Assembly: GCA_963638555.1 (NCBI GenBank)
Contig: CAVHQU010000001.1
Location: 169,309-233,308, forward strand
Reading direction: 5' to 3'
Source of the DNA: a bacterium
Lineage (GTDB): Bacteria > Bacillota_I > Bacilli_A > RFN20 > CAG-826
Length of the DNA: 64,000 nucleotides
A program made the position numbers and the translations under genes. Positions 1 through 64,000 of the stretch are shown piece after piece (within the stretch, counting starts at the first letter, position 1; the number at the start of each line of letters is the position of its first letter). A model generated the notes under the pieces. That model was given only the letters and a program-made list of their open reading frames with translations, made no database searches and was not told the DNA's origin.

Positions 1-57
1 ATCAAAGACGATGCAGAATATGGTGCAGTTGCAAAGCTTACAATCACATTAAACTAA
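1..57 (+). CDS. 3' end of an upstream CDS (partial, function unknown)
   Basis: Frame open from the window edge (..IKDDAEYGAVAKLTITLN*) and ends at TAA 55-57. A hairpin terminator follows. Confidence 0.3.
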   Translation: MKDDAEYGAVAKLTITLN

Positions 58-72
58 TAATTAATGAAAATT

Positions 73-98
73 AGCTCGCTTAATCGCGAGCTTTTTTT
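73..98 (+). terminator. Rho-independent terminator
   Basis: Stem agctcgc/gcgagct with a 6-nt loop, followed by a T-run (ttttttt). Confidence 0.6.
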
Positions 99-256
99 GT
101 TAACGAAAATTAGCGAGCTAATCTCTTCTTTCATCTTTTTTGATCGTTTTTCAATATTTCAATCAAATTTGATAATTCTATACCGGTAAAGTTTTATTTA
201 GTGATAAACTAAACATGTAATCATTCAAAAAGAATGAAATTATAGAGAGGTATATT

Positions 257-1402
257 ATGTCTTACAGATTCATGTTAAACGAAACTTCTTATCATGGACA
301 CGGCGCTATTGAAAACATCGTTCCTGAAGTCCAAGCAAGAGGTTTTAAAAAAGCTTTAGTTTGCTCCGATCCAGATTTAGTAAAATTCGGCGTCACAGCA
401 AAAGTTACAGATTTATTGGATAAGGCCGGCATCGCTTATAAGCTTTATTCAAACATCAAACCAAATCCAACAATTGAGAACGTCACAAGCGGTGTTGCTG
501 CATGCAAAGAAGCTGGCGCAGATTTCATTATTGCTATCGGTGGCGGTTCTTCAATGGATACTTCTAAAGCGATTGGCATCATCATGACAAATCCAGAGTT
601 TGCTGATGTTAGATCATTAGAAGGCGTTGCTCCAACAAAGAAACCATGCTTGCCAATCATTGCGGTCGCAACAACTGCTGGCACAGCTGCTGAAGTCACG
701 ATCAACTACGTTATCACCGATGTTGAAAAGAAGAGAAAATTCGTTTGCGTTGATGCACACGATATGCCTATTGTCGCCATTGTTGATCCAGATATGATGT
801 CCACAATGCCAAAAGGTTTAACGGCCGCAACAGGTATGGATGCTTTAACACATGCTATTGAAGGCTATATCACACGTGGTGCATGGACAATGTCCGATAT
901 GTTCCATCTTAAGGCCATTGAAATCATCGGAAAGTCTCTCCGCAAGGCTGTTATAAATGATCCAGATGGTCGTGAAGGAATGGCTTTAGGGCAATATATT
1001 GCTGGTATGGGTTTCTCCAACGTTGGCTTAGGCATCGACCATGCTATGGCTCATACTCTTTCGGCATATTATGACATCCCACATGGCGTTGCTTGCGCTA
1101 TGCTTCTTCCTATCGCTATGGAATTCAATGCAGACGTAACAGGCGAAAAATATAAAGATATCGCTATTGCATTAGGCGTTAAAGGGGTTGATAATATGAC
1201 TCAAGAAGAATATCGCGCTGCTGCCATTAATGCCGTTAAGCAACTTTCAAGTGATGTTGGCATTCCAACAAAATGTGAAAAGATTCTCGCTAGCGATTTA
1301 GATAGTTTGGCAACCGATGCTCTCCATGACGCTTGTTATCCGGGCAATCCAAAAGAAGCAACACATGATGAAGTCGTTGCTCTCTTCAAAAAATTAATGT
1401 AG
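257..1402 (+). CDS. fucO: Iron-containing alcohol dehydrogenase, lactaldehyde reductase / 1,2-propanediol oxidoreductase-like
   Basis: 381-aa ORF with SD agagagg. Near-colinear with E. coli FucO as I recall it: NPEFADVRSLEG, TTAGTAAEVTINYVITD, DALTHAIEGYITRGAW, GMGFSNVGLG and the GGGS nucleotide motif. Confidence 0.85.
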   Translation: MSYRFMLNETSYHGHGAIENIVPEVQARGFKKALVCSDPDLVKFGVTAKVTDLLDKAGIAYKLYSNIKPNPTIENVTSGVAACKEAGADFIIAIGGGSSMDTSKAIGIIMTNPEFADVRSLEGVAPTKKPCLPIIAVATTAGTAAEVTINYVITDVEKKRKFVCVDAHDMPIVAIVDPDMMSTMPKGLTAATGMDALTHAIEGYITRGAWTMSDMFHLKAIEIIGKSLRKAVINDPDGREGMALGQYIAGMGFSNVGLGIDHAMAHTLSAYYDIPHGVACAMLLPIAMEFNADVTGEKYKDIAIALGVKGVDNMTQEEYRAAAINAVKQLSSDVGIPTKCEKILASDLDSLATDALHDACYPGNPKEATHDEVVALFKKLM

Positions 1403-1488
1403 TCCATGCATAGGTGAGTATTCTCCATTTCACCTATTCATATCATACGTTTCCACCTGTCTCCTTCCTGTTTTTGAGGAAACGTATG

Positions 1489-1524
1489 AAAAAATCCATC
1501 CCTACCTTTCCGGGATGGATTTTT
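1489..1524. terminator. Bidirectional intrinsic terminator between convergent genes
   Basis: 9-bp stem atccatccc/gggatggat flanked by an A-run on one side and a T-run on the other. Confidence 0.6.
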
Positions 1525-1530
1525 AATTAA

Positions 1531-3114
1531 CTACTTCTTCAATTTCTCAAATTTTTCTAAATCAGCTAACTTTAACTGAAAATTTTTAGTTTCTTCTTTT
1601 GAAAGTTTCTTAAGCCTTTCTTTTTGCTTACTAATTTCCAATAAAGATTTCTCCTTTGGATAATTAGGATTATTAAGATTGGCATTGAGAATCTTATCGG
1701 CAATCATCGCATCCTTAAGAAGATTGTTGTCATTCTTCGGCTCGGGCTTCTTTAAAGAGATACCTTTGTCCATTGGTTTAGATTCAGGTTTCTTTCTCTT
1801 GCTTTCGCCAACAACAAGAATAATACCTTCAGGAATGGCAGAAGATGATCCGCCAGAAACAGATCCTTTAACCTTAACAACTTTGATCTTCTTTTTGGAT
1901 AGATCATCGTCTTTTTTAGTTACACGGGTCTCTTTCTTTTGGTTTTGAGGTTGAACTTTCTTCTTTTCAAGAAGTGGTTTATTCTCCATCTTAGGCTGTT
2001 TCGTTTTAGGCTTATCTTCTTTTTTAGCGATTGATACAGTGTATTCCTTATCTTTGTTGAAGACGTATACCTTATCGCCTTTTTTAAAAGTGAAACTATT
2101 GCCTTTAGCACCCAAGACATCAACTGCAGTTAAATCGTCATGCGTTAAGTCTAATTCACCATGAATATCAGCAAAATAGGATACAGATGGGTCTCTGACA
2201 ATCGTGTGATAATTAAGTGCAAGACGTTTTAGAGCCTCGCTAGGAAGTTTCCCTTGTCCGAGTGGAAGATTGTCTTCTTTAACTGGGTTTTCTTTTTTAT
2301 CAGCCTTTTTAGACGCGGATATGAGGCTTTCTTTAGTGTTAATAAGCATCTCTTTGCTGAAATGAAGATTGATATTCTTAGATTGATCCCCTGCTTTTTT
2401 CAATCTAGATAATTGGTCATCAATGTCTCTGAGTTTGAGTTTAAGCTTATAGTTTTGATTGGTTAGGTTCTTGCTTAATTTCTCATCCTCTTGAATTAAT
2501 GTTTTTTGAAGTTTTGTTAATTGGATTGGTTTTTTGTTGTCTTTTTCTTCTTTCTGAAAAGACGAAGCGTCACGTTTCTTGTTGAAAGGTGCTTTAGGTC
2601 CATTTTCCCCTGGATTCTTTTCTAATTCAGAATCTTGATTGATGCGATACACGTTAAGGTATCTCCCCTTTTGTGAATCAAGATTGTTCATCTTCAATAA
2701 ATCTGTCGTTAATGTTTTGTCTTGGGTGATAACTAACAATTTATTGTGAATTCTAAGACCTGACACTCTGGTGTAAATTGCATTGTCTGCAAACGATTCC
2801 CCTAACGTTTTAGTAATTGTTAATGCATGGGTGTGCCATTTATCGTGGCGAATGATTTTTAAGGCTCTTGCGGCAGCGAGTCTAGACGAAGCACGTTCTT
2901 TACTTTTCTCTTTGGCGTGTTTCTTTAACTCATCAAGGCATTCACCAAGAACAATTACTTGCAATTCTTCTCTCCAATATTCTTTTGAGGATACCAATTT
3001 ATCCATGAATAATGGGAAGGTGTCTTCCATCAAGGAACATGTGTCCACGAAGACGTAGTCGTATTCATTTAAGAATTTCGCTAAGCTCGAGGATTCTAAT
3101 TCCTCTTGATACAT
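1531..3114 (-). CDS. Hypothetical protein with N-terminal PIN-like domain and long Lys-rich low-complexity C-terminal region
   Basis: 527-aa ORF with strong SD (aaggagg). The N-terminus (YDYVFVDTCSLME ... VITQDKTLTTDL) resembles PIN/NYN nuclease folds. The rest is K/E-rich with internal repeats (NLTNQNYKLK / NLNNPNYPKEK). Confidence 0.5.
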   Translation of the reverse strand: MYQEELESSSLAKFLNEYDYVFVDTCSLMEDTFPLFMDKLVSSKEYWREELQVIVLGECLDELKKHAKEKSKERASSRLAAARALKIIRHDKWHTHALTITKTLGESFADNAIYTRVSGLRIHNKLLVITQDKTLTTDLLKMNNLDSQKGRYLNVYRINQDSELEKNPGENGPKAPFNKKRDASSFQKEEKDNKKPIQLTKLQKTLIQEDEKLSKNLTNQNYKLKLKLRDIDDQLSRLKKAGDQSKNINLHFSKEMLINTKESLISASKKADKKENPVKEDNLPLGQGKLPSEALKRLALNYHTIVRDPSVSYFADIHGELDLTHDDLTAVDVLGAKGNSFTFKKGDKVYVFNKDKEYTVSIAKKEDKPKTKQPKMENKPLLEKKKVQPQNQKKETRVTKKDDDLSKKKIKVVKVKGSVSGGSSSAIPEGIILVVGESKRKKPESKPMDKGISLKKPEPKNDNNLLKDAMIADKILNANLNNPNYPKEKSLLEISKQKERLKKLSKEETKNFQLKLADLEKFEKLKK

Positions 3115-3281
3115 ATGTAGATATATTTACCTCCTTACAATATGATTGTAACTTAAAAAATGTCAAAAGCCAAAATTATGTTAATTGTCATATGAAAATG
3201 AGCAAGTTTTACAATCAATGTAAGTCCTTAAACGAGAAACAATGCAAGAGAGGTTTTTTTGCTATAAAATAATCCACGTAG

Positions 3282-3893
3282 ATGAAAGACTTATCTAAAA
3301 CCGTATCAAAAAATTTATCATTGCTTAGAAAAGCTAGAGGGTTAACTCAAGGCCAGTTAGCTGAAAAATTTTCATATTCCGATAAATCGATATCAAAATG
3401 GGAGACGGGCGAAGGCCTGCCAGATATCAACATTCTTTCAGAATTAGCATCTTTCTATGGTGTTACGCTTGACTACCTAATTCAAGAGCATTCAGAAGAA
3501 ATGCTTGAACATGATGGGAAAGTCGACCCAAGAGATATTAGGAGAAACAAAATCATTGTTGTTGCCTTGTCCGTAGTCTTTGTTTGGACTATTGCAGCTG
3601 TAATATATTCCGCTTTAAGAATGGCGAAGATTGATACATGGTCCCCATGGTTGATATATATCTGGGCTGTTCCTGCATCGTTTATTGTTACGCTTTACTT
3701 TGGAAAGAAATGGGGGAGGAAAGAACACATCCTCATTGGCTTAATCTGCTTGTATTGGACATTTGCCTTTGCCTTGTATATAGAACTTGGCATGGATATT
3801 ACAATTGGGTGGAATTTATGGTTCATCGGTCTAATACCTATACCAGCAACCGTAGGAACAGTCTTCTTTGCTCTTTCAACATCTAAAGATTAA
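3282..3893 (+). CDS. XRE-family helix-turn-helix regulator with C-terminal multi-TM domain
   Basis: HTH_3 signature LRKARGLTQGQLAEKFSYSDKSISKWETGEGLPDINILSELASFYGVTLDYLI, followed by about 4 hydrophobic helices. Confidence 0.75.
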   Translation: MKDLSKTVSKNLSLLRKARGLTQGQLAEKFSYSDKSISKWETGEGLPDINILSELASFYGVTLDYLIQEHSEEMLEHDGKVDPRDIRRNKIIVVALSVVFVWTIAAVIYSALRMAKIDTWSPWLIYIWAVPASFIVTLYFGKKWGRKEHILIGLICLYWTFAFALYIELGMDITIGWNLWFIGLIPIPATVGTVFFALSTSKD

Positions 3894-3957
3894 TGCGCTA
3901 TCCTTGTATCTAGTGCATTATTTTTCTAAAATATCAAATAGTTTAGAGAGGTTGCTT

Positions 3958-4632
3958 ATGGATTCAATTCGTGTAATAAAGGTAAAACAAAGCGTATTTG
4001 CAAATAATAATGCAAGAGCCGCTGAAGTTAGAAAGAAGCTCAAAGAGAAAAATGTCTATCTTGTTAATTTAATGTCCTCTCCAGGAAGCGGAAAAACCAC
4101 ATTCTTGGTTGCCCTTATTAACAAATTGAAGAATGATCTTAGAATTGGCGTTATGGAAGCAGATATTGATGCTACAGTCGACGCAGAAACGATTTCAAAT
4201 AAGACAGGGGTCAAGTCAATTCAGATCCATACCTCAGGAGAATGTCATCTTGATGCTAAGATGGTCGATGACTCATTAGATGGATTTGGCGTTGATGATT
4301 TAGATTTGGTCTTCCTAGAAAACATTGGAAACCTTGTTTGTCCAGCTGAATTTGATACAGGGGCATCCTCTTCTTTCGAGTTGTTATCAATTCCTGAAGG
4401 CGATGATAAGCCTTTAAAATATCCACTTATGTTTACAGTGGCAAATGTTGTTATCTTTACTAAGATGGACGCAATCTCTGTTTTTGATTTTGATATTCAA
4501 AAAGCCGAAGAACGTATCCTTAAATTGAATCCAAACACTAAGTTCTTCCCCGTTTCTGCCAAAACTGGCCAAGGCATTGATGAATTGGCCGCTTATCTTC
4601 TTAAAGAAGTCAAAACTTATCAGGCAAAATAA
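3958..4632 (+). CDS. hypB: Nickel-insertion GTPase HypB (hydrogenase/urease accessory G3E family)
   Basis: Start moved to ATG 3958 (SD gagagg); the track ORF begins at 3868. P-loop LMSSPGSGKTT and the HypB motif ENIGNLVCPAEFD are present, with TKMD in place of NKxD. Confidence 0.85.
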   Translation: MDSIRVIKVKQSVFANNNARAAEVRKKLKEKNVYLVNLMSSPGSGKTTFLVALINKLKNDLRIGVMEADIDATVDAETISNKTGVKSIQIHTSGECHLDAKMVDDSLDGFGVDDLDLVFLENIGNLVCPAEFDTGASSSFELLSIPEGDDKPLKYPLMFTVANVVIFTKMDAISVFDFDIQKAEERILKLNPNTKFFPVSAKTGQGIDELAAYLLKEVKTYQAK

Positions 4633-4686
4633 CTACACACAAAAACTATATTTTCAATATATCTATGGATACGTTTGGAGGCAAGC

Positions 4687-5448
4687 ATGAACGCAGGTAA
4701 AAAAGCAGTCATATTTGTCGTTTCCTATTTAGGCGTCACAATTGTCGGAGGTCTTGTAATTTTTGGGTTATTCTTTAAGGCAATAGTTAATGATGTTTAC
4801 TCCAATAGATACCAAGAAACTAACTTTTCTCCATATACAAAATGGGTAAATGCTGATTATTCAACGAGAATATACTGCATGAATTGCAAATACGGTGAAT
4901 ATGGCTATACAACAATTAATGGTCAAGAGGAATTTTTTTGCTGGACGACATGTACTGGTTACAACAATACTTGCAAAAACGATAATATGGTCTTTTATTT
5001 CCCTGAACGCGATGAATCCATAAGGATGGTTGAAACGGTAAACGCTTCAAAAAATGATGAACTAACTCTCAAGCCTTATAGAGTCGATACAATAATTTCA
5101 AATAATTGGTCAGAAAAATTTTCTAAAGCAGAGTTTAACAGTGAAGATATCGATATGCGTTATTCTTTTTTGACAAAAATATACAGTCCTGAGTTAGATC
5201 TTAAATTCAAAATAAACTACTCTGAAGAAAAAAATGATGGTGGTTATAAGATGCATGCATATTTCAACAACGAATTGATAGAAGCGGCTTTTACCGACAA
5301 AACTCATATAAAATTGACCATTAACGATTCTATTAGCGAAGGATCATGGTCATTTGCGAAAGAAAACTATTATTTAAAATTTACTAAAGATGAGTTATTT
5401 GGTAAAGAAGGTGAGACGCTCACGTTCAAAACCAAAGTTGAGTATTAA
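4687..5448 (+). CDS. Hypothetical membrane-anchored protein
   Basis: GGAGG lies 6 nt before ATG 4687; the track ORF starts at TTG 4675. One N-terminal TM helix (AVIFVVSYLGVTIVGGLVIFGLFF). I recognise no domain. Confidence 0.55.
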   Translation: MNAGKKAVIFVVSYLGVTIVGGLVIFGLFFKAIVNDVYSNRYQETNFSPYTKWVNADYSTRIYCMNCKYGEYGYTTINGQEEFFCWTTCTGYNNTCKNDNMVFYFPERDESIRMVETVNASKNDELTLKPYRVDTIISNNWSEKFSKAEFNSEDIDMRYSFLTKIYSPELDLKFKINYSEEKNDGGYKMHAYFNNELIEAAFTDKTHIKLTINDSISEGSWSFAKENYYLKFTKDELFGKEGETLTFKTKVEY

Positions 5449-5449
5449 A

Positions 5450-5477
5450 AATGGTTAGCGATTATGCTAACCATTTT
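5450..5477. terminator. Shared intrinsic terminator between convergent genes
   Basis: 10-bp stem aatggttagc/gctaaccatt with a 6-nt loop and T-rich tail. Confidence 0.6.
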
Positions 5478-5481
5478 CCTT

Positions 5482-7599
5482 TTATTTTTCTACGACTATT
5501 TGTCCATCTTTTACGTCAACTGTGAACTTGTTTTTCGTATCAATCTCACCTTTGATGATTGCAGTAGCAAGTACAGTCTCAATTTTGTCTTGGATGAATC
5601 TCTTGATTGGTCTAGCACCGAAATTTGGTGAATAGGATGAATCAAGGACATATTTTCTAAGATTGTCAGTAAATTCGACGGAGTAGAATTGATTTTCAAG
5701 TCTTTCCTTGAGTTCGTTCAACATTTTATCAACGATCTTTAGTTGGACATCCTTATTTAACGGATTGAAATATACTATCTCATCAATACGGTTAAGGAAT
5801 TCAGGCTTAAATGTATGATGGAGCAAATCTTCAACCTTCGAGTTCTCTCCGTTAAGGATATATTCGCTGCCCAAATTGGATGTCATGATAATGATTGTAT
5901 TCTTGAAATCAACTAAGTGGCCTTGAGAATCAGTTAAACGACCATCATCAAGTATTTGCAAGAGAAGATTGAATACTTCAGGGTCAGCTTTTTCAATCTC
6001 ATCAAAGAGAACGATTGAATATGGATTCCTACGCACCTTTTCAGTAAGCTGTCCTCCTTCTTCATAGCCAACATAGCCGGGAGCTGCACCAATTAAACGT
6101 GATACAGAATATTTTTCCATATATTCAGACATATCAATACGGATAATGTTGTTTTCGTTATCGAAAAGGGCTTCCGCCAATGCTTTCGCTACTTCAGTTT
6201 TACCAACACCGGTAGGGCCTAAGAACATGAAGGACCCGATAGGTCTATTAGGATTTTGAATACCAGCTCTTTGACGAAGAATAGCGTTAGATACTAATTG
6301 AATGGCATTGTCTTGTCCAATGACTCTCTTTTGAAGGGTTTCCTTTAAATCAAGGACCTTCTCTTTATCTCCTTTAGAAATTCTTGATACAGGTATGCCT
6401 GTTCTTTTTGCAACAATCTTTGCAATGGATTCAGAATCAACTATTTCATCAACAAGTCTTTCCGTATCGTTGGTAGATTCGGTTATCTCTTTGATGCGTT
6501 TCTCATATTCAGGAATTGTTTGATACTGAAGTTTTGAAGCCTTTTCGAAGTTCCCTTCTTGGAAATAGTTGGCAAGTTCTACTTTTGCTTCTTCTATCTT
6601 GTTTTTAAGATCTTTTGCTTCTTTGATTTGGGCTTTCTCTTTTTGCCATTCAGCAGTTAATTTACTAGATTTATCTTTGTATTCAGAAAGTTCTTTATCA
6701 AGCTCAACTAAACGTTTCTTTGAAGAATCGTCATTTTCTTTCGTAAGCGCTACACGTTCGACCTCTAATGAGCGAATCTTACGGTTTGTTTCATCAAGTT
6801 CAGTTGGCATTGATTCAATTTCAACCTTGATTCCTGCGCACGCTTCATCAATCAAATCGATTGCCTTATCTGGCAAGAAACGATTAGTGATGTATCTATT
6901 AGATAATGTCGCAGCAGAAATGAGTGCATTATCAGTGATTCTAACGCCATGGTACGACTCAAATCTCTCTTTTAAACCACGAAGAATCGTTATTGTGTCT
7001 TCAACTGTTGGCTCTTCGATCATTACAGTTTGGAAACGTCTTTCAAGAGCGCGGTCTTTTTCAATGTATTGTCTATATTCGTTTAATGTTGTCGCACCGA
7101 TGCAGTCTATTTCACCACGAGCAAGCATCGGTTTAAGCATATTTGAAGCATCCATTGCGCCATCTGTTCTGCCTGCGCCAACGATTAAGTGAATCTCATC
7201 AATGAAAAGGACTATCTTGCCATCTGATTGTTTGATTTTATTCAGGACAGCCTTCAAACGCTCCTCAAATTCACCACGATATTTAGCGCCCGCAATAAGA
7301 GCACCCATATCAAGTTCATATATTTCTTTGTCTTTTAATGTAGCAGGGACATCGTTTTTGACGATTCTTTCCGCAAGCCCTTCTACTATTGCTGTTTTGC
7401 CAACGCCTGGTTCGCCAAGCAAGATAACGTTGTTCTTTGTCTTTCTTGCTAATATTTGTATGACCTTGCGAATTTCTTCATCACGGCCAATAACTGGATC
7501 TATTTTCCCGTTTTTTACATCCGCATTAACGTTGCGGCCAAATTTATCAAGGATGTTTTCATCTTGGGAATAGTCTTCCATTCCATTCATTTCATTCAT
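5482..7599 (-). CDS. clpB: ClpB-type AAA+ disaggregase lacking the N-terminal domain
   Basis: Two AAA+ modules ([15 protein letters not shown]; [15 protein letters not shown]) with a coiled-coil middle domain between them. At 705 aa it starts just before NBD1, as in Mollicutes ClpB. SD ggagg. Confidence 0.9.
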
Positions 7600-7659
7600 A
7601 ATTTAAAACCTCCTATTTTCAATTCCTTTAGCAGGAACACCATTATTATACTCATTCTT

Positions 7660-7686
7660 TTAGCACTCGCAAGTCTTGAGTGCTAA
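7660..7686 (-). promoter_or_regulatory. CIRCE operator (HrcA binding site) upstream of clpB
   Basis: Perfect TTAGCACTC-N9-GAGTGCTAA, about 60 nt upstream of the clpB start codon. Confidence 0.85.
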
Positions 7687-7815
7687 TTCTTGCTAAATAA
7701 TATTTCCTATCTTTAGATAGAAATTTGCTGAATAAGTAATTTATTACTTGTTTTTTTCGACATATATCGCTTTAATATTAGCGGACTGTATAGGTTTGAA
7801 AGTCGAATTGTATTT

Positions 7816-8409
7816 ATGGAAAAGAAATTAATTATCGTCAGCGCACCGCCAGCAAGCGGCAAAACATATGTATCAAAGAAATTAGCCGAATCATTGGAAC
7901 ATGTTACATATTTAGATAAAGATAGCTTAGTTCCTCTTAGCAATGTTGCATATAAGATTGCAGGTCTTCCAGTTGAAAGAGAAGGCGAATTCTTTAAAAA
8001 GAACATTCGTGATGTTGAATATGATGTCATCCTAGAGATGGCTTTTACCGCTTTGCATTATGAAGATATCGTTTTAATTAACGCTCCATTCACAAAAGAA
8101 ATACATCACCCAGAGTATATTGAAACATTAAGAAAGAAACTCGCAGAGCAATACAACGCTCACTTAGTCATTGTCTGGGTTGTTTGCGATATTAAAACGG
8201 TTAAAGCAAGAATGATCGCAAGAAACTCGGATAGAGACGTTTTCAAGATTAAGAATTTTGATTCATGGGTTAAGACGCAAGATTTCAACATTCCGACATA
8301 TCTCAAAGTTGAAAATGATCCATATTCATTAGTTATATTTGATAACTCCAATGATGAAGTATTTGCTAAATCGATGAAAGATACTGTTGCATTGCTTGAA
8401 GAGAAATAA
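7816..8409 (+). CDS. P-loop NTPase / kinase-like ATP-binding protein
   Basis: 197 aa with Walker A at the N-terminus (SAPPASGKTYVSKKLA). Size and layout resemble AAA_33/zeta-toxin-like small-molecule kinases. Confidence 0.55.
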   Translation: MEKKLIIVSAPPASGKTYVSKKLAESLEHVTYLDKDSLVPLSNVAYKIAGLPVEREGEFFKKNIRDVEYDVILEMAFTALHYEDIVLINAPFTKEIHHPEYIETLRKKLAEQYNAHLVIVWVVCDIKTVKARMIARNSDRDVFKIKNFDSWVKTQDFNIPTYLKVENDPYSLVIFDNSNDEVFAKSMKDTVALLEEK

Positions 8410-8419
8410 GTTTCCATTG

Positions 8420-8441
8420 GCATCACGTTGTGATGCTTTTT
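8420..8441 (+). terminator. Rho-independent terminator
   Basis: Stem gcatcac/gtgatgc followed by ttttt. Confidence 0.55.
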
Positions 8442-8483
8442 CTTTAATTCATGGGGTGCGTGTGTTAATCTTTGCAAAAAAAT

Positions 8484-8521
8484 AGAAAAATAAAAACTGC
8501 ATTGGTTTAACCACAATGCAG
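8484..8521 (-). terminator. Rho-independent terminator of the glf-glucokinase unit
   Basis: Stem ctgcattg/caatgcag with a 9-nt loop. A T-run follows on the minus strand (tttttatttttc). Confidence 0.6.
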
Positions 8522-8538
8522 CTTTCAACGAATTGAAT

Positions 8539-9489
8539 TTAATCAATAAACAATGCGGCTGCGCCTAAGATACCAGCGTCATTTCCTAAAGTAGAAACGA
8601 ACACTTTAACTGGAGCGGTACATTCAAAGCCGTATTTCTTTTCTTTGAGTTTCTTCTCAATAGCGTTTGTAAGATATTCTCTTTGATTCGAGAGACCACC
8701 GCCTAGAACAATCGCATCAGGTCTAAATATGTTGCAATAATTTAAGCATCCAACTGTTAGATAATCTTCATATTGATCAACTACCTTTAATGCAGTCTTA
8801 TCGCCTTGTTTAGAACATTCGAATGCAGTTTTTCCATCAACCTTTGAAAGATCATACGCGACATAATCCCACATAGCGGAATTCTTGTCATTTTCCATTG
8901 CTTCTTTTGTTTGGCGAATAAGAGCCGTAACTGAGGCGTATGCTTCGAAGCAGCCTTTAAGGCCGCAAGAGCATTGAACTCCATTCATGGCAATTATCAT
9001 ATGGCCCATCTCGCCGCCCTTGCCTTCATTACCCACATAAAGATGGTCATTGAGATAGATTCCTCCACCAACGCCTGTGCCTAATGTCAATAAAACGAGG
9101 TTGTGGTAATTCTTTCCAACGCCAAATTTAGCTTCACCAGCCATAGCAGCATTTGCATCATTGGCAATTCTTGCCTTCATACCTGTCTTCTTTTCAACAA
9201 TATCCACAATCGGAAGATGATGCCAATTAAGGTTTCCTGAGAAATCACAGCATCCCGTATCAGAGTTAATGGATCCTGGCGAGCCAATACCGATTCCAGC
9301 AAAATCAGATTTTTTGAAATCACATTTAAAGATCTGCTCATTGATTAAATCACCTAAACGATTAATAAGTTCTTCTTGTGTTGCACTCTTATCAATTGGG
9401 AAGCCAAAACGATTAAGGATTTCTCCTTTCTCGGAAACGAATCCACCTTTAATGGAAGTTCCACCGATATCAATTCCTACGTATTTCAT
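8539..9489 (-). CDS. glcK: ROK-family glucokinase
   Basis: N-terminal GIDIGGTSIKGG, the ROK Cys motif CSCGLKGCFEAYAS and GHMI. SD aaaggag. Confidence 0.8.
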   Translation of the reverse strand: MKYVGIDIGGTSIKGGFVSEKGEILNRFGFPIDKSATQEELINRLGDLINEQIFKCDFKKSDFAGIGIGSPGSINSDTGCCDFSGNLNWHHLPIVDIVEKKTGMKARIANDANAAMAGEAKFGVGKNYHNLVLLTLGTGVGGGIYLNDHLYVGNEGKGGEMGHMIIAMNGVQCSCGLKGCFEAYASVTALIRQTKEAMENDKNSAMWDYVAYDLSKVDGKTAFECSKQGDKTALKVVDQYEDYLTVGCLNYCNIFRPDAIVLGGGLSNQREYLTNAIEKKLKEKKYGFECTAPVKVFVSTLGNDAGILGAAALFID

Positions 9490-9500
9490 TGTTTTCTCCT

Positions 9501-10610
9501 TTATTTAACTAATTTATCAAACAATTCTTTTGCAGCAATAATCGCATCATCCATATCAAAATAACGATAGAGAGCTAAACGTCCCAAGAAATACACATGT
9601 GGTTCAAGTTTCTTTACTTCATCAAGGTATTTCTTTGCTAAATCATTATTTTTTGCATCATTGACGGTGTAATAAGGAATTTTTCCATCAGAATATGTGT
9701 CTGGGTATTCCTTGTAGATAATTGTTGAATGATGGTTTTCACAATATGGGTCAAAATGCTTATGTTCTGTTATTCTCGTGTATCCAACATCTTTTGAAGT
9801 GTAATTAACAACTGGATTTGATTGATAATCATCAATATTGAGAGTTTCTTCTTCAAAGCGTAATGATCTCCATTCAAGTTTGCCAAAACAGTAGTCAAAA
9901 TAGGAATCTAACTGACCCGTGTATATGATTACTGGTGCAACGGAGGCATATTTTTCTTTTTCTTTGAGGTAATCAACGTTATATATAACATCAATTCCTT
10001 TAGCAAGATTCTTGGCGAATTCAGAGTAACCGCCCTTAGGAAGGCCTTGATAGCAATCATTGAAATAATTGTTGTTATATTCAAATCTTAATGGGAGGCG
10101 TTTGATAATTGATGCAGGGAGATCCTTGCAATCTCTTCCCCATTGTTTCTCAGTGTATTCTTTGATGAGTTTTGTATAAACAGTTCTTCCAACCATGTTT
10201 AAAGCTTGCTCTTCAAGATTCTTTGGCTCTTTGATACCTTCTTTTTCAATCTCTTGAGCAATGATTGCTTTAGCTTCTTCTGGCATATTTACACCCCATA
10301 ATTCATGGAACGTGTTCATATTGAATGGAAGGTGATATCTTTCACCGTGATAGTTTGCAATAGGACAATTCATGAATGGATAAACCTCAGAATGTTCATT
10401 GAAGAAATTCCAAGCAAAGTCATCGGATGTGTGAAAAATATGAGGGCCATATGTGTGTACAATAATTCCATCAATGTTTTCTGTAGCGATGTTTCCACCT
10501 AAATGGTCTCTTTTTTCTAAGATCAAAACTTTTTTGCCAGCATCGGCTAATAGTCTAGCGATGCTTAATCCGGATAAACCGGCCCCAATAATTAGATAAT
10601 CGTAATTCAT
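9501..10610 (-). CDS. glf: UDP-galactopyranose mutase
   Basis: FAD fingerprint YDYLIIGAGLSGLSIARLL and family-typical blocks (GGNI, HIFHT, YTEKQWG, YNNNYFND, RLALYRYFDMD). Confidence 0.85.
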   Translation of the reverse strand: MNYDYLIIGAGLSGLSIARLLADAGKKVLILEKRDHLGGNIATENIDGIIVHTYGPHIFHTSDDFAWNFFNEHSEVYPFMNCPIANYHGERYHLPFNMNTFHELWGVNMPEEAKAIIAQEIEKEGIKEPKNLEEQALNMVGRTVYTKLIKEYTEKQWGRDCKDLPASIIKRLPLRFEYNNNYFNDCYQGLPKGGYSEFAKNLAKGIDVIYNVDYLKEKEKYASVAPVIIYTGQLDSYFDYCFGKLEWRSLRFEEETLNIDDYQSNPVVNYTSKDVGYTRITEHKHFDPYCENHHSTIIYKEYPDTYSDGKIPYYTVNDAKNNDLAKKYLDEVKKLEPHVYFLGRLALYRYFDMDDAIIAAKELFDKLVK

Positions 10611-10616
10611 GAAAAC

Positions 10617-10625
10617 ATTATAACA
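10617..10625 (-). promoter_or_regulatory. Extended -10 element (TGTTATAAT) 6 nt upstream of the glf ATG; leaderless candidate
   Basis: Minus strand reads ctaTGTTATAATgttttcATG, with no SD. Confidence 0.45.
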
Positions 10626-10665
10626 TAGAAAAAGCCATTAAGTTCATTAATGGCTCTTAAGGTAT

Positions 10666-12447
10666 TTATTTAGATTCAACGAAGGCCGCTAATTTAGCAT
10701 TATCATAAAAATTAGCACGTTCATATTCATAGTCTGGGGTGATACCACCATCATTATCAATCATCTTTCCGTCTTTTTCATAATTAAGACGTTCGGTGCC
10801 TGACATTTGAACGATCATTCCATCGGCAGTAACACAATTTCTAACGACACATGAACCTCCGCCAGATTTTTCACCGATAATTTTAGCGGCACCTGTTGTT
10901 TTGCAAATGGTCGGGAAGAGATTGGCGCAAGAAAACGAGTACGATGAAGTCAAAGCGTAGAAATTATACTTGCCAGCAAATGAATCATTATCGTCAAATT
11001 TTCCATCAAGATTCGTATCAACATTATAAGAGAGAGTTGTAGTTGACTTAGTTGTTGGATTATCGAGGTAAATCTTAACATCTTTTGTTAAGAAACCCAT
11101 TGTTTCGATTAAAGCATCGACAGCTCCACCACCATTGAGAGTTACATCGATGACAACGTTCTCAATTTCTGAGTGCTTTTGAATTTGGCTGAAACACGAA
11201 TAGAAGATTGCAAACGTTTCAGTTGAAGTTAGAGAAGATGCGTTTTGTGGAGTGATTTTAGTTCCATTTGTTTCATAGGAATCAAGACGGATAATCGCCG
11301 TCTTATTTTGAATCGAGAAACCAGGAACATTTCCGCCAAAAGCATTTATTCTTAAGGCTCTTAATTCGTTGTATGAATTTGATAGAGTTCTAACACGTTC
11401 ACTACTTTGAACATTTCCTCTAGTAGTGTTATTAACATCCCCATAGAAAGATGAAAAGGTGCCCGTTGAAGTGTGACCATCTCCAAATACCGTAATATAA
11501 AGTTCATTGATTCCAGTCTCATAAGTACGTGTATCACGCGATTTCAAATGATCACGAACTGTTGAGTAATTTGCTTTGAGATATGTATCAAAATCAGAAT
11601 TCTTAAAGTATTTGTCATTAAAACCATAGAAGTTGTTGAAGTTGAAACAAAGGGAATTATAAGCGTATTCTGCCATTGTTGAACTCCTCTTAGAGCCACT
11701 TGAATAAGCGCCACTGTAATAGGCCTTACAGTATGAAGAGGCTACCGATTCGCCTGAAGCTGACTTTTGAGGTTTTGTGAAATACGAAGAAATTGCAGCA
11801 TAGAAATCGGTTCCATTGAAAGCAAATGGTGATGCGACAGATTCAAAAAGAGTGCTCTCAACAACGCTGTAAGGAAGATAAACGTCAGATCCATCAGCGA
11901 TTGTATCTAAATTTGAAGCGGCAAGGTTAAATGTTGTCGAGCCTGGATCGGTGAATTTGTATTTGCTTGTATCTGTCTTAATAAGTGAATTTTCTTTATC
12001 AGCCGTATCAGCTAAGCCATTTATGACAGATGATCCGCTTAAAGCTTGTATAAACTTCTCATAACTATTAAAAGTTATCGTATCTTTTTCGACATTGATG
12101 GCGATCGTGTATGTAAATTCTTTGCTAGGAAGCTCAAAAGTATATACGTTATCATCAAAATCGCTGTAATAAGAATCTGAACCGGTAAGTGCGTTTAAAA
12201 CCTCAGAAAACGAAACATAAGGAATGTCTTCATATGTTCTATATTTAAGTGTTCCTTTCGACTTTGTAACTATATCTGTTTTATCGTCGCTTAGAGTTCC
12301 GCCATATAAGTTTGCTGTTTTGACTTCGCTTAAATCAGCTGCTTTCGGGTCAGTTTTGCCGAATTGGCATGAGGTAAGTATCGATAATGCAGCGCCAGAT
12401 AAAACACAAATACTGACGAATGGTATTAATTGTAATTTCTTTTTCAT
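10666..12447 (-). CDS. Lipoprotein with S41 (C-terminal processing peptidase)-like domain
   Basis: Signal peptide with lipobox (LSILTSC). Contains VVIDVTLNGGGAVDAL and IGEKSGGGSC blocks typical of S41 peptidases. Paralog of 59419-61194. Confidence 0.6.
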   Translation of the reverse strand: MKKKLQLIPFVSICVLSGAALSILTSCQFGKTDPKAADLSEVKTANLYGGTLSDDKTDIVTKSKGTLKYRTYEDIPYVSFSEVLNALTGSDSYYSDFDDNVYTFELPSKEFTYTIAINVEKDTITFNSYEKFIQALSGSSVINGLADTADKENSLIKTDTSKYKFTDPGSTTFNLAASNLDTIADGSDVYLPYSVVESTLFESVASPFAFNGTDFYAAISSYFTKPQKSASGESVASSYCKAYYSGAYSSGSKRSSTMAEYAYNSLCFNFNNFYGFNDKYFKNSDFDTYLKANYSTVRDHLKSRDTRTYETGINELYITVFGDGHTSTGTFSSFYGDVNNTTRGNVQSSERVRTLSNSYNELRALRINAFGGNVPGFSIQNKTAIIRLDSYETNGTKITPQNASSLTSTETFAIFYSCFSQIQKHSEIENVVIDVTLNGGGAVDALIETMGFLTKDVKIYLDNPTTKSTTTLSYNVDTNLDGKFDDNDSFAGKYNFYALTSSYSFSCANLFPTICKTTGAAKIIGEKSGGGSCVVRNCVTADGMIVQMSGTERLNYEKDGKMIDNDGGITPDYEYERANFYDNAKLAAFVESK

Positions 12448-12560
12448 TGTTTTTTCTCCTATTCGTTTATCGAGCGTTATTATAAATGCAAAAAATATTT
12501 AGTCATACCTAAATATTAAATATTTAAAAATATTTTGTTTGCATCAAGCTAATTCGAGAA

Positions 12561-13262
12561 CTAAGCTTCATGTACATTTTCTTTTTTTATCGTTTTATGA
12601 ACGTCTTTTAAGGAAAGAATACAAAAAACAACAGGCACCAACGGTGCAAGATTACTCAAAGTTTCAAGAACCGAAATATAACTTTCAAAAGGCAAATAAT
12701 ATTGAGCAATACCAAATGGAACGCTTAATGTGATGAAACCAATACCAATTAACATCAAGACTTCCCAAATAAGTTTCTCCTTAGGGAAGAAAACGGTTAT
12801 TGCAAATGTCAATATCGATAAAAGAAGGCAGCCAAACTCAATAAAATATAAAATATTGCGAAGAGTAAAGGCTTCATGAAGTTTCTCGGGCAATGCAATT
12901 AACTCGGGCGTTACCATGGCACCAGCAACAACCACCCAAGCAAAAAGATAGAAAGTAGACAATCCTTGTATACCTATCAGTTCTTTTTTCTTGGCAATAT
13001 CAGCTATGCCATCAACAAAGGTAAACAAGATGATGGCAAAGATAAGTTGGATGGCTTCATAAGAGATGGCTTGGTTTAAATCAGTAAGAGCATCACCAGT
13101 GACGCTGCTTTTCTCTATTGTGTATAAGATAATCAAAGTAACGCCAAAAATAATGTGAAATATATCGAAAATAGTGAAGCCAAAGAAATTGTAATTCTTG
13201 AATGGATGTTTTTTCGTATCGTTGTCAGTTTTAGTTTTGAATTGTTCAGGATCTAGTTTCAT
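12561..13262 (-). CDS. Hypothetical integral membrane protein
   Basis: 233-aa ORF with about 6 hydrophobic helices. I recognise no domain. Confidence 0.5.
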   Translation of the reverse strand: MKLDPEQFKTKTDNDTKKHPFKNYNFFGFTIFDIFHIIFGVTLIILYTIEKSSVTGDALTDLNQAISYEAIQLIFAIILFTFVDGIADIAKKKELIGIQGLSTFYLFAWVVVAGAMVTPELIALPEKLHEAFTLRNILYFIEFGCLLLSILTFAITVFFPKEKLIWEVLMLIGIGFITLSVPFGIAQYYLPFESYISVLETLSNLAPLVPVVFCILSLKDVHKTIKKENVHEA

Positions 13263-13283
13263 AGCAATTAAGAATGATAATCC

Positions 13284-14048
13284 TTACTCGGCTTTTTTGG
13301 TAGGAAGAATATACTCATTCAAGTCATTTGCTTGATTCAAATTTCTTGTCGCAAAGTAGAGAGGATAAAAGAAAACTAAGGCGAATATTATCGTCACGAT
13401 TGAGGTGAATAATGCAGCCGGCAATTTGCTAACCGATGCAATGAATGCCGCTTCAAAAGTCGTCCCAAGCATAATAGAGAAAAGTATTCTAAGAAAGAAT
13501 TCGCCAACAACATTGACCAATAAGCCGCAAACAAGGGCAAACAACAAGCATTTAGTTGAAACAGGCATCCAAAATGATGCAATCAAGGCAATAAGCAAAA
13601 TTCCACAAAGAATTGATGAGGCAATGACAGCGGTTAATGAATAGCCAGATCCATTGGTGAGATATCCATAAAGTATCCAGCCAAAAGCAATTAAGCCGAC
13701 CCCTGTAGCGATTCCGAGCATTAACGTGCCATTAATTTTCTTTTTTAAGCAGATTCTAAAAAGCAATCCAACAACAAACCCAAAAAGGAATTTGACGATG
13801 AAACTTCTAAGATATGTATTCCATCCATATCCTAAAGCAATGTCACAAAATCCCATGCCTAAAGAGCCGGCAAGTCCACCAATAAGCGGTCCGCATAAGA
13901 GACCTGCCAATACGCAGAATAAGTTGCCTAAGTGAATTTTGCTTGTTCCTAAGGGAATCGAAATGAAGGTTCCGCCAAAGCATAAAGCGATAAATATTGC
14001 ACAATAAATGATTTTTATTAATAATGATCTTTCTTTGCTCATAATCAT
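13284..14048 (-). CDS. ECF-transporter S-component-like membrane protein
   Basis: Multi-TM. The N-terminal block IPLGTSKIHLGNLFCVLAGLLCGPLIGGLAGSLGMGFCD resembles substrate-capture (S) components. The start could instead be ATG 14042. Confidence 0.45.
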   Translation of the reverse strand: MIMSKERSLLIKIIYCAIFIALCFGGTFISIPLGTSKIHLGNLFCVLAGLLCGPLIGGLAGSLGMGFCDIALGYGWNTYLRSFIVKFLFGFVVGLLFRICLKKKINGTLMLGIATGVGLIAFGWILYGYLTNGSGYSLTAVIASSILCGILLIALIASFWMPVSTKCLLFALVCGLLVNVVGEFFLRILFSIMLGTTFEAAFIASVSKLPAALFTSIVTIIFALVFFYPLYFATRNLNQANDLNEYILPTKKAE

Positions 14049-14053
14049 TCAAG

Positions 14054-14082
14054 ATATTAGATAAGCATAATGATTAAATCAA
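14054..14082 (-). promoter_or_regulatory. Sigma-A-type promoter TTGATT-N17-TAATAT ending 5 nt before the ATG (leaderless candidate)
   Basis: Minus strand reads TTGATTtaatcattatgcttatcTAATATcttgaATG, with no SD. Confidence 0.45.
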
Positions 14083-14188
14083 GTAAATGTTTTGTAATTG
14101 TTCCATTCCATCGACATTTTTATTTTTGCTCACTAGCCAATATTTCAAGAATCATTTATTATGTAAAGGTCAGGTAAAAGAAACGTAA

Positions 14189-15919
14189 ATGTTTAGTAAC
14201 TTAATCCTCGAAAGTTCAGCAAGCAGTTCTCTGTTAGTCCAAATCTTACTAATGATCGGTGGGTTAGGTGCCCTTTTCGTTGGTATGAACATGCTCCAAG
14301 CCGCAACTGAAAAGCTCGCAACTGGAGGTCTTAAAAAATTATTTAAGAAAACCGCCAATTCAAAATTAGCAGGTGTTGGCATTGGCACACTAGCCACCAT
14401 GATTATGCAATCAAGTGGAGCTACGACTATCATGGTAGTTGGCTTTGTTAACGCAGGCGTTATGACTTTGGTTCAGGCTGCTACATATATCATGGGCGCA
14501 AATATTGGCACTACTATAACTGCTCAAATAGTCGCATTAGGCGGTTTATCATCTTCGTCTCTTCCTTTAACGCAAATCATCATTTCTTTAACTCTCGTTG
14601 GCGTCATCATGAGAATGATTTGCCACAAGAGATGGCCGAAGGTTGCCTTCGCTGGAGATATGATAACTGGTCTAGGTCTCATTTTCTTAGGTTTGAATAC
14701 AATGACAACAAATATGAGTGCTCTTCTTACAGACAATGAAGCAATCAAAAACGCACTCACGTCCCTCACCAATCCATTCCTTCTCTTGTTAATCGGTATC
14801 GTTTTAACTGCATTAGCTCAATCGTCTTCTGCTATCACTTCAATCGTTTTAGCTCTTGCAATGGCAGGTGCTGTCGTTGGTGGCAGTGGAAACGGTGTCC
14901 TTTATCTTATCTTAGGTTCCAACATCGGTTCATGTTCTACTGCGCTATTATCAGCAATAGGATCAACAACTAATGGCAAAAGAACTGCAGTCATCCACTT
15001 GTTATTCAACGTCTTTGGCTCCATTATCTTCTTTATTATTCTTATTTGCTGGCCTAACGCAATGGAAAGCACCTTAGCAAAATGGTTCCCTAATTCTCCT
15101 GCGACTCAAATTGCTATGTTCCACACTTTCTTTAATGTTGTTGTAACAATCCTTTTCTTGCCATTTACAAAATTCTTGGCTTTCTTAGCAAGCAAAATTA
15201 TTCCAGAAAAAGGCAAGAATCCAGAAGAAGATCTTCTCGATTCAAGATTCCTCGCTACCCCTGAAGTCGCCTTAACCCAAGCCATTTCTTATTATCACAT
15301 CATGGCTAAACTAGCCTTAGACGACTTAAATATGGCTTTAGATGCGTTTGTGGTAAAAGATGGTAATAAGAAGTCTCAAATTGATGACTTAGAAAACAAA
15401 GTTTTGCGTATGTCAAAAGAGCTTAGCGGATTCATCGTTCAAATATCCGCTAATGGAGTTTCGGAAGAATCTCAAAAGAGAATTTCAAGAATGCAATTAG
15501 ATATTGCCGACATTGTCCGTTTAACCGAGGTTGCAGACAATATAACAGGTTATACAAACCATGAAATTAATGATGAATTAACATTCTCAGCCGTCGTTTT
15601 TGATGATTTGAAAATAATGAAGGCAAAGATTGAAGAGATGTTTGCCAAAGTAGATAAAATCGTCGATAAACCAACATTGAATGATTTGAATATCGCCCGC
15701 AAGATGGAAGATGGGATTGATGATATGCGAACATCAATGGTCAAAGGTCACCTAAAAAGGCTTGAGAGTGGGGAATGTAAGCCTCAAAACTCAAATATAT
15801 TTATCAATTTAGTTGGCAATCTTGAAAGATGCGGGGACCATCTTAACTTTATTGCGGAACGTTCATGTAGTGATCTTCTTCCTAAAGACGAAGAAAACAA
15901 CATTACATTGCACCCTTAA
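14189..15919 (+). CDS. Na+/phosphate cotransporter family protein with C-terminal PhoU-like domain
   Basis: Duplicated Na_Pi_cotrans blocks (GANIGTTITAQ; GSNIGSCSTA) and a helical PhoU-like C-terminus. Confidence 0.8.
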   Translation: MFSNLILESSASSSLLVQILLMIGGLGALFVGMNMLQAATEKLATGGLKKLFKKTANSKLAGVGIGTLATMIMQSSGATTIMVVGFVNAGVMTLVQAATYIMGANIGTTITAQIVALGGLSSSSLPLTQIIISLTLVGVIMRMICHKRWPKVAFAGDMITGLGLIFLGLNTMTTNMSALLTDNEAIKNALTSLTNPFLLLLIGIVLTALAQSSSAITSIVLALAMAGAVVGGSGNGVLYLILGSNIGSCSTALLSAIGSTTNGKRTAVIHLLFNVFGSIIFFIILICWPNAMESTLAKWFPNSPATQIAMFHTFFNVVVTILFLPFTKFLAFLASKIIPEKGKNPEEDLLDSRFLATPEVALTQAISYYHIMAKLALDDLNMALDAFVVKDGNKKSQIDDLENKVLRMSKELSGFIVQISANGVSEESQKRISRMQLDIADIVRLTEVADNITGYTNHEINDELTFSAVVFDDLKIMKAKIEEMFAKVDKIVDKPTLNDLNIARKMEDGIDDMRTSMVKGHLKRLESGECKPQNSNIFINLVGNLERCGDHLNFIAERSCSDLLPKDEENNITLHP

Positions 15920-16419
15920 TCAAAGATGTATTCTTGGCGGTTAGAGTAACCGTCTTTTTTTAATGAAGAATCAAGGAAATTGTATTTCTTTGGCATTAGT
16001 TTTAATAAATGAAGGGACGCGTTCATTTTCTTGATTGTTTCAAGATTGATGCCTTTTCTTTTAGCAATTGAAATAAATTCGTTAGAATCTTCAGATACAA
16101 CTTCTGCAACTGCTTCTATTTGCAAAGAATGAATCGAAGAAAAACCACTGTATGGTTCATATATTGTAGCTGCGACATTCTTATTCTTTTCAAGATATTT
16201 GAATTTAAGCCCACCCTCGGAAAATAGATAGAAACATCCATCATAATAATTATATTCAATTGGAGTACACCTAACTTCTTCTCCATACCCTGTGGCTAAA
16301 GCCATCGTATTGTGATTTAAGATAAAGTCTTCAATCTTCTTAAAGAGTTCTTCTTTTTCGATCTTCTTAGATTGAGCATCTCTCTTGATCCAATATTCAC
16401 TTGCTTCCTTATAATTCAT
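15916..16419 (-). CDS. Pyridoxamine-5'-phosphate-oxidase-like FMN-binding split-barrel protein
   Basis: Start moved to ATG 16419 (MNYKEASEYW; SD agagg); the track ORF begins at 16512. Has the MALATGYGEEVRCTPIEY ... CFYLFSEGG pattern. Its 3' end overlaps the convergent gene by 4 nt. Confidence 0.6.
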   Translation of the reverse strand: MNYKEASEYWIKRDAQSKKIEKEELFKKIEDFILNHNTMALATGYGEEVRCTPIEYNYYDGCFYLFSEGGLKFKYLEKNKNVAATIYEPYSGFSSIHSLQIEAVAEVVSEDSNEFISIAKRKGINLETIKKMNASLHLLKLMPKKYNFLDSSLKKDGYSNRQEYIFD

Positions 16420-16516
16420 ACACGCATTACCTCTTTTTGATATTTTAACACATTTACTTCGTTGAATTAGCAGACCAATCTTACTAAAATTTATTAGTCT
16501 TAAAGGAGACAAGTCT

Positions 16517-17251
16517 ATGATTCTATATTACATTCGTCACGGAGAACCTAATTATGAGTTAGATTGTTTAACTCCATTAGGAGAGAAAGAAGCAATTGCT
16601 TTATCAGAATTATTAAAGAAAAAAGGCGTTGATAAGATATATGCTTCAAGCATGGGAAGGGCACAAGCTACCGCTAAGCCTACAGCCGAAGTATTTAATC
16701 TTCCAATCATTTCTTGTGATTGGGCTAGAGAAGATAAAACCTGGGAAAACTACGCGGCTCCAATAGACAATAAAGGAACCACATGGGTATTCTGGATTCC
16801 TAAATGGGTCGAGGAATTCATGTCAGACGAAAGTATGGAAGCAGGATATGAATTCTATAAGCTTCCTGTATACGATGAAATCAATCTTAGAAAAGGGATT
16901 GAAGCAACAGACAAAGCCGTAGATAAGTTCATGTTAGAACTTGGATATGAACATGATCGCAAGCATAAATGCTACAGAGAAATCAAAAAAGACGAAGACC
17001 ATATAGCGTTATTCGCTCATCATGGATTTGGAATGGCCTTCTTGTCTTCTTTGTTAGATATACCATATTCATATTTATCGTTAAGAATAGACATGGGTCA
17101 TACTAATTTCACGGAAATTGAATTTAAAGCAAATGAAAATGGATTGGTATTTCCAAAAATCCTTCATTTAGCAGATGACGCTCATCTATACAAGGAGGAT
17201 TTAGCATTTAATTCTGAACCAACCGCATTATATATCGAGGAGAAGAAATAA
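16517..17251 (+). CDS. Histidine phosphatase (phosphoglycerate-mutase-like) family protein
   Basis: Catalytic RHG motif near the N-terminus (ILYYIRHGEP) and a later FAHHG. SD aaggag. Confidence 0.75.
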   Translation: MILYYIRHGEPNYELDCLTPLGEKEAIALSELLKKKGVDKIYASSMGRAQATAKPTAEVFNLPIISCDWAREDKTWENYAAPIDNKGTTWVFWIPKWVEEFMSDESMEAGYEFYKLPVYDEINLRKGIEATDKAVDKFMLELGYEHDRKHKCYREIKKDEDHIALFAHHGFGMAFLSSLLDIPYSYLSLRIDMGHTNFTEIEFKANENGLVFPKILHLADDAHLYKEDLAFNSEPTALYIEEKK

Positions 17252-17252
17252 T

Positions 17253-18350
17253 ATGGAAGAAACAATTCAAGAAGAAAAGAAGCCTTCATTTTGGAAGAAC
17301 CTTAAAGAAAAACTGATGACCACCACAAATGGTATGGCCATAGGTCTTTTTGGAACTTTGATTATTGGAACGATACTAGATTTATTTGCTCAAATACCAT
17401 TCCTTTCGTCTTTATCTAGCTGGACAACCGTCATTAAAGGCTTAATGGGTGCCGGCATTGGTTTAGGTGTTGCTCTCTCATTAAAGAAAAGCGGCGTTGT
17501 CGTTGTAGCATCAATGGCGGCTGGCATGATTGGAAACTATGCATTCTCATTTGCAGATGGATCGGTTTCTTCAATCAGTGATCCCCTTTCTTGCTACATC
17601 AGTTCAGTTCTTTGCCTTTTAGCCATTAAATACATCATGAGAAAGAAGACACCTGTCGATATCATTCTTCTCCCTCTTGTTGGATTGGTTTGTTCCTTGC
17701 TCTACTCCTTCTTATTAGCTACTTATGTTCATTACATTACCGTTGGCTTAGGCTGGATCATCGAAAAGACATTTAACGTTGTTCCATTCTTAATGTGCAT
17801 CTTAATCTCCGTTCTTGTTGGTATGGCGCTTACTGCCCCTATATCCTCAGTGGCAATATGTGTTGCAATCAAGATTGGTGGAACTCCTTTAGCTGCTTAC
17901 GCGGCCTTGATTGGTTGTTGCACCCAAATGGTTGGTTTTGCAGTCCATACAGCAAGAGATAACAAATGGGGCTCAGTTATTGCTGTCGGTATTGGAACAT
18001 CAATGCTTCAATTTAAAAACATCGTTAGAAAACCATTGGTTTGGTTACCGACAATCATTGTTTCAGCAATCTTAGGCCCTCTAGCAATGCTTATGCCAAT
18101 TGAAGATGCTGCTTACTATGCTGAAAATGGATTTACTTCATCATTGTCTGTTGCAGGCGGCATGGGAACATCAGGTTTGGTTGGCCCATTAAATGTTCTT
18201 GCAGCTAATAACTACAACTGGGTTCTTATCATCGAAGTAATTTGTTTCTGCATCATCTTGCCAATCATCTTAGTATTCTTAGTTGATTTATTATTCAGAA
18301 AACTAGGTTGGATTCAAAAAGGCGATTTCTCGCTTAATTCGGACTTATAA
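17253..18350 (+). CDS. Polytopic membrane protein, PTS EIIC_2-like putative permease
   Basis: About 10 TM helices, Gly-rich (MGAGIGLGVALS; GGMGTSGLVGP). Resemblance to the stand-alone PTS_EIIC_2 family is from memory only. Confidence 0.4.
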   Translation: MEETIQEEKKPSFWKNLKEKLMTTTNGMAIGLFGTLIIGTILDLFAQIPFLSSLSSWTTVIKGLMGAGIGLGVALSLKKSGVVVVASMAAGMIGNYAFSFADGSVSSISDPLSCYISSVLCLLAIKYIMRKKTPVDIILLPLVGLVCSLLYSFLLATYVHYITVGLGWIIEKTFNVVPFLMCILISVLVGMALTAPISSVAICVAIKIGGTPLAAYAALIGCCTQMVGFAVHTARDNKWGSVIAVGIGTSMLQFKNIVRKPLVWLPTIIVSAILGPLAMLMPIEDAAYYAENGFTSSLSVAGGMGTSGLVGPLNVLAANNYNWVLIIEVICFCIILPIILVFLVDLLFRKLGWIQKGDFSLNSDL

Positions 18351-18354
18351 AACT

Positions 18355-18378
18355 ATCCCTCTTGCATGAGGGATTTTT
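18355..18378 (+). terminator. Rho-independent terminator
   Basis: Stem atccctc/gagggat followed by ttttt. Confidence 0.6.
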
Positions 18379-18456
18379 AATAGCTTCCTTGCCTTTCTTA
18401 ATAACAAAATAAAGGGTGCGTGTAGCGATATTTAAGCAATTCGTTAGCAATGTAAG

Positions 18457-18488
18457 CAAAAGAAAAAGCGTCTCTGTGCTGAGACGCT
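18457..18488 (-). terminator. Rho-independent terminator
   Basis: Stem agcgtctc/gagacgct, with a T-run on the minus strand. Confidence 0.6.
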
Positions 18489-18503
18489 TTAACAAATATT
18501 AGT

Positions 18504-20480
18504 TTATTCGGCTGTTACAACTTGTGAGAATTCCATCGTAGATGAATCGGAATCACATTCGAGAGTTAAGCCAAGTTTGTCTGCCTTTCCATCAACAAGG
18601 AACATGCTAACACGGCCTTCATCCCAGTTTTTCCAAGAAGAGGAAAAATCAGAGAATGAAATCTCATTTTCATCTAATTCCCATTTGAACGTATCCGTAT
18701 ATTCTTTACCAGAATCGGTGATAGTTTGAACTCTTTCACATGTACCATCAGCAGAGAACTTAAGCGTAACGGAATATCCCCAAATACTAGTATGTGTGAA
18801 TGTATGATTCACTAAGAAATTGGTAAAATTGGTTTGTGAATTGATGACATAGAATTTCTTTTCGACTTTTACTGTTGGGTCAGCTGCTGAAGCCAAAGTA
18901 ATTGTTACCAATCCTTGTTTTTTTGTCGTGATTGTTAATTCTCCGCTAGAGGAAACCTCAACTGTAAGTCTATCTTCATTCGATGAAGTCGCAGTTATTG
19001 GTTCGTTGATTGTGCTTGATGGTTCAGTAGCGTAACGCCATGTATATGTTTTTCCAGAAAGTAAACTTGTTGATCTGTTTCCGATATCAGATGTTGAGCT
19101 AAAGGAAATTGAGGCGATTTGCGCTTTAGTAACGGTGACGCCACTAACAGTGATGCTTGTTAAGTAATAAGCGCCTGTCGTTTCTCTCTTGGCGTAATAT
19201 TCATACGTTAAATCAGCCGTACCCGCGCCAACGATTTCGAAATTGCCTTGATCATCAACTTTAATAACATCTTCGTTTGATGACGCTGAAGCGGTTAATT
19301 GAGTATAAACAGTATTAGCTGGTTCATATTTGTTTGCATAGCCGTAAATTGTTGAATATGAGCTTGAAACGGTTAAGTCTTCAACATCATGGACTTTCCA
19401 ATATGAGTCTTTGGCAGTTAATTTAACCGATGAAACATTCGTAAGGAAATAATCATTTGGATTGATAACATCATCACCAAATCCATCGGTCTTTGTTCCG
19501 TAGGTGATTGTGCCAGACTCTTTTAATGAAGAAAAAGCAGTATCCGTTGGATCGTCGTCCATAGAATATGTGACCTTATTTAAACAATCATACGAAATCA
19601 ATCTTGTCTTAGTGGAATTCATCGTATATTCCGCTTTAAGCTGAGTCGTAACAGTTTGACCGCTTTCAGTGTAAGAATATGTAACATCGATATTGTAATA
19701 GATATCGCCATTTTCTAAGGTAACTGGTGTTACTTTAGTCTTTCCTGTCTGAGCAACATACATATTTTCGACGATATTGCTGCCAATAAAGTTATATAAA
19801 TTGCCAGTTAAGTTTGCAGCTGCATTCGCTTGGAAATCAGATGAAAGAATATATTGAGAGGAGGATAATCCTGCAGCAGTTGCTTCTGCATCAGTATCCA
19901 CTATAAATAGTTTTGAAGCAGAATCTTGATATGCTTGTGGATTCTTGCTTGGATTGCTGTAGTCGGTAACTTTAACGAACATCTCAAATTCGTTTGTTTT
20001 AGAAGAGTCAGTTTCATCTTCATAAGCATCAGTTACTTTTGTTGCGACAGTTTTAAAAGTATCGCTTGTCTCTAATTTTCCATCAACAAGACGTTTGTAG
20101 GTTCCTGTTGAGGAAGATGATCCATCTAAGTAGTTTGTGTATACTTGTTCAGTCGTATTAACAATTGATGTGCTGGAATCAACATTCTTATAAGTAACAC
20201 TTGCGGCATTATTTAATTCTTCTTTTTGAAGTTTGGCGATTTCAGCTAAAGCATCTTCAAATGAAATGGAGTTATCATCGATTGAAGACGATGAAGATTC
20301 GCTACTTGATGAAGACTCAGAAGAGATTTCAGATTCACTTGAAGAGGATTTCTCGCTCGTTGAAGAACTCTCACTTGTGCTATTCTCGGAAGAATTTGCA
20401 TCGACGGACGAATTTGCAGTTCCACATCCAGCAAGTAATATTGCTAATGAGAGTACGCCAATTAATTTAGTTTTTTTCAT
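18504..20480 (-). CDS. Large surface lipoprotein with Ser-rich linker
   Basis: MKKTKLIGVLSLAILLAGC lipobox followed by an S/E-rich tract of about 50 aa. The C-terminus is beta-rich and lipocalin-like. Confidence 0.7.
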   Translation of the reverse strand: MKKTKLIGVLSLAILLAGCGTANSSVDANSSENSTSESSSTSEKSSSSESEISSESSSSSESSSSSIDDNSISFEDALAEIAKLQKEELNNAASVTYKNVDSSTSIVNTTEQVYTNYLDGSSSSTGTYKRLVDGKLETSDTFKTVATKVTDAYEDETDSSKTNEFEMFVKVTDYSNPSKNPQAYQDSASKLFIVDTDAEATAAGLSSSQYILSSDFQANAAANLTGNLYNFIGSNIVENMYVAQTGKTKVTPVTLENGDIYYNIDVTYSYTESGQTVTTQLKAEYTMNSTKTRLISYDCLNKVTYSMDDDPTDTAFSSLKESGTITYGTKTDGFGDDVINPNDYFLTNVSSVKLTAKDSYWKVHDVEDLTVSSSYSTIYGYANKYEPANTVYTQLTASASSNEDVIKVDDQGNFEIVGAGTADLTYEYYAKRETTGAYYLTSITVSGVTVTKAQIASISFSSTSDIGNRSTSLLSGKTYTWRYATEPSSTINEPITATSSNEDRLTVEVSSSGELTITTKKQGLVTITLASAADPTVKVEKKFYVINSQTNFTNFLVNHTFTHTSIWGYSVTLKFSADGTCERVQTITDSGKEYTDTFKWELDENEISFSDFSSSWKNWDEGRVSMFLVDGKADKLGLTLECDSDSSTMEFSQVVTAE

Positions 20481-20591
20481 TATGTTATGACCTCCAAAGG
20501 GGTTTCTTAGTGAGACTAAGACTCGTGCATTATATTACAAAAAGAATTAAAGTGTGCTTTTTAATTTCTATATGTATATAATTCTCACGTT

Positions 20592-21419
20592 ATGAAAAAG
20601 AATTTATTGTTATTATTAGCCTCTAGCATGTTGCTTGGAGCGTGCACTGGAAACTCTCAAGAATCATCTTCTCCAAATCAAGCATCTTCATCTTCTGAAG
20701 CTATTTCATCTGAAGAATCATCAAGCGAGGAATCTTCATCTTCTCAAGAACTTCATATTGACACAAGATTAGTTGGTACATGGTACATCAACTCTTCAAC
20801 TACGGGAACGTTGCCAATCAATGGAATATTTACCGTAAACGCTGATGACACGCTTGAAATAGGTGAAAGAACCTTGACACTAAGTGGTCATTACGAAACA
20901 TATGAAGAAACTTATAAATTCGTATATGGATCGATTTCTTTTATCATTTCGTACGATGAAGATCATGATTACGCCGACTATGCATATCAAAACACAAACG
21001 AATCTGATCTTGGCTATGCCGCTAAAACACCAGTTCAATCTTCTAAATATGATTATGAAGGTGACACATTCCCAATGACGCAGTCTAAGGAATACCTAGA
21101 AACATCTTTAGATTTACCAACTTTTACTGCAACATCATATGCAGTGCAACTTTATACATCGCCACTATATGAAGTTAAATGTGCTGATATCGTTTGCTTC
21201 GGCGCAACTTTAGCAACCACTTCAGCTTATTTACAAACTTTATTAGATGATAATTATGAACTCTCTTACAAGAGCGGAACAATTTCAGAGCAAACATTCT
21301 ACACAGGACACGATTCTGCTAAAACATATTCTTTAAGAGTCATATTCTACAAAGGAGATACTGCTGCTGAAAATGAAGCGCATATCTTCTTATATAATTA
21401 CAATGAAAAGATTGCCTAG
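20592..21419 (+). CDS. Lipoprotein with Ser-rich linker
   Basis: MKKNLLLLLASSMLLGAC lipobox followed by a Ser-rich tract. TATAAT lies 9 nt upstream of the ATG and there is no SD. Confidence 0.7.
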   Translation: MKKNLLLLLASSMLLGACTGNSQESSSPNQASSSSEAISSEESSSEESSSSQELHIDTRLVGTWYINSSTTGTLPINGIFTVNADDTLEIGERTLTLSGHYETYEETYKFVYGSISFIISYDEDHDYADYAYQNTNESDLGYAAKTPVQSSKYDYEGDTFPMTQSKEYLETSLDLPTFTATSYAVQLYTSPLYEVKCADIVCFGATLATTSAYLQTLLDDNYELSYKSGTISEQTFYTGHDSAKTYSLRVIFYKGDTAAENEAHIFLYNYNEKIA

Positions 21420-21428
21420 GAGAAGAAC

Positions 21429-22301
21429 ATGAAGAAATACTTATTGCCTTTATTAAGCTCAATCTTATTGCTCGGAGCATGTACAGGAGCAAAAGAAAAT
21501 ACCTCTTCATCAAGTGAAGAGATTTCTTCCGATTCTTCAATTGAATCATCTTCTAGCGAATCAGAACAATACAAAGCATTGAATGCCTTAGCTGATAAAC
21601 TTTTCTCTCTTGAGGGAGAAGTCAAAACAGCCAAGACGATCATGAATAGAGAATTCATCTATCCAGGAACAGGCTCTTTCACAATGAATGTTAAGAATGT
21701 CTATGAAACAACTAGATATACTCATAGCACGTCAGATTATGTTGTAGAAACAAACGGAACGGAAACAATTGAGGGTTCCTCTTCTTCAACATACAAGACT
21801 CAAATATACAACGACACAAAGAAGTTCTATAAAGTAACTGCATACGAAGGCGAAAGCAATACCGTCGAAAGTAATACTTACGATGTTGAAAAAGTCGAAG
21901 CAACATACGATGTTGGCCCTGCTCAAACAGAAATAGCAAATTTCCAAGCCATTCTATTAAATGAGCAATCGTACGCCGAAAAAGGAACCCCTGAGCTCTT
22001 TGAATGGACATTTGATAACATCGAAGGCATCGAAGAGGATGAATTCCTCAAGTATTCTTACACAATCTCCATATATCAAACGCAAGAAGGGAGAAAAACT
22101 CTAACAACTTCTTACAAATACGAAAACACATTCACGATTAAAAATGATTTAATCACGAAACTTGAACAAAAATATGAGATGAATCAATATGTGAGTTCTG
22201 CAACAAACACTTTGAAAGTATCTCTTACAACAGAATACACTCAAGGGCAGTTTGAAGAATTTACAGGTACTCTCTTAAGTAACAAGAAAACATTAAATTA
22301 A
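21429..22301 (+). CDS. Lipoprotein with Ser-rich linker
   Basis: MKKYLLPLLSSILLLGAC lipobox followed by a Ser-rich tract. SD aggagaag. Confidence 0.7.
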   Translation: MKKYLLPLLSSILLLGACTGAKENTSSSSEEISSDSSIESSSSESEQYKALNALADKLFSLEGEVKTAKTIMNREFIYPGTGSFTMNVKNVYETTRYTHSTSDYVVETNGTETIEGSSSSTYKTQIYNDTKKFYKVTAYEGESNTVESNTYDVEKVEATYDVGPAQTEIANFQAILLNEQSYAEKGTPELFEWTFDNIEGIEEDEFLKYSYTISIYQTQEGRKTLTTSYKYENTFTIKNDLITKLEQKYEMNQYVSSATNTLKVSLTTEYTQGQFEEFTGTLLSNKKTLN

Positions 22302-22302
22302 G

Positions 22303-22336
22303 AAAAAGAACGGATGCGTGTGTCCGTTCTTTTTTA
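22303..22336. terminator. Bidirectional terminator between convergent genes
   Basis: aaaaa-gaacgga-(tgcgtgtg)-tccgttc-tttttt. Coordinates +/-1 nt. Confidence 0.6.
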
Positions 22337-23584
22337 TTTTTCAGCATCTGTTCCTGATAAGAAATCAGTTATAGCGTCATCGAAATTGATAACGATATGG
22401 ACAGTTTTTCCATATCTATTATCGATAAATTTAGATAAATCGTTTTTTATTTGTTTTCGTTCCTTCTCATTATCCATCTCATCAGGGAGGATCATGTCAA
22501 AAATAAGATTGACGTTTTTCTCTCCCGAAACAATCCTGAAGTCATGGAAATGTATATCTTTGTTTGTTTTTGAAATGAATTCTTCGACAAGTTTCTTGTA
22601 TTTTTCAGTATCGGGATCATCAATCATTATCGGATCCATATGAACAGTGAGATGGATATGTAGCAATGAATAGGTTTCTTTTTCTAATAAATCGCACAGT
22701 TCATGAGAAATCATAACATCGTTTTTTGCATCTACTTCAACGTGTATGACACCAAAAATAACTTGTCCATAAGTATGAAGCTCCAAATCATGAACGCCTA
22801 AAACACCATTATGTTTCAAAAGGAGATTTACCAAAGACTTGATCAATTCTTCAGACGGCTTTTCTCCAACAAGAGAATTTGCCGCCTCTTTGATGATTCC
22901 TATGCCAGAAACAATAACTAAAACAGCAACGAACAAGGTGAAGAAACAATCAACATCATATTTAGTAAAGTATGAAATAAGAATTCCAATGATTACTAGG
23001 GAAGTAGATATGCAATCATTAAGAGCATCTTTACCTAACGCCTTCAATTGTTGAGAATTAATTCTCTTTCCGTAAGAAAAATATATCGAGGATTGGGTTA
23101 TCTTAACTAAAATAGCTAAAGAAAGTAAGCATAAGGAGACAACATACATCGTATAAGAGAATTCTCTAATTGATGGGGTACCCGTATTAATTATTGATTG
23201 AATAAAGGTTATTAAATCTCTTGCTCCTTGGTATGCCATTACGGCACCTAAGGCGATGATTACACAGCCAATAATCAAAGAAATAATGTATTCGGTTCTT
23301 TGATGGCCATATGGGTGTTCTTTATCGGCAGGCTTAAAGGTCATTTTCACGCCAAATACACTTAAAGCGTTATTCCCAAAATCAGAAAGGTTATTAACGG
23401 AATCAGATATCAATGAGTATAGTCCTAAAATGATACCCATGATAATTTTAGAAATGAAAAGCAAAAAATTAGTTATTAATCCAAAAAAAGATGCGACAAG
23501 CCCGTGCTTCTTTTGAACCACTGGATCTTTAACGTTTTTGTAGTCTTTAACAAATAATTTAAGTAATAGCTTTCCCATACACAT
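22334..23584 (-). CDS. Cation diffusion facilitator (CDF) family metal efflux transporter
   Basis: Six TM helices plus a cytoplasmic C-terminal domain, with CDF-typical blocks (SDSVNNLSDF; HPYGHQRTEY; HLTVHMDP). The track ORF starts at TTG 23599; ATG 23584 or 23578 is more likely. Confidence 0.75.
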   Translation of the reverse strand: MCMGKLLLKLFVKDYKNVKDPVVQKKHGLVASFFGLITNFLLFISKIIMGIILGLYSLISDSVNNLSDFGNNALSVFGVKMTFKPADKEHPYGHQRTEYIISLIIGCVIIALGAVMAYQGARDLITFIQSIINTGTPSIREFSYTMYVVSLCLLSLAILVKITQSSIYFSYGKRINSQQLKALGKDALNDCISTSLVIIGILISYFTKYDVDCFFTLFVAVLVIVSGIGIIKEAANSLVGEKPSEELIKSLVNLLLKHNGVLGVHDLELHTYGQVIFGVIHVEVDAKNDVMISHELCDLLEKETYSLLHIHLTVHMDPIMIDDPDTEKYKKLVEEFISKTNKDIHFHDFRIVSGEKNVNLIFDMILPDEMDNEKERKQIKNDLSKFIDNRYGKTVHIVINFDDAITDFLSGTDAEK

Positions 23585-23686
23585 GGATTGTAAGGCCAAA
23601 TGAAAAGTATGTATAAATTAACTTATAAAAATCTTTCAATTTAACGAAATGATTTTTATTTTTCTTATGTGATATACTAATGCCGT

Positions 23687-24391
23687 ATGATAAATGTCGC
23701 TATCGTTGAAGACAACAAGCAAGATTCCGAAAGGCTCGAATCTTTCCTAGTCAAATATCAGGGAGAAAATAAAGTAGATTTTGATATTAAGAAATTTGAG
23801 GATCCTACCCCTTTCTTAAAAACATATCATTCTGATTATGATTTGATATTTTTTGACATTCAAATGCCTAATATGAATGGCATGGATGCAGCAAAAGAAA
23901 TTCGTAAAATAGATAAGAAAGTTTTAATTGTATTCATCACTTATCTAGGACAATGCGCAATACAAGGCTATCAAGTTGAAGCACTTGATTTCGTCGTTAA
24001 ACCGATTGAATATGATGAATTCAAGTTAAAAATAGAACGTGCCTTATGTAGAATTCATAAAGATGAGAAAAAATTCATAATGATCAAGCAAAGGGCAACT
24101 GAAATTAAAATTCTTCAAGAAGATATCATTTACGTTGAGTCGATGCATCATCGAACCTTCTATCACACGGCAAACGAAATATATAAAGTAACGACCCCGT
24201 TAAGTAAAATAGAAAAGATTTTGGATCAAGACATGTTTGCTAGATGCAACAATTGTTATCTCGTAAATCTAAGATATGTCACTGGCATTATTGATCACGA
24301 TTGTCAATTAGGCGACATCACTTTGCAAATCTCTCAGCCTAGAAAGAAAGAATTTCTATCTAGATTTATAGATTATATGGAGGGCAAATGA
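23687..24391 (+). CDS. LytTR-family response regulator
   Basis: Receiver domain (DLIFFDIQMPNMNGMD) plus a LytTR DNA-binding C-terminus (IIYVES..HRTFYHT; FARCNNCYLVNLRYV). An extended -10 (TGaTATACT) lies 8 nt before the ATG. Confidence 0.85.
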   Translation: MINVAIVEDNKQDSERLESFLVKYQGENKVDFDIKKFEDPTPFLKTYHSDYDLIFFDIQMPNMNGMDAAKEIRKIDKKVLIVFITYLGQCAIQGYQVEALDFVVKPIEYDEFKLKIERALCRIHKDEKKFIMIKQRATEIKILQEDIIYVESMHHRTFYHTANEIYKVTTPLSKIEKILDQDMFARCNNCYLVNLRYVTGIIDHDCQLGDITLQISQPRKKEFLSRFIDYMEGK

Positions 24392-25743
24392 TATCAACTT
24401 GGCTTAGCAATTTTCTAAACAATCTTATTCCAGGTTTATCTACACAATTTGTCATCGTTCTTTCGTATACGATAGAAATGATTGTTGCATGTTTAATATT
24501 TGGAATAAGAATCCCTAGGAGAAAAGGCTTCTTTTGGATTGTGCCTGTCTATATTGTAGGCTGTTTCCTACTAATTTTCCCTGTCTCTATATTGCGTTTA
24601 TATATAAATAATTGGAATAGATTCGGCACAGGCATTTTTCACTCGACTTACGGCTCTTTATTGATTATTGGCTATTTGTTTGCTGCCCATAAAGAAGAAA
24701 CGTATGAAACGATGCTTGATTTCGTTTCCATAGATGCTTCAACAATGTTAATTGGTAAATTCTATTCACTTCTTCTAAATATGGCAGGCAAAGATACAAC
24801 TAAATCGATGTCTTTTTTCCAAGATAGCAATAATCTAAGAGATTGGAGCATATACTGGATTTTGCATATCATTCTATACATACTCTTCGTCTTCCTTTTC
24901 TTCAATCAAAGAAGCCAATCTCTATCACACAAAGCAAAAAGAAACATCCTTGCATTAACTATTGGGTCCGTTCTTTTAATGAATATTGTTTTTTCGATAT
25001 CAAGTCCTTACGAAACGGAATCGATGGCATTAATGATAGTTATCAAACTTTTCACATGCCTTATTTGTTTATTCATTCTTTTCATCCGTGCAGGTTTGCT
25101 TAATCAATCGAAGAAAGAAAACGAAGCGGAACTCATGTATGAACTCTTTACGCAAGAAAAACAGCAATTTGATTCATGCAGAGCCTCAATCGATGTAATC
25201 AATAGAAAAACTCATGATCTTCGTCATCAATTGTCTTCCCTTGAAGGGAAACTCTCACAAGAAGAGATCAAAGAGTTAAAAGACGCAACACGTATATATG
25301 ATTCAACAATTCAAACTGGGAATGATGTTCTTGATGCAATAATATACGAAAAGCAACTACGTTTTGAAAAAGAAAACATCCACTTCACCTGCATGTTAGA
25401 TGGAAAGGCAGTTTCTTTCATTAAGCAAGAACATCTATATTCTTTGATGAATAATCTTTTGGGCAATGCCATCGAAGCAACTTCGAAACTAAAAGAGGGA
25501 AGAATCATCGATTTAACAATTAAAAAGAAAATGGGCTTCATCATCATTGAAGAGTTGAACACATTTGATGGCAAAATCTCTTTTGATGACAAAAACCGCC
25601 CAATTTCAAGCAAAAAAGATGGCCATAATCATGGCTTTGGAACAAAAAACATATCTTACGTAGTTAAGGAATATCATGGCGAAATAAAATATCAAACTCA
25701 AGACAATACATTCCGCGTCTTAATCTATTTTCCAGATAATTAA
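24388..25743 (+). CDS. AgrC/HPK10-like membrane sensor histidine kinase (GHKL ATPase)
   Basis: Overlaps the regulator gene by 4 nt. N-terminal half is multi-TM. H-box KTHDLRHQL; ATPase blocks NLLGNAIEA and GHGFGTKNI. Confidence 0.8.
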   Translation: MISTWLSNFLNNLIPGLSTQFVIVLSYTIEMIVACLIFGIRIPRRKGFFWIVPVYIVGCFLLIFPVSILRLYINNWNRFGTGIFHSTYGSLLIIGYLFAAHKEETYETMLDFVSIDASTMLIGKFYSLLLNMAGKDTTKSMSFFQDSNNLRDWSIYWILHIILYILFVFLFFNQRSQSLSHKAKRNILALTIGSVLLMNIVFSISSPYETESMALMIVIKLFTCLICLFILFIRAGLLNQSKKENEAELMYELFTQEKQQFDSCRASIDVINRKTHDLRHQLSSLEGKLSQEEIKELKDATRIYDSTIQTGNDVLDAIIYEKQLRFEKENIHFTCMLDGKAVSFIKQEHLYSLMNNLLGNAIEATSKLKEGRIIDLTIKKKMGFIIIEELNTFDGKISFDDKNRPISSKKDGHNHGFGTKNISYVVKEYHGEIKYQTQDNTFRVLIYFPDN

Positions 25744-25752
25744 AAATGTTAA

Positions 25753-25783
25753 TTTGGTTCATCTAAATTAGAGTTTGGTTCAT
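25753..25783 (+). promoter_or_regulatory. Direct repeat TTTGGTTCAT-N11-TTTGGTTCAT (21-bp register): candidate LytTR binding site
   Basis: Two perfect 10-mers starting at 25753 and 25774. A TAAAAT -10-like hexamer lies about 8 nt downstream (25792-25797). The site sits between the TCS and the lipoprotein/GH3 operon. Confidence 0.5.
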
Positions 25784-25849
25784 TAGTCTTTTAAAATGTA
25801 AGCGGTTTCTTTAATGTTTCCTCACAATCAAAATTTTGGAGGAAACACA

Positions 25850-27073
25850 ATGAAAAAGATTTTGACAATTAGTCTCCTAGCGACAATGGGCGCTTTGATG
25901 ACACTCACATCCTGTGGCGGAAGCAAGGAAAACACCGATTCATCAGCAAATGGTGCCTCTTCTGAAGAAACCGCTTCTTCTATCCAACCTGTAGTAGAAA
26001 GAAAATTGACTGGTTCATATTTAACTAGCGCTCAACTTTCTTATATGAATATGCGTCCAACATACAACTACTACACCACAAAATTCTCGTTCGAAGGCCT
26101 TGAAACATATTCAGATGGTTCTTACGTCTTCACGTTGGTTTCAATGTGCTATTCAGGTTTAAACTTACCAGAATCAGGTTCTGATGCCAGTGGATCCGAA
26201 AGAGAAAATTTTGTCAAAAAGTTCTATGGAACATATACATCTAAAACAAATGAATTAGATGATAGTATGTTAGACATCACTCTTGATATTCCTACACGTC
26301 TTACTAATGCATATAACTGTCAATATTTTGCTGATACAGCCGCCTGGACAGATGCAATGGCAACAGCCGTTTCAACAGATTCCTATGGTAACGTTTCAGA
26401 AACAAAATACACCGCTGAAACATATTTAGCGTCCCAAGCCTTCAATAAGACGACAGTTTCCGTTACAACATCTACCGCATCATTCGATTATTTCACTTTA
26501 AGAGAAGATGGCGCAGCTGATCCAAAAGTCACCGTCTCAACCGAAACATATGGTCTAACCGGTGCCTATCTTTCCCCATCAAGTTTAGCTTATAGCAATT
26601 TCCGCCCAACATATAACTACTACACCACAAGATTCGCGGAAGAGTACATCGAAACATATTCAGATGGAACATATCGCGCAGATATCATTTCTTCTATGTT
26701 CTCTGGATTAAACTTACCAGAAGAAGGAAATGATGCTAGTGGATCTGATCGTGCGAACTATATTCAAAGCTTCTATGGCAAATACGCATCCAAGACAAAT
26801 GAATTAGATGAAACCATGATTGATTTAACAATCAAATCACCAACGACAGTTAAATTAACATACGATGCTGCCTATTTCATTGATTCTGACAATTGGACAG
26901 ACGCAATGTCTAATGCAACCGCAACAACCGATAGAACAACTGGTGAGAAAACAATCAATTATAAAACTGGGGCAGAATATTTGAATGCAGTCAAATTCGA
27001 TGATCAAGAAATCTCTGTTACCACTTCAACAGCGTCATTTGATTTTATTAAATTAAGCGCTGAACTTAACTAA
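25850..27073 (+). CDS. Lipoprotein containing a tandem duplication of a ~170-aa domain
   Basis: Start moved to ATG 25850 (SD ggagg); the track ORF begins at 25814. Lipobox LMTLTSC. The repeats begin at nt 26006 and 26555 (LTGSYL..RPTYNYYTTKF..YSDGSY..SGLNLPE..DASGS..TNELD / LTGAYL..RPTYNYYTTRF..YSDGTY..). Confidence 0.75.
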   Translation: MKKILTISLLATMGALMTLTSCGGSKENTDSSANGASSEETASSIQPVVERKLTGSYLTSAQLSYMNMRPTYNYYTTKFSFEGLETYSDGSYVFTLVSMCYSGLNLPESGSDASGSERENFVKKFYGTYTSKTNELDDSMLDITLDIPTRLTNAYNCQYFADTAAWTDAMATAVSTDSYGNVSETKYTAETYLASQAFNKTTVSVTTSTASFDYFTLREDGAADPKVTVSTETYGLTGAYLSPSSLAYSNFRPTYNYYTTRFAEEYIETYSDGTYRADIISSMFSGLNLPEEGNDASGSDRANYIQSFYGKYASKTNELDETMIDLTIKSPTTVKLTYDAAYFIDSDNWTDAMSNATATTDRTTGEKTINYKTGAEYLNAVKFDDQEISVTTSTASFDFIKLSAELN

Positions 27074-27090
27074 TTTAAGGGGCACGTGTA

Positions 27091-30012
27091 ATGAAATTCA
27101 GAAAATTTAGAGGAGGTGCGGCAATTGGTGTTTGTGTTCTTTCATTGAGCACATTCGCTTCAATTCTTGCCTTTGAGAACTCTGGGCAAGTCGATATTGC
27201 CTTAGGCATCACAGGTGAGAAAAACACCAAACAAAGTGCATACTCTTCATTAGAAGAAATGCATGTCGCTGAAAAGGCAAATGAAATCCAAACGGAAGAA
27301 GAAGGTTCTGTCCTTTTCTACAATGAAAATAATGCTCTTCCATTATCTAATGCAAAGAAAGTTACTTTACTTGGCAGAACGGCTGCCGACAATATCTTCA
27401 AAGGCGGATCAGGCGGATCAACTACCACAGATGAAACTGCCACTTCCCTTTATGAAGCGTTAACTGCTCAAGGATATTCAATCAACGAAACAGTTTATAA
27501 TGCCTTAAAAGAATCACCAATCAAACGTGCTAGAGGCGATATTGGCGAAGTTCCTGCATCCTTCTACACGGATGATATGAAAAACTCTTTCAAAGAATAC
27601 GGTGATGCGGCCATCATCGTCTTGGGGAGATACTCTGGCGAGCAACAAGACTTGTGCGCTGGAGGTGACTCAGGTCAAGATAATGCGGTTGATGCCAATG
27701 GCGATCCTGTGGATTCTTCAGGTATTCGTATGCTCGCTCTTCATGATGAAGAAAGAGACATGATCAAGATGGCGGTTGAATCAAAAGCATTCTCCAAAGT
27801 CGTTGTCTTGCTTAACACTGTTAACCCAATGGAAATTGGTGAACTCAAAGGATTAGGCGTTGATGCATGTTTATGGGTTGGGATTCCTGGCTATACTGGT
27901 TTTGAAGGGGTTGCAAACATCCTTTCAGGAAAGGCAGATCCTTCAGGTCGTTTAGCTGATACATATGCTACTAACTCCTTAAGTGCGCCTGCAATGAGAA
28001 ACTATGGTTCATTTAACTGGGATAACATCACAGCTTCAGGTCAAAATAAGTACTTGGTTTATGCAGAAGATATTTATATTGGTTATAAATATTACGAAAC
28101 ACGTTACAACGATCAAATATTAGGTATCAACAATGCCACTTCAAGCAAAGGTTGCTATGCTTCCTCTTCTTCTTGGGATTATGCAGCCGAAATGGATTAC
28201 ACATTTGGCTATGGTACATCTTATGCTTCATTCACTCAAAAACTTGATTCATTAAAATGGGACAAGGACGCTCATACTGTCACCGCAAAAGTCACAGTTA
28301 AGAATGAAGGTTCAACTTCTTATACTGGCAAATCTAAGAATACTGTCGAATTATACGCTTCCCTTCCTTATGAAAAAGGCCAAGCGGCTAAATCAGCCAT
28401 TCAATTGATTGGCTATGGCAAAACAAAAGAGTTGGCTAAAGGTGAGGAAGATACAGTCACAATCACTGTTGATGATTATCTATTTGCAACATACGACCAA
28501 AACGCAACAAACGGAGCCGACACAACAAAGAAAGGCTGCTACACATTTGATGCAGGTGAATATTTCTTCGCTATTGGTGCTGATGCTCATGACGCATTAA
28601 ACAATGTTCTAGCTAAAAAAGGCAAAACAGGTCTCTTCGATGCAGATGGTAAATCTGTTTCAGGTGACGTCTCAAAGGTTGCAACTGATACTTTGGCTCA
28701 ATTGGATAACGTTACCCATGCAAAATCTCATGAGAATGAAAATGTTGTTGTTTCCAACCAGTTTGATGATATGGACATCAACTATTTCGAAGATAACGCA
28801 GTCACATATCTAACAAGAGATGATTGGAATACCTATCCAGTTCGTTATACAGGTTTATCTGCGACAGATGATATGAAAACTATCATCGATGGTCATACAT
28901 ATTCAAAACCAGCTGACGCACCAGACATCTCCGAATTCAAATATTCTCAAAAATATGATGAGACCATGATGCTAGCTGAACTCGTCAATGAGCCATATGA
29001 TTCCGATAAATGGGATACGTATATTGATCAATTAACGCCTTCTCAACTTGCCGCAATCACTGGCGAAAAGTTTGGCAACACAGGCTTAACTGACTATGGT
29101 TGCCCAGACAACTCTGCAGCCGATGGCCCAGATGGTATTCAAGCAAACACTGGCTTCTCTCATGTATGCGAAAACCTTGCAGCTTCAACATATAATGATG
29201 AATTATTGAAGAAACGTGGTGAATTCATGGCTGAAGACGGCATGTATTCAGGTCAAAACGGTGTTTATGGATTTGGTGCAAACATGCATAGAACCGTATA
29301 TGCCGGAAGAAACTTTGAATACTATTCCGAAGATATGATTCTTTCTTACCTTGCTGGCGCAGCCCAAACAAAAGCGGCCCAAGATAAAGGATTAACAACA
29401 TACGTTAAGCATTTCTGCGCTAACGACCAAGAAGTTTGGAGAAACGGTTCTTCAACAATCATGCGCGAACAAGCATATCGTCAAGGACCACTCAAAGGTT
29501 TTGAAGGCTCCTTCACCAAAGGAGAATCTCTTGGAACGATGACCTCTAACGCCCGTGTTGGCTTTAGAACAGTTTCTATGGACTATGGCACTATGACAAC
29601 TGTTCTTAGAAACGAATGGGGATTTAAAGGAACGGCCATGACCGACTCCTCTAAAGGTTCAACTCATTATCTCTATACAAAGGAATCAGTTGCAGCTGGT
29701 ATCGATCAATTTAACAACGACGAAACCAGAGGAACAACAGACATGAAAAACTATCTCATCAAGGAAAAAGATGGTTATCTTTGGAAGAGGGCAAGGGAGA
29801 TAGCCCATCACTACTTCTACACAATCTCTAGAAACTTCTGTATGTCTGGTTTATCAAAAGACACAGTTGTCGAATCAAAGACATCTTGGTGGAAAACAGC
29901 ATTAATCGCTTTAATAAGCGTTGAAGCAGTTATCACAGTCGGCTTAGCTGGCACAGCTGCCGTTGGGGGAATCCTCTCCTACAGCAAAAAAAGAAAGGAA
30001 GGTAACGAATAA
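27091..30012 (+). CDS. Glycoside hydrolase family 3 (beta-glucosidase-like), domain-permuted, with N- and C-terminal membrane anchors
   Basis: The GH3 C-terminal-type domain comes first (KVTLLGRTA..; PSGRLADTY). An Fn3-like block follows (FGYGTSYASF). The catalytic barrel blocks come last (KHFCANDQE; GFKGTAMTDS). The protein ends in a TM helix plus KKRKEGNE. Confidence 0.8.
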   Translation: MKFRKFRGGAAIGVCVLSLSTFASILAFENSGQVDIALGITGEKNTKQSAYSSLEEMHVAEKANEIQTEEEGSVLFYNENNALPLSNAKKVTLLGRTAADNIFKGGSGGSTTTDETATSLYEALTAQGYSINETVYNALKESPIKRARGDIGEVPASFYTDDMKNSFKEYGDAAIIVLGRYSGEQQDLCAGGDSGQDNAVDANGDPVDSSGIRMLALHDEERDMIKMAVESKAFSKVVVLLNTVNPMEIGELKGLGVDACLWVGIPGYTGFEGVANILSGKADPSGRLADTYATNSLSAPAMRNYGSFNWDNITASGQNKYLVYAEDIYIGYKYYETRYNDQILGINNATSSKGCYASSSSWDYAAEMDYTFGYGTSYASFTQKLDSLKWDKDAHTVTAKVTVKNEGSTSYTGKSKNTVELYASLPYEKGQAAKSAIQLIGYGKTKELAKGEEDTVTITVDDYLFATYDQNATNGADTTKKGCYTFDAGEYFFAIGADAHDALNNVLAKKGKTGLFDADGKSVSGDVSKVATDTLAQLDNVTHAKSHENENVVVSNQFDDMDINYFEDNAVTYLTRDDWNTYPVRYTGLSATDDMKTIIDGHTYSKPADAPDISEFKYSQKYDETMMLAELVNEPYDSDKWDTYIDQLTPSQLAAITGEKFGNTGLTDYGCPDNSAADGPDGIQANTGFSHVCENLAASTYNDELLKKRGEFMAEDGMYSGQNGVYGFGANMHRTVYAGRNFEYYSEDMILSYLAGAAQTKAAQDKGLTTYVKHFCANDQEVWRNGSSTIMREQAYRQGPLKGFEGSFTKGESLGTMTSNARVGFRTVSMDYGTMTTVLRNEWGFKGTAMTDSSKGSTHYLYTKESVAAGIDQFNNDETRGTTDMKNYLIKEKDGYLWKRAREIAHHYFYTISRNFCMSGLSKDTVVESKTSWWKTALIALISVEAVITVGLAGTAAVGGILSYSKKRKEGNE

Positions 30013-30449
30013 TGAATAACTACATCAAAGGGACCTTGCTTAGAAAAAGAAATATAGGCGAATGGATTACATTAGGCGTCAGCGTCTATATGTTAATCGT
30101 TGCAATCGTTTATCTTATTCTTGATGGCGGAGCAATGAAAATTCCAGATTACTCTAAAACATTAGCGTTCTGGATGTTGATTGCTGGCTCCATACTTGGA
30201 TTATCAACCGCTTTCTATGACGTTCGTTTCCTCAATTCAAGCATTACCCTAGTCTCGTTCGCCTGTTTCTCCGTTGCGGCTGGAAGACAACTCTATCTTG
30301 CCGGTTATCCAATTGCCGATTTAGCTACTGGAGTCAACTGGTTTGGCGGAAGCCTAGGTATTTACCTTGGCATGTTCATCGCGATGATGATTGGCGTTAT
30401 CGTCGAAATATTCGCATTATTCATGAAACAAAGTAAATTTGAAGACTAA
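30012..30449 (+). CDS. Small 4-TM membrane protein co-transcribed with GH3
   Basis: 145-aa ORF whose ATG overlaps the GH3 stop (TAATG). Four hydrophobic helices. Confidence 0.55.
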   Translation: MNNYIKGTLLRKRNIGEWITLGVSVYMLIVAIVYLILDGGAMKIPDYSKTLAFWMLIAGSILGLSTAFYDVRFLNSSITLVSFACFSVAAGRQLYLAGYPIADLATGVNWFGGSLGIYLGMFIAMMIGVIVEIFALFMKQSKFED

Positions 30450-30467
30450 GTAAAGCATTCAACAATA

Positions 30468-30498
30468 AGCATCTAGCCTCTTGGTTAGGTGCTTTTTT
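30468..30498 (+). terminator. Rho-independent terminator
   Basis: 11-bp stem agcatctagcc/ggttaggtgct (two G-U pairs) followed by tttttt. Confidence 0.6.
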
Positions 30499-30552
30499 AT
30501 TTGAATAATTGATACACGCATCCCCTGTTTTTAAAAATAACGTTTCTTTATT

Positions 30553-30580
30553 TTAACAGTCAGTAAATAATGGCTATAAT
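30553..30580 (+). promoter_or_regulatory. Sigma-A-type promoter TTAACA-N16-TATAAT
   Basis: Hexamers at 30553-30558 and 30575-30580, about 48 nt upstream of the aminopeptidase ATG (SD ggagg). Confidence 0.5.
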
Positions 30581-30628
30581 ATTCACATAAATTGGTAATT
30601 TATTATCTAGAAAGATGGAGGAAAACAC

Positions 30629-32404
30629 ATGAACGTCTTCGATAAGAGAGTTGCTCTTCTTCAAGCACACATGAAGAAGGATGGCATTAAAGCATATATT
30701 ATTCCAGCAACAGATCCTCATATGTCTGAGGAATCTCATTCACATTTCACAAGAGAGAGATTCTATTTCTGCTCATTCTTAGGAAATGATGGAACGTTAT
30801 TAGTTACTCAAGATGCTTACTACCTTTACACAGATGGTAGATATTGGGCTCAAGCTGAATGGGAATTAGACGGAAGTGAGTGCAAACTCGTCTATGCTGG
30901 CAGAGCAGGCGTTCCAACTTTAGCCGAATTCGTTAAAGAGAATGATTTATATCCATTAGGCCTAGATTCATCCTTACTTTCTTATGGAGGTTTAAAAGAT
31001 CTTTACAAAGATTCAGAGCATAAGATCAGACAAGTTTCCTATCGCTATATGATTAAAGACTTGCCAGCCTTGCCAAAAGAAAAGATTTGGAAGGTTGATC
31101 AATCTCTTCTCTCCACAACGATGGAAGAAAGAGTTAATGCAGCCATGGATGTCGTTAATAAAGCAGGCGCTAAAGCATTAGTCATCCCAGCCCTTGATGA
31201 TGTTGCCTACATTTTAGGATATCGTGGTAACGATATTCCATGCACGCCCGTCTTCTATTCATATATCTACATCGATGAAACAAGAAAAGTTCACTTATTT
31301 ATCGATAATGAAAAACTTCCTGATGGGGGAATTCCTGAAGTTGAAGTTCATGGCTATGATACGTTCTTTGACTTCCTTAGAGAACATTGTGAAATCAAAA
31401 CATATGTCGATGCACAAAACACAAACGCAAGAATCTGTTCTATTTTGAAGAATAAAGTCTTTGGAAATAACCCTACAATCGCTCAAAAAGCAATCAAAGG
31501 TCCAAAAGAAATTGAAAACACAAAAAAGATTCAAGAAATTGATGGCTTAGCAGTATTGAAGCTCATGAAATATGTTGATGAGAATCTTGGAAAAGAAGAA
31601 CTCACCGAATATGCATGCGCAAAATACATTGACGATGCAAGAAAGAGTGATGATAAATGCTTCGACATTTCCTTTACTACTATTGCCGCTTTAGATGCAA
31701 ATGCAGCCATGATGCATTACCATCCAAGCGAAAACGATTCACCCAAAATCAGTGCTGACAACCAACTTCTTCTTGTTGATTCAGGCGGACAATATTATGG
31801 CGGAACGACTGATACAACAAGAACGTTCATTATCGGTTCCAACGTTTCTGATGAAGTCAAAGTAGACTACACAAAAACACTAAAGTCACAAATCAATTTA
31901 TCTACATGCGTCTTTGAAAAAGGATGCTCAGGTCACGAAATCGATATCATGGCTAGAGAAATCATGTGGAAAGAAGGATTGGATTACAAATGCGGAACAG
32001 GTCACGGTGTTGGCTATATGTCTTGCGTGCATGAAGGTCCAATTGGTTTCAGATATTATCACCGCGAAGGAGTTTACGATGATGCAATTCTTGAACCTGG
32101 ACACATCATTACAATTGAACCTGGTGTCTACAAAGCAAGAAAACATGGCATCCGTTTGGAGAATAATCTTCTTGTTGTTCCTGCATTTGAAACGAATGAT
32201 GGTATCTTCTATAAATTCGAAACAATCACATATGCACCATATGATCCTAGAGGAATCGTTGTCTCAATGTTAACTGATGAAGAACTTGCTTGGGTAAATT
32301 CTTATAATCAAATGGTTTATGAGAAATTATCAGCTCTCATCAAAGATGATTACGATCTCCTTGCATATTTGAAACAAGTAACTTCGCCATTAGTTAGGGC
32401 ATAA
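30629..32404 (+). CDS. Aminopeptidase P family (M24B Xaa-Pro aminopeptidase), long form
   Basis: 591 aa with creatinase/prolidase-type N-domains and an M24 pita-bread C-domain (LLVDSGGQYYGGTTDTTRT; GHGVG; ITIEPGVY). Confidence 0.8.
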   Translation: MNVFDKRVALLQAHMKKDGIKAYIIPATDPHMSEESHSHFTRERFYFCSFLGNDGTLLVTQDAYYLYTDGRYWAQAEWELDGSECKLVYAGRAGVPTLAEFVKENDLYPLGLDSSLLSYGGLKDLYKDSEHKIRQVSYRYMIKDLPALPKEKIWKVDQSLLSTTMEERVNAAMDVVNKAGAKALVIPALDDVAYILGYRGNDIPCTPVFYSYIYIDETRKVHLFIDNEKLPDGGIPEVEVHGYDTFFDFLREHCEIKTYVDAQNTNARICSILKNKVFGNNPTIAQKAIKGPKEIENTKKIQEIDGLAVLKLMKYVDENLGKEELTEYACAKYIDDARKSDDKCFDISFTTIAALDANAAMMHYHPSENDSPKISADNQLLLVDSGGQYYGGTTDTTRTFIIGSNVSDEVKVDYTKTLKSQINLSTCVFEKGCSGHEIDIMAREIMWKEGLDYKCGTGHGVGYMSCVHEGPIGFRYYHREGVYDDAILEPGHIITIEPGVYKARKHGIRLENNLLVVPAFETNDGIFYKFETITYAPYDPRGIVVSMLTDEELAWVNSYNQMVYEKLSALIKDDYDLLAYLKQVTSPLVRA

Positions 32405-32422
32405 TCGATTCAATTCAATATT

Positions 32423-32449
32423 AAGCGTTACATGATGTAACGCTTTTTT
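32423..32449 (+). terminator. Rho-independent terminator
   Basis: Stem aagcgttac/gtaacgctt followed by a T-run. Confidence 0.65.
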
Positions 32450-32470
32450 GTTACGTTTGTTTCATTATAA

Positions 32471-32499
32471 TTGAATTTTAACTAAATTTTACATATACT
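32471..32499 (+). promoter_or_regulatory. Sigma-A-type promoter TTGAAT-N17-TATACT for the A1-B1-A2-B2 cassette
   Basis: -35 at 32471-32476 and -10 at 32494-32499. The predicted start site coincides with ATG 32506. Confidence 0.5.
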
Positions 32500-32518
32500 T
32501 TCGTCATGAGAAAAAAAT

Positions 32519-34108
32519 ATGTGCCAAAAATTATCGCACCTTCTTCTATTTATCTCTACAATCGTCTCCGTTTCTAATTTTGGCGTATCAAGAAGTCAAA
32601 AGTCTACTAACGAAAAAACGTTTTTTTCTAGGAAACTTATTCGTTCAACCAAGAAATCAGAAAAGAATGAGGATTCCTATTTTGATTATAAATTTGATGG
32701 AGCAAACGAATACCGGGAATCTAATGGCGATGAATTTGAAAAAGTTGATTGTATAAACGGCTCAAATTCATCAATAAAAATTCAAAATGAACCGGGCCGA
32801 GAAACTGTATTGAAAGCAGTTACTGAGCCAAATAGTGAAAGCACAAAAACGATTTCATATAACGATATCAAAGAGAATAATGATACTTTTTTAACTGCAA
32901 CCAATATGTATTCAGTTGGTTCATATAAGGACGGAATCACAAAAATGTGGTCTTGGCGTTATGCGACCATAAATCAAAAAACGGAGGGACCGCTTTGGTG
33001 GAAGAAAACATACATTGATAAAGATTTTTATTCGTTCGATGTAGCTTGCAGCGGAACGTTAAATATTTCTTTAACTGAGATTCCATCGAATTGTGACTAT
33101 GACATGCGTTTATATAGATTAGAAGATGAAATAAACGCAAACGCCGCTACATTAAATTTTGATAACTATGAAGGGTGCAGCCGAAATTCAAAAGGCCAGG
33201 ATGAATATATCTCATACTCTGTTGTGCCTGGAACATATTATATTTGTGTTTATTCATATAACGATCAAACTTATGATAATGACAATCCGTATAAAATTAC
33301 GTTTGAAGAAATATCTAATTCCGGAACAAGCGAAACTTCTTACTATATAGATGTCGGGAGAGTTGAAAACGACATAGGAGCTATATGGATAAGTGATTAC
33401 TCTCCTTTCGGTTTATCGCCGATGACTTTAACGGACACCCAAGCAAGGAAAAAATTCACAAACTATGATTGTTACCCATATATACAACATTTAGCGAACA
33501 ATTATGAAGATTGTAGCATCAATTTCGCAGTTCTTTACCTCTGGAATTTGCAAGCGCGTGCTTATATATATGCTTGGGCACAAAACATATTGAACTCATT
33601 ATACAATTACAATAATTGGGCAAATGATTCTGTAAGTTCTTTTGGGGTCCATTTAAACGATGCTTCAATGGCAGTAACAGTTGGTGGGACAATCATAAAC
33701 ACAATAAGCGAAGCCACAATCGCAGAAACTGCAAAAGCCGCTTTAAACTCATTAGGCTTTTTATCCAGTCTCGCTGGATCTGTGATATCTCTAATTTCTT
33801 TTGTGAACTCATTTTCTTTGGAGAATGAGTTTCAAATCAGCAGAAAGAATTTGATTCAATATTTGGTTAATATCAAGGCGGCCTTTGAAATAGGAACCGG
33901 CAGTAACGAAGATCAAACGATAATGCTTAAATTCAGATATCACTTCAGTGAAAAACAATATATTGATTGGTCACCAAGGTACGAATTAGGCGAAGCAAAT
34001 ATGCATAATGAAGATTACGTTTCACTTCAAATTCCAGGTAGTGGGATAAAAGGAACGGCACATGGAATACACTCAACAACCGATTTAGAAAAATATTTAA
34101 GGAGTTAA
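32519..34108 (+). CDS. Secreted protein A1: signal peptide, PPC (pre-peptidase C-terminal)-like domain, novel C-terminal domain with hydrophobic helical hairpin
   Basis: PPC-like pattern NDTFLTAT..DKDFYSFDV..GTLNISL..NCDYDMRLY..PGTYYICVYSY..NPYKITFEE. Hydrophobic stretch at about nt 33660-33810. Homologous to 34605-36176. The true start may be ATG 32506 (see findings). Confidence 0.7.
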   Translation: MCQKLSHLLLFISTIVSVSNFGVSRSQKSTNEKTFFSRKLIRSTKKSEKNEDSYFDYKFDGANEYRESNGDEFEKVDCINGSNSSIKIQNEPGRETVLKAVTEPNSESTKTISYNDIKENNDTFLTATNMYSVGSYKDGITKMWSWRYATINQKTEGPLWWKKTYIDKDFYSFDVACSGTLNISLTEIPSNCDYDMRLYRLEDEINANAATLNFDNYEGCSRNSKGQDEYISYSVVPGTYYICVYSYNDQTYDNDNPYKITFEEISNSGTSETSYYIDVGRVENDIGAIWISDYSPFGLSPMTLTDTQARKKFTNYDCYPYIQHLANNYEDCSINFAVLYLWNLQARAYIYAWAQNILNSLYNYNNWANDSVSSFGVHLNDASMAVTVGGTIINTISEATIAETAKAALNSLGFLSSLAGSVISLISFVNSFSLENEFQISRKNLIQYLVNIKAAFEIGTGSNEDQTIMLKFRYHFSEKQYIDWSPRYELGEANMHNEDYVSLQIPGSGIKGTAHGIHSTTDLEKYLRS

Positions 34109-34110
34109 TC

Positions 34111-34608
34111 ATGATAGAAAAAAATTACATAATCAGCAAATCTCAGCATTTTAAATGGAAATTCAGAAGTGCTTGGCCATTTTATTTAGTGATGGTTTCA
34201 TCCTTTTTGGCAGCATTTTCTTCTTTTGTTGCTATCGGCTGTAAAATCAATTTAAATCAAATGGACAATTCTTATTTCTTTTTATACATAATCTTCTTAG
34301 TTTGTCTTCCTTTAGGACTATTAACGTTACGTTTAATCATTAATTTTTCAAATAAAATTCTTTTCGAAGATGTCAAAGTAGAAATAGACCCATTCACCAA
34401 AACAATAACCGTCACTAGTAAGGATGACAGGGGCAATGTACTAACGACCATAAATAAAATTGCATATAAAAAGGAAAAGAAAAAATATTTCATATTGGGC
34501 AGAGAATGGGGGCGTTTCTTTTACGTCCCGAAAGCCGGAATGAAGAAAGACGACATTAAAACAATCAGAGCAATAAAACCATTGAAAGTTGAGAAATATC
34601 ATCAATGA
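34111..34608 (+). CDS. Small 2-TM protein B1, YcxB-like (candidate immunity/partner protein)
   Basis: SD aaggag, 2 nt after the A1 stop. Two TM helices, then a C-terminal KKYFILGREWGRFFYVPKAGMKKDDIKTIRAIK block (YcxB-like, from memory). Confidence 0.6.
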   Translation: MIEKNYIISKSQHFKWKFRSAWPFYLVMVSSFLAAFSSFVAIGCKINLNQMDNSYFFLYIIFLVCLPLGLLTLRLIINFSNKILFEDVKVEIDPFTKTITVTSKDDRGNVLTTINKIAYKKEKKKYFILGREWGRFFYVPKAGMKKDDIKTIRAIKPLKVEKYHQ

Positions 34609-36176
34609 GAAATCACAAAATCACAAAAAACATATCTTTAGCTTTTTTATTCATTTTATCATCATTGACGCCCTCAGCAAGAAGTCAAAACCTATCATTC
34701 TTTAGTGGGCAAAAAATAAGCAAAAGATTAGAACTCCAAGCATCTAAAAAGGATGATTCAAATTTTGATTATGAATTTGATACTTCTTCCTCTTTCTCAA
34801 ACAATGGGTCCGACGAATTCGAATCTATGGGATTAAACGATGGAAAACGGTCAGGAGAAAAAATAGAAAATAATAACGGGGAAATTTATGTCACAAAAAA
34901 TGAAAACAATGTTACTAAAAGTGATATTTCTACAGCAACTTATAACGATAGCTGCGAAAACAATGACTCTTTTTTAACCGCTTCAAGTGCTTATGCCGTT
35001 GGCACGAACGATGGTGGAATATATAAACATTGGGTTTGGTGCTATGCAACAATTAGTCAAAAAACTGAAGGCATGCTTTGGTGGAAACAGACCTATATAG
35101 ACAAGGATTTCTATTCTTTTGATGTAGTTTCGGTTGGAACTTTAAAGGTTACTTTAAGTGATATTCCTACTAATTGTGATTATGATCTACGTTTATATAA
35201 AATTGAAGACAAATTAGAATGCTCATATGCCAGTTGTAACTTTGATGATCCGATTGCCTCAAGTGCAAATGCATCGAATACGGATGAGAATGTTTCGATT
35301 TCGGTTAAACCTGGAACATATTACGCTTGTGTCTATTCTTACAAAGACCAAACTTTTGATAACAACAACCCATATAAATTGACATTTGAAGAGGATGTAG
35401 ATGACACAAGGTATGGTTCATATTATTCTATAAATAATGGAAGAAATGATGGAGATTTAGGTGCAGTATGGCGCAGCGACTACAAACCGTTAGGAATTAC
35501 TCCAGTAAACATATCAGAAGAAAACGCCCAAGTAGGTCTTGCAAATTCATCCACTTATCCGTACATAAAGCATTTGATTGATAAATATTCTTCTGACGAA
35601 AAAATTACATACGCCATAGTTTATGTATGGGATGTTGAACTAAGAGCGTTGATACGATCTGCATTACAATTGATATTAGAAGAAATCTACGAAAGAGAGG
35701 AAACATATTTCAATGCATTTAATATAAGTTGGAATGCGGCAAATTTATTTATTTCAATAGGCGGCCTTATTGTAAGCACTATATCTTTGGCTAATATAGC
35801 AACATCGGCTTTATTAACTGGTGCAATAACCGCAACTTCACTTTCGATGGGTTTTATTTCAACAATTTTATCATTTGCTATAGGTTATCAATTCCAAATA
35901 GAAAGACAAGAATTGATAAATTATTTAATAAATGCAATAAGCGCCTTTGAAGTTGGAAAAGGAAGCAATAATAAAGAAGTCGTAATGTTAAAGTTCAAAT
36001 ATAGGTTCATTAAAAAAGAACGTTGGTATTTAGATTGGACTCCATCTTATGATGTAGATGGTCAAAATAGATATAACGAAGATCAAATTACTCATCAATT
36101 GAAAGGAAGTCCAATAAACGGAAGGATAATAGGTTTTCAAGACGAACACACTCTATACAACTTATTAGGATTTTAG
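34605..36176 (+). CDS. Secreted protein A2 (paralog of A1)
   Basis: ATGA overlap with B1. Signal peptide MRNHKITKNISLAFLFILSSLTPSA. Same PPC block (TYIDKDFYSFDV, NCDYDLRLY, PGTYYACVYSY, NPYKLTFEE) and same C-terminal architecture (YPYIKHL, MLKFKYRF). Confidence 0.75.
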   Translation: MRNHKITKNISLAFLFILSSLTPSARSQNLSFFSGQKISKRLELQASKKDDSNFDYEFDTSSSFSNNGSDEFESMGLNDGKRSGEKIENNNGEIYVTKNENNVTKSDISTATYNDSCENNDSFLTASSAYAVGTNDGGIYKHWVWCYATISQKTEGMLWWKQTYIDKDFYSFDVVSVGTLKVTLSDIPTNCDYDLRLYKIEDKLECSYASCNFDDPIASSANASNTDENVSISVKPGTYYACVYSYKDQTFDNNNPYKLTFEEDVDDTRYGSYYSINNGRNDGDLGAVWRSDYKPLGITPVNISEENAQVGLANSSTYPYIKHLIDKYSSDEKITYAIVYVWDVELRALIRSALQLILEEIYEREETYFNAFNISWNAANLFISIGGLIVSTISLANIATSALLTGAITATSLSMGFISTILSFAIGYQFQIERQELINYLINAISAFEVGKGSNNKEVVMLKFKYRFIKKERWYLDWTPSYDVDGQNRYNEDQITHQLKGSPINGRIIGFQDEHTLYNLLGF

Positions 36177-36178
36177 CT

Positions 36179-36661
36179 ATGGAAAATTTAGTAATGGTTT
36201 TAAATGTTAGTGGTTTAAGGAAATGGAAATTTCAATCAGGATGGGGCTACCTAATACCAGCAATTATAGTCATCCCATTTTCAATTTTTATTGCCGTTGA
36301 ACTCATTTTAAGCGTAAATGGTAATATCGAAAGACTTCAAACTGCAAACATATATACATATTGGTACTTCATATCATTATTGTTATTACCATCGTCAATA
36401 ATGCCATATAAGCATTACTCCAAGGAAATGTATGGTAAACAGTTAAAATTGAAAGTTTCATTCGACGAAAAAGTTGTAACCGGGACATTCATGGCAAAAA
36501 ATGGAGATACTCGTTCTAACAAAATAGAAATTGAATATGTAAAAGAATATGTCAAATATTTTAAGATTGGAAGAAGTTTCTACAACTTCTATTTCCTTCC
36601 AAAAAGCAAATTATCTAAAGAGCAATTAGAAGCAATTAGAAGCTTAAAAAAGCCTAATTAG
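36179..36661 (+). CDS. Small 2-TM protein B2 (divergent paralog of B1)
   Basis: Starts 2 nt after the A2 stop. RKWKFQSGW and VKYFKIGRSFYNFYFLPKSKLSKEQLEAIRSLK mirror the B1 blocks. Confidence 0.6.
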   Translation: MENLVMVLNVSGLRKWKFQSGWGYLIPAIIVIPFSIFIAVELILSVNGNIERLQTANIYTYWYFISLLLLPSSIMPYKHYSKEMYGKQLKLKVSFDEKVVTGTFMAKNGDTRSNKIEIEYVKEYVKYFKIGRSFYNFYFLPKSKLSKEQLEAIRSLKKPN

Positions 36662-36904
36662 AAATACACGCCTCCGCTATTTTTAAAATCTTTAACAGTT
36701 TTTTCTAATATAAATTCGTTTTCGGTTTGAGTAAGAATTTTGCATTTATTACCATTTCTATACTCACCATCAGAATCGGCTAAATTAAGAGTTTTCATTC
36801 CTTTTAATTCAAGTTCATATGTGTTGACATAACCGCCACTCTCATATTTGCTAGCTCATAAGTTGGTTGTCAATTATTTCATTTGAACCATGATAAACTA
36901 TCAT
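36658..36904 (-). pseudogene. Frameshifted remnant of a small gene (N-terminus MIVYHGSNEIIDN, DUF3990-like from memory)
   Basis: A 17-codon ORF from ATG 36904 ends at TAG. A +1-shifted frame then continues ..SKYESGGYVNTYELELKG..KDFKNSGGVYF* to 36658. Neither piece passes the ORF-track length cutoff. Confidence 0.25.
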
Positions 36905-36956
36905 GATTGTATTTTACTACAATATTTTTTACTTATATTCTTGTATTTGAATACAA

Positions 36957-37712
36957 CTATTTAATGAATGACGAAATCAAGGAAACCACTTCTTTTCTTT
37001 GCTCTGTAACTGTTATTGTTGGAGTTCCGTCACCACTTTGAATGCCATAATCTCCAAAATACGAATGTATTCCGCCTTCAATCGTATGTTCTTCTAATTG
37101 AGGAAGATATTGCTTGTTTGATTCATATTTGCCTTTATTGATAACCTTATCGTTACTTGCCAATAAAGATAATGTTTTTAAGTTACTAGAAGTTAGATCA
37201 ACGGTTGAATATGCAGCCAAAAGAACGACCCCGTTATACTCTTTTGAGTGATTTCCTAGATATGAACACGCCATTGCTCCGCCCAAAGAATGGCCGCCAA
37301 TATACCAATTAGTGACATTCGGCATTAAAGATTGTTTGTTATCTGCACCATTCATATTAAAAACAGCTAAATTGAATGGCATCTTAACCAAGACCGATGA
37401 AATGCCTTGATCAGATAGATCTCTCAATAAGGGGGCATATGCCTTATATTCAACTTTACCGCCTGGATAGAAAATAAATCCGTTTGTGGATTTTCCATCT
37501 TTTGGTTGGAAGGTAACGTAATCGTTTTTATCTTCTACTTTAGATAATGCTGAATCATTCAAATACGTTAACGCATCATTTGTGGCATGCTGATAAATGC
37601 CAACATAAATAAAGAATGCAGCCGCTACCGCTACAAGCACTCCACCAATTGAGGATGAGATAATAATTATTCTTTTAGTTCTTTTTTTCATAACACGAAT
37701 ATTATCGTTCAA
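36957..37712 (-). CDS. Membrane-anchored alpha/beta hydrolase
   Basis: N-terminal TM helix and nucleophile elbow GGHSLGGAMA. Confidence 0.7.
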   Translation of the reverse strand: MNDNIRVMKKRTKRIIIISSSIGGVLVAVAAAFFIYVGIYQHATNDALTYLNDSALSKVEDKNDYVTFQPKDGKSTNGFIFYPGGKVEYKAYAPLLRDLSDQGISSVLVKMPFNLAVFNMNGADNKQSLMPNVTNWYIGGHSLGGAMACSYLGNHSKEYNGVVLLAAYSTVDLTSSNLKTLSLLASNDKVINKGKYESNKQYLPQLEEHTIEGGIHSYFGDYGIQSGDGTPTITVTEQRKEVVSLISSFIK

Positions 37713-37717
37713 TATCC

Positions 37718-38221
37718 TTATTTCTTAAATGATATATTCTCTAATTTAAGAAGCTTTTCTTTTCTATCTATTCCTCCAGCATATCCAACTAAAGAACCAT
37801 CTTTGCCTAAAATCCTGTGGCAAGGAATTATTATGGATATAGGGTTATGTGATATGGCATTGCCAGCAGCTTGGGCAGACATTTTTTCTTTATTTAATTT
37901 ATGCGCTACTTCTTTTGCTATTTCACCATATGTTTTAGCGTGTCCATATGGAATAGTTAGAAGAATATCTAGAACTAGTTTTTGAAAAGGAGAGAACCCG
38001 TATGCTAATTTAGGAGTAAATTTTGGTTCCTCTCCAATAAAATAAATATCAAGCCAACGTTTGGTTTCTAAAATTGTCGTAGTGTCTTTACATTCTGTTT
38101 TATCAGTTAACTTAGATCCAAAATATTTCTGATCATTGAACCACAAGCCAATAAGAAAACCATCCTCTTCAGCAAGAGTCATCTTTCCTAAAGGAGATTC
38201 ATATTCAGAAACGTAAATCAT
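37718..38221 (-). CDS. ogt: Methylated-DNA-protein-cysteine methyltransferase
   Basis: Active-site motif IIIPCHRILG plus the TYGEIA helix-turn-helix block. Confidence 0.85.
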   Translation of the reverse strand: MIYVSEYESPLGKMTLAEEDGFLIGLWFNDQKYFGSKLTDKTECKDTTTILETKRWLDIYFIGEEPKFTPKLAYGFSPFQKLVLDILLTIPYGHAKTYGEIAKEVAHKLNKEKMSAQAAGNAISHNPISIIIPCHRILGKDGSLVGYAGGIDRKEKLLKLENISFKK

Positions 38222-38222
38222 A

Positions 38223-39758
38223 TTATTCTAATTCAATTGTGCTCGGTGGTTTTGATGTGAAATCATAGACAACGCGGTTAACCCCTTTGACTTCATTGAC
38301 AATTCTATTAGAAATATGAGTAATGACCTCAAACGGAATGTTTGCAGGCTTAGCAGTCATGAAATCATCTGTTGTTACTGCGCGTAAAACAATCGCATAG
38401 TCGTATGTTCTACCATCACCCATAACACCAACAGAACGCATATTTGATAATGCGGCAAAATATTGATTTATCTTTTTATCTAGACCAGCATTTTTTATTT
38501 CTTCGCGGAATATCGCATCGGCGTCTTGAACAATTTTGATCTTATCTTGCGTGATATCACCTATGATTCTGATGCCCAATCCAGGTCCTGGGAATGGTTG
38601 ACGATAGACTAATTCGGCTGGTATCCCTAACAATAAACCAAGTTCTCTAACTTCATCTTTAAATAAATCTTTTAAAGGTTCAACGATTCCTTCAAAGCCA
38701 ATGTCTTTTGGAAGGCCACCAACATTGTGGTGAGATTTAATCGTTTGAGATATGCCTAAACCAGATTCAATACGGTCTGGATAAATAGTTCCTTGCGCTA
38801 AATATTCACATGCAGGTATCTTCTCCTTTGTTTCTTTAAAAACATCAATGAAAGATTTACCGATGATTTTTCTCTTTTGCTCAGGATCAGTGACTCCTGC
38901 AAGACGTTCTAAGAATAACTTAGAGACATCGACAGGGATGAAATTGAATGAGAATTTAGATTTATCGGAGAAGAGAGATATAACGGACTTTGCTTCATCT
39001 TTTCTTAATAAGCCATGATCGACGAATACGCATGTAAGTTGATCGCCAATAGCTTTGCCAATTAAAGCAGCAACAACGGATGAGTCAACTCCACCAGAAA
39101 GAGCACAGATGACCTTTTTATCACCAACTTGTTCTTTGATTTCTTTAATTTTGTCATCAATGAATGAAGATGGTTTCCATGTTGGTGAACATCCACAAAT
39201 ATCCCAAACAAAATTTTCTATCATCTTTTGTCCATACTCTGAATGTTCTACTTCAGGGTGGAATTGCGTTGCATAAAGTTTTCTTTCTTCGTTTGCGTAT
39301 ATTGCATTCTTGCAAGCTTTAGAACTTGCCAAGCATCTAAAACCTTCTGGAAGAACTGTAACTTCATCATTATGGGACATGAAAACGTTATTGATTTCAG
39401 GAACGCCTTTCGTCAAAAGAGAGGATGCGTGTACTGATATTTGAATATTTCCATATTCGGTATTACCTCTATTTTCGACTTTTCCGCCTAAGGTATAAGC
39501 CATAAGCTGGCAACCATAGCAAATGCCAAGAATTGGTTTTCCTAAAGAAAAAATCTTCTCATCGATATGAGGAGACTTAGGATCATAAACGGAATTAGGG
39601 CCGCCAGTAAAGATGATGCCCTTAACATCAGGAGATGCTAAAACATCTAATGATGTCGTGAAAGGAAGAACTTCCGAGTAGACGTTGGTTTGTCTGACTC
39701 GGCGGGCAATCAATTGGTTATATTGACCACCGAAATCTAAAACTATTATTTTTTCCAT
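38223..39758 (-). CDS. guaA: GMP synthase (glutamine-hydrolysing)
   Basis: GATase domain (GICYGCQL), ATP-PPase P-loop ([10 protein letters not shown]) and conserved C-terminus (PPSTIELE). Confidence 0.95.
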
Positions 39759-39850
39759 ACGCTCTATTTAACCACTTAAGAAAAAATCAAAGCAACATAA
39801 AAGTGCTTAACAATGTATAAATATTTTTACGCCTCTTCAATCAAATCTCA

Positions 39851-40534
39851 TTAAAAATGAGCAAGCGTTTCTATTAAATCATCTATAACTAAATCAACCT
39901 TTATATTGTCAGTATCAATGCTCTTCTTGTTATAAAAACATGTCTTCATTCCAAAATCTCTTCCGCCAGCCATATCTGAAGTTAAGGAATCACCAATAAT
40001 GCATGTTTCTTCAGGCAATATTTGTTGTTCTTCATTCAATTCTTTAAACGCGCCGGAAAAGAATTCTTTAGATGGTTTGGAATGGCCAAGTTTTTCTGAA
40101 ATGAAGAAATATTTGAAACATTTATCCATATTGGCAATTTTTAAACGATGTAACTGTTGTTCATAAGGGCCATTTGATGCAACACACAAGATATATTTCT
40201 TTGAAAGGTATTCAAGCATCTCATAAGCATGAGGAACCACTATTGCACTTTCAAAAAGATTATCTTTGTAATATCTATCAAATTTAACACTGTCAAACTC
40301 TATGCCTAATTTATCGAAAAATCTTTGAAAACGAACTTTTTGGAGTTCAGGCATGCTAATTTCACCTTTTTCTATTTGTCTCCAAAGTTGATTGTTAACT
40401 TCATGAAAAATATCAAGCATGCTCAAATCAAATTTTCCTAAAGAAAAATCGGAAAAACCTTTTTCAAGAATATATTTTGTATATTCATCAAAATCTAAGA
40501 GAGTGTTATCTACATCAATGAATATCGCTTTCAT
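39851..40534 (-). CDS. HAD-superfamily hydrolase (YjjG-like nucleotidase subfamily)
   Basis: Motif I FIDVDNTLLDF and motif IV GDSLTSDMAGG. TATAAT lies 7 nt upstream of the ATG with no SD. Confidence 0.7.
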   Translation of the reverse strand: MKAIFIDVDNTLLDFDEYTKYILEKGFSDFSLGKFDLSMLDIFHEVNNQLWRQIEKGEISMPELQKVRFQRFFDKLGIEFDSVKFDRYYKDNLFESAIVVPHAYEMLEYLSKKYILCVASNGPYEQQLHRLKIANMDKCFKYFFISEKLGHSKPSKEFFSGAFKELNEEQQILPEETCIIGDSLTSDMAGGRDFGMKTCFYNKKSIDTDNIKVDLVIDDLIETLAHF

Positions 40535-40837
40535 GATTCATATTATATATAAAAAGATTATGAAATGCTCATAACTGTTTCTTTACAAATATTTTTACAT
40601 TTGGAAAAGAAATAAAGGTTCCTTCGATTTAAAGAAAAACAAGTTAACTTTTTTATATTTTTCGCAGTGCAATATCGCATTATAAATAAAATCGATAATT
40701 TGTCACTAACTTTTTTTCAATTTTACTAGTTAATATCTAATGATTTTTATCTGTAAGCGCTTTCAGTAAAATTATGAAAAATAATTATTTAAATTTTCAC
40801 GCACGTGTATAAAATCACGTCATCGAGGTAAAAAACT

Positions 40838-43072
40838 ATGAAAAAATCCAAATTATTAGCAGTCACTCTTCTAGGAGCAGTCTTGGCCTTAGCAGGTTGT
40901 GGCGAAACTCACACTTCTTCATCCGAAGGAGCATCTTCATCCACTGAATCTAGCGTTTCCGGAAGTTCATCATCTTCATCGTCAAGTTCAGAAGTTTCAT
41001 CTTCATCATCCGAAGAAGCATCAAGCAGTTCATCAAGTTCTGATTCAACACCAGCAGGTTTATCAAAGGCTGATGTTTCTGACATCATTGCAAAAGCAAT
41101 CACAGCTCAAGGAACAAAAGTCTGCAGTGGTGTAATGTCGGATGATTATGGTTCAACCACATCATATGAATATGGTACAGATAAGTACGGTAACTTCACA
41201 AAGATTACAAATTCCTATAGCACATACTATTATGGTTATAATGCTGCAGGTGACATCTACGGTCTCCAAGTCTCATCGTATAATGGATCTTTATCAACCC
41301 CATGGAGCGTTGATGCAAAATCAATCTACGGCCCTAGCGCATATTTTTCTTCTGTAAACACTGGTTCATACCTTTATGGTGTTCAAGGCATTCTTGAGCA
41401 TATCTCTGGCGTTATTGAAGCCGATGCCAATGGTGATTTTGAAGTCGATGGCGATAGCACAGCATTCTCATTTAGCGTTGGTGTCGTCGGAACATTATGG
41501 GGCAGCACGGCCTTACATGTATGGTCACTTGATTTCACGATGGAAGATGACATAGTTAGTGTCCTTACAGTCAAATGCACATCATATACAGGTGACAATA
41601 TCGAAGCCGATTATGAAACAAACAAATATTCAGTTGTTGAAGGAGCCGATGCTGAACAAACAACCAGATTTGTATTCGCTCAATCAATTGGCGACAAAAC
41701 TGCAACAAACCCATATGATATCGAAGGTTTATATTTCACTTCCGTCAACTACAAAGATTCCGATGGAAACGATCTTGGCGCAGAATATTCAGTAGGTGCA
41801 TCCAGCAACATTGCCTTTACTGTTGATTCGTATGAACCATCTACAGCAAGCTTTAGCATCGATGGAATCACGTTGACCCACGATAATACCGACAATCCAT
41901 ATGGCATCTCTGGTGGTTACTACAATGGCAAATATACCATCTACGCTTATAACGAAGGCGACTACAACGTTACACTATCAACAGCCCACACTTCTAAGAC
42001 ATTCCTTCTCCACGTCACAAAACCAACAGCAAGCGAAATCAGCTATGTCCAAGGTTATACAAAAGAAGGCGATACATATTCTTATGTCGATGTTAATGAA
42101 GAAGCCAAAGCAACCGTCTATGCTGGACAATCTATCTCTTTAAGCGCAACAATTTCTCCAACAAAAGCTGATCAATCCTACACAGCAGAGATTGTAGGTG
42201 ATAATGCTGATGATGCAACATTGGTTTCCGAAACAATCAAACCAGATACATGGTCTGATGATACAAGTGTTTATACATTCACATCCAACGTCCCAGGCAC
42301 ATACGAAGTTAAGATTACTTCCGCAACAGTTACAACTGTCAGCAAGACAATCACAATCACTGTCGTTGCTGCTCCAGAACTCTCTGGCTTACTTGCAAAG
42401 AGATATACATACACAGTCGCTGAACCTGGCACTGGCGTTAAGATCTACGACGATATCACATTCACCCCAAGTGCATCTGATGCAACAACAGGTACCGTTT
42501 CTATCTACACATATGACTATGAAAATTCAACTGGCTCTACCGTTGAATGCTCCTACACATATGATGCAGTAACAAGATCATTCTCATTAACGAAAGATGG
42601 CGCAGCGTATACGACTGTAAGCTTAGCATTCTCCACATCCTATAACTTAGTAATTACAACTGGAAGCGGTGATGATGCAGTTTCAACAATCGTTAAAGAA
42701 TTCGATGTCGCAACAATCTTAAAGAACACAGCCTGGTATGCTACAGCCAGCAATGATGCAGATGTTTCCTTTAGTTTCATGTACGATGGAACAGTTTCAT
42801 TCGAAACATGCATTTCCGGATATGATGAATGGGGCGATTGGGATTACACGCTTGATGCATATAAATACTATATGGATTACTCCATCAGTGAAACAGATGA
42901 AGGTTATGTTATCGTTCTCAGCCAAGATGACTTAGACGAAATTGCCGAAATGGATTCTGGTTTCGATGGAATCACTAAGATTGTTATGGCAAAGGATTTC
43001 TCCAAACTAAGCGTCACTCTCTCTTATGATGGAACGGCCGAAACTGTAGACTGCTCTTATACCAGAGGTTAA
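40838..43072 (+). CDS. Large surface lipoprotein with Ser-rich linker
   Basis: MKKSKLLAVTLLGAVLALAGC lipobox followed by about 50 aa of poly-Ser/Glu. SD gaggt. Confidence 0.7.
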   Translation: MKKSKLLAVTLLGAVLALAGCGETHTSSSEGASSSTESSVSGSSSSSSSSSEVSSSSSEEASSSSSSSDSTPAGLSKADVSDIIAKAITAQGTKVCSGVMSDDYGSTTSYEYGTDKYGNFTKITNSYSTYYYGYNAAGDIYGLQVSSYNGSLSTPWSVDAKSIYGPSAYFSSVNTGSYLYGVQGILEHISGVIEADANGDFEVDGDSTAFSFSVGVVGTLWGSTALHVWSLDFTMEDDIVSVLTVKCTSYTGDNIEADYETNKYSVVEGADAEQTTRFVFAQSIGDKTATNPYDIEGLYFTSVNYKDSDGNDLGAEYSVGASSNIAFTVDSYEPSTASFSIDGITLTHDNTDNPYGISGGYYNGKYTIYAYNEGDYNVTLSTAHTSKTFLLHVTKPTASEISYVQGYTKEGDTYSYVDVNEEAKATVYAGQSISLSATISPTKADQSYTAEIVGDNADDATLVSETIKPDTWSDDTSVYTFTSNVPGTYEVKITSATVTTVSKTITITVVAAPELSGLLAKRYTYTVAEPGTGVKIYDDITFTPSASDATTGTVSIYTYDYENSTGSTVECSYTYDAVTRSFSLTKDGAAYTTVSLAFSTSYNLVITTGSGDDAVSTIVKEFDVATILKNTAWYATASNDADVSFSFMYDGTVSFETCISGYDEWGDWDYTLDAYKYYMDYSISETDEGYVIVLSQDDLDEIAEMDSGFDGITKIVMAKDFSKLSVTLSYDGTAETVDCSYTRG

Positions 43073-43102
43073 TATATCTCTTCGGAAAGAAGACTATATT
43101 AA

Positions 43103-45709
43103 ATGAAAAAACAAATATTAATTACCAGTGCGGCTATGCTTATGGCATTAGCTGCCACTGGTTGTAACGGAAACAATCAAAGTTCAGAAAGCGACGTTGC
43201 TTCGTCAGATGATTCTACGAGCAGCGTTGCTTCCTCCTCATCCGCTTCACCAATCATCGTTGATGATTTCTCTGAAGCATTAAGCAATACACGTTACTAC
43301 GCAATCACGAGCTCATCCGGCGAGAAAACATATTACACAGAAGTTTTTACTGATAACTTCTACTATAGTGGCACTAGCTCATCCGGATACATGATTCCCG
43401 AAGAAGATAGTGGATACATCCACCCAGTATCGGGCAATTACAGTGATGGCGAAGATGGTTCATATTCTTTAGCAATTAACGTTTATGGGCGTGTAGCTGA
43501 AGCCAAGCAATATTCAGTTATCAGAAGTTCTACATTCTTAGGTTTGGTCAATAATTACGTAAAAACTTTCGAAAAGGTAAGTGATACAAAATTCAAATCT
43601 ACTGATGAAACTCTTATTTCTGAAGTTGCATATTTCTTTGAATCCAAATTGCTTCGCTACGCCAATAACATCGTTTTTGATGTTGATGACTTAGGCAGAA
43701 TTTCTCATCTCTACATTAACGAAGACGATGAATCACTCATGGATTCAGCAATCTCTGAGGTCGAACGTACAGATGTCTACCTATATAACGACTGGGTAAA
43801 GAATGGCTCAATTATTGAAGATCGTATCCAAGACTACAAGAACTTAGATAGCGCTCTTCTTAACCCAAAGTCTCTTTACAATAACCAAATCGTCAAATTC
43901 AACGCAATAGTCACTGGTGTCGATGACAATGGTGATGTCTATGTTGCCCAAACAGATTCAACAGGCGTTAACATTGGCATGCGTATCGAAGGAGTCTCTA
44001 ACAAAAACTTCGAAGTCTATGACAATGTCGTAGTTGAAACCACAATTGCAACAAATAACAATGTTGTTTACGGTACGAATGGTGTTATTACATACGTCTC
44101 TGAAGGCAATTATATTCCTCAATTTTCTGAAGAGGGGATTGTTGATTACTATGGTGGAGGATACTATGCCTACTACTATTTCTCTTCTTCTACATACTAC
44201 GCTGATTCGATCTATACGACATATGCATATGTTGCTACATTGCCAGAATTGGTTTCCGGTAAGGATTTAGTCGTATCACTTGTCTTCCCTAATGTTTACA
44301 GCGCTACCGAGACTTATTATGCAAGTTTTGTCCTTCCTTCATATTTAAACGATGAAACAAGAACATTGGCATATAACACTCTTAAAGCAGCTGGTATCTA
44401 TGGCGAAGATGATGCATATGAATTATGTTTTGACTCAATCATCATGAGAAGAAACGCTTCAGTTAAAGGTTTCTCCCTTCAACTCCTCCCAAGTTCTTTA
44501 ATTTATAAGAAGCTTACGGCCGTTCAAAAGATTGAACAAATATGTGGCTTAGCAAACTTCCCGTTGCCAACAAGCGTCACTCCTTTATCATATAAATTTG
44601 GTAAAGGCACTGACTACAATCTTGAATCACAATATGGAATCACAACCAGCGATAACGTTAACGGTTTGTTCGTTGGCGAAACTGATATTTCAGAAGATGA
44701 CTACAATACATTTATCTCTAGCCTAGAGACAATAGGTGTCACCAAATATGATGAAATAGAGGATACGTATAGCTATCGTCACCTCATTTACACATATAAT
44801 GGCTACATCATTGATACGATGTTTGTTGCAGCCACTTGGATTGGGGCTTCAAACCAATTAAGTATCTGGATTTATAAATCCGATACCGCAAATATAGTTA
44901 GATGCCCAACCGTTCAAGAACGCATAAAGGAAAAAGCCCCATGGTTTGATTCTTCATCTTTCTTGAGATATGCAGATAGCTATGACGCAGATTATCACGT
45001 CTTTGAAATTAGTAATTACGCTAACGTTCAATATGACGAACCACTAATCGCCGTAACATTAGATCTCAACACAAATGTTGGCGAAGATTACAAAAAGACT
45101 CTTGTTCAGACGATGGGTTATAAGCAATACAAAGTTGATGGTAAATCCTATACCTATAAATCAAGAGGACAAGTCCATTACGTCTTTCAAAAAGATGAAG
45201 GCCAATTCGTTGATGTTGCTACATATCCAACAACCGATTATACATACACGGGTCACGCCAAATGGAATTACCGTGTTGAAATACTAATCTATCGTGGAGA
45301 TGCTCCAATCACTGTTCCAACCTATTCTGATTTGACTCCTCTATCAGATTTGTATGCGGCTAAGGATTCTTCTCTTGCATATGCCTCAGCATTACCAAGC
45401 GACGCTAAAGTCGAAGTATGGAAAGATATGTGGGAAGATGATCCATATTATGATCTTCTCAAATATGGCTATTGTCACCGTGATGAAGCGTTCGTATACA
45501 CATCAAATATTGATGAAGCATACGAATCAATCAAGACAGGCTTAGCAAACGCTGGATATAAAGAGTCCGAAACATATGAAGAATATGAAAACTGCACTCT
45601 TTATAGCAGGGTCTTCAAAGGTGAATATTATTACGTATTCGTCATGAAAACCACAAAAGGCTATGTACGCGTCATAAACGACTTAGGCGGCATGGATTTC
45701 TATAGTTAA
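43103..45709 (+). CDS. Large surface lipoprotein
   Basis: MKKQILITSAAMLMALAATGC lipobox followed by a Ser-rich tract. 868 aa, no domain I recognise. Confidence 0.7.
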   Translation: MKKQILITSAAMLMALAATGCNGNNQSSESDVASSDDSTSSVASSSSASPIIVDDFSEALSNTRYYAITSSSGEKTYYTEVFTDNFYYSGTSSSGYMIPEEDSGYIHPVSGNYSDGEDGSYSLAINVYGRVAEAKQYSVIRSSTFLGLVNNYVKTFEKVSDTKFKSTDETLISEVAYFFESKLLRYANNIVFDVDDLGRISHLYINEDDESLMDSAISEVERTDVYLYNDWVKNGSIIEDRIQDYKNLDSALLNPKSLYNNQIVKFNAIVTGVDDNGDVYVAQTDSTGVNIGMRIEGVSNKNFEVYDNVVVETTIATNNNVVYGTNGVITYVSEGNYIPQFSEEGIVDYYGGGYYAYYYFSSSTYYADSIYTTYAYVATLPELVSGKDLVVSLVFPNVYSATETYYASFVLPSYLNDETRTLAYNTLKAAGIYGEDDAYELCFDSIIMRRNASVKGFSLQLLPSSLIYKKLTAVQKIEQICGLANFPLPTSVTPLSYKFGKGTDYNLESQYGITTSDNVNGLFVGETDISEDDYNTFISSLETIGVTKYDEIEDTYSYRHLIYTYNGYIIDTMFVAATWIGASNQLSIWIYKSDTANIVRCPTVQERIKEKAPWFDSSSFLRYADSYDADYHVFEISNYANVQYDEPLIAVTLDLNTNVGEDYKKTLVQTMGYKQYKVDGKSYTYKSRGQVHYVFQKDEGQFVDVATYPTTDYTYTGHAKWNYRVEILIYRGDAPITVPTYSDLTPLSDLYAAKDSSLAYASALPSDAKVEVWKDMWEDDPYYDLLKYGYCHRDEAFVYTSNIDEAYESIKTGLANAGYKESETYEEYENCTLYSRVFKGEYYYVFVMKTTKGYVRVINDLGGMDFYS

Positions 45710-45715
45710 TAATTC

Positions 45716-45741
45716 CCGATCTCTCAAGAGATCGGTTTTTT
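45716..45741 (+). terminator. Rho-independent terminator
   Basis: Stem ccgatctc/gagatcgg followed by tttttt. Confidence 0.65.
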
Positions 45742-45849
45742 CTATTTGATGGTATTTAGTCAAAAATGTACTTAAATTTTATTTAAAGGAAATAATTGAC
45801 TTAAGGATTATGCTCAAATAGAATTAAGCGTGTTTGGAGGGGAACGATT

Positions 45850-45966
45850 ATGAATATATTAGCCGGATTATCAATAATGGCTACTTGCATCACTTTTAAT
45901 GCATTCAAAATTGGCGAATCTACAATAGAAAATCCATTAGGAACACTACTGGGAGTAAAGCAATGA
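45850..45966 (+). CDS. 38-aa hydrophobic small ORF (possibly the decayed N-terminus of a membrane protein)
   Basis: Strong SD (ggagg) 9 nt upstream. MNILAGLSIMATCITFNAF... A second short hydrophobic ORF follows in another frame. Confidence 0.25.
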   Translation: MNILAGLSIMATCITFNAFKIGESTIENPLGTLLGVKQ

Positions 45967-46080
45967 TGTTGGCATCTACGTTATCGATGGTCAGTATTGC
46001 ACTAATAGTTGGAGTTTGATACCAAATGAATAAAAATATGTTTTTCCCTGTCCTCCGCCTTACTTTTTTCGTGTAGTAAG

Positions 46081-46734
46081 GTGGATTTGGATAATTATCA
46101 CTCAGACACACTAATCAATATTTTCAAAACACAAAAATCTTGGTCTAATCAAAATAGTTTTCGTTACAAAGAGAAAGATGGTTTTATTTGCTCTGCATTT
46201 TTTTCTATCTACGACAATTGCATCTATGGCCTATTTGGTGGCACATATTGCAAATACGATTTTGAAGAAGAAATCGCAACTTTTATAGAAGATAACGCCA
46301 AAAGAAACGTAGTTTATCCTAAAATCTCAAACATTGATGAATTTTTTTCAACAATATGTGATGAATATAGCTATGAAAAAATCATTTCAGCAAATGACTT
46401 ATTGCCAGGCGTTGAGGATATTTTGCTAACTTGCGACAGCTGGCAATTAATCCTTGATTCAGAATCTCCACGAATCGTCAAAATCTTTTCATTTGAATCG
46501 TTTCTAAAAAGCGAAAAAATAATTTCAGCAATTAAGACCGTTTATAAAACAGAAGAATCCTTTAACGCATGGTTAGAGTCAAGTAAATATACATTTGATG
46601 ATGAAGAAATAGCAGTTGGTATTAGTTTAAATAAAGAAAGAGATCAAATCATTCCTCAAATCAATGTGGGGTCTTTAAGCACTTCATTTGAAAGATATGG
46701 AGATTTTAGTAGTTACCCTAACTATTTTAACTGA
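46081..46734 (+). CDS. Hypothetical protein, non-ATG start, no internal Met
   Basis: 217-codon open frame starting at GTG/TTG with no ATG codon anywhere. A 16-codon ATG ORF ends just upstream, so this is possibly the 3' part of a disrupted gene. Confidence 0.4.
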   Translation: MDLDNYHSDTLINIFKTQKSWSNQNSFRYKEKDGFICSAFFSIYDNCIYGLFGGTYCKYDFEEEIATFIEDNAKRNVVYPKISNIDEFFSTICDEYSYEKIISANDLLPGVEDILLTCDSWQLILDSESPRIVKIFSFESFLKSEKIISAIKTVYKTEESFNAWLESSKYTFDDEEIAVGISLNKERDQIIPQINVGSLSTSFERYGDFSSYPNYFN

Positions 46735-46807
46735 ATAACAAATTTCTCTTATTACATCGTTTATAAATATCCATTTTTGCAAGCTTAATAAAATCTTCAT
46801 CATTTAA

Positions 46808-46843
46808 ATCAAAAATGTGAGATAGTTTTCTTCTATCTCACAT
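46808..46843 (-). terminator. Rho-independent terminator of the small minus-strand unit
   Basis: 11-bp stem atgtgagatag/ctatctcacat with a 7-nt loop and ttttt on the minus strand. Confidence 0.6.
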
Positions 46844-46918
46844 GCTTATGGTTTGAATCTATGTAAACTATATATTCTTATTACTATATTGGCATTACCT
46901 TATCTTACCTCCTAGTAA

Positions 46919-47089
46919 CTAATCTCTCTGAAGATCCCATAAATCTTCGAATGAGTCTTTCGTTCCCATCATTGTATTTAAATTTTCGATTAATAAGTCG
47001 GTTGATGGTAACTCAACTTCTAACCCAGTTCTACTATTTTGAATTTCTATCATATATTATCTTTTAAGAATTCCCTTCCTTAGTTTCAT
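46919..47089 (-). pseudogene. 56-codon small gene interrupted by an in-frame TAA (10-aa + 44-aa pieces)
   Basis: Strong SD aaaggagg 8 nt before ATG 47089. Reads MKLRKGILKR-TAA-Y-MIEIQNSRTGLEVELPSTDLLIENLNTMMGTKDSFEDLWDLQRD*, both pieces in the same frame. Confidence 0.4.
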
Positions 47090-47152
47090 AAGAGCTACCT
47101 CCTTTAATTCAAGAGTAACATTTTCTTTGTTTTTGTTTCTCTTGATGGCAAC

Positions 47153-47181
47153 ATTATGACCTATTATGTAATGATTGTCAA
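47153..47181 (-). promoter_or_regulatory. Consensus-like promoter TTGACA-N17-CATAAT
   Basis: Minus strand reads TTGACAatcattacataataggtCATAAT, about 60 nt upstream of ATG 47089. Confidence 0.55.
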
Positions 47182-47313
47182 TACCTAAAGTAACATTTTT
47201 TTATTTTCGTAACTTTATTATATACTGTATAGAAAAATCTAGTATGTAATTGCCCTTTTGATAAAGGAGCGTATTCTAACAGTAGAAACGAAACAGCATA
47301 GAGAGGAACAACT

Positions 47314-47844
47314 ATGGGCTTTAAAACAGGCGGTGGCAATCATTTACAAGCATACGACATAAAAACCGGTCAATATACCGACGAGGAATTACATGAAATG
47401 AAGAAAAAGGATATGGAGAATCTAGTCTTTGTGCAATATATTTGGTTATGACATTTCAAAATATCCGTTCCATTATCCAAAAATGAAAATACATGATAGA
47501 GATTATTGTCAAACATTCATAGAATATTTCCGAAAACAGATAACTTCATTTCATATTGATAATCGTAAGATGCTATATCTCCTTACCTGGCACGAAAAGG
47601 ACGATAAAAGCAAATACCTTGAGAAAATAGGTTATTCAAAAGAAAGGCCTGATGAATTAAGTAAAGATTAAAATTTGCATTCAAAAGAGAAAGATTAATA
47701 TTTTCTAGATTGGACGAATATGGTTTGAATTGCGTCGAAGAAATCGAACTCAAAGGGCATAAAGTAAAAACATATTGGCAAATTAATTTAGATGATTCTT
47801 CAGCCAAATTTGTTACATTAATACCAGGAGGGTTAAAGAAATGA
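47314..47844 (+). pseudogene. Disrupted gene with DUF6883-like C-terminal region (three frame segments)
   Basis: Segment 1 (47314-47451) reads MGFKTGGGNHLQAYD... Segment 2 (47429-47671) reads ..LTWHEKDDKSKYLEKIGYSKERPDELSKD*. Segment 3 runs to 47844 (..LDEYGLNCVEEIELKGHKVKTYWQINLDDSSAKFVTLIPGG..). The final TGA overlaps the next ATG. Confidence 0.5.
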
Positions 47845-48050
47845 ACGTTAAAATTGGCGATTGCATAAAGACATTAGTAGATAAAACAACTTACATGGAA
47901 GATAGCGATTATTTTATCGTTAAAAAAGGAAGTGAAGGACTTGTATGCGAAGTCTACAACGATGGCGGAGTACTTGTCGAAATCGAAGAAAACGACGAAC
48001 ATCCGTTTGCATTAGTTTCTTACAGAGCAGATGAGTATGAAAAATCTTGA
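47841..48050 (+). CDS. DUF4926-like small protein
   Basis: 69 aa: KIGDCIKTLVD...VKKGSEGLVCEVYNDGGVLVEIEE...ALVSYRADEY. This fits the pattern of that family as I recall it. Confidence 0.55.
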   Translation: MNVKIGDCIKTLVDKTTYMEDSDYFIVKKGSEGLVCEVYNDGGVLVEIEENDEHPFALVSYRADEYEKS

Positions 48051-48061
48051 AAGCCTTTATT

Positions 48062-48294
48062 ATGTATAAAGTTAAGACTTCCATTAAAATTGGTTATCGC
48101 ATAAAACATTAGTAGATAAAACCACATATTGGGGAGATAGTGGCAATTTTCTATTGCCAAAAGGCAGTGAAGGCCTCGTATGTGAAGTTTATGATGAAAC
48201 GATTCTTGTGGAATTCGCAGAAACAAGTGAACGTTCATTCGCTTTACAAGACTATAAAATCGGCGAATACGAAATAATAAGTAAGGACGATTGA
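48062..48294 (+). pseudogene. Second DUF4926-like copy inactivated by a 1-nt deletion
   Basis: Copy 1 reads attggcgattgcataaagacattagtagat. Copy 2 reads attggttatcgcataaaacattagtagat, which is one base shorter and gives TAG TAG in frame. Downstream the shifted frame reads LVDKTTYWGDSGNFLLPKGSEGLVCEVYDETILVEFAE... Confidence 0.55.
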
Positions 48295-48302
48295 GAATTC
48301 AA

Positions 48303-49112
48303 TTATTTCTCAATAACCATAACATTTACTCTGCCTGTTGCAACAGTGCGCGCATCTAAGGCGATAATCTTGTTTTTATCGTCTTTGAATATAGGATTTG
48401 TTTTAGCAACTTCTTCGTTAAAAGAGTCTGGAGCGAGATATCGATAGAATGCTGAAGAATGCCAATGGCCAACAACTAAAGTTTTGCCTTTAGCCTCTTC
48501 GGGATTGAAATATCCTTCTAAATACATAATATATGGGCAACCCCATGCTGCGTTTTCCCAAATCTTTTCATCAGTTTGGTTTCTCCAATTTGGATCGTAT
48601 TTAAAACCAAAAAACGTACATTGCGTATCAAGTCTATCCATATTCTTTAAAGGAATAAATGAGTGAACAAAAATAAGGTTATCTAATTCAAAATAGTTAA
48701 CCCATTCATCAGAAAACATCCAATCAACTATTTCTTTGATTATTCTTGCGTGCAAGTGATTAGAAAGAAAAGATGGTCCACATTCCTCCGGATCCAACTT
48801 ATAATTGCCTGCTTCGAGAAATTGAAAAAATGTTTTGCTAGTCCCATTGGTGTTATCCCATATATCAGGATATTTTTTATGCGATAATTCTCTAAATAGA
48901 TATTCATGATTTCCTCTAATTAGAATTCTTCTATCTCTAGGCAAAGTTTTAATCCATTTATAGAGCTTCACCGCTTCATTGCCTCTATCAAAAAGATCAC
49001 CGCAAATAATAATTTTATGTTCTGGATTTTCTCTATCAAATCCAGCTTCTGATAAAGCCTTCATATATATTGAGAAGAATCCATGAATATCACTGGAAAC
49101 GAAGTATTTCAT
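48303..49112 (-). CDS. Metallophosphoesterase (lambda-phosphatase/PrpA-like Ser/Thr phosphatase fold)
   Basis: Motifs SDIHG, GDLFDRGNE and RGNHE. SD aagggg. Confidence 0.75.
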   Translation of the reverse strand: MKYFVSSDIHGFFSIYMKALSEAGFDRENPEHKIIICGDLFDRGNEAVKLYKWIKTLPRDRRILIRGNHEYLFRELSHKKYPDIWDNTNGTSKTFFQFLEAGNYKLDPEECGPSFLSNHLHARIIKEIVDWMFSDEWVNYFELDNLIFVHSFIPLKNMDRLDTQCTFFGFKYDPNWRNQTDEKIWENAAWGCPYIMYLEGYFNPEEAKGKTLVVGHWHSSAFYRYLAPDSFNEEVAKTNPIFKDDKNKIIALDARTVATGRVNVMVIEK

Positions 49113-49139
49113 ATATACGTACCCCTTGTTTTTATATTT

Positions 49140-50282
49140 TTATAAGTTGTTAAAAAGTCTTTCAAAAAGTTCTTTCCAAGAATTTTCAATGTTTTTTTCT
49201 TGGTATTTTTCTGCAAATTCATATGTGCTTCGTTTAAGGGATTGAAGCTTGTCTTTGTCTTTTAAGAGTTCAATTATCTTATTAGCAAAAGCATCTGGAT
49301 CATTTGAATCAATAACATAACCGTTAATATCATTTTTTATTACGGAACTCGTTGGGTCGCCCATCTCTTTCCAAATAGTTGGAACTGAGAGAGTATTGGC
49401 CTCAATAACAGTTAAAGGGAAACCTTCAAATTTAGATGTAATTAAATAAAGATCGCTTTCTAGATAATGAGGTTCTAATTGAGATATGCCTGATATCAAA
49501 TGAACGTTTTTTAGATTATTTTCTTTGATATAGTTTTCCATTTTTGGCTTCATGCTGCCATTACCATATATGTTAAAAACATACTTGAAACCTTTTTCAT
49601 CTAGAGATTTAGCCACCTTTAGTAACATCATCGGATCTTTTTGATCTTCGAACCTGCAAGCGCTCATGATGGTGTTGCTATGATATTCAAAATTCTCTTT
49701 TCTTTTAAATCTTGATGGATTGTAGATTACTGAACTAGGAAGTTTGTTATCTTTATCGATTGCTTTTCTGGTCGCATCAGTAAGAAAAATGTAATAAGAA
49801 GGTTTCTTCGATAAGCATCTGAATATTTTTGAAACAAACGATTTATATAATTTTGAGTTGAAATGAAAATGCTGAACAATAAATCTGTTTTTTGGTGCAA
49901 ACAAAAGAAGCTCTTGGCTAGCAAAAACGAAAATATCATCTTTGCTTGACATCTTTTCTAGCTTTTTTCTCCATTTGAATCTTCCAAACGTATATTCATG
50001 AAGACACGTAAATAGAAGTTTTAAGGCTTTAAGATAATGATGGTCATTCCATTTCTTGCCAAAATTAGAATCCAATTGAGATATTTCATCTTTAAAAGAA
50101 ATATCTTCCAAAACGATGTTCTTGGGAAGATCGTATTTTATTTTTTCTCTATCTATTTTAGAAAACGGAATGAGGTGAATCTCATAATCATTCTCTAACA
50201 TCCTAATAATTTGGAGGGTAACCATTTCGGTTCCTCCAATATTATTAAGTTGTTGAATGCACCAATAGATTTTTTTCTTCAT
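49140..50282 (-). CDS. Glycosyltransferase, GT-B fold (GT4-like)
   Basis: 380 aa with a C-terminal EGFPLTVIEA block typical of GT4. TATAAT lies 6 nt upstream of the ATG with no SD. Confidence 0.7.
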   Translation of the reverse strand: MKKKIYWCIQQLNNIGGTEMVTLQIIRMLENDYEIHLIPFSKIDREKIKYDLPKNIVLEDISFKDEISQLDSNFGKKWNDHHYLKALKLLFTCLHEYTFGRFKWRKKLEKMSSKDDIFVFASQELLLFAPKNRFIVQHFHFNSKLYKSFVSKIFRCLSKKPSYYIFLTDATRKAIDKDNKLPSSVIYNPSRFKRKENFEYHSNTIMSACRFEDQKDPMMLLKVAKSLDEKGFKYVFNIYGNGSMKPKMENYIKENNLKNVHLISGISQLEPHYLESDLYLITSKFEGFPLTVIEANTLSVPTIWKEMGDPTSSVIKNDINGYVIDSNDPDAFANKIIELLKDKDKLQSLKRSTYEFAEKYQEKNIENSWKELFERLFNNL

Positions 50283-50323
50283 GAAGATATTATACTAAAT
50301 ATTCTCAGTCTTTACCCTTAAAT

Positions 50324-51601
50324 CTACACACGCACCCCTTCTTTTTGATATTTATCCTTAATTTTTATAATTTGAGAACGCGCAAGAATTTCTTTCTTAG
50401 CAAGCTCATGAGCGAGTTCATCTAAGAATGGGCGATTATCAATTAACATTTGTTTTGTTTTAGCATAGAAAACGTTCATCTCATGTGCAATGAGGTTGTT
50501 TTGCTTAGTCTTCAAATCTTCCGAAGCCGTCCTACCATCACAAATCATTGCATCAAATCCGTAAGCGCCAAGCGTTGGATATCTATGGAGAATTCTATAA
50601 GCTCTATCAACGTCGCTTTCGACACCCATATCTTCTTCGCCATAAACGATTTCAGTCGCAGCCTTGCCAGCTAATAAAGCCATAACTCTGTTATCCATAT
50701 TAGATTTATATGCCCAATAATCGTCCGGATTGCTCAAAGAAGTGAAACCAGCATTATCGCTATAATGGTTCTTAATAGTAAGAAGATTAACGCATCCAGG
50801 ATTGAGAATTTCAGCAATAACAGCATGCCCCGCTTCGTGATAAGCCGTTCTTAAGGCGACTTCTGGTGAATATCCACTTTCGCCTTCTGGAGCGCGGTAA
50901 ATGATTCTCATACATGCGTTAATGATATCCTCTTCTTCAATCGCTTTTTTATTGTTATACCCAGCATACAGTCCAGCAAGATTAATTACACTTTCAAGTT
51001 CAGCGCATGAATGACCGCTTAATAATCTAGCAATGTCCTCTGGGTTAATTCCTTCAACGTGGACCTTATTCGATAAATAATACTTAACGATTCCCGTTGC
51101 TTCATCAGTTCTAGGGGCATCAACTTTTATGACAGTATCAAACCTTCCAGCACGGATTAGAGAATCAGGAAGAGATTCCAGTGAATTTGTTGTAGCAAGA
51201 ACAAACACGCCTTTGTTTTTTACTTCATCAATGCAAGATTGAACAGTAATGTATTCCTCTGCGTTGCGGTGAAAATCATCTTCATTGGCGAACTTATCCA
51301 TATCATCCAAGAAGACAATAGATGGAGCATTCTCTAAAGCCAAATTGAATGCATTTCTAATTTGATTAACAAACTCTCCATCAGATTTATCTTTTCTACA
51401 CGTATATGCCTTTAACCCAGATTCTTCAATAAAGCAATTTGCCATGAGAGTTTTGCCAAGTCCTGGTTCACCATCTAATAACAATCCTTGTGAAAGGGTT
51501 ATTCCTAATTCTTCGTATTTCTTTCTGTTCTTAATTGAATCGCAAAGCCTTGCTAATTCTTTTTTGATTGATGAATAGCCAATAATTTTTTCAAAGCCCA
51601 T
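50324..51601 (-). CDS. Soluble FtsH-like protein: AAA+ ATPase fused to M41 zinc-peptidase domain, no TM segments
   Basis: Walker A GEPGLGKT, Walker B VFLDDMD, second region of homology TNSLESLPDSLIRAGRFD and zinc motif HEAGHAV. Only 425 aa and starts directly at the AAA module. Confidence 0.75.
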   Translation of the reverse strand: MGFEKIIGYSSIKKELARLCDSIKNRKKYEELGITLSQGLLLDGEPGLGKTLMANCFIEESGLKAYTCRKDKSDGEFVNQIRNAFNLALENAPSIVFLDDMDKFANEDDFHRNAEEYITVQSCIDEVKNKGVFVLATTNSLESLPDSLIRAGRFDTVIKVDAPRTDEATGIVKYYLSNKVHVEGINPEDIARLLSGHSCAELESVINLAGLYAGYNNKKAIEEEDIINACMRIIYRAPEGESGYSPEVALRTAYHEAGHAVIAEILNPGCVNLLTIKNHYSDNAGFTSLSNPDDYWAYKSNMDNRVMALLAGKAATEIVYGEEDMGVESDVDRAYRILHRYPTLGAYGFDAMICDGRTASEDLKTKQNNLIAHEMNVFYAKTKQMLIDNRPFLDELAHELAKKEILARSQIIKIKDKYQKEGVRV

Positions 51602-52093
51602 AATATTGTTCCTTTCTTAATTATCAATGTAGACGCATGAATAAAGTCGTTGCTGAAAATTAGGTTTTATAACCTTTATTGCTGTTATCTTTATCAGTAA
51701 GTGTATTTTCTGAATTTTGAGGTTGTTAACTTTAGCCTACTCAATAGTGTTATCAAGCATTCGCCTTAACAATAACTTCATACCCCCTCTTCAATAACAT
51801 TAAAGTGAAATGTTTGGTAATACTAAAAAATAATCAACAAATACTATTATCAAGTAAACTACATTTAGTCGATTAACCCGCTGTAGTGTGTAGTATTGGG
51901 TTTTGATCGATGTGGCTATAAGTATAGTTGTAGGTTAATATTTTGTCAATCTATGAACGTGATTAAAATAATATAATAAATTTATTTATTATATTTTTTT
52001 AAATGTTTTCATTATAACGACCGTTTAGCGCATAAAGAAAGGTGAGCAAATTTTCTTCGTCTCTTATATGTCTTTTTTTAATTTATTGCAGGA

Positions 52094-53389
52094 TTAATTT
52101 TTCAAACAACTGATAGGAACAACACAAACCCCATCTTCTCTTCTATAGCATGAACCATGACTCGTTAAAACCATTTTAAATTTTGGCGCCTCATGATTGC
52201 TAGCTACAACCCTTTTCTCAAATAATTTTAAAGAATTAGCTCCTTTTTCTATATTATCGGGGTCTGCCAATTTAATTTCTATTGCACCATATTTGCCATT
52301 TGGCAATTCAACAATGGCGTCTACTTCTTGCCCACTGCTGTCTCTATAGTGTTTAATCGTTGCATCTATAGACTCGGAATATACAGATAAATCTCTGATT
52401 GCAAAATCTTCGAAGAATAAGCCAAATGAATTTAAGTCATTCAGTAGATCGCTTGGATTTATCCCTAAACAAGCAGCCGCAATAGACGTATCAATGAAAT
52501 GATGAGTTGGAGCGTTTCTAACGGAAACAGAGCTTCTCAGATTAAGATTCCAGGCAGGCATATCATAGACAATAAACAAATCCTTCAAAACTTTAACATA
52601 AGTGTCAAACGTATCTTCATCTAGTTTTGATCTATTCCCAGATTCAATAATATCAGATATCATTTTCGTCTTTTTGGCTTGTGTAGATATATTTCTTGCA
52701 TATGATTTTAAAATTAAAGTCAACAGATCAATATTTTTACCTTTTAAAAATAGCGAAAAATCATCATTCTCATCTTCAATCGTGAATAAACCTTTATAAT
52801 AGTTTTTAGTGATACGTATCGCTTGTTCCGGATTGCTAACCTTGCTGGCCAAAGGCCATCCTCCCCTGCAAATTAGATTTGCAATATCGCTCAACGAAAT
52901 AGAATTGTCATAGTCAAATAAATTTTTAAATTCATAATCGTTCTCTTCAAAAAGAGACCTCAAAGAAACAATTCCAAGTGATTCTCCAGACTCATATAAA
53001 GTAAAAGGCTTGAGCGTCATTGAAACTATTCTTCCAGCGCCAGAATGTTGTATTTGTTGTGCACCGACTGGAGTTGTACTTCCAGTGATTATGTATTTTC
53101 CGAAAACATAATCATGGTCCAAATCGCTTTTTATGTAATTCCATATGTCAGGAACTTTTTGCCATTCATCAATCAAATGCGGATACTCGCCAACCAGTGC
53201 GCATCTTGGGTCAGCTTTCGCTAATCCAATGGCATTGGCCGTCTTCAATTCGGTAATCGATTTAGCGTATTGGGTACACATTGTTGATTTTCCGCAAAAT
53301 TTTGGCCCTGTCACCAAAACACAGCCCATTGAACTCAAATTTAATTTCAACGCATCTTCTGCAAGTCTTTTTATATATCTATCTGCCAT
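52094..53389 (-). CDS. AAA_14/DUF4143-type ATPase (COG1373-like)
   Basis: P-loop VTGPKFCGKST near the N-terminus. 431-aa architecture typical of DUF4143 ATP-binding proteins (from memory). SD gaggtg; TATAAT at 53409-53414 on the minus strand. Confidence 0.65.
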   Translation of the reverse strand: MADRYIKRLAEDALKLNLSSMGCVLVTGPKFCGKSTMCTQYAKSITELKTANAIGLAKADPRCALVGEYPHLIDEWQKVPDIWNYIKSDLDHDYVFGKYIITGSTTPVGAQQIQHSGAGRIVSMTLKPFTLYESGESLGIVSLRSLFEENDYEFKNLFDYDNSISLSDIANLICRGGWPLASKVSNPEQAIRITKNYYKGLFTIEDENDDFSLFLKGKNIDLLTLILKSYARNISTQAKKTKMISDIIESGNRSKLDEDTFDTYVKVLKDLFIVYDMPAWNLNLRSSVSVRNAPTHHFIDTSIAAACLGINPSDLLNDLNSFGLFFEDFAIRDLSVYSESIDATIKHYRDSSGQEVDAIVELPNGKYGAIEIKLADPDNIEKGANSLKLFEKRVVASNHEAPKFKMVLTSHGSCYRREDGVCVVPISCLKN

Positions 53390-53440
53390 ATAAGCACCTC
53401 ACATAAAAATTATATTCCTATCTCACTGATAAACAATATT

Positions 53441-53509
53441 ATTTTCGGTGTTTTGAAACTTTTATTTTCGGTGTTTTGAAACTTTTATTTTCGGTGTTTT
53501 GAAACTTTT
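53441..53509. repeat. Three perfect head-to-tail copies of a 23-bp unit ATTTTCGGTGTTTTGAAACTTTT
   Basis: Copies at 53441-53463, 53464-53486 and 53487-53509. Each holds a small palindrome GTTT-TG-AAAC. The array abuts the -35 region of the DUF4143 ATPase promoter. Confidence 0.9.
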
Positions 53510-53515
53510 AAATCA

Positions 53516-53547
53516 TTAAAAAAGAAAAAAGCTCGTTGACCGAGCTT
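53516..53547 (-). terminator. Rho-independent terminator of the 59.2-53.5 kb operon
   Basis: Stem aagctcg/cgagctt with a 5-nt loop. On the minus strand ttttttctttttt follows it. Confidence 0.7.
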
Positions 53548-53548
53548 A

Positions 53549-54250
53549 TCATTTCTTGAAATCTTCGTTTACTTTTTTCTCTACTTCATTGCAAATAACT
53601 TGTAATGAGCAGGAATGGCAATCCATTTTTACCTTATTCATCAAATGATCTAACGCTTTAGTAATGTTTTCACATTTCGTTACAATTGCGCTTAGCTCAT
53701 CGTATTTGTATTCATCAAAAGTAACAAAGATTGTCTTAACATTTTTAACAAAAGGGAGTTCTTTGTATTTGGAAATGAAATAATTTCCAAGCTTAGAAAA
53801 ATCTAAATGATCTTTTTTTAAAGAATTTTTAGAAACCAGAAGGCTTTCTTTTTTATTGAAAGCGGATTCTCTAACCATAACACCATCATAAGCAAAATGA
53901 TATTTCACATAGTCAAACTTACGAATGCTGTTATAAAGGACGTTTCCAGAGCCCATAAGGTCGTTATTAACGCTTGCAACGGTAATCCTCGCATAATTCC
54001 CATCGCCGTTAATTGAATTCAAATCTTGACCTATTAGAAGAATCTCATCATCGAATTCAGAATCAGTTAATAAATCGAGAACAACCCCTTTAAATTGGCT
54101 TGCACCTAATTCAAAGGCTTTTTCATTGCTGAAAATTAGTTGATTGTTATTCTCAATAAATGTTTGATTTTGATTGAGAGTTAGTCTTTTTGCTTCGTAT
54201 TTATTGTTGATTTCATTAACGTCATTAACTAAATCATCAAAAATAAACAT
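53549..54250 (-). CDS. Acetyl-CoA-synthase (CdhC/AcsB) middle-domain-like protein ending in a Cys cluster
   Basis: 233 aa. Colinear by eye with the central part of Moorella AcsB as I recall it: AFEL; D.EILLIGQDL vs DGKIEVIGPDI; LLVSKNS vs LRVSKDA; VKTIFVTFDE vs VQVTIFTDE. It ends in CHSCSLQVIC, where ACS has C-x2-C-x8-C. Confidence 0.55.
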   Translation of the reverse strand: MFIFDDLVNDVNEINNKYEAKRLTLNQNQTFIENNNQLIFSNEKAFELGASQFKGVVLDLLTDSEFDDEILLIGQDLNSINGDGNYARITVASVNNDLMGSGNVLYNSIRKFDYVKYHFAYDGVMVRESAFNKKESLLVSKNSLKKDHLDFSKLGNYFISKYKELPFVKNVKTIFVTFDEYKYDELSAIVTKCENITKALDHLMNKVKMDCHSCSLQVICNEVEKKVNEDFKK

Positions 54251-54252
54251 AA

Positions 54253-54471
54253 CTAGATTTTACGGTTTCTTTTCTTCTTGTCGTAGATCTTTGTTAAAAG
54301 AGGCTCCAAAGAAGAAGTTAATTTCATATCTAAGTTGAAGAAATAGATAATGAACAATAAGCCAAAGAGAGCAATGAATGCGCCAATGACCGTGCAAAGG
54401 ATGCTAATCCACAAAGCCCAGTTCAGATATGGGAAAAGTGTCCAGCTTAAGACAATTAAAGCGGTACCCAT
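54253..54471 (-). CDS. 72-aa two-TM peptide
   Basis: Two hydrophobic helices and a basic tail (KKKRNRKI). Gaps of 2 nt to both neighbouring genes. Confidence 0.5.
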   Translation of the reverse strand: MGTALIVLSWTLFPYLNWALWISILCTVIGAFIALFGLLFIIYFFNLDMKLTSSLEPLLTKIYDKKKRNRKI

Positions 54472-54473
54472 AT

Positions 54474-55280
54474 TTATCTTCCTCCTGCTAAGCCTTTTTG
54501 ACGGGCATATTCAGCAGCACCTAAAGCGCCCATTAATTGAGGATCGATAGGGAGGTTGACAACCTTTAAGTGTAAAACCTTTTCAATCGCGTCTTTTAAG
54601 CCATCGTTTTTAGCACAGCCACCAGTTAAGGTAATGTTATCAACTGCTCCAGCTTTCTTTGCCATGACGAAGCATCTTTTTGCAACTGAGAATTCAATGC
54701 CTGCAGCAATTTCGTCCATTGGTTTTCCTTCACCAACTAATGAGATAACTTCGGATTCAGCAAAAACCGTGCATTGAGCAGTGATAGGAATAATATTCTT
54801 TGCTTTCAAAGAAAGTTTTGAGAAAGTGTCTAAATCCATCTCGAAGGCTCTAGACATCGCTTCAAAGAATCTTCCTGTGCCAGCAGCGCATTTATCATTC
54901 ATAGCGAAATTAAGGACTGTTCCATCCGTATCAACGGCAATGCCTTTAACGTCTTGCCCACCAATATCAATAATTGCTTTGACGTTTGGATCAGTAACGT
55001 GGACACCCATCGCGTGGCAGGAAATCTCAGAAATATTTTCATCCGCAAAAGGAACTTTGTTTCTGCCATATCCTGTGCCAACCAAGTAAGATAAGTCTTT
55101 AGGGGAATTTAATCCTTCGACTTGAACAATTGCTTGATCTAAAGCATCTTGAGCGCTTAAAACGGAATTAATTCTGCTTCTTAAGGTAACATTTGCTACC
55201 ATCTTACCAGTTTCGTCGACAATAACGCATTTTGTATAGGTACTGCCGGAATCACAACCACCAAAATATTTCATATTCAT
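54474..55280 (-). CDS. ATP-dependent activase of 2-hydroxyacyl-CoA dehydratase / benzoyl-CoA reductase type (BcrAD_BadFG, HgdC-like)
   Basis: GGCDSGSTYTKCVI, DIGGQD, DKCAAGTGRFFE and QCTVFAESEVISL, including the cluster-bridging Cys. Confidence 0.85.
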   Translation of the reverse strand: MNMKYFGGCDSGSTYTKCVIVDETGKMVANVTLRSRINSVLSAQDALDQAIVQVEGLNSPKDLSYLVGTGYGRNKVPFADENISEISCHAMGVHVTDPNVKAIIDIGGQDVKGIAVDTDGTVLNFAMNDKCAAGTGRFFEAMSRAFEMDLDTFSKLSLKAKNIIPITAQCTVFAESEVISLVGEGKPMDEIAAGIEFSVAKRCFVMAKKAGAVDNITLTGGCAKNDGLKDAIEKVLHLKVVNLPIDPQLMGALGAAEYARQKGLAGGR

Positions 55281-55288
55281 TTATCTCC

Positions 55289-56836
55289 TTACCATGATTT
55301 TGCATCATCAATAACTTCTAAGCTTGGATCAACAGGTTCTTCTCTCATGACAGAGCGCATATATCTGTTAACTTGATCCCTAACGCCTTGTTTAGAAATG
55401 ACACGTGGGTCCATTAAATCGTGATCGACCCAAACGAGTTTGATACCATGTTCTCTAGCACGTTGTTCAAACATACCATGCATGCCATCGAGAGCTTTAC
55501 AAGAAATGTGTTCCCACAGAATAACCATATCGGCCTTGTAGTAATCGCAGAACTTCCAAAGATCATCAAGTAAGACTTCATAGCCACCATGGGTTCTGTT
55601 TCTCATAATCATCTCTTCATAAAGTTTAGCGATATCGTATATTGCTTGTTCAGGATCATCTTCTGAAATCTCGTCAAAGTAGCAGAGAGAAAGCATATCG
55701 ACTAATGGAACGATTCCCCAGCAGTTTTGAAGCCATGGGAGGAAGTCCGTATAGAATTGAGATTGAACGCCCCAGATGATTGCTCTATGACGCATCTCTT
55801 TGCAAACCATTGCTTTTCTCTTATAAGCTTTTTCAGCAAGCTTTGTAATCTTTCTATCAGCCTTAACGAAGTCATCGGAGCGACCGGCAACAGCCATGTA
55901 TGTTGTTTCAGAATATAAAGCTAAGTTAGCACCAAAGACTTGTGGGTAATCCGTTCTAGACATTTCCATCCAGGATTTACGAAGCCTTGTTTCTTCGTTG
56001 AAGCGTTTAGCACATTTGAAATAGTTATCCCAATTCCATTTTTCACCAGTTTTTTCTTCAATGAATTTGATAGCGTTTCTGATTTCTTGTGCAGCATATT
56101 CTTGAACGCCTTCTTCAGTATGTCTAAGAGGTGCAGCAATTTGGAAAGTAGGAACACCAAATTCTTCATATTTTTTACCCATGATGCCATTTCCCATCAA
56201 AGATCCATCACATGTTGTGTTACATTGAACGGCGCATGCGCCATAAATTGGCATATCTTCGTCAACTGCGCAGCCAGCTTCAGCGGCAGGCATTGGGCAA
56301 ACGTCGCCAGGAATACCCATTTCCTGAAGAACATCAAGATAGTGAGTGACAGCCATTGGATTTAATAAGACAGAGACATATACGGCTGCAGTTTCCCAAC
56401 TAACAGCATATAAGTTAGGGAAACCACACATGACGTGGAACATTTCGTTTTCATCAAGAACAACGCATTTCTTAGAGAATTTTTCATTATTTCCACATCT
56501 TTTATCTGCTTTGAATACTCTCGTTAAAAGTTGAGCAATATCTAGAGCAACCAAATCATATTCAGTATGAGCGATTCTAAGTGCTTCCTTTCTCAAACCC
56601 GTCGTATGTTTATCAATCATCATCGGGACAGCTAGATAGTTAAGCATCCATCTGTATCTAAAGAAACCTTTTAAATTATTTGGCTTAACGATGAATTTAG
56701 CCAACATCCACATGATTTTAAGCCAGCATCTGAAGTCATAGAAAGTGTCTACGAAGCCTCTCCACTCTCTTCTCTTTCTGACTTTTTTTCCGTTATAAAG
56801 CTTTCCTAAGGCTTCGGAACCTACTTTTGCTCCCAT
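55289..56836 (-). CDS. 2-hydroxyacyl-CoA dehydratase family (HGD-D) large subunit with N-terminal extension
   Basis: 515 aa with a Cys-rich segment (CPMPAAEAGCAVDEDMPIYGACAVQCNTTCDGS). Its start shares TAATG with the preceding subunit's stop. Confidence 0.75.
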   Translation of the reverse strand: MGAKVGSEALGKLYNGKKVRKRREWRGFVDTFYDFRCWLKIMWMLAKFIVKPNNLKGFFRYRWMLNYLAVPMMIDKHTTGLRKEALRIAHTEYDLVALDIAQLLTRVFKADKRCGNNEKFSKKCVVLDENEMFHVMCGFPNLYAVSWETAAVYVSVLLNPMAVTHYLDVLQEMGIPGDVCPMPAAEAGCAVDEDMPIYGACAVQCNTTCDGSLMGNGIMGKKYEEFGVPTFQIAAPLRHTEEGVQEYAAQEIRNAIKFIEEKTGEKWNWDNYFKCAKRFNEETRLRKSWMEMSRTDYPQVFGANLALYSETTYMAVAGRSDDFVKADRKITKLAEKAYKRKAMVCKEMRHRAIIWGVQSQFYTDFLPWLQNCWGIVPLVDMLSLCYFDEISEDDPEQAIYDIAKLYEEMIMRNRTHGGYEVLLDDLWKFCDYYKADMVILWEHISCKALDGMHGMFEQRAREHGIKLVWVDHDLMDPRVISKQGVRDQVNRYMRSVMREEPVDPSLEVIDDAKSW

Positions 56837-58026
56837 TATTTTTTGCCTCCTTGAATCTTCTTAATCTCAATGCTTTCAACGAAAGCTTGAACTCTGGTTC
56901 TAATTTGTCCAGATGAACCAACAGCATATGGTCTATCAATAGAGAGAACAGGGTAGTTGTAATCGTCTCTAAGCATATGGGTGCCAGTCATTCTTTCGTA
57001 TGCCCATGGGTCACAGAATTTCATTTGCTCATAAATAATTCCATCGGCATGGTAATCTTTAGCAATTTGATTAACATATTCTTTTCTTTGTCTGAATTTT
57101 GGAAGATTCATATGGCGTGGGCACATGCATGAATGCATGTATTGGGCACATATTTGGGTTAGTACATCTTCATTGTCGTTAAGGATGATTTCTTGTCTTC
57201 CTGGAAGAGAACCGAAACAATATCTGTCAGCAACAACAAGGGCGCCAGATTCTTCAATGAGTTTAATCATATCGACATCATCAACTTCTGATCCGACGAC
57301 AGCAACCTTTGCACGGTATTTCTTTTTTGCATCTGGAACGCGTGTTTTTACTTCTTCAAGAGTCTCCTCAAGTTTATCGATTAATAAGTAATGAGGGCAG
57401 ACGTATGTGCACATGGTGATGATATGGAACTCATATCCAGTGATACGTGGGTTCTCTTCTTTTCTAAATTCACCTAGTTCGGTTATGATGCGGCAAATCT
57501 TGTTATGCTCCTTAACTGCTTCTCTTAAAGCATCATCAGAAACGTCTATTCCAAAATGTTCATGCAAAGAGTTTAAAATCTTCTTGCGGCATTCAGAAAC
57601 GTATAAGTTCAAGCCGTTATCATCGTCCTTCATAGGAACTTCTAGATATTCGTAGAAGAAATTATCTGCTGGCATTGTTTTGAGTAATTCCATGTTTTCA
57701 ACACAGCGATTGATCATTGAACAGCCATCAGGCGTAAAAAGGCAATCAAGATATTGATATCCGCCTTCGATAGCTCTTTCTAATAACGCTCTCGTATATT
57801 CACATAAAAAGGAGGTCATATAGTATGTCCCCATCTCAAGAGAGCCGGTACGTGGAGCTCTTAAACGTGAGGAGAAGCATCCTTTGAGGTTAAGAAGAAC
57901 TTCAGGAATTTGCGAGCATGTCGTGCCAAGGCACTTAAGCCCTTCTTCTTTTGCTTGTCTTACTAGATCATTATTCGCGTTATCTAGTAATTGCTCGAAA
58001 TAATACAAATGTTTTAAATCTTTCAT
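56836..58026 (-). CDS. 2-hydroxyacyl-CoA dehydratase family (HGD-D) subunit
   Basis: 396 aa. Family-typical Cys positions (CLGTTCSQIPE; DGCSMINRC; MKFCDPWAYE). Confidence 0.75.
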   Translation of the reverse strand: MKDLKHLYYFEQLLDNANNDLVRQAKEEGLKCLGTTCSQIPEVLLNLKGCFSSRLRAPRTGSLEMGTYYMTSFLCEYTRALLERAIEGGYQYLDCLFTPDGCSMINRCVENMELLKTMPADNFFYEYLEVPMKDDDNGLNLYVSECRKKILNSLHEHFGIDVSDDALREAVKEHNKICRIITELGEFRKEENPRITGYEFHIITMCTYVCPHYLLIDKLEETLEEVKTRVPDAKKKYRAKVAVVGSEVDDVDMIKLIEESGALVVADRYCFGSLPGRQEIILNDNEDVLTQICAQYMHSCMCPRHMNLPKFRQRKEYVNQIAKDYHADGIIYEQMKFCDPWAYERMTGTHMLRDDYNYPVLSIDRPYAVGSSGQIRTRVQAFVESIEIKKIQGGKK

Positions 58027-58036
58027 TTTGACCTCC

Positions 58037-58804
58037 TTATAATATTCCTAATTTTTCTAATGCAATTTTTGTGTTCTTAACGATATTTGAATCTTCGTTA
58101 AGAGAGAATACTGAATTGCCCTCAACATCCGAGAGCATCATTTCTTTGTCATCTGGAATTACGCTCAATAAGTTTAACGATTCGAGATTAAGTTTATTGA
58201 TATCTACTGTTTCGCTAACACGATTAAGAATCAATCCATCAGTTTCGTACATGACTAATTCTTTAGCAACCTTCTTTATCGTTTTTGTTACTTCAATGCC
58301 TTTCTTAGACGCATCGGAAACAAGAACTAGATGGGTGACCTTCTCCATTACTCTGCGATTAACTTGCTCAATACCCGCTTCACCATCAATAACCACATAA
58401 TCAAAATTATTGGCAAGAAGGCTTATTACTTCTTTGAGATAAGCGTTAACCTTGCAATAACATCCACTCGCTTCAGGACGACCTATAGCGAGGAAGGAGA
58501 TATTGTCTATTTCAACTAAAGCATCAAAGATTTGGTATTTTGCTTCGGAGAGAATTTCCAGAGCTGCTTTTGAGTCTCCATTCTCCGCATGTTCAATGAA
58601 TAACTTTCTTATATCATCTACCGTTGAAGATGAATTAACGCCTAACGCTGTCGCTAATCCAATGGCAGGATCAGCATCAATGGCTAAAATTTTCTTATCT
58701 GGATATTTTTCATGGAGCAATCTAACAGACAAGGCAGAAATTGAAGTCTTACCGACTCCACCTTTTCCACAAAAGGCTAATATAACTGGCTTACTCATAA
58801 TCAT
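58037..58804 (-). CDS. CooC/AcsF-like MinD-superfamily nickel-insertion ATPase
   Basis: Deviant Walker A CGKGGVGKTS, AIDADP and the Cys-x-Cys motif (SGCYCKVN) characteristic of CooC. The start could instead be ATG 58798. Confidence 0.7.
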   Translation of the reverse strand: MIMSKPVILAFCGKGGVGKTSISALSVRLLHEKYPDKKILAIDADPAIGLATALGVNSSSTVDDIRKLFIEHAENGDSKAALEILSEAKYQIFDALVEIDNISFLAIGRPEASGCYCKVNAYLKEVISLLANNFDYVVIDGEAGIEQVNRRVMEKVTHLVLVSDASKKGIEVTKTIKKVAKELVMYETDGLILNRVSETVDINKLNLESLNLLSVIPDDKEMMLSDVEGNSVFSLNEDSNIVKNTKIALEKLGIL

Positions 58805-58995
58805 TTCTCATCTACATGGACAATAACGTATCCATCCACGAGGTTAGCTTTGGAGAGAATACCTTTTATTTCCACCTTTCTTTCCATCAAATCGGTGAAG
58901 ATTAATGAGTTTTGCTTCATTTCAATACTCATAACATTCTTCATCAAGATGTTTTTATCATCTATTTTGTCTTTATAAATCGTTGATAAACACAT
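58801..58995 (-). CDS. CooT-family small nickel-binding protein
   Basis: 64 aa starting Met-Cys (MCLSTIY...). Beta-rich, with the size and pattern of CooT. Its stop overlaps the CooC-like start (ATGA). Confidence 0.6.
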   Translation of the reverse strand: MCLSTIYKDKIDDKNILMKNVMSIEMKQNSLIFTDLMERKVEIKGILSKANLVDGYVIVHVDEK

Positions 58996-59005
58996 ATATG
59001 GTTCC

Positions 59006-59212
59006 TTATTTCTTTAATTCTTTCAAAGCCAATGAAAGAGATTTGTTGCCTTCCTCGAAAGAATTAATCGCATCTTCAACTTCTGCGTAAGCATCAGAAT
59101 TAACATCTTTTAAAGAATTGGCCAAATCTTGCAATTCTTCATTGTGATGTTCATTATGATTAATCATGTAATTAATGAGAGCAATGAGTTCTTCTTTATT
59201 GTTCGTTTCCAT
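59006..59212 (-). CDS. His-rich helical small protein (putative metal-binding)
   Basis: 68 aa: LINYMINHNEHHNEELQDLANSL...AINSFEEGNKSL. Resembles small metal-associated helical proteins of Firmicutes (from memory). Confidence 0.45.
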   Translation of the reverse strand: METNNKEELIALINYMINHNEHHNEELQDLANSLKDVNSDAYAEVEDAINSFEEGNKSLSLALKELKK

Positions 59213-59418
59213 AAAAATGACTCCAGGAATATATCATTATCATTTTATCGATAACTTTTTATCGAAATATACTTTATCACTTTCTGCCTTGCTTTATCAA
59301 GAAAATATCGAACTTTTTTGCGAAATTAGTACAGTTTAAAATGTTTGTTATTGCTAACCTTTTAAAAGGGGTAACCAGATCGCTAATAAATAAGTAAAAT
59401 ACTCAGGAGGTTTATTTT

Positions 59419-61194
59419 ATGAAAAAATGTTTAGGAATATTATTGTCAGGATTGTTTGTCCTTGGAGCGGTTTCTTGTTCAAATGAAACATCATCAAGCA
59501 GTCTTTCAAGTGAAGAATTGAGTCAAAAGAGCGTGAGCGTGTATCTAAATTCGCTTGATAAAACAGCTTCTGTAAATCTTCATTTCTATGATAAGGATGA
59601 ACAAATTCCATATATTGAGATGGATGATGCATTCAGGATCCGTAAAGCGTTATTTGATTCAGGAACAACTTATGAAACGCCAAATAAATCAACATACGAA
59701 ATAGCTAGAGACGGATCTCAATATACCGTCACGATTAACAAACGTGGAACGGCTACATTCGATATTGAAAATCAAACTCTAACAATTCCAAACTTGGGTT
59801 TAGTCCAAGCGTACTCATATAACGACACTCCATATGATATTTTATGCATGGATTCATCCTCTTCTTCGATTCATTATGTAACTCATCAGAAAAATGGCGA
59901 CAGTCTTAGAGCCTATGCATATATGGGCAATGAAATGGTTATTTCCCTTAAAGAATACAGCATACCTGTATATGAAAAAGATAATAAAGCGTATATTCCA
60001 TTAGATCTCTTCAACAACTTCTTTTTAAGCTATACGTATAACAATTTCGTCTATAACGGAGATGCTATATTTACATTCACCGGTCTTGATAATCCATCTG
60101 AAGAATATTTAAATAATTTCTATTTTTGTTCAAATGCTAAAAAGAAAAGAAGCAAAGAATTAGCTGAGTTCTCATACAATTCATTAATGCTCAACCTTAA
60201 TTACCAATACGGACTAAAAGAAAGACATTCATTTGGCGATTTTAGAAAAGAATTTAAAGATTTAGGATTAGAGGATTCTTTAAAATCCACAGACGAAAAA
60301 GAATACATGTCTGGCATATTTAAGTTTATTTACAACGCATTTGGCGATGGCCATTGTTCATTTCAAAGAAGAAGTCCATACTCTACAGCAAACATTTACG
60401 ATGAAGTAAGAGCATCAGCTAAGTCTTACGTCAATATTGGTTATGTTGAATTGATAAAATCATTAACTGAAAATGGAACATTCCGTTCTTCTGCCGCTGA
60501 AACAAATCCAGATTATGGAAAATGCTATTACGAAGACGGAGATACAGCCTATGTTAGATTTGATAAATTTTCTATGTTAAGCGAAATTCCAGATTATTAT
60601 CAAAACGCACCGACAGGTGATGAAACAGATCTATTTGGTGTAATTATATATGCAAATAAAAAGATTAAAGAAAACTCTGCAATTAAAAATGTTGTAGTTG
60701 ATATGGCCACAAACAGAGGTGGAGAAGAACCTTCATTAATATTTGCTCTCGGATGGTTATTAGGCAATGATGCAAGAGTTTCTCTTAAAAATCCTGTTAC
60801 TAACTGCGCATCAACCATTTATTACAATGCTGATGTAAATCTTGACGGGAAATATGATGTCACGAACGATACTCTTGAAGGATATAACAAATTCATTCTT
60901 ACATCTCATTCATCCTTCTCCTGTGGTAACGCATTCCCTTGTTTTGCAAAAGCTAGTGAAAAAGTAAAAATCATTGGTCAAACATCTGGCGGAGGAGCGT
61001 GTCAAGTTTTCCCTCTTGTGACAACGGATGGCACAGTAATCAATATTTCAGGCGGTGGAGTCCTATGTACAGAAAAGAACTCTCATTACGAGGACATTGA
61101 TGATGGCGCCACACCTGACTTCACTATAACCGAAACAGCGAACATATTTGATCGCGCATACACAACAAAGGTCGTTCATTCATTAGTTCTTTAA
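59419..61194 (+). CDS. Lipoprotein with S41 peptidase-like domain (paralog of 10666-12447)
   Basis: Lipobox LGAVSC. Contains FGDGHCS, VVVDMATNRGGEEPSL and IGQTSGGGACQ. SD caggagg. Confidence 0.6.
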   Translation: MKKCLGILLSGLFVLGAVSCSNETSSSSLSSEELSQKSVSVYLNSLDKTASVNLHFYDKDEQIPYIEMDDAFRIRKALFDSGTTYETPNKSTYEIARDGSQYTVTINKRGTATFDIENQTLTIPNLGLVQAYSYNDTPYDILCMDSSSSSIHYVTHQKNGDSLRAYAYMGNEMVISLKEYSIPVYEKDNKAYIPLDLFNNFFLSYTYNNFVYNGDAIFTFTGLDNPSEEYLNNFYFCSNAKKKRSKELAEFSYNSLMLNLNYQYGLKERHSFGDFRKEFKDLGLEDSLKSTDEKEYMSGIFKFIYNAFGDGHCSFQRRSPYSTANIYDEVRASAKSYVNIGYVELIKSLTENGTFRSSAAETNPDYGKCYYEDGDTAYVRFDKFSMLSEIPDYYQNAPTGDETDLFGVIIYANKKIKENSAIKNVVVDMATNRGGEEPSLIFALGWLLGNDARVSLKNPVTNCASTIYYNADVNLDGKYDVTNDTLEGYNKFILTSHSSFSCGNAFPCFAKASEKVKIIGQTSGGGACQVFPLVTTDGTVINISGGGVLCTEKNSHYEDIDDGATPDFTITETANIFDRAYTTKVVHSLVL

Positions 61195-61198
61195 AATA

Positions 61199-61228
61199 AA
61201 AGGTTCCCAGCACTTACCGGGAACCTTT
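61199..61228. terminator. Bidirectional terminator between convergent genes
   Basis: 10-bp stem aaaggttccc/gggaaccttt with a 10-nt loop, flanked by A/T runs. Confidence 0.65.
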
Positions 61229-61246
61229 TTGATAAGGAAATCGAGT

Positions 61247-61735
61247 TTATTCGAGGAGTCCTTTAATTGTTGTGCCTTTATAGGCAAATGTATACGAAGT
61301 TGAACTTGAAAAATCAACTGTGAATGCGACTAAAACATTTGGATGAGTTATAACTGTCGCATTTTCATCTATTGCATCAATTGTTGTTGTATCTGATCTC
61401 TTAGTTATATAAACCTTTTTGCCTTCAGTTCCAGCAGTGAATTGCCATCCATCAACAATTCCGTACGATGATGTTGTTTTGCCATCAATGGTAACCGTGA
61501 AATCATCTTTAGAAACTGTAACAGCTTTGCCAGTTCTATTTGCGACGCTAAATGTAGTTACGTAAATTGGTGTACTATCAGTTTCGCTAGCATTCATTTT
61601 TTGACAAAATTCACTAGATGTTGAATCGCTCTTTGAGAAAACTATATTTCCTGAATTTCCACCCATGCCATTACAGGAGGCTAACATTATCGGTAATCCA
61701 AGTAATCCGATCATCATTTTGATTGTTTTTTTCAT
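61247..61735 (-). CDS. Small lipoprotein
   Basis: MKKTIKMMIGLLGLPIMLASC lipobox. 162 aa, beta-rich. Confidence 0.65.
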   Translation of the reverse strand: MKKTIKMMIGLLGLPIMLASCNGMGGNSGNIVFSKSDSTSSEFCQKMNASETDSTPIYVTTFSVANRTGKAVTVSKDDFTVTIDGKTTSSYGIVDGWQFTAGTEGKKVYITKRSDTTTIDAIDENATVITHPNVLVAFTVDFSSSTSYTFAYKGTTIKGLLE

Positions 61736-61962
61736 AATTCTTTTTCCTTATCTGAGAAGGTCTTTCCTTCTCGCATGGTTACATTATACACTATTCTGTA
61801 TCTTTGACAATAATTTTATGTAACATTTTATATTTTTTGTTATTTTTTTCTATAAATTAATTAACAAATGCATATAGAAACAAGGAATAATGTAAGAAAT
61901 AATTGCCTTCGTTTATAAAATAAACATTGAAAGTTTTTTAAATTTACGCATTATATCTAGGT

Positions 61963-63330
61963 ATGAAAAAATCTAATCTTATTTTATTAACATTACTTAG
62001 CACCACATTATTCTCATGCGGAGGAAACGATTCGTTAGATTCCACTGAATCCTCGTCAGCACAAGATGAAATCGTTGATGTTCTTCCTGATGGATATACA
62101 AATTCCGTCAAGGATTATTTGAAGGCATTAAAGAGCATCCACAACTACACAATCTCTGAAACGGTTTCTTCCACTGCAGCTACGTATGAAAACTATATTG
62201 TCGCCAAATATGATACAAAATCCTACTACTATGATTTCGGTTCAAATTCCTATGGATATATTCAATCCGACGATGGCGTGTATGCAGTTAACATCAAAAA
62301 TGACTCTTTAATTGGCGGAGAAATTTATCATGATGATGAAGGGAACGCTTATAAAGATTTATGGGGTCATGATTTCTTCAAAAGCTTTGCTTCATTAGAT
62401 GAGGAACAATTAGAAACAATTCCCGATGGAACAGTTGACGTATCTCTCAAAGGAAAGAAAAACAAACTAGCAATTCTTTCTATATTAGGGCTTGATTCGT
62501 CTTATTATGCAGGCATCGCATCAATGAAAGCGTCAATAAGTTCCAGCAACGCTTTAGGAATTAGCATCGAGATTGAAGATTCATCTGGTGCCACAATCAC
62601 AGTCGATTCAGTCGTATATGCTTTATTAACCACCAAAAACACGGAAATAGATGAATTCCTTGCCAATGGTGGAACATATTACGTTATCGACTCAGATTTC
62701 GCAAAAGCAAGAACTCTTATGAAGGGTAATAACTATACGCATAACTATTACTACAATAAGAAAATCGTTGGTGTTGAATATTTCAACGAGAACTACTACT
62801 TCGTCAACTGGGATTCATCCTATGTTGCTGAAACAGGCCAAATATTAGTTAATCAAGGCCTTATTGGCATCGATCATAAAAAAGATAGCAATGGCAATGC
62901 CTTAAATGGCGCATATCTTGTCACATTGAATAATGGTCAATTTAGCATAAGCCTCTCTTTCTATTACAATGAAGATCCAAACATTCCTACCGTATATCAT
63001 TACCCATCACTTATGTATATGTGGGACAATCCTGAATTCTTTGAAATGGATGAAACCCCATCAGATTTAGACGCATACTTCACAACCGATGACACCATCA
63101 TGATGAATAACTTCATTGAAAACTTCTCAATGTCTAGTCAAGTTGCTGACGTTAATGTCAGATCTCTCTCCATTGGTTGGAAAGATATTGAAGATGATTC
63201 AAACACCTCAAGAATTGTTCGTTTCTGCCTCTCGACAAGTGGAGGAGACGTCACTTATGATTTCTGCAATTTTGGAACGACAAATATCCCTGCATTCGAT
63301 TCGTTCTTAGCAGGTTTATCAGACCAATAA
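61963..63330 (+). CDS. Lipoprotein
   Basis: MKKSNLILLTLLSTTLFSC lipobox followed by a short Ser-rich linker. 455 aa. Confidence 0.65.
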   Translation: MKKSNLILLTLLSTTLFSCGGNDSLDSTESSSAQDEIVDVLPDGYTNSVKDYLKALKSIHNYTISETVSSTAATYENYIVAKYDTKSYYYDFGSNSYGYIQSDDGVYAVNIKNDSLIGGEIYHDDEGNAYKDLWGHDFFKSFASLDEEQLETIPDGTVDVSLKGKKNKLAILSILGLDSSYYAGIASMKASISSSNALGISIEIEDSSGATITVDSVVYALLTTKNTEIDEFLANGGTYYVIDSDFAKARTLMKGNNYTHNYYYNKKIVGVEYFNENYYFVNWDSSYVAETGQILVNQGLIGIDHKKDSNGNALNGAYLVTLNNGQFSISLSFYYNEDPNIPTVYHYPSLMYMWDNPEFFEMDETPSDLDAYFTTDDTIMMNNFIENFSMSSQVADVNVRSLSIGWKDIEDDSNTSRIVRFCLSTSGGDVTYDFCNFGTTNIPAFDSFLAGLSDQ

Positions 63331-63351
63331 AAACATTCAAAAATCATCGAA

Positions 63352-63379
63352 AGAGCGTACACGCATACGCTCTTTTTTA
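63352..63379 (+). terminator. Rho-independent terminator
   Basis: Stem agagcgta/tacgctct with loop cacgca, followed by tttttt. Confidence 0.65.
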
Positions 63380-63389
63380 TTTTTCAAAC

Positions 63390-63415
63390 AAAAAAGGCTA
63401 GGAATAAACCTAGCC
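63390..63415 (-). terminator. Rho-independent terminator
   Basis: Stem ggctagg/cctagcc, with a T-run on the minus strand. Confidence 0.6.
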
Positions 63416-63435
63416 AATTTTAGATCGATTAATGA

Positions 63436-64000
63436 TTAAGCATCGAGAGTGAACCATTCGTATTCAACGACATCATCCTCTTCTTCAGGATAGCCAATTA
63501 AATAGTTGGTATCAGTTGTATCTTGTCCACTCCATGTTGTTTCGCAAGCATAGAGACCAAGCAAACCATAATCTTCTAATGTTGAACCACCAATTTCAAA
63601 GCTTGTTAATGAATCACTTGTTGAAGAGCCATTGCCCGCATCAGCAAGTTTGAAGACCATTGAACCGCTATCGCCAATGCCATAGTAATAATAGAAATTG
63701 TATGTTGTGGTTCCAGTTAAGGTTAATGAGCCTTTCTTATACATGGTTCCGCCAATTTCTTTGCCATCATCAGCAGTGAATTTCATTGTTGCAGCAACGA
63801 ATGAACCTTCCATATAACGTGGGTCGGAGCTATTAACTTCTTCAGAGTAGTCATGAGCAGTCCATGTTGTGCCTTCAATCGAAGATGGGAGCAAGGATTG
63901 AGTTCCCGCCTTGACGGTAAGCTTAATCTCGCTAGAAACGCTGCTATCACGGCTATCTGTAACAGTTATTGTTTCAGTTAAGTTAGTATCTGTTGTAAGG
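63436..64000 (-). CDS. 3' part of a surface protein gene (partial, continues beyond the window)
   Basis: The frame stays open upstream of the track's TTG 63894 to the window edge (..LTTDTNLTETITVTDSRDSS..). The C-terminal beta-rich module resembles the tails of the other lipoproteins. Confidence 0.55.
   Translation of the reverse strand, partial: LTTDTNLTETITVTDSRDSSVSSEIKLTVKAGTQSLLPSSIEGTTWTAHDYSEEVNSSDPRYMEGSFVAATMKFTADDGKEIGGTMYKKGSLTLTGTTTYNFYYYYGIGDSGSMVFKLADAGNGSSTSDSLTSFEIGGSTLEDYGLLGLYACETTWSGQDTTDTNYLIGYPEEEDDVVEYEWFTLDA

Follow-up and report, generated by a model that had tools for sequence, protein, structure and literature searches.

What might a protein related to only the middle domain of acetyl-CoA synthase (ACS) be doing at the end of an operon that encodes two HGD-D subunits, an activase, and predicted nickel chaperones? 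The question is raised by one gene in the 64,000-nucleotide stretch of bacterial DNA analysed here (referred to as the window; GC content, 35.9%; no tRNA genes were found in it). Its product, referred to below as mini-ACS, was approached through profile and structure comparisons, conservation across its family, and gene neighbourhoods in related loci.

Relationship of mini-ACS to the ACS middle domain

The gene and its principal segments are as follows.

53549..54250, minus strand: mini-ACS, an open reading frame from ATG to TGA (233 aa), a stand-alone protein homologous to the middle (A2) domain of ACS/CdhC and to a short opening stretch of the A-cluster domain
53711..54142, minus strand: residues 37-180, the ACS-aligned segment (region of Pfam CdhC, PF03598), from HMM alignment to ACS chains in the PDB
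53591..53620, minus strand: codons of C211-x2-C214-x5-C220 and of the preceding conserved D210, from conservation; colinear with the Cys506/509/518 region of ACS

As a single query, the window protein matched nothing in Pfam or NCBIfam and none of the ACS chains in the PDB, so the similarity to ACS is remote and visible only through profiles or structure. The only significant PDB matches of the family profile were ACS/CdhC chains (E = 3e-4), and alignment of the mini-ACS family with ACS by hhalign gave a probability of 94.5% (E = 8e-8). The CdhC profile PF03598 was matched by 23 of 37 homologues (best E-value 1.2e-8, several above the gathering score), with positions 14-152 of its 155 covered. 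HMM alignment places residues 37-179 of mini-ACS on residues 331-471 of Moorella ACS, pairing AFELG with VEMGG, DDEILLIGQDL with DGKIEVIGPDI, LLVSK with LRVSK, and VKNVKTIFVTFDE with VDRVQVTIFTDE. The AF2 model has a confident fold but low confidence for residues 207-233, and by structure comparison this fold is that of ACS A2: all 20 Foldseek matches at E <= 0.001 were ACS, the next E-value being 0.23. Mini-ACS is a true but truncated relative of ACS, and its family descends from the ACS/CdhC middle domain.

This large, widespread family consists of uncharacterised, stand-alone proteins of ~235 aa (about 230-250) that form 584 clusters at 50% identity, with one family member on at least 1000 contigs. 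In most over-long members, the added length comes from an insertion, read-through, or a wrongly called start; only P0218 is a genuine fusion, joined to a C-terminal 2x[4Fe-4S] ferredoxin domain, and this fusion was seen in two assemblies and adjoins CooC. Another relative adjoins a polyferredoxin gene. Family members are unnamed, labelled "hypothetical," or automatically named "CO dehydrogenase/acetyl-CoA synthase beta subunit," and the last of these labels could falsely imply Wood-Ljungdahl capacity in metagenome annotation. Whatever the function proves to be, the family merits its own name and model.

The truncation relative to ACS, together with the lack of CODH, CoFeSP, and true ACS genes in the window (the last judged by tblastn with ACS fragments), could be taken to mean that this open reading frame is a functionless remnant of an ACS gene. 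That explanation is all but excluded and can be regarded as refuted because the conservation data contradict loss of function: the 584 clusters keep the same length, motifs are invariant, synteny is conserved across at least 40 loci, and the predicted fold is confident. A single tblastn match to an ACS fragment, at 27171-27284, lies antisense to a glycosidase gene and was rejected as spurious.

The A2 fold itself suggests a further reading, in which mini-ACS would be a CoA- or acyl-CoA-binding subunit, either substrate-presenting or regulatory, with a role inherited from ACS and with its three Cys residues forming a structural Zn site only. In its favour, acetyl-CoA binds mainly to A2 in ACS (bioRxiv 10.1101/2024.08.05.606187; PMC12289521), the contact residues being Mt Arg405, His408, Gly421, and Trp427 (bioRxiv 10.1101/2024.08.05.606187); HAD/BCR enzymes use CoA thioesters; and distant cassettes carry genes for a CoA ligase (L070) or type III CoA transferases (L076). 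Against it, Ser/Leu stands opposite the adenine-stacking Mt W427 and a hydrophobic residue opposite His408, the family-invariant R127, S129, and E135 fall in an insertion relative to ACS, no CoA transferase or ligase gene is present in the window operon, and the linkage to CooC described below is left unexplained. R110 and K111 lie at or beside the Arg-Arg of ACS, in an HMM alignment too remote for residue-exact placing. Because the mapped CoA-binding residues of ACS gave no clear conservation, this reading, which is very unlikely, was not adopted.

The cysteine motif and the truncated A-cluster segment

Of the A-cluster-binding segment, mini-ACS retains just the beginning. Among 201 family members, C211 is present in 195, C214 in 193, C220 in 196, and D210 in 182, and the C-x2-C-x5-C spacing is fixed in 193. 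In the ACS comparison sequences, which at this point were fragments spanning the A2/A3 junction and not full-length proteins, the colinear region reads FYSC-x2-C-x8-C-x9-C ... SCGC, with SCGC ~90 residues past the first Cys; in mini-ACS it is cut short, and the tail beyond the third Cys is 8-26 residues long across the family. Neither a conserved fourth Cys nor a longer C-terminus was found in the family, and no counterpart of Cys528, the fourth of the ACS residues Cys506, 509, 518, and 528 (Moorella numbering), is present. The CGC motif, which in ACS binds the proximal and distal nickel, occurs nowhere in the 233 aa, and the C-terminal A3 domain (Pfam ACS_CODH_B_C, PF19436) was matched neither by the window protein nor by any of the 37 homologues. 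An A-cluster-like site cannot form from the mini-ACS chain alone, without Cys-Gly-Cys and without the fourth cubane Cys.

The exact correspondence of the three Cys residues is less clear. The hhalign alignment of mini-ACS with ACS ends at residue 209, just ahead of the motif, and two registers are available: one equates C211/C214/C220 with Cys506/509/518 at the cost of a 3-residue deletion, and the other, obtained with MAFFT, equates C211 with Cys509 and C220 with Cys518 without gaps. Residue-level equivalence to Cys506/509/518 is therefore unresolved.

These results bear on most of what the earlier note, made from the sequence alone, had claimed for this protein. Colinearity with the ACS middle domain in the blocks it named was borne out by the HMM alignments, and so was the absence of the downstream C-G-C nickel site. 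The two outcomes that it had named as refuting, a lack of profile or structural similarity to ACS and a lack of Cys conservation, did not materialize. Its statement that the protein stops right after CHSCSLQVIC failed as worded: the window protein continues for 13 residues past C220 and ends shortly beyond the first Cys motif. Of the four Cys residues proposed to be invariant, the three of C-x2-C-x5-C are nearly so, and the fourth, C193 of TKCEN, is not; found in just 34/201 members (17%), it was rejected as a fourth ligand.

An eight-gene operon and its counterparts in other loci

Mini-ACS is the last of eight tightly packed genes on the minus strand, listed here from the 3' end.

53529..53547, minus strand: intrinsic-terminator-like hairpin, then TTTTTCTTTTT (hairpin and T-run directly past the mini-ACS stop codon)
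54253..54471, minus strand: hydrophobic (membrane) protein of 72 aa, ending 2 nt ahead of mini-ACS, with which it stays paired in 38/42 loci
54474..55280, minus strand: acyl-CoA dehydratase-type activase (BcrAD_BadFG ATPase; PF01869, 2e-56; TIGR00241, 5e-64)
55289..56836, minus strand: alpha-like HGD-D subunit, 515 aa (PF06050, 8.5e-39; sole PDB relative DCCP, 6e-8)
56836..58026, minus strand: beta-like HGD-D subunit, 396 aa (PF06050, 1.8e-87; BzdN, 5e-22; DCCP, 2e-18; HadC, 4e-18)
58037..58804, minus strand: CooC-type P-loop ATPase (best PDB match CooC1, 3kje, 5e-15, CYC aligned to CYC)
58801..58995, minus strand: CooT nickel chaperone, 64 aa, beginning Met-Cys (PF10133, 2e-14, 54 bits)
59006..59212, minus strand: open reading frame for a helical His-motif protein (HNEHH), 68 aa, related to DUF8180 through its phmmer-based orthologue in locus L003, a gene annotated with PF26551

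The earlier note had placed mini-ACS last in an "HGD/activase operon." The position was confirmed, the terminator-like hairpin following the gene, but the description was incomplete, having overlooked the three nickel-handling genes at the 5' end. All three retain their diagnostic residues: the Cys-x-Cys metal motif of CooC (GCYC) is found in 53/53 orthologues, Cys2 of CooT in 49/49, and the HxxxH of the DUF8180-like protein, which has no direct Pfam match in the window, in 48/48. CooC/AcsF-type ATPases are known to insert Ni into the C-cluster of CODH and the A-cluster of ACS. CODH and corrinoid Fe-S protein genes are absent from the operon and from the cassettes of 67 loci. The two HGD-D subunits fall outside the named subfamilies, all scores against DCCP (NF040772), HadB/C, BzdN/O, and BcrB/C being far under the curated cut-offs; for NF040772 (double_cubane), the beta-like subunit scores 143 bits and the other 41 bits, compared to a cut-off of 350. 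The alpha-like subunit has an invariant C201-x3-C205-x3-C209 and about 10 invariant His residues, and the beta-like subunit has 13 near-invariant Cys residues.

In the 42 genome loci with enough flanking sequence, CooC is the most constant partner of mini-ACS (41/42), followed by the activase (39/42) and HGD-D (38/42). Modules consisting of DUF8180, CooT, CooC, and mini-ACS genes without HGD or activase were seen in four loci (L043, L047, L055, and L059, the last with unrelated flanks), and in L053 the CooT-CooC-mini-ACS trio has moved as a single block. Carriers include a cultured bacterium, Lachnospiraceae bacterium AC2012 (locus L064). Very distant members with different gene orders still adjoin CooC (L068, L070, L074, and L076). 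L003 and L041 contain no HGD genes, and in both the activase gene overlaps that of mini-ACS. Near one distant member (L072), there is no CooC or HGD gene. Loci without CooT and DUF8180 (L001, L050, L062, and L074) have the nickel chaperone HypA ahead of CooC; in these loci, IsrA-like and HypA genes lie directly ahead of a CooC-HGD-activase-mini-ACS cassette. This gene neighbourhood constitutes a functional link, but it does not indicate the direction of delivery between the products.

With CooC, CooT, and a His-rich DUF8180-like protein encoded in the operon, the likely role of mini-ACS shifts from that of a generic electron-transfer subunit to that of a CooC-linked, probably nickel-related Fe-S protein. 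The older idea of an electron-transfer or scaffold subunit, put forward in the earlier note, is unproven and has not been ruled out; its two halves can be weighed separately. As an electron carrier, mini-ACS would be an ordinary Fe-S subunit feeding the activase or HGD-D, and the nickel chaperones would serve a novel Ni cluster in HGD-D. This is possible: there are three invariant Cys residues in mini-ACS, one relative is fused to a 2x[4Fe-4S] ferredoxin domain and another adjoins a polyferredoxin gene, and the many invariant Cys and His residues of HGD-D could build an unusual metal site. Against it stand the CooC-CooT-mini-ACS modules without HGD-D and the closer linkage to CooC than to HGD (41/42 versus 38/42); the ACS A2 fold, which is not that of a ferredoxin (the window protein lacks both the CxxCxxCxxxCP motif and the ferredoxin fold, having C-x2-C-x5-C only); and a conserved domain of 180 residues, more than a simple carrier needs.

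As a scaffold, mini-ACS would be a maturation adaptor and no part of the finished enzyme, docking CooC, and for a time a Ni or Fe-S unit, onto HGD-D here and onto IsrA-like oxidoreductases elsewhere. The tight linkage to CooC, CooT, or HypA and not to one enzyme supports this reading, as do the two types of associated enzyme, HGD-D and the IsrA-like flavo-Fe-S oxidoreductases (L046, L055, L067, and L074), the reported linkage of IsrA homologues to HypA/HypB with a suspected need for Ni (PMC10134865), and the flexibility of the Cys tail in the AF2 model. The adaptor is nonetheless unlikely. CooC and AcsF are known to act on their targets directly, without an ACS-like adaptor; most IsrA homologues have HypA and HypB, with no mini-ACS neighbour reported (PMC10134865); and the ferredoxin fusion is more in keeping with a functioning redox protein than with a chaperone. 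No IsrA-like gene was found in the window operon.

Proposed role and known systems

The explanation that best fits these data, although it falls just short of being probable, is that mini-ACS is an Fe-S subunit, likely associated with nickel, that is matured by CooC in the way that ACS is matured by AcsF. This role is an untested inference, and nickel is likewise inferred, from the neighbouring genes only, in the absence of any metal data. According to this proposal, the three Cys residues would hold an Fe-S cluster, most likely [4Fe-4S], whose fourth ligand would not be Cys and could come from D210 or from a partner protein, and the CooC ATPase would have mini-ACS as its client or would work with it directly. 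Ni(II) would reach CooC from CooT and the His-rich protein and, at the cost of ATP, be placed by CooC at or beside the mini-ACS cluster, in the way that the CooC-type ATPase AcsF puts nickel into the cubane-bridged ACS site. Once loaded, mini-ACS would serve as a third metallo-subunit of an HGD/BCR/DCCP-like heterodimer that is reduced by the ATP-driven activase, with the 72-aa protein possibly anchoring the complex to the membrane. The substrate could plausibly be an acyl-CoA, since genes for a CoA ligase or type III CoA transferases occur in remotely related cassettes. A redox role is also supported by the ferredoxin fusion, by the relative that adjoins a polyferredoxin gene, and by the overlap of the activase and mini-ACS genes in L003 and L041. 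Several observations weigh against the proposal: the mini-ACS chain lacks Cys-Gly-Cys and the fourth cubane Cys, the register of its Cys motif is ambiguous and this part of the AF2 model has low confidence, L072 has no CooC nearby, and the Cys/His-rich HGD-D subunits could be the real nickel target.

A bolder version of the same proposal, which can be entertained as no more than a possibility, would give the ATP-activated HGD/BCR/double-cubane radical-enzyme superfamily a hitherto unrecognised branch that depends on nickel. Mini-ACS would carry a stripped-down, A-cluster-like Ni-[4Fe-4S] site with ligands completed by a partner subunit, loaded by CooC, CooT, and the CooJ-like His protein and reduced by the activase. 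If true, this would amount to a Ni-Fe-S cofactor and enzyme of a new type, common among the uncultured Bacillota of the gut, and could be a minimal ACS-type module that still exists today.

Few classes of nickel enzymes are known, and the A-cluster of ACS is among the most unusual metal sites in biology. In gut bacteria, mini-ACS and its partners might conceivably form a new enzyme system that depends on nickel, a suggestion that again rests on neighbouring genes only. If nickel is involved, such a system in gut anaerobes would also offer a minimal, tractable model for the assembly of a cubane-bridged nickel site by CooC/AcsF-type ATPases; if the nickel goes to HGD-D, the radical dehydratase/reductase superfamily would gain a new cofactor. 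No description of the mini-ACS/HGD/CooC arrangement was found in the full-text literature searched, in agreement with the earlier note, which knew of none, and that search also yielded no report of an ACS-like subunit or of CooC/CooT with HGD/BCR/DCCP systems. A literature mention of "CdhC-like" proteins concerns forms of ACS without the prismane domain, not the mini-ACS family.

Among known systems, ACS (AcsB/CdhC) shares with mini-ACS the A2 sequence blocks, a Cys cluster at a colinear position past the long helix leaving A2, and an adjoining gene for a CooC-type ATPase (AcsF/CooC in the case of ACS). Unlike ACS, mini-ACS has no N-terminal A1 and almost no A3 domain, lacks equivalents of Cys528 and of the Cys595-Gly596-Cys597 nickel site, does not conserve the CoA-contacting Trp and His, and is encoded with HGD/BCR-type genes, without CODH or corrinoid protein genes nearby. 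With the CooC/CooT/CooJ system of Rhodospirillum rubrum CODH and with AcsF systems, the window operon has in common a CooC with CxC and a CooT with Cys2, and a small helical His-motif protein occupies the place of R. rubrum CooJ. It differs from both in that the client is neither CODH nor full ACS, and from the R. rubrum system in that the His-rich protein is a DUF8180 member and not a demonstrated homologue of CooJ; in some mini-ACS relatives, HypA takes the place of CooT and DUF8180. Two HGD-D subunits with a BcrAD_BadFG activase are also the hallmark of HgdCAB/HadIBC, BzdNOPQ, and DCCP/DCCP-R, and in alignments of the beta-like subunit with BzdN, DCCP, and HadC, the Cys positions of these proteins are matched too; the window subunits, unlike those of these systems, carry extra invariant Cys and His residues. 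Finally, the described isr operon of Acetobacterium wieringae, which encodes the putative isoprene reductase IsrA with HypA/HypB, differs from the window operon in having no mini-ACS, CooC, or HGD-D, but resembles it in placing nickel chaperones beside a non-classical Fe-S redox enzyme (PMC10134865).

An eight-gene operon headed by metallochaperone genes

The ACS-like protein encoded at 53549-54250 of the window and its family are referred to here as mini-ACS, the reference being acetyl-CoA synthase (ACS; AcsB/CdhC) with its middle (A2) and C-terminal (A3) domains. The mini-ACS gene, only 2 nt from the preceding gene, is assigned as the last of its operon because a hairpin and T-run follow directly. 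The operon comprises eight genes with intergenic gaps of -4 to 10 nt, and promoter-like hexamers lie upstream of 59212. The extent proposed in the earlier note was incomplete, with two small minus-strand genes upstream of the P-loop ATPase gene overlooked. The located features are as follows.

59006-59212, minus strand: 68-aa helical protein with an HNEHH motif, DUF8180-like (orthologous to PF26551 [DUF8180]-annotated genes in related loci)
58801-58995, minus strand: CooT nickel chaperone (PF10133, 54 bits), beginning Met-Cys
58037-58804, minus strand: CooC-type P-loop ATPase (best PDB match CooC1, 3kje, 5e-15)
56836-58026, minus strand: 396-aa 2-hydroxyacyl-CoA dehydratase-type (HGD-D) subunit, beta-like
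55289-56836, minus strand: 515-aa HGD-D subunit, alpha-like
53549-54250, minus strand: mini-ACS ORF, 233 aa
53547-53529: hairpin and T-run, directly 3' of mini-ACS
52094-53389, minus strand: 431-aa ATPase-like ORF, the next gene past the operon terminator

In the alignment, the GCYC of the ATPase falls on the CYC that binds metal in CooC1, and the DUF8180-like His-motif protein, CooT, and CooC form a CooC/CooT/CooJ-like trio heading the operon. After CooC come, in order, the 396-aa and 515-aa HGD-D subunits, a BcrAD_BadFG activase, a 72-aa hydrophobic protein, and mini-ACS. The GC content of the mini-ACS gene is 30.6%, that of the operon 37.4%, and that of the window 35.9%.

A perfect 23-bp tandem repeat, TTATTTTCGGTGTTTTGAAACTT (53439-53510; 3.1 copies, 100% identical), lies in the gap between the operon terminator and the ATPase-like ORF, which starts at 53389. 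Given its position 50-120 bp upstream of that gene, the repeat may represent an operator or iteron-like element. The 64-kb window contains no detected tRNA genes and encodes many large predicted lipoproteins (43103-45709, 25814-27073, 59419-61194, 61247-61735, and 61963-63330), whose signal peptides end in a Cys lipobox and lead into linkers rich in Ser/Asn. Their abundance is compatible with a wall-less or Mollicutes-like/uncultured Bacilli lifestyle.

Mini-ACS derives from the ACS middle domain

Searched alone, the protein encoded in the window had no match among Pfam and NCBIfam models, nor to any ACS chain of the PDB. A word-index search returned 80 homologues. When profile searching was made exhaustive, 584 cluster representatives (50% identity) passed E <= 1e-3 and 364 passed E <= 1e-10; almost all are 230-250 aa long and match the profile end to end. 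That the family is homologous to the ACS middle domain is secure on the following evidence. Pfam CdhC (PF03598), whose current model covers that domain in 155 positions, was matched by 23 of 37 aligned members over profile positions of about 14-152 (best E value, 1.2e-8; several above the gathering score). In the PDB, the family profile had significant matches only to archaeal CdhC and bacterial ACS, with family positions 37-179 aligned to Moorella ACS 331-471 through the sequence blocks listed in the earlier note. Alignment of the family to ACS fragments with hhalign gave a probability of 94.5% (E value, 8e-8; positions 37-209). Finally, when the AlphaFold2 model (pLDDT, 88.5; pTM, 0.83; residues 1-206 confident, 207-233 weak) was compared with the PDB in Foldseek, all 20 matches with E <= 1e-3 were ACS or CdhC, the next having an E value of 0.23. 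The earlier observation of an ACS-like protein is thus confirmed, and its interpretation as a truncated form is supported by profile and structural similarity.

A role as CoA-binding subunit is considered very unlikely; it is weakened in that the remote alignment of the family profile to ACS shows no clear conservation of the ACS CoA contacts (Arg383, His386, Gly399, and Trp405 in Clostridium autoethanogenum numbering [bioRxiv 10.1101/2024.08.05.606187]; Arg405, His408, Gly421, and Trp427 in Moorella).

ACS fragments across the A2/A3 junction read VDRVQVTIFT-(36-aa helix)-C-x2-C-x8-C-x9-CG...SCGC; the window protein reads VKNVKTIFVT-(33-aa helix)-C211-x2-C214-x5-C220, and the chain ends 13 residues later. 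This makes the motif colinear with the leading A-cluster cysteines of ACS, without a counterpart of the fourth cubane ligand or of the Cys-Gly-Cys nickel site. The exact register of the motif is ambiguous: C211, C214, and C220 could correspond to the Moorella cubane ligands Cys506, Cys509, and Cys518, which needs a 3-residue deletion, or, as in the MAFFT alignment, C211 to Cys509 and C220 to Cys518 without gaps, since both pairs are 8 residues apart. The hhalign alignment ends before the motif.

Among 201 full-length members, C211 is found in 195, C214 in 193, and C220 in 196, with the C-x2-C-x5-C spacing kept in 193; an Asp immediately precedes the motif in 182 (Glu in some). The earlier note had asked whether a fourth Cys, in TKCEN, is also invariant; the three motif cysteines held, but this one failed (34/201), and the alignment of the 201 members has no further Cys-rich column. 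Mini-ACS is an ACS-A2-derived protein with three invariant cysteines under strong purifying selection, and the conservation data rule out the alternative that it is a dead ACS remnant.

Conserved gene neighborhoods

Scanning one genome per species for the pattern yielded 62 loci; in these and five earlier ones, stop-to-stop ORFs were matched to the proteins of the window with phmmer. The identical eight-gene order was found in 40 loci. In the 42 loci with >= 5.3 kb of upstream sequence, CooC was encoded in 41, CooT and the activase in 39 each, both HGD-D subunits in 38, and HypA in 2. The hallmark residues are invariant: CooC CxC in 53/53, CooT Cys2 in 49/49, and DUF8180 HxxxH in 48/48.

Four loci (L043, L047, L055, and L059) carry DUF8180-CooT-CooC-mini-ACS without HGD-D or activase genes, flanked in L059 by unrelated sugar and transport genes. 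Two (L003 and L041) add only the activase, whose gene overlaps that of mini-ACS, and in L053 CooT-CooC-mini-ACS is shifted as a block to the 3' end. Far more distant members hold to the theme in other orders: mini-ACS-CooC-HGD-D-HGD-D-activase with two type III CoA transferases (L076); two HGD-D, two activases, mini-ACS, CoA ligase, and CooC (L070); HypB, IsrA-like, HypA, CooC, activase, mini-ACS, and HGD-D (L074); and activase, a small ORF, mini-ACS, polyferredoxin, and aldehyde oxidoreductase (L078). In two independent assemblies, a family member (P0218; L068 235-1161 and L069 216-1142) is naturally fused to a C-terminal 2x[4Fe-4S] ferredoxin domain, and a CooC-like gene comes next. In one lineage (L072), both CooC and HGD-D are missing from the vicinity. 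The synteny, conserved across several gene orders, establishes a functional link of mini-ACS, primarily with a CooC-type ATPase and a nickel chaperone and secondarily with an ATP-activated enzyme of the HGD, benzoyl-CoA reductase (BCR), or double-cubane cluster protein (DCCP) type.

Directly upstream of the CooC-HGD-activase-mini-ACS cassette in L001 (317-3502), L050, and L062, the places of DUF8180 and CooT are taken by HypA and a flavo-Fe-S oxidoreductase resembling IsrA, a putative isoprene reductase; both also lie directly upstream in L074 (2350-6275, with HypB); two putative nickel-dependent modules may be travelling together. Contigs carrying 65-74%-identical cassettes are labelled Sodaliphilus, Alistipes, Faecalibacterium, Bacteroides uniformis, and Parasutterella (L007, L009, L010, L013, L025, and others). 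Such scattered labels for copies of one low-GC cassette suggest mis-binned or mislabelled MAGs, not true cross-phylum spread.

Proposed function and comparison with known systems

The functional picture in the earlier note, a cluster-carrying electron-transfer or scaffold subunit, needs revision to take in the nickel-chaperone genes. We infer that the Cys motif of mini-ACS would bind an Fe-S cluster; that CooC, by analogy, would act on it the way AcsF acts on ACS; that nickel would take part, since CooT and HypA are nickel chaperones; and that mini-ACS would then serve as a metallo-subunit of the HGD-D enzyme. This joint reading is untested; we consider it slightly less likely than not, and more likely than any one rival.

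The HGD-D pair is distant from every named subfamily (143 and 41 bits with NF040772 [DCCP], whose cut-off is 350), its nearest solved relatives being BzdN, DCCP, and HadC. The beta-like subunit has 13 near-invariant Cys; the alpha-like subunit has an invariant C201-x3-C205-x3-C209, about ten invariant His, and about 75 N-terminal residues that, by eye, form a hydrophobic extension. Both subunits stand out for their number of invariant metal-ligand residues. It remains possible that nickel goes to these Cys/His-rich subunits and that mini-ACS is a plain electron-transfer subunit; that it is a maturation adaptor or scaffold seems unlikely. An interesting, untested possibility is a new Ni-Fe-S enzyme system.

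Mini-ACS is not an ACS: of six defining features it lacks four, having no fourth cubane Cys, no Cys-Gly-Cys site, no A3 domain, and no CODH/CoFeSP context. In common with ACS it has the A2 fold, the location of its first Cys motif, and a neighboring gene of the CooC type. Members are named "hypothetical protein" in the databases, one being named "CO dehydrogenase/acetyl-coA synthase beta subunit." Viewed as a unit, the operon falls within the HGD/BCR/DCCP superfamily but outside every named subfamily. In a full-text literature search, no description of this arrangement was found, and no superfamily member was reported to have an ACS-like subunit or to be accompanied by CooC/CooT. Nickel-chaperone genes beside a non-classical redox enzyme have their closest precedent in the putative isoprene reductase operon (PMC10134865); IsrA-like genes adjoin some versions of the cassette.
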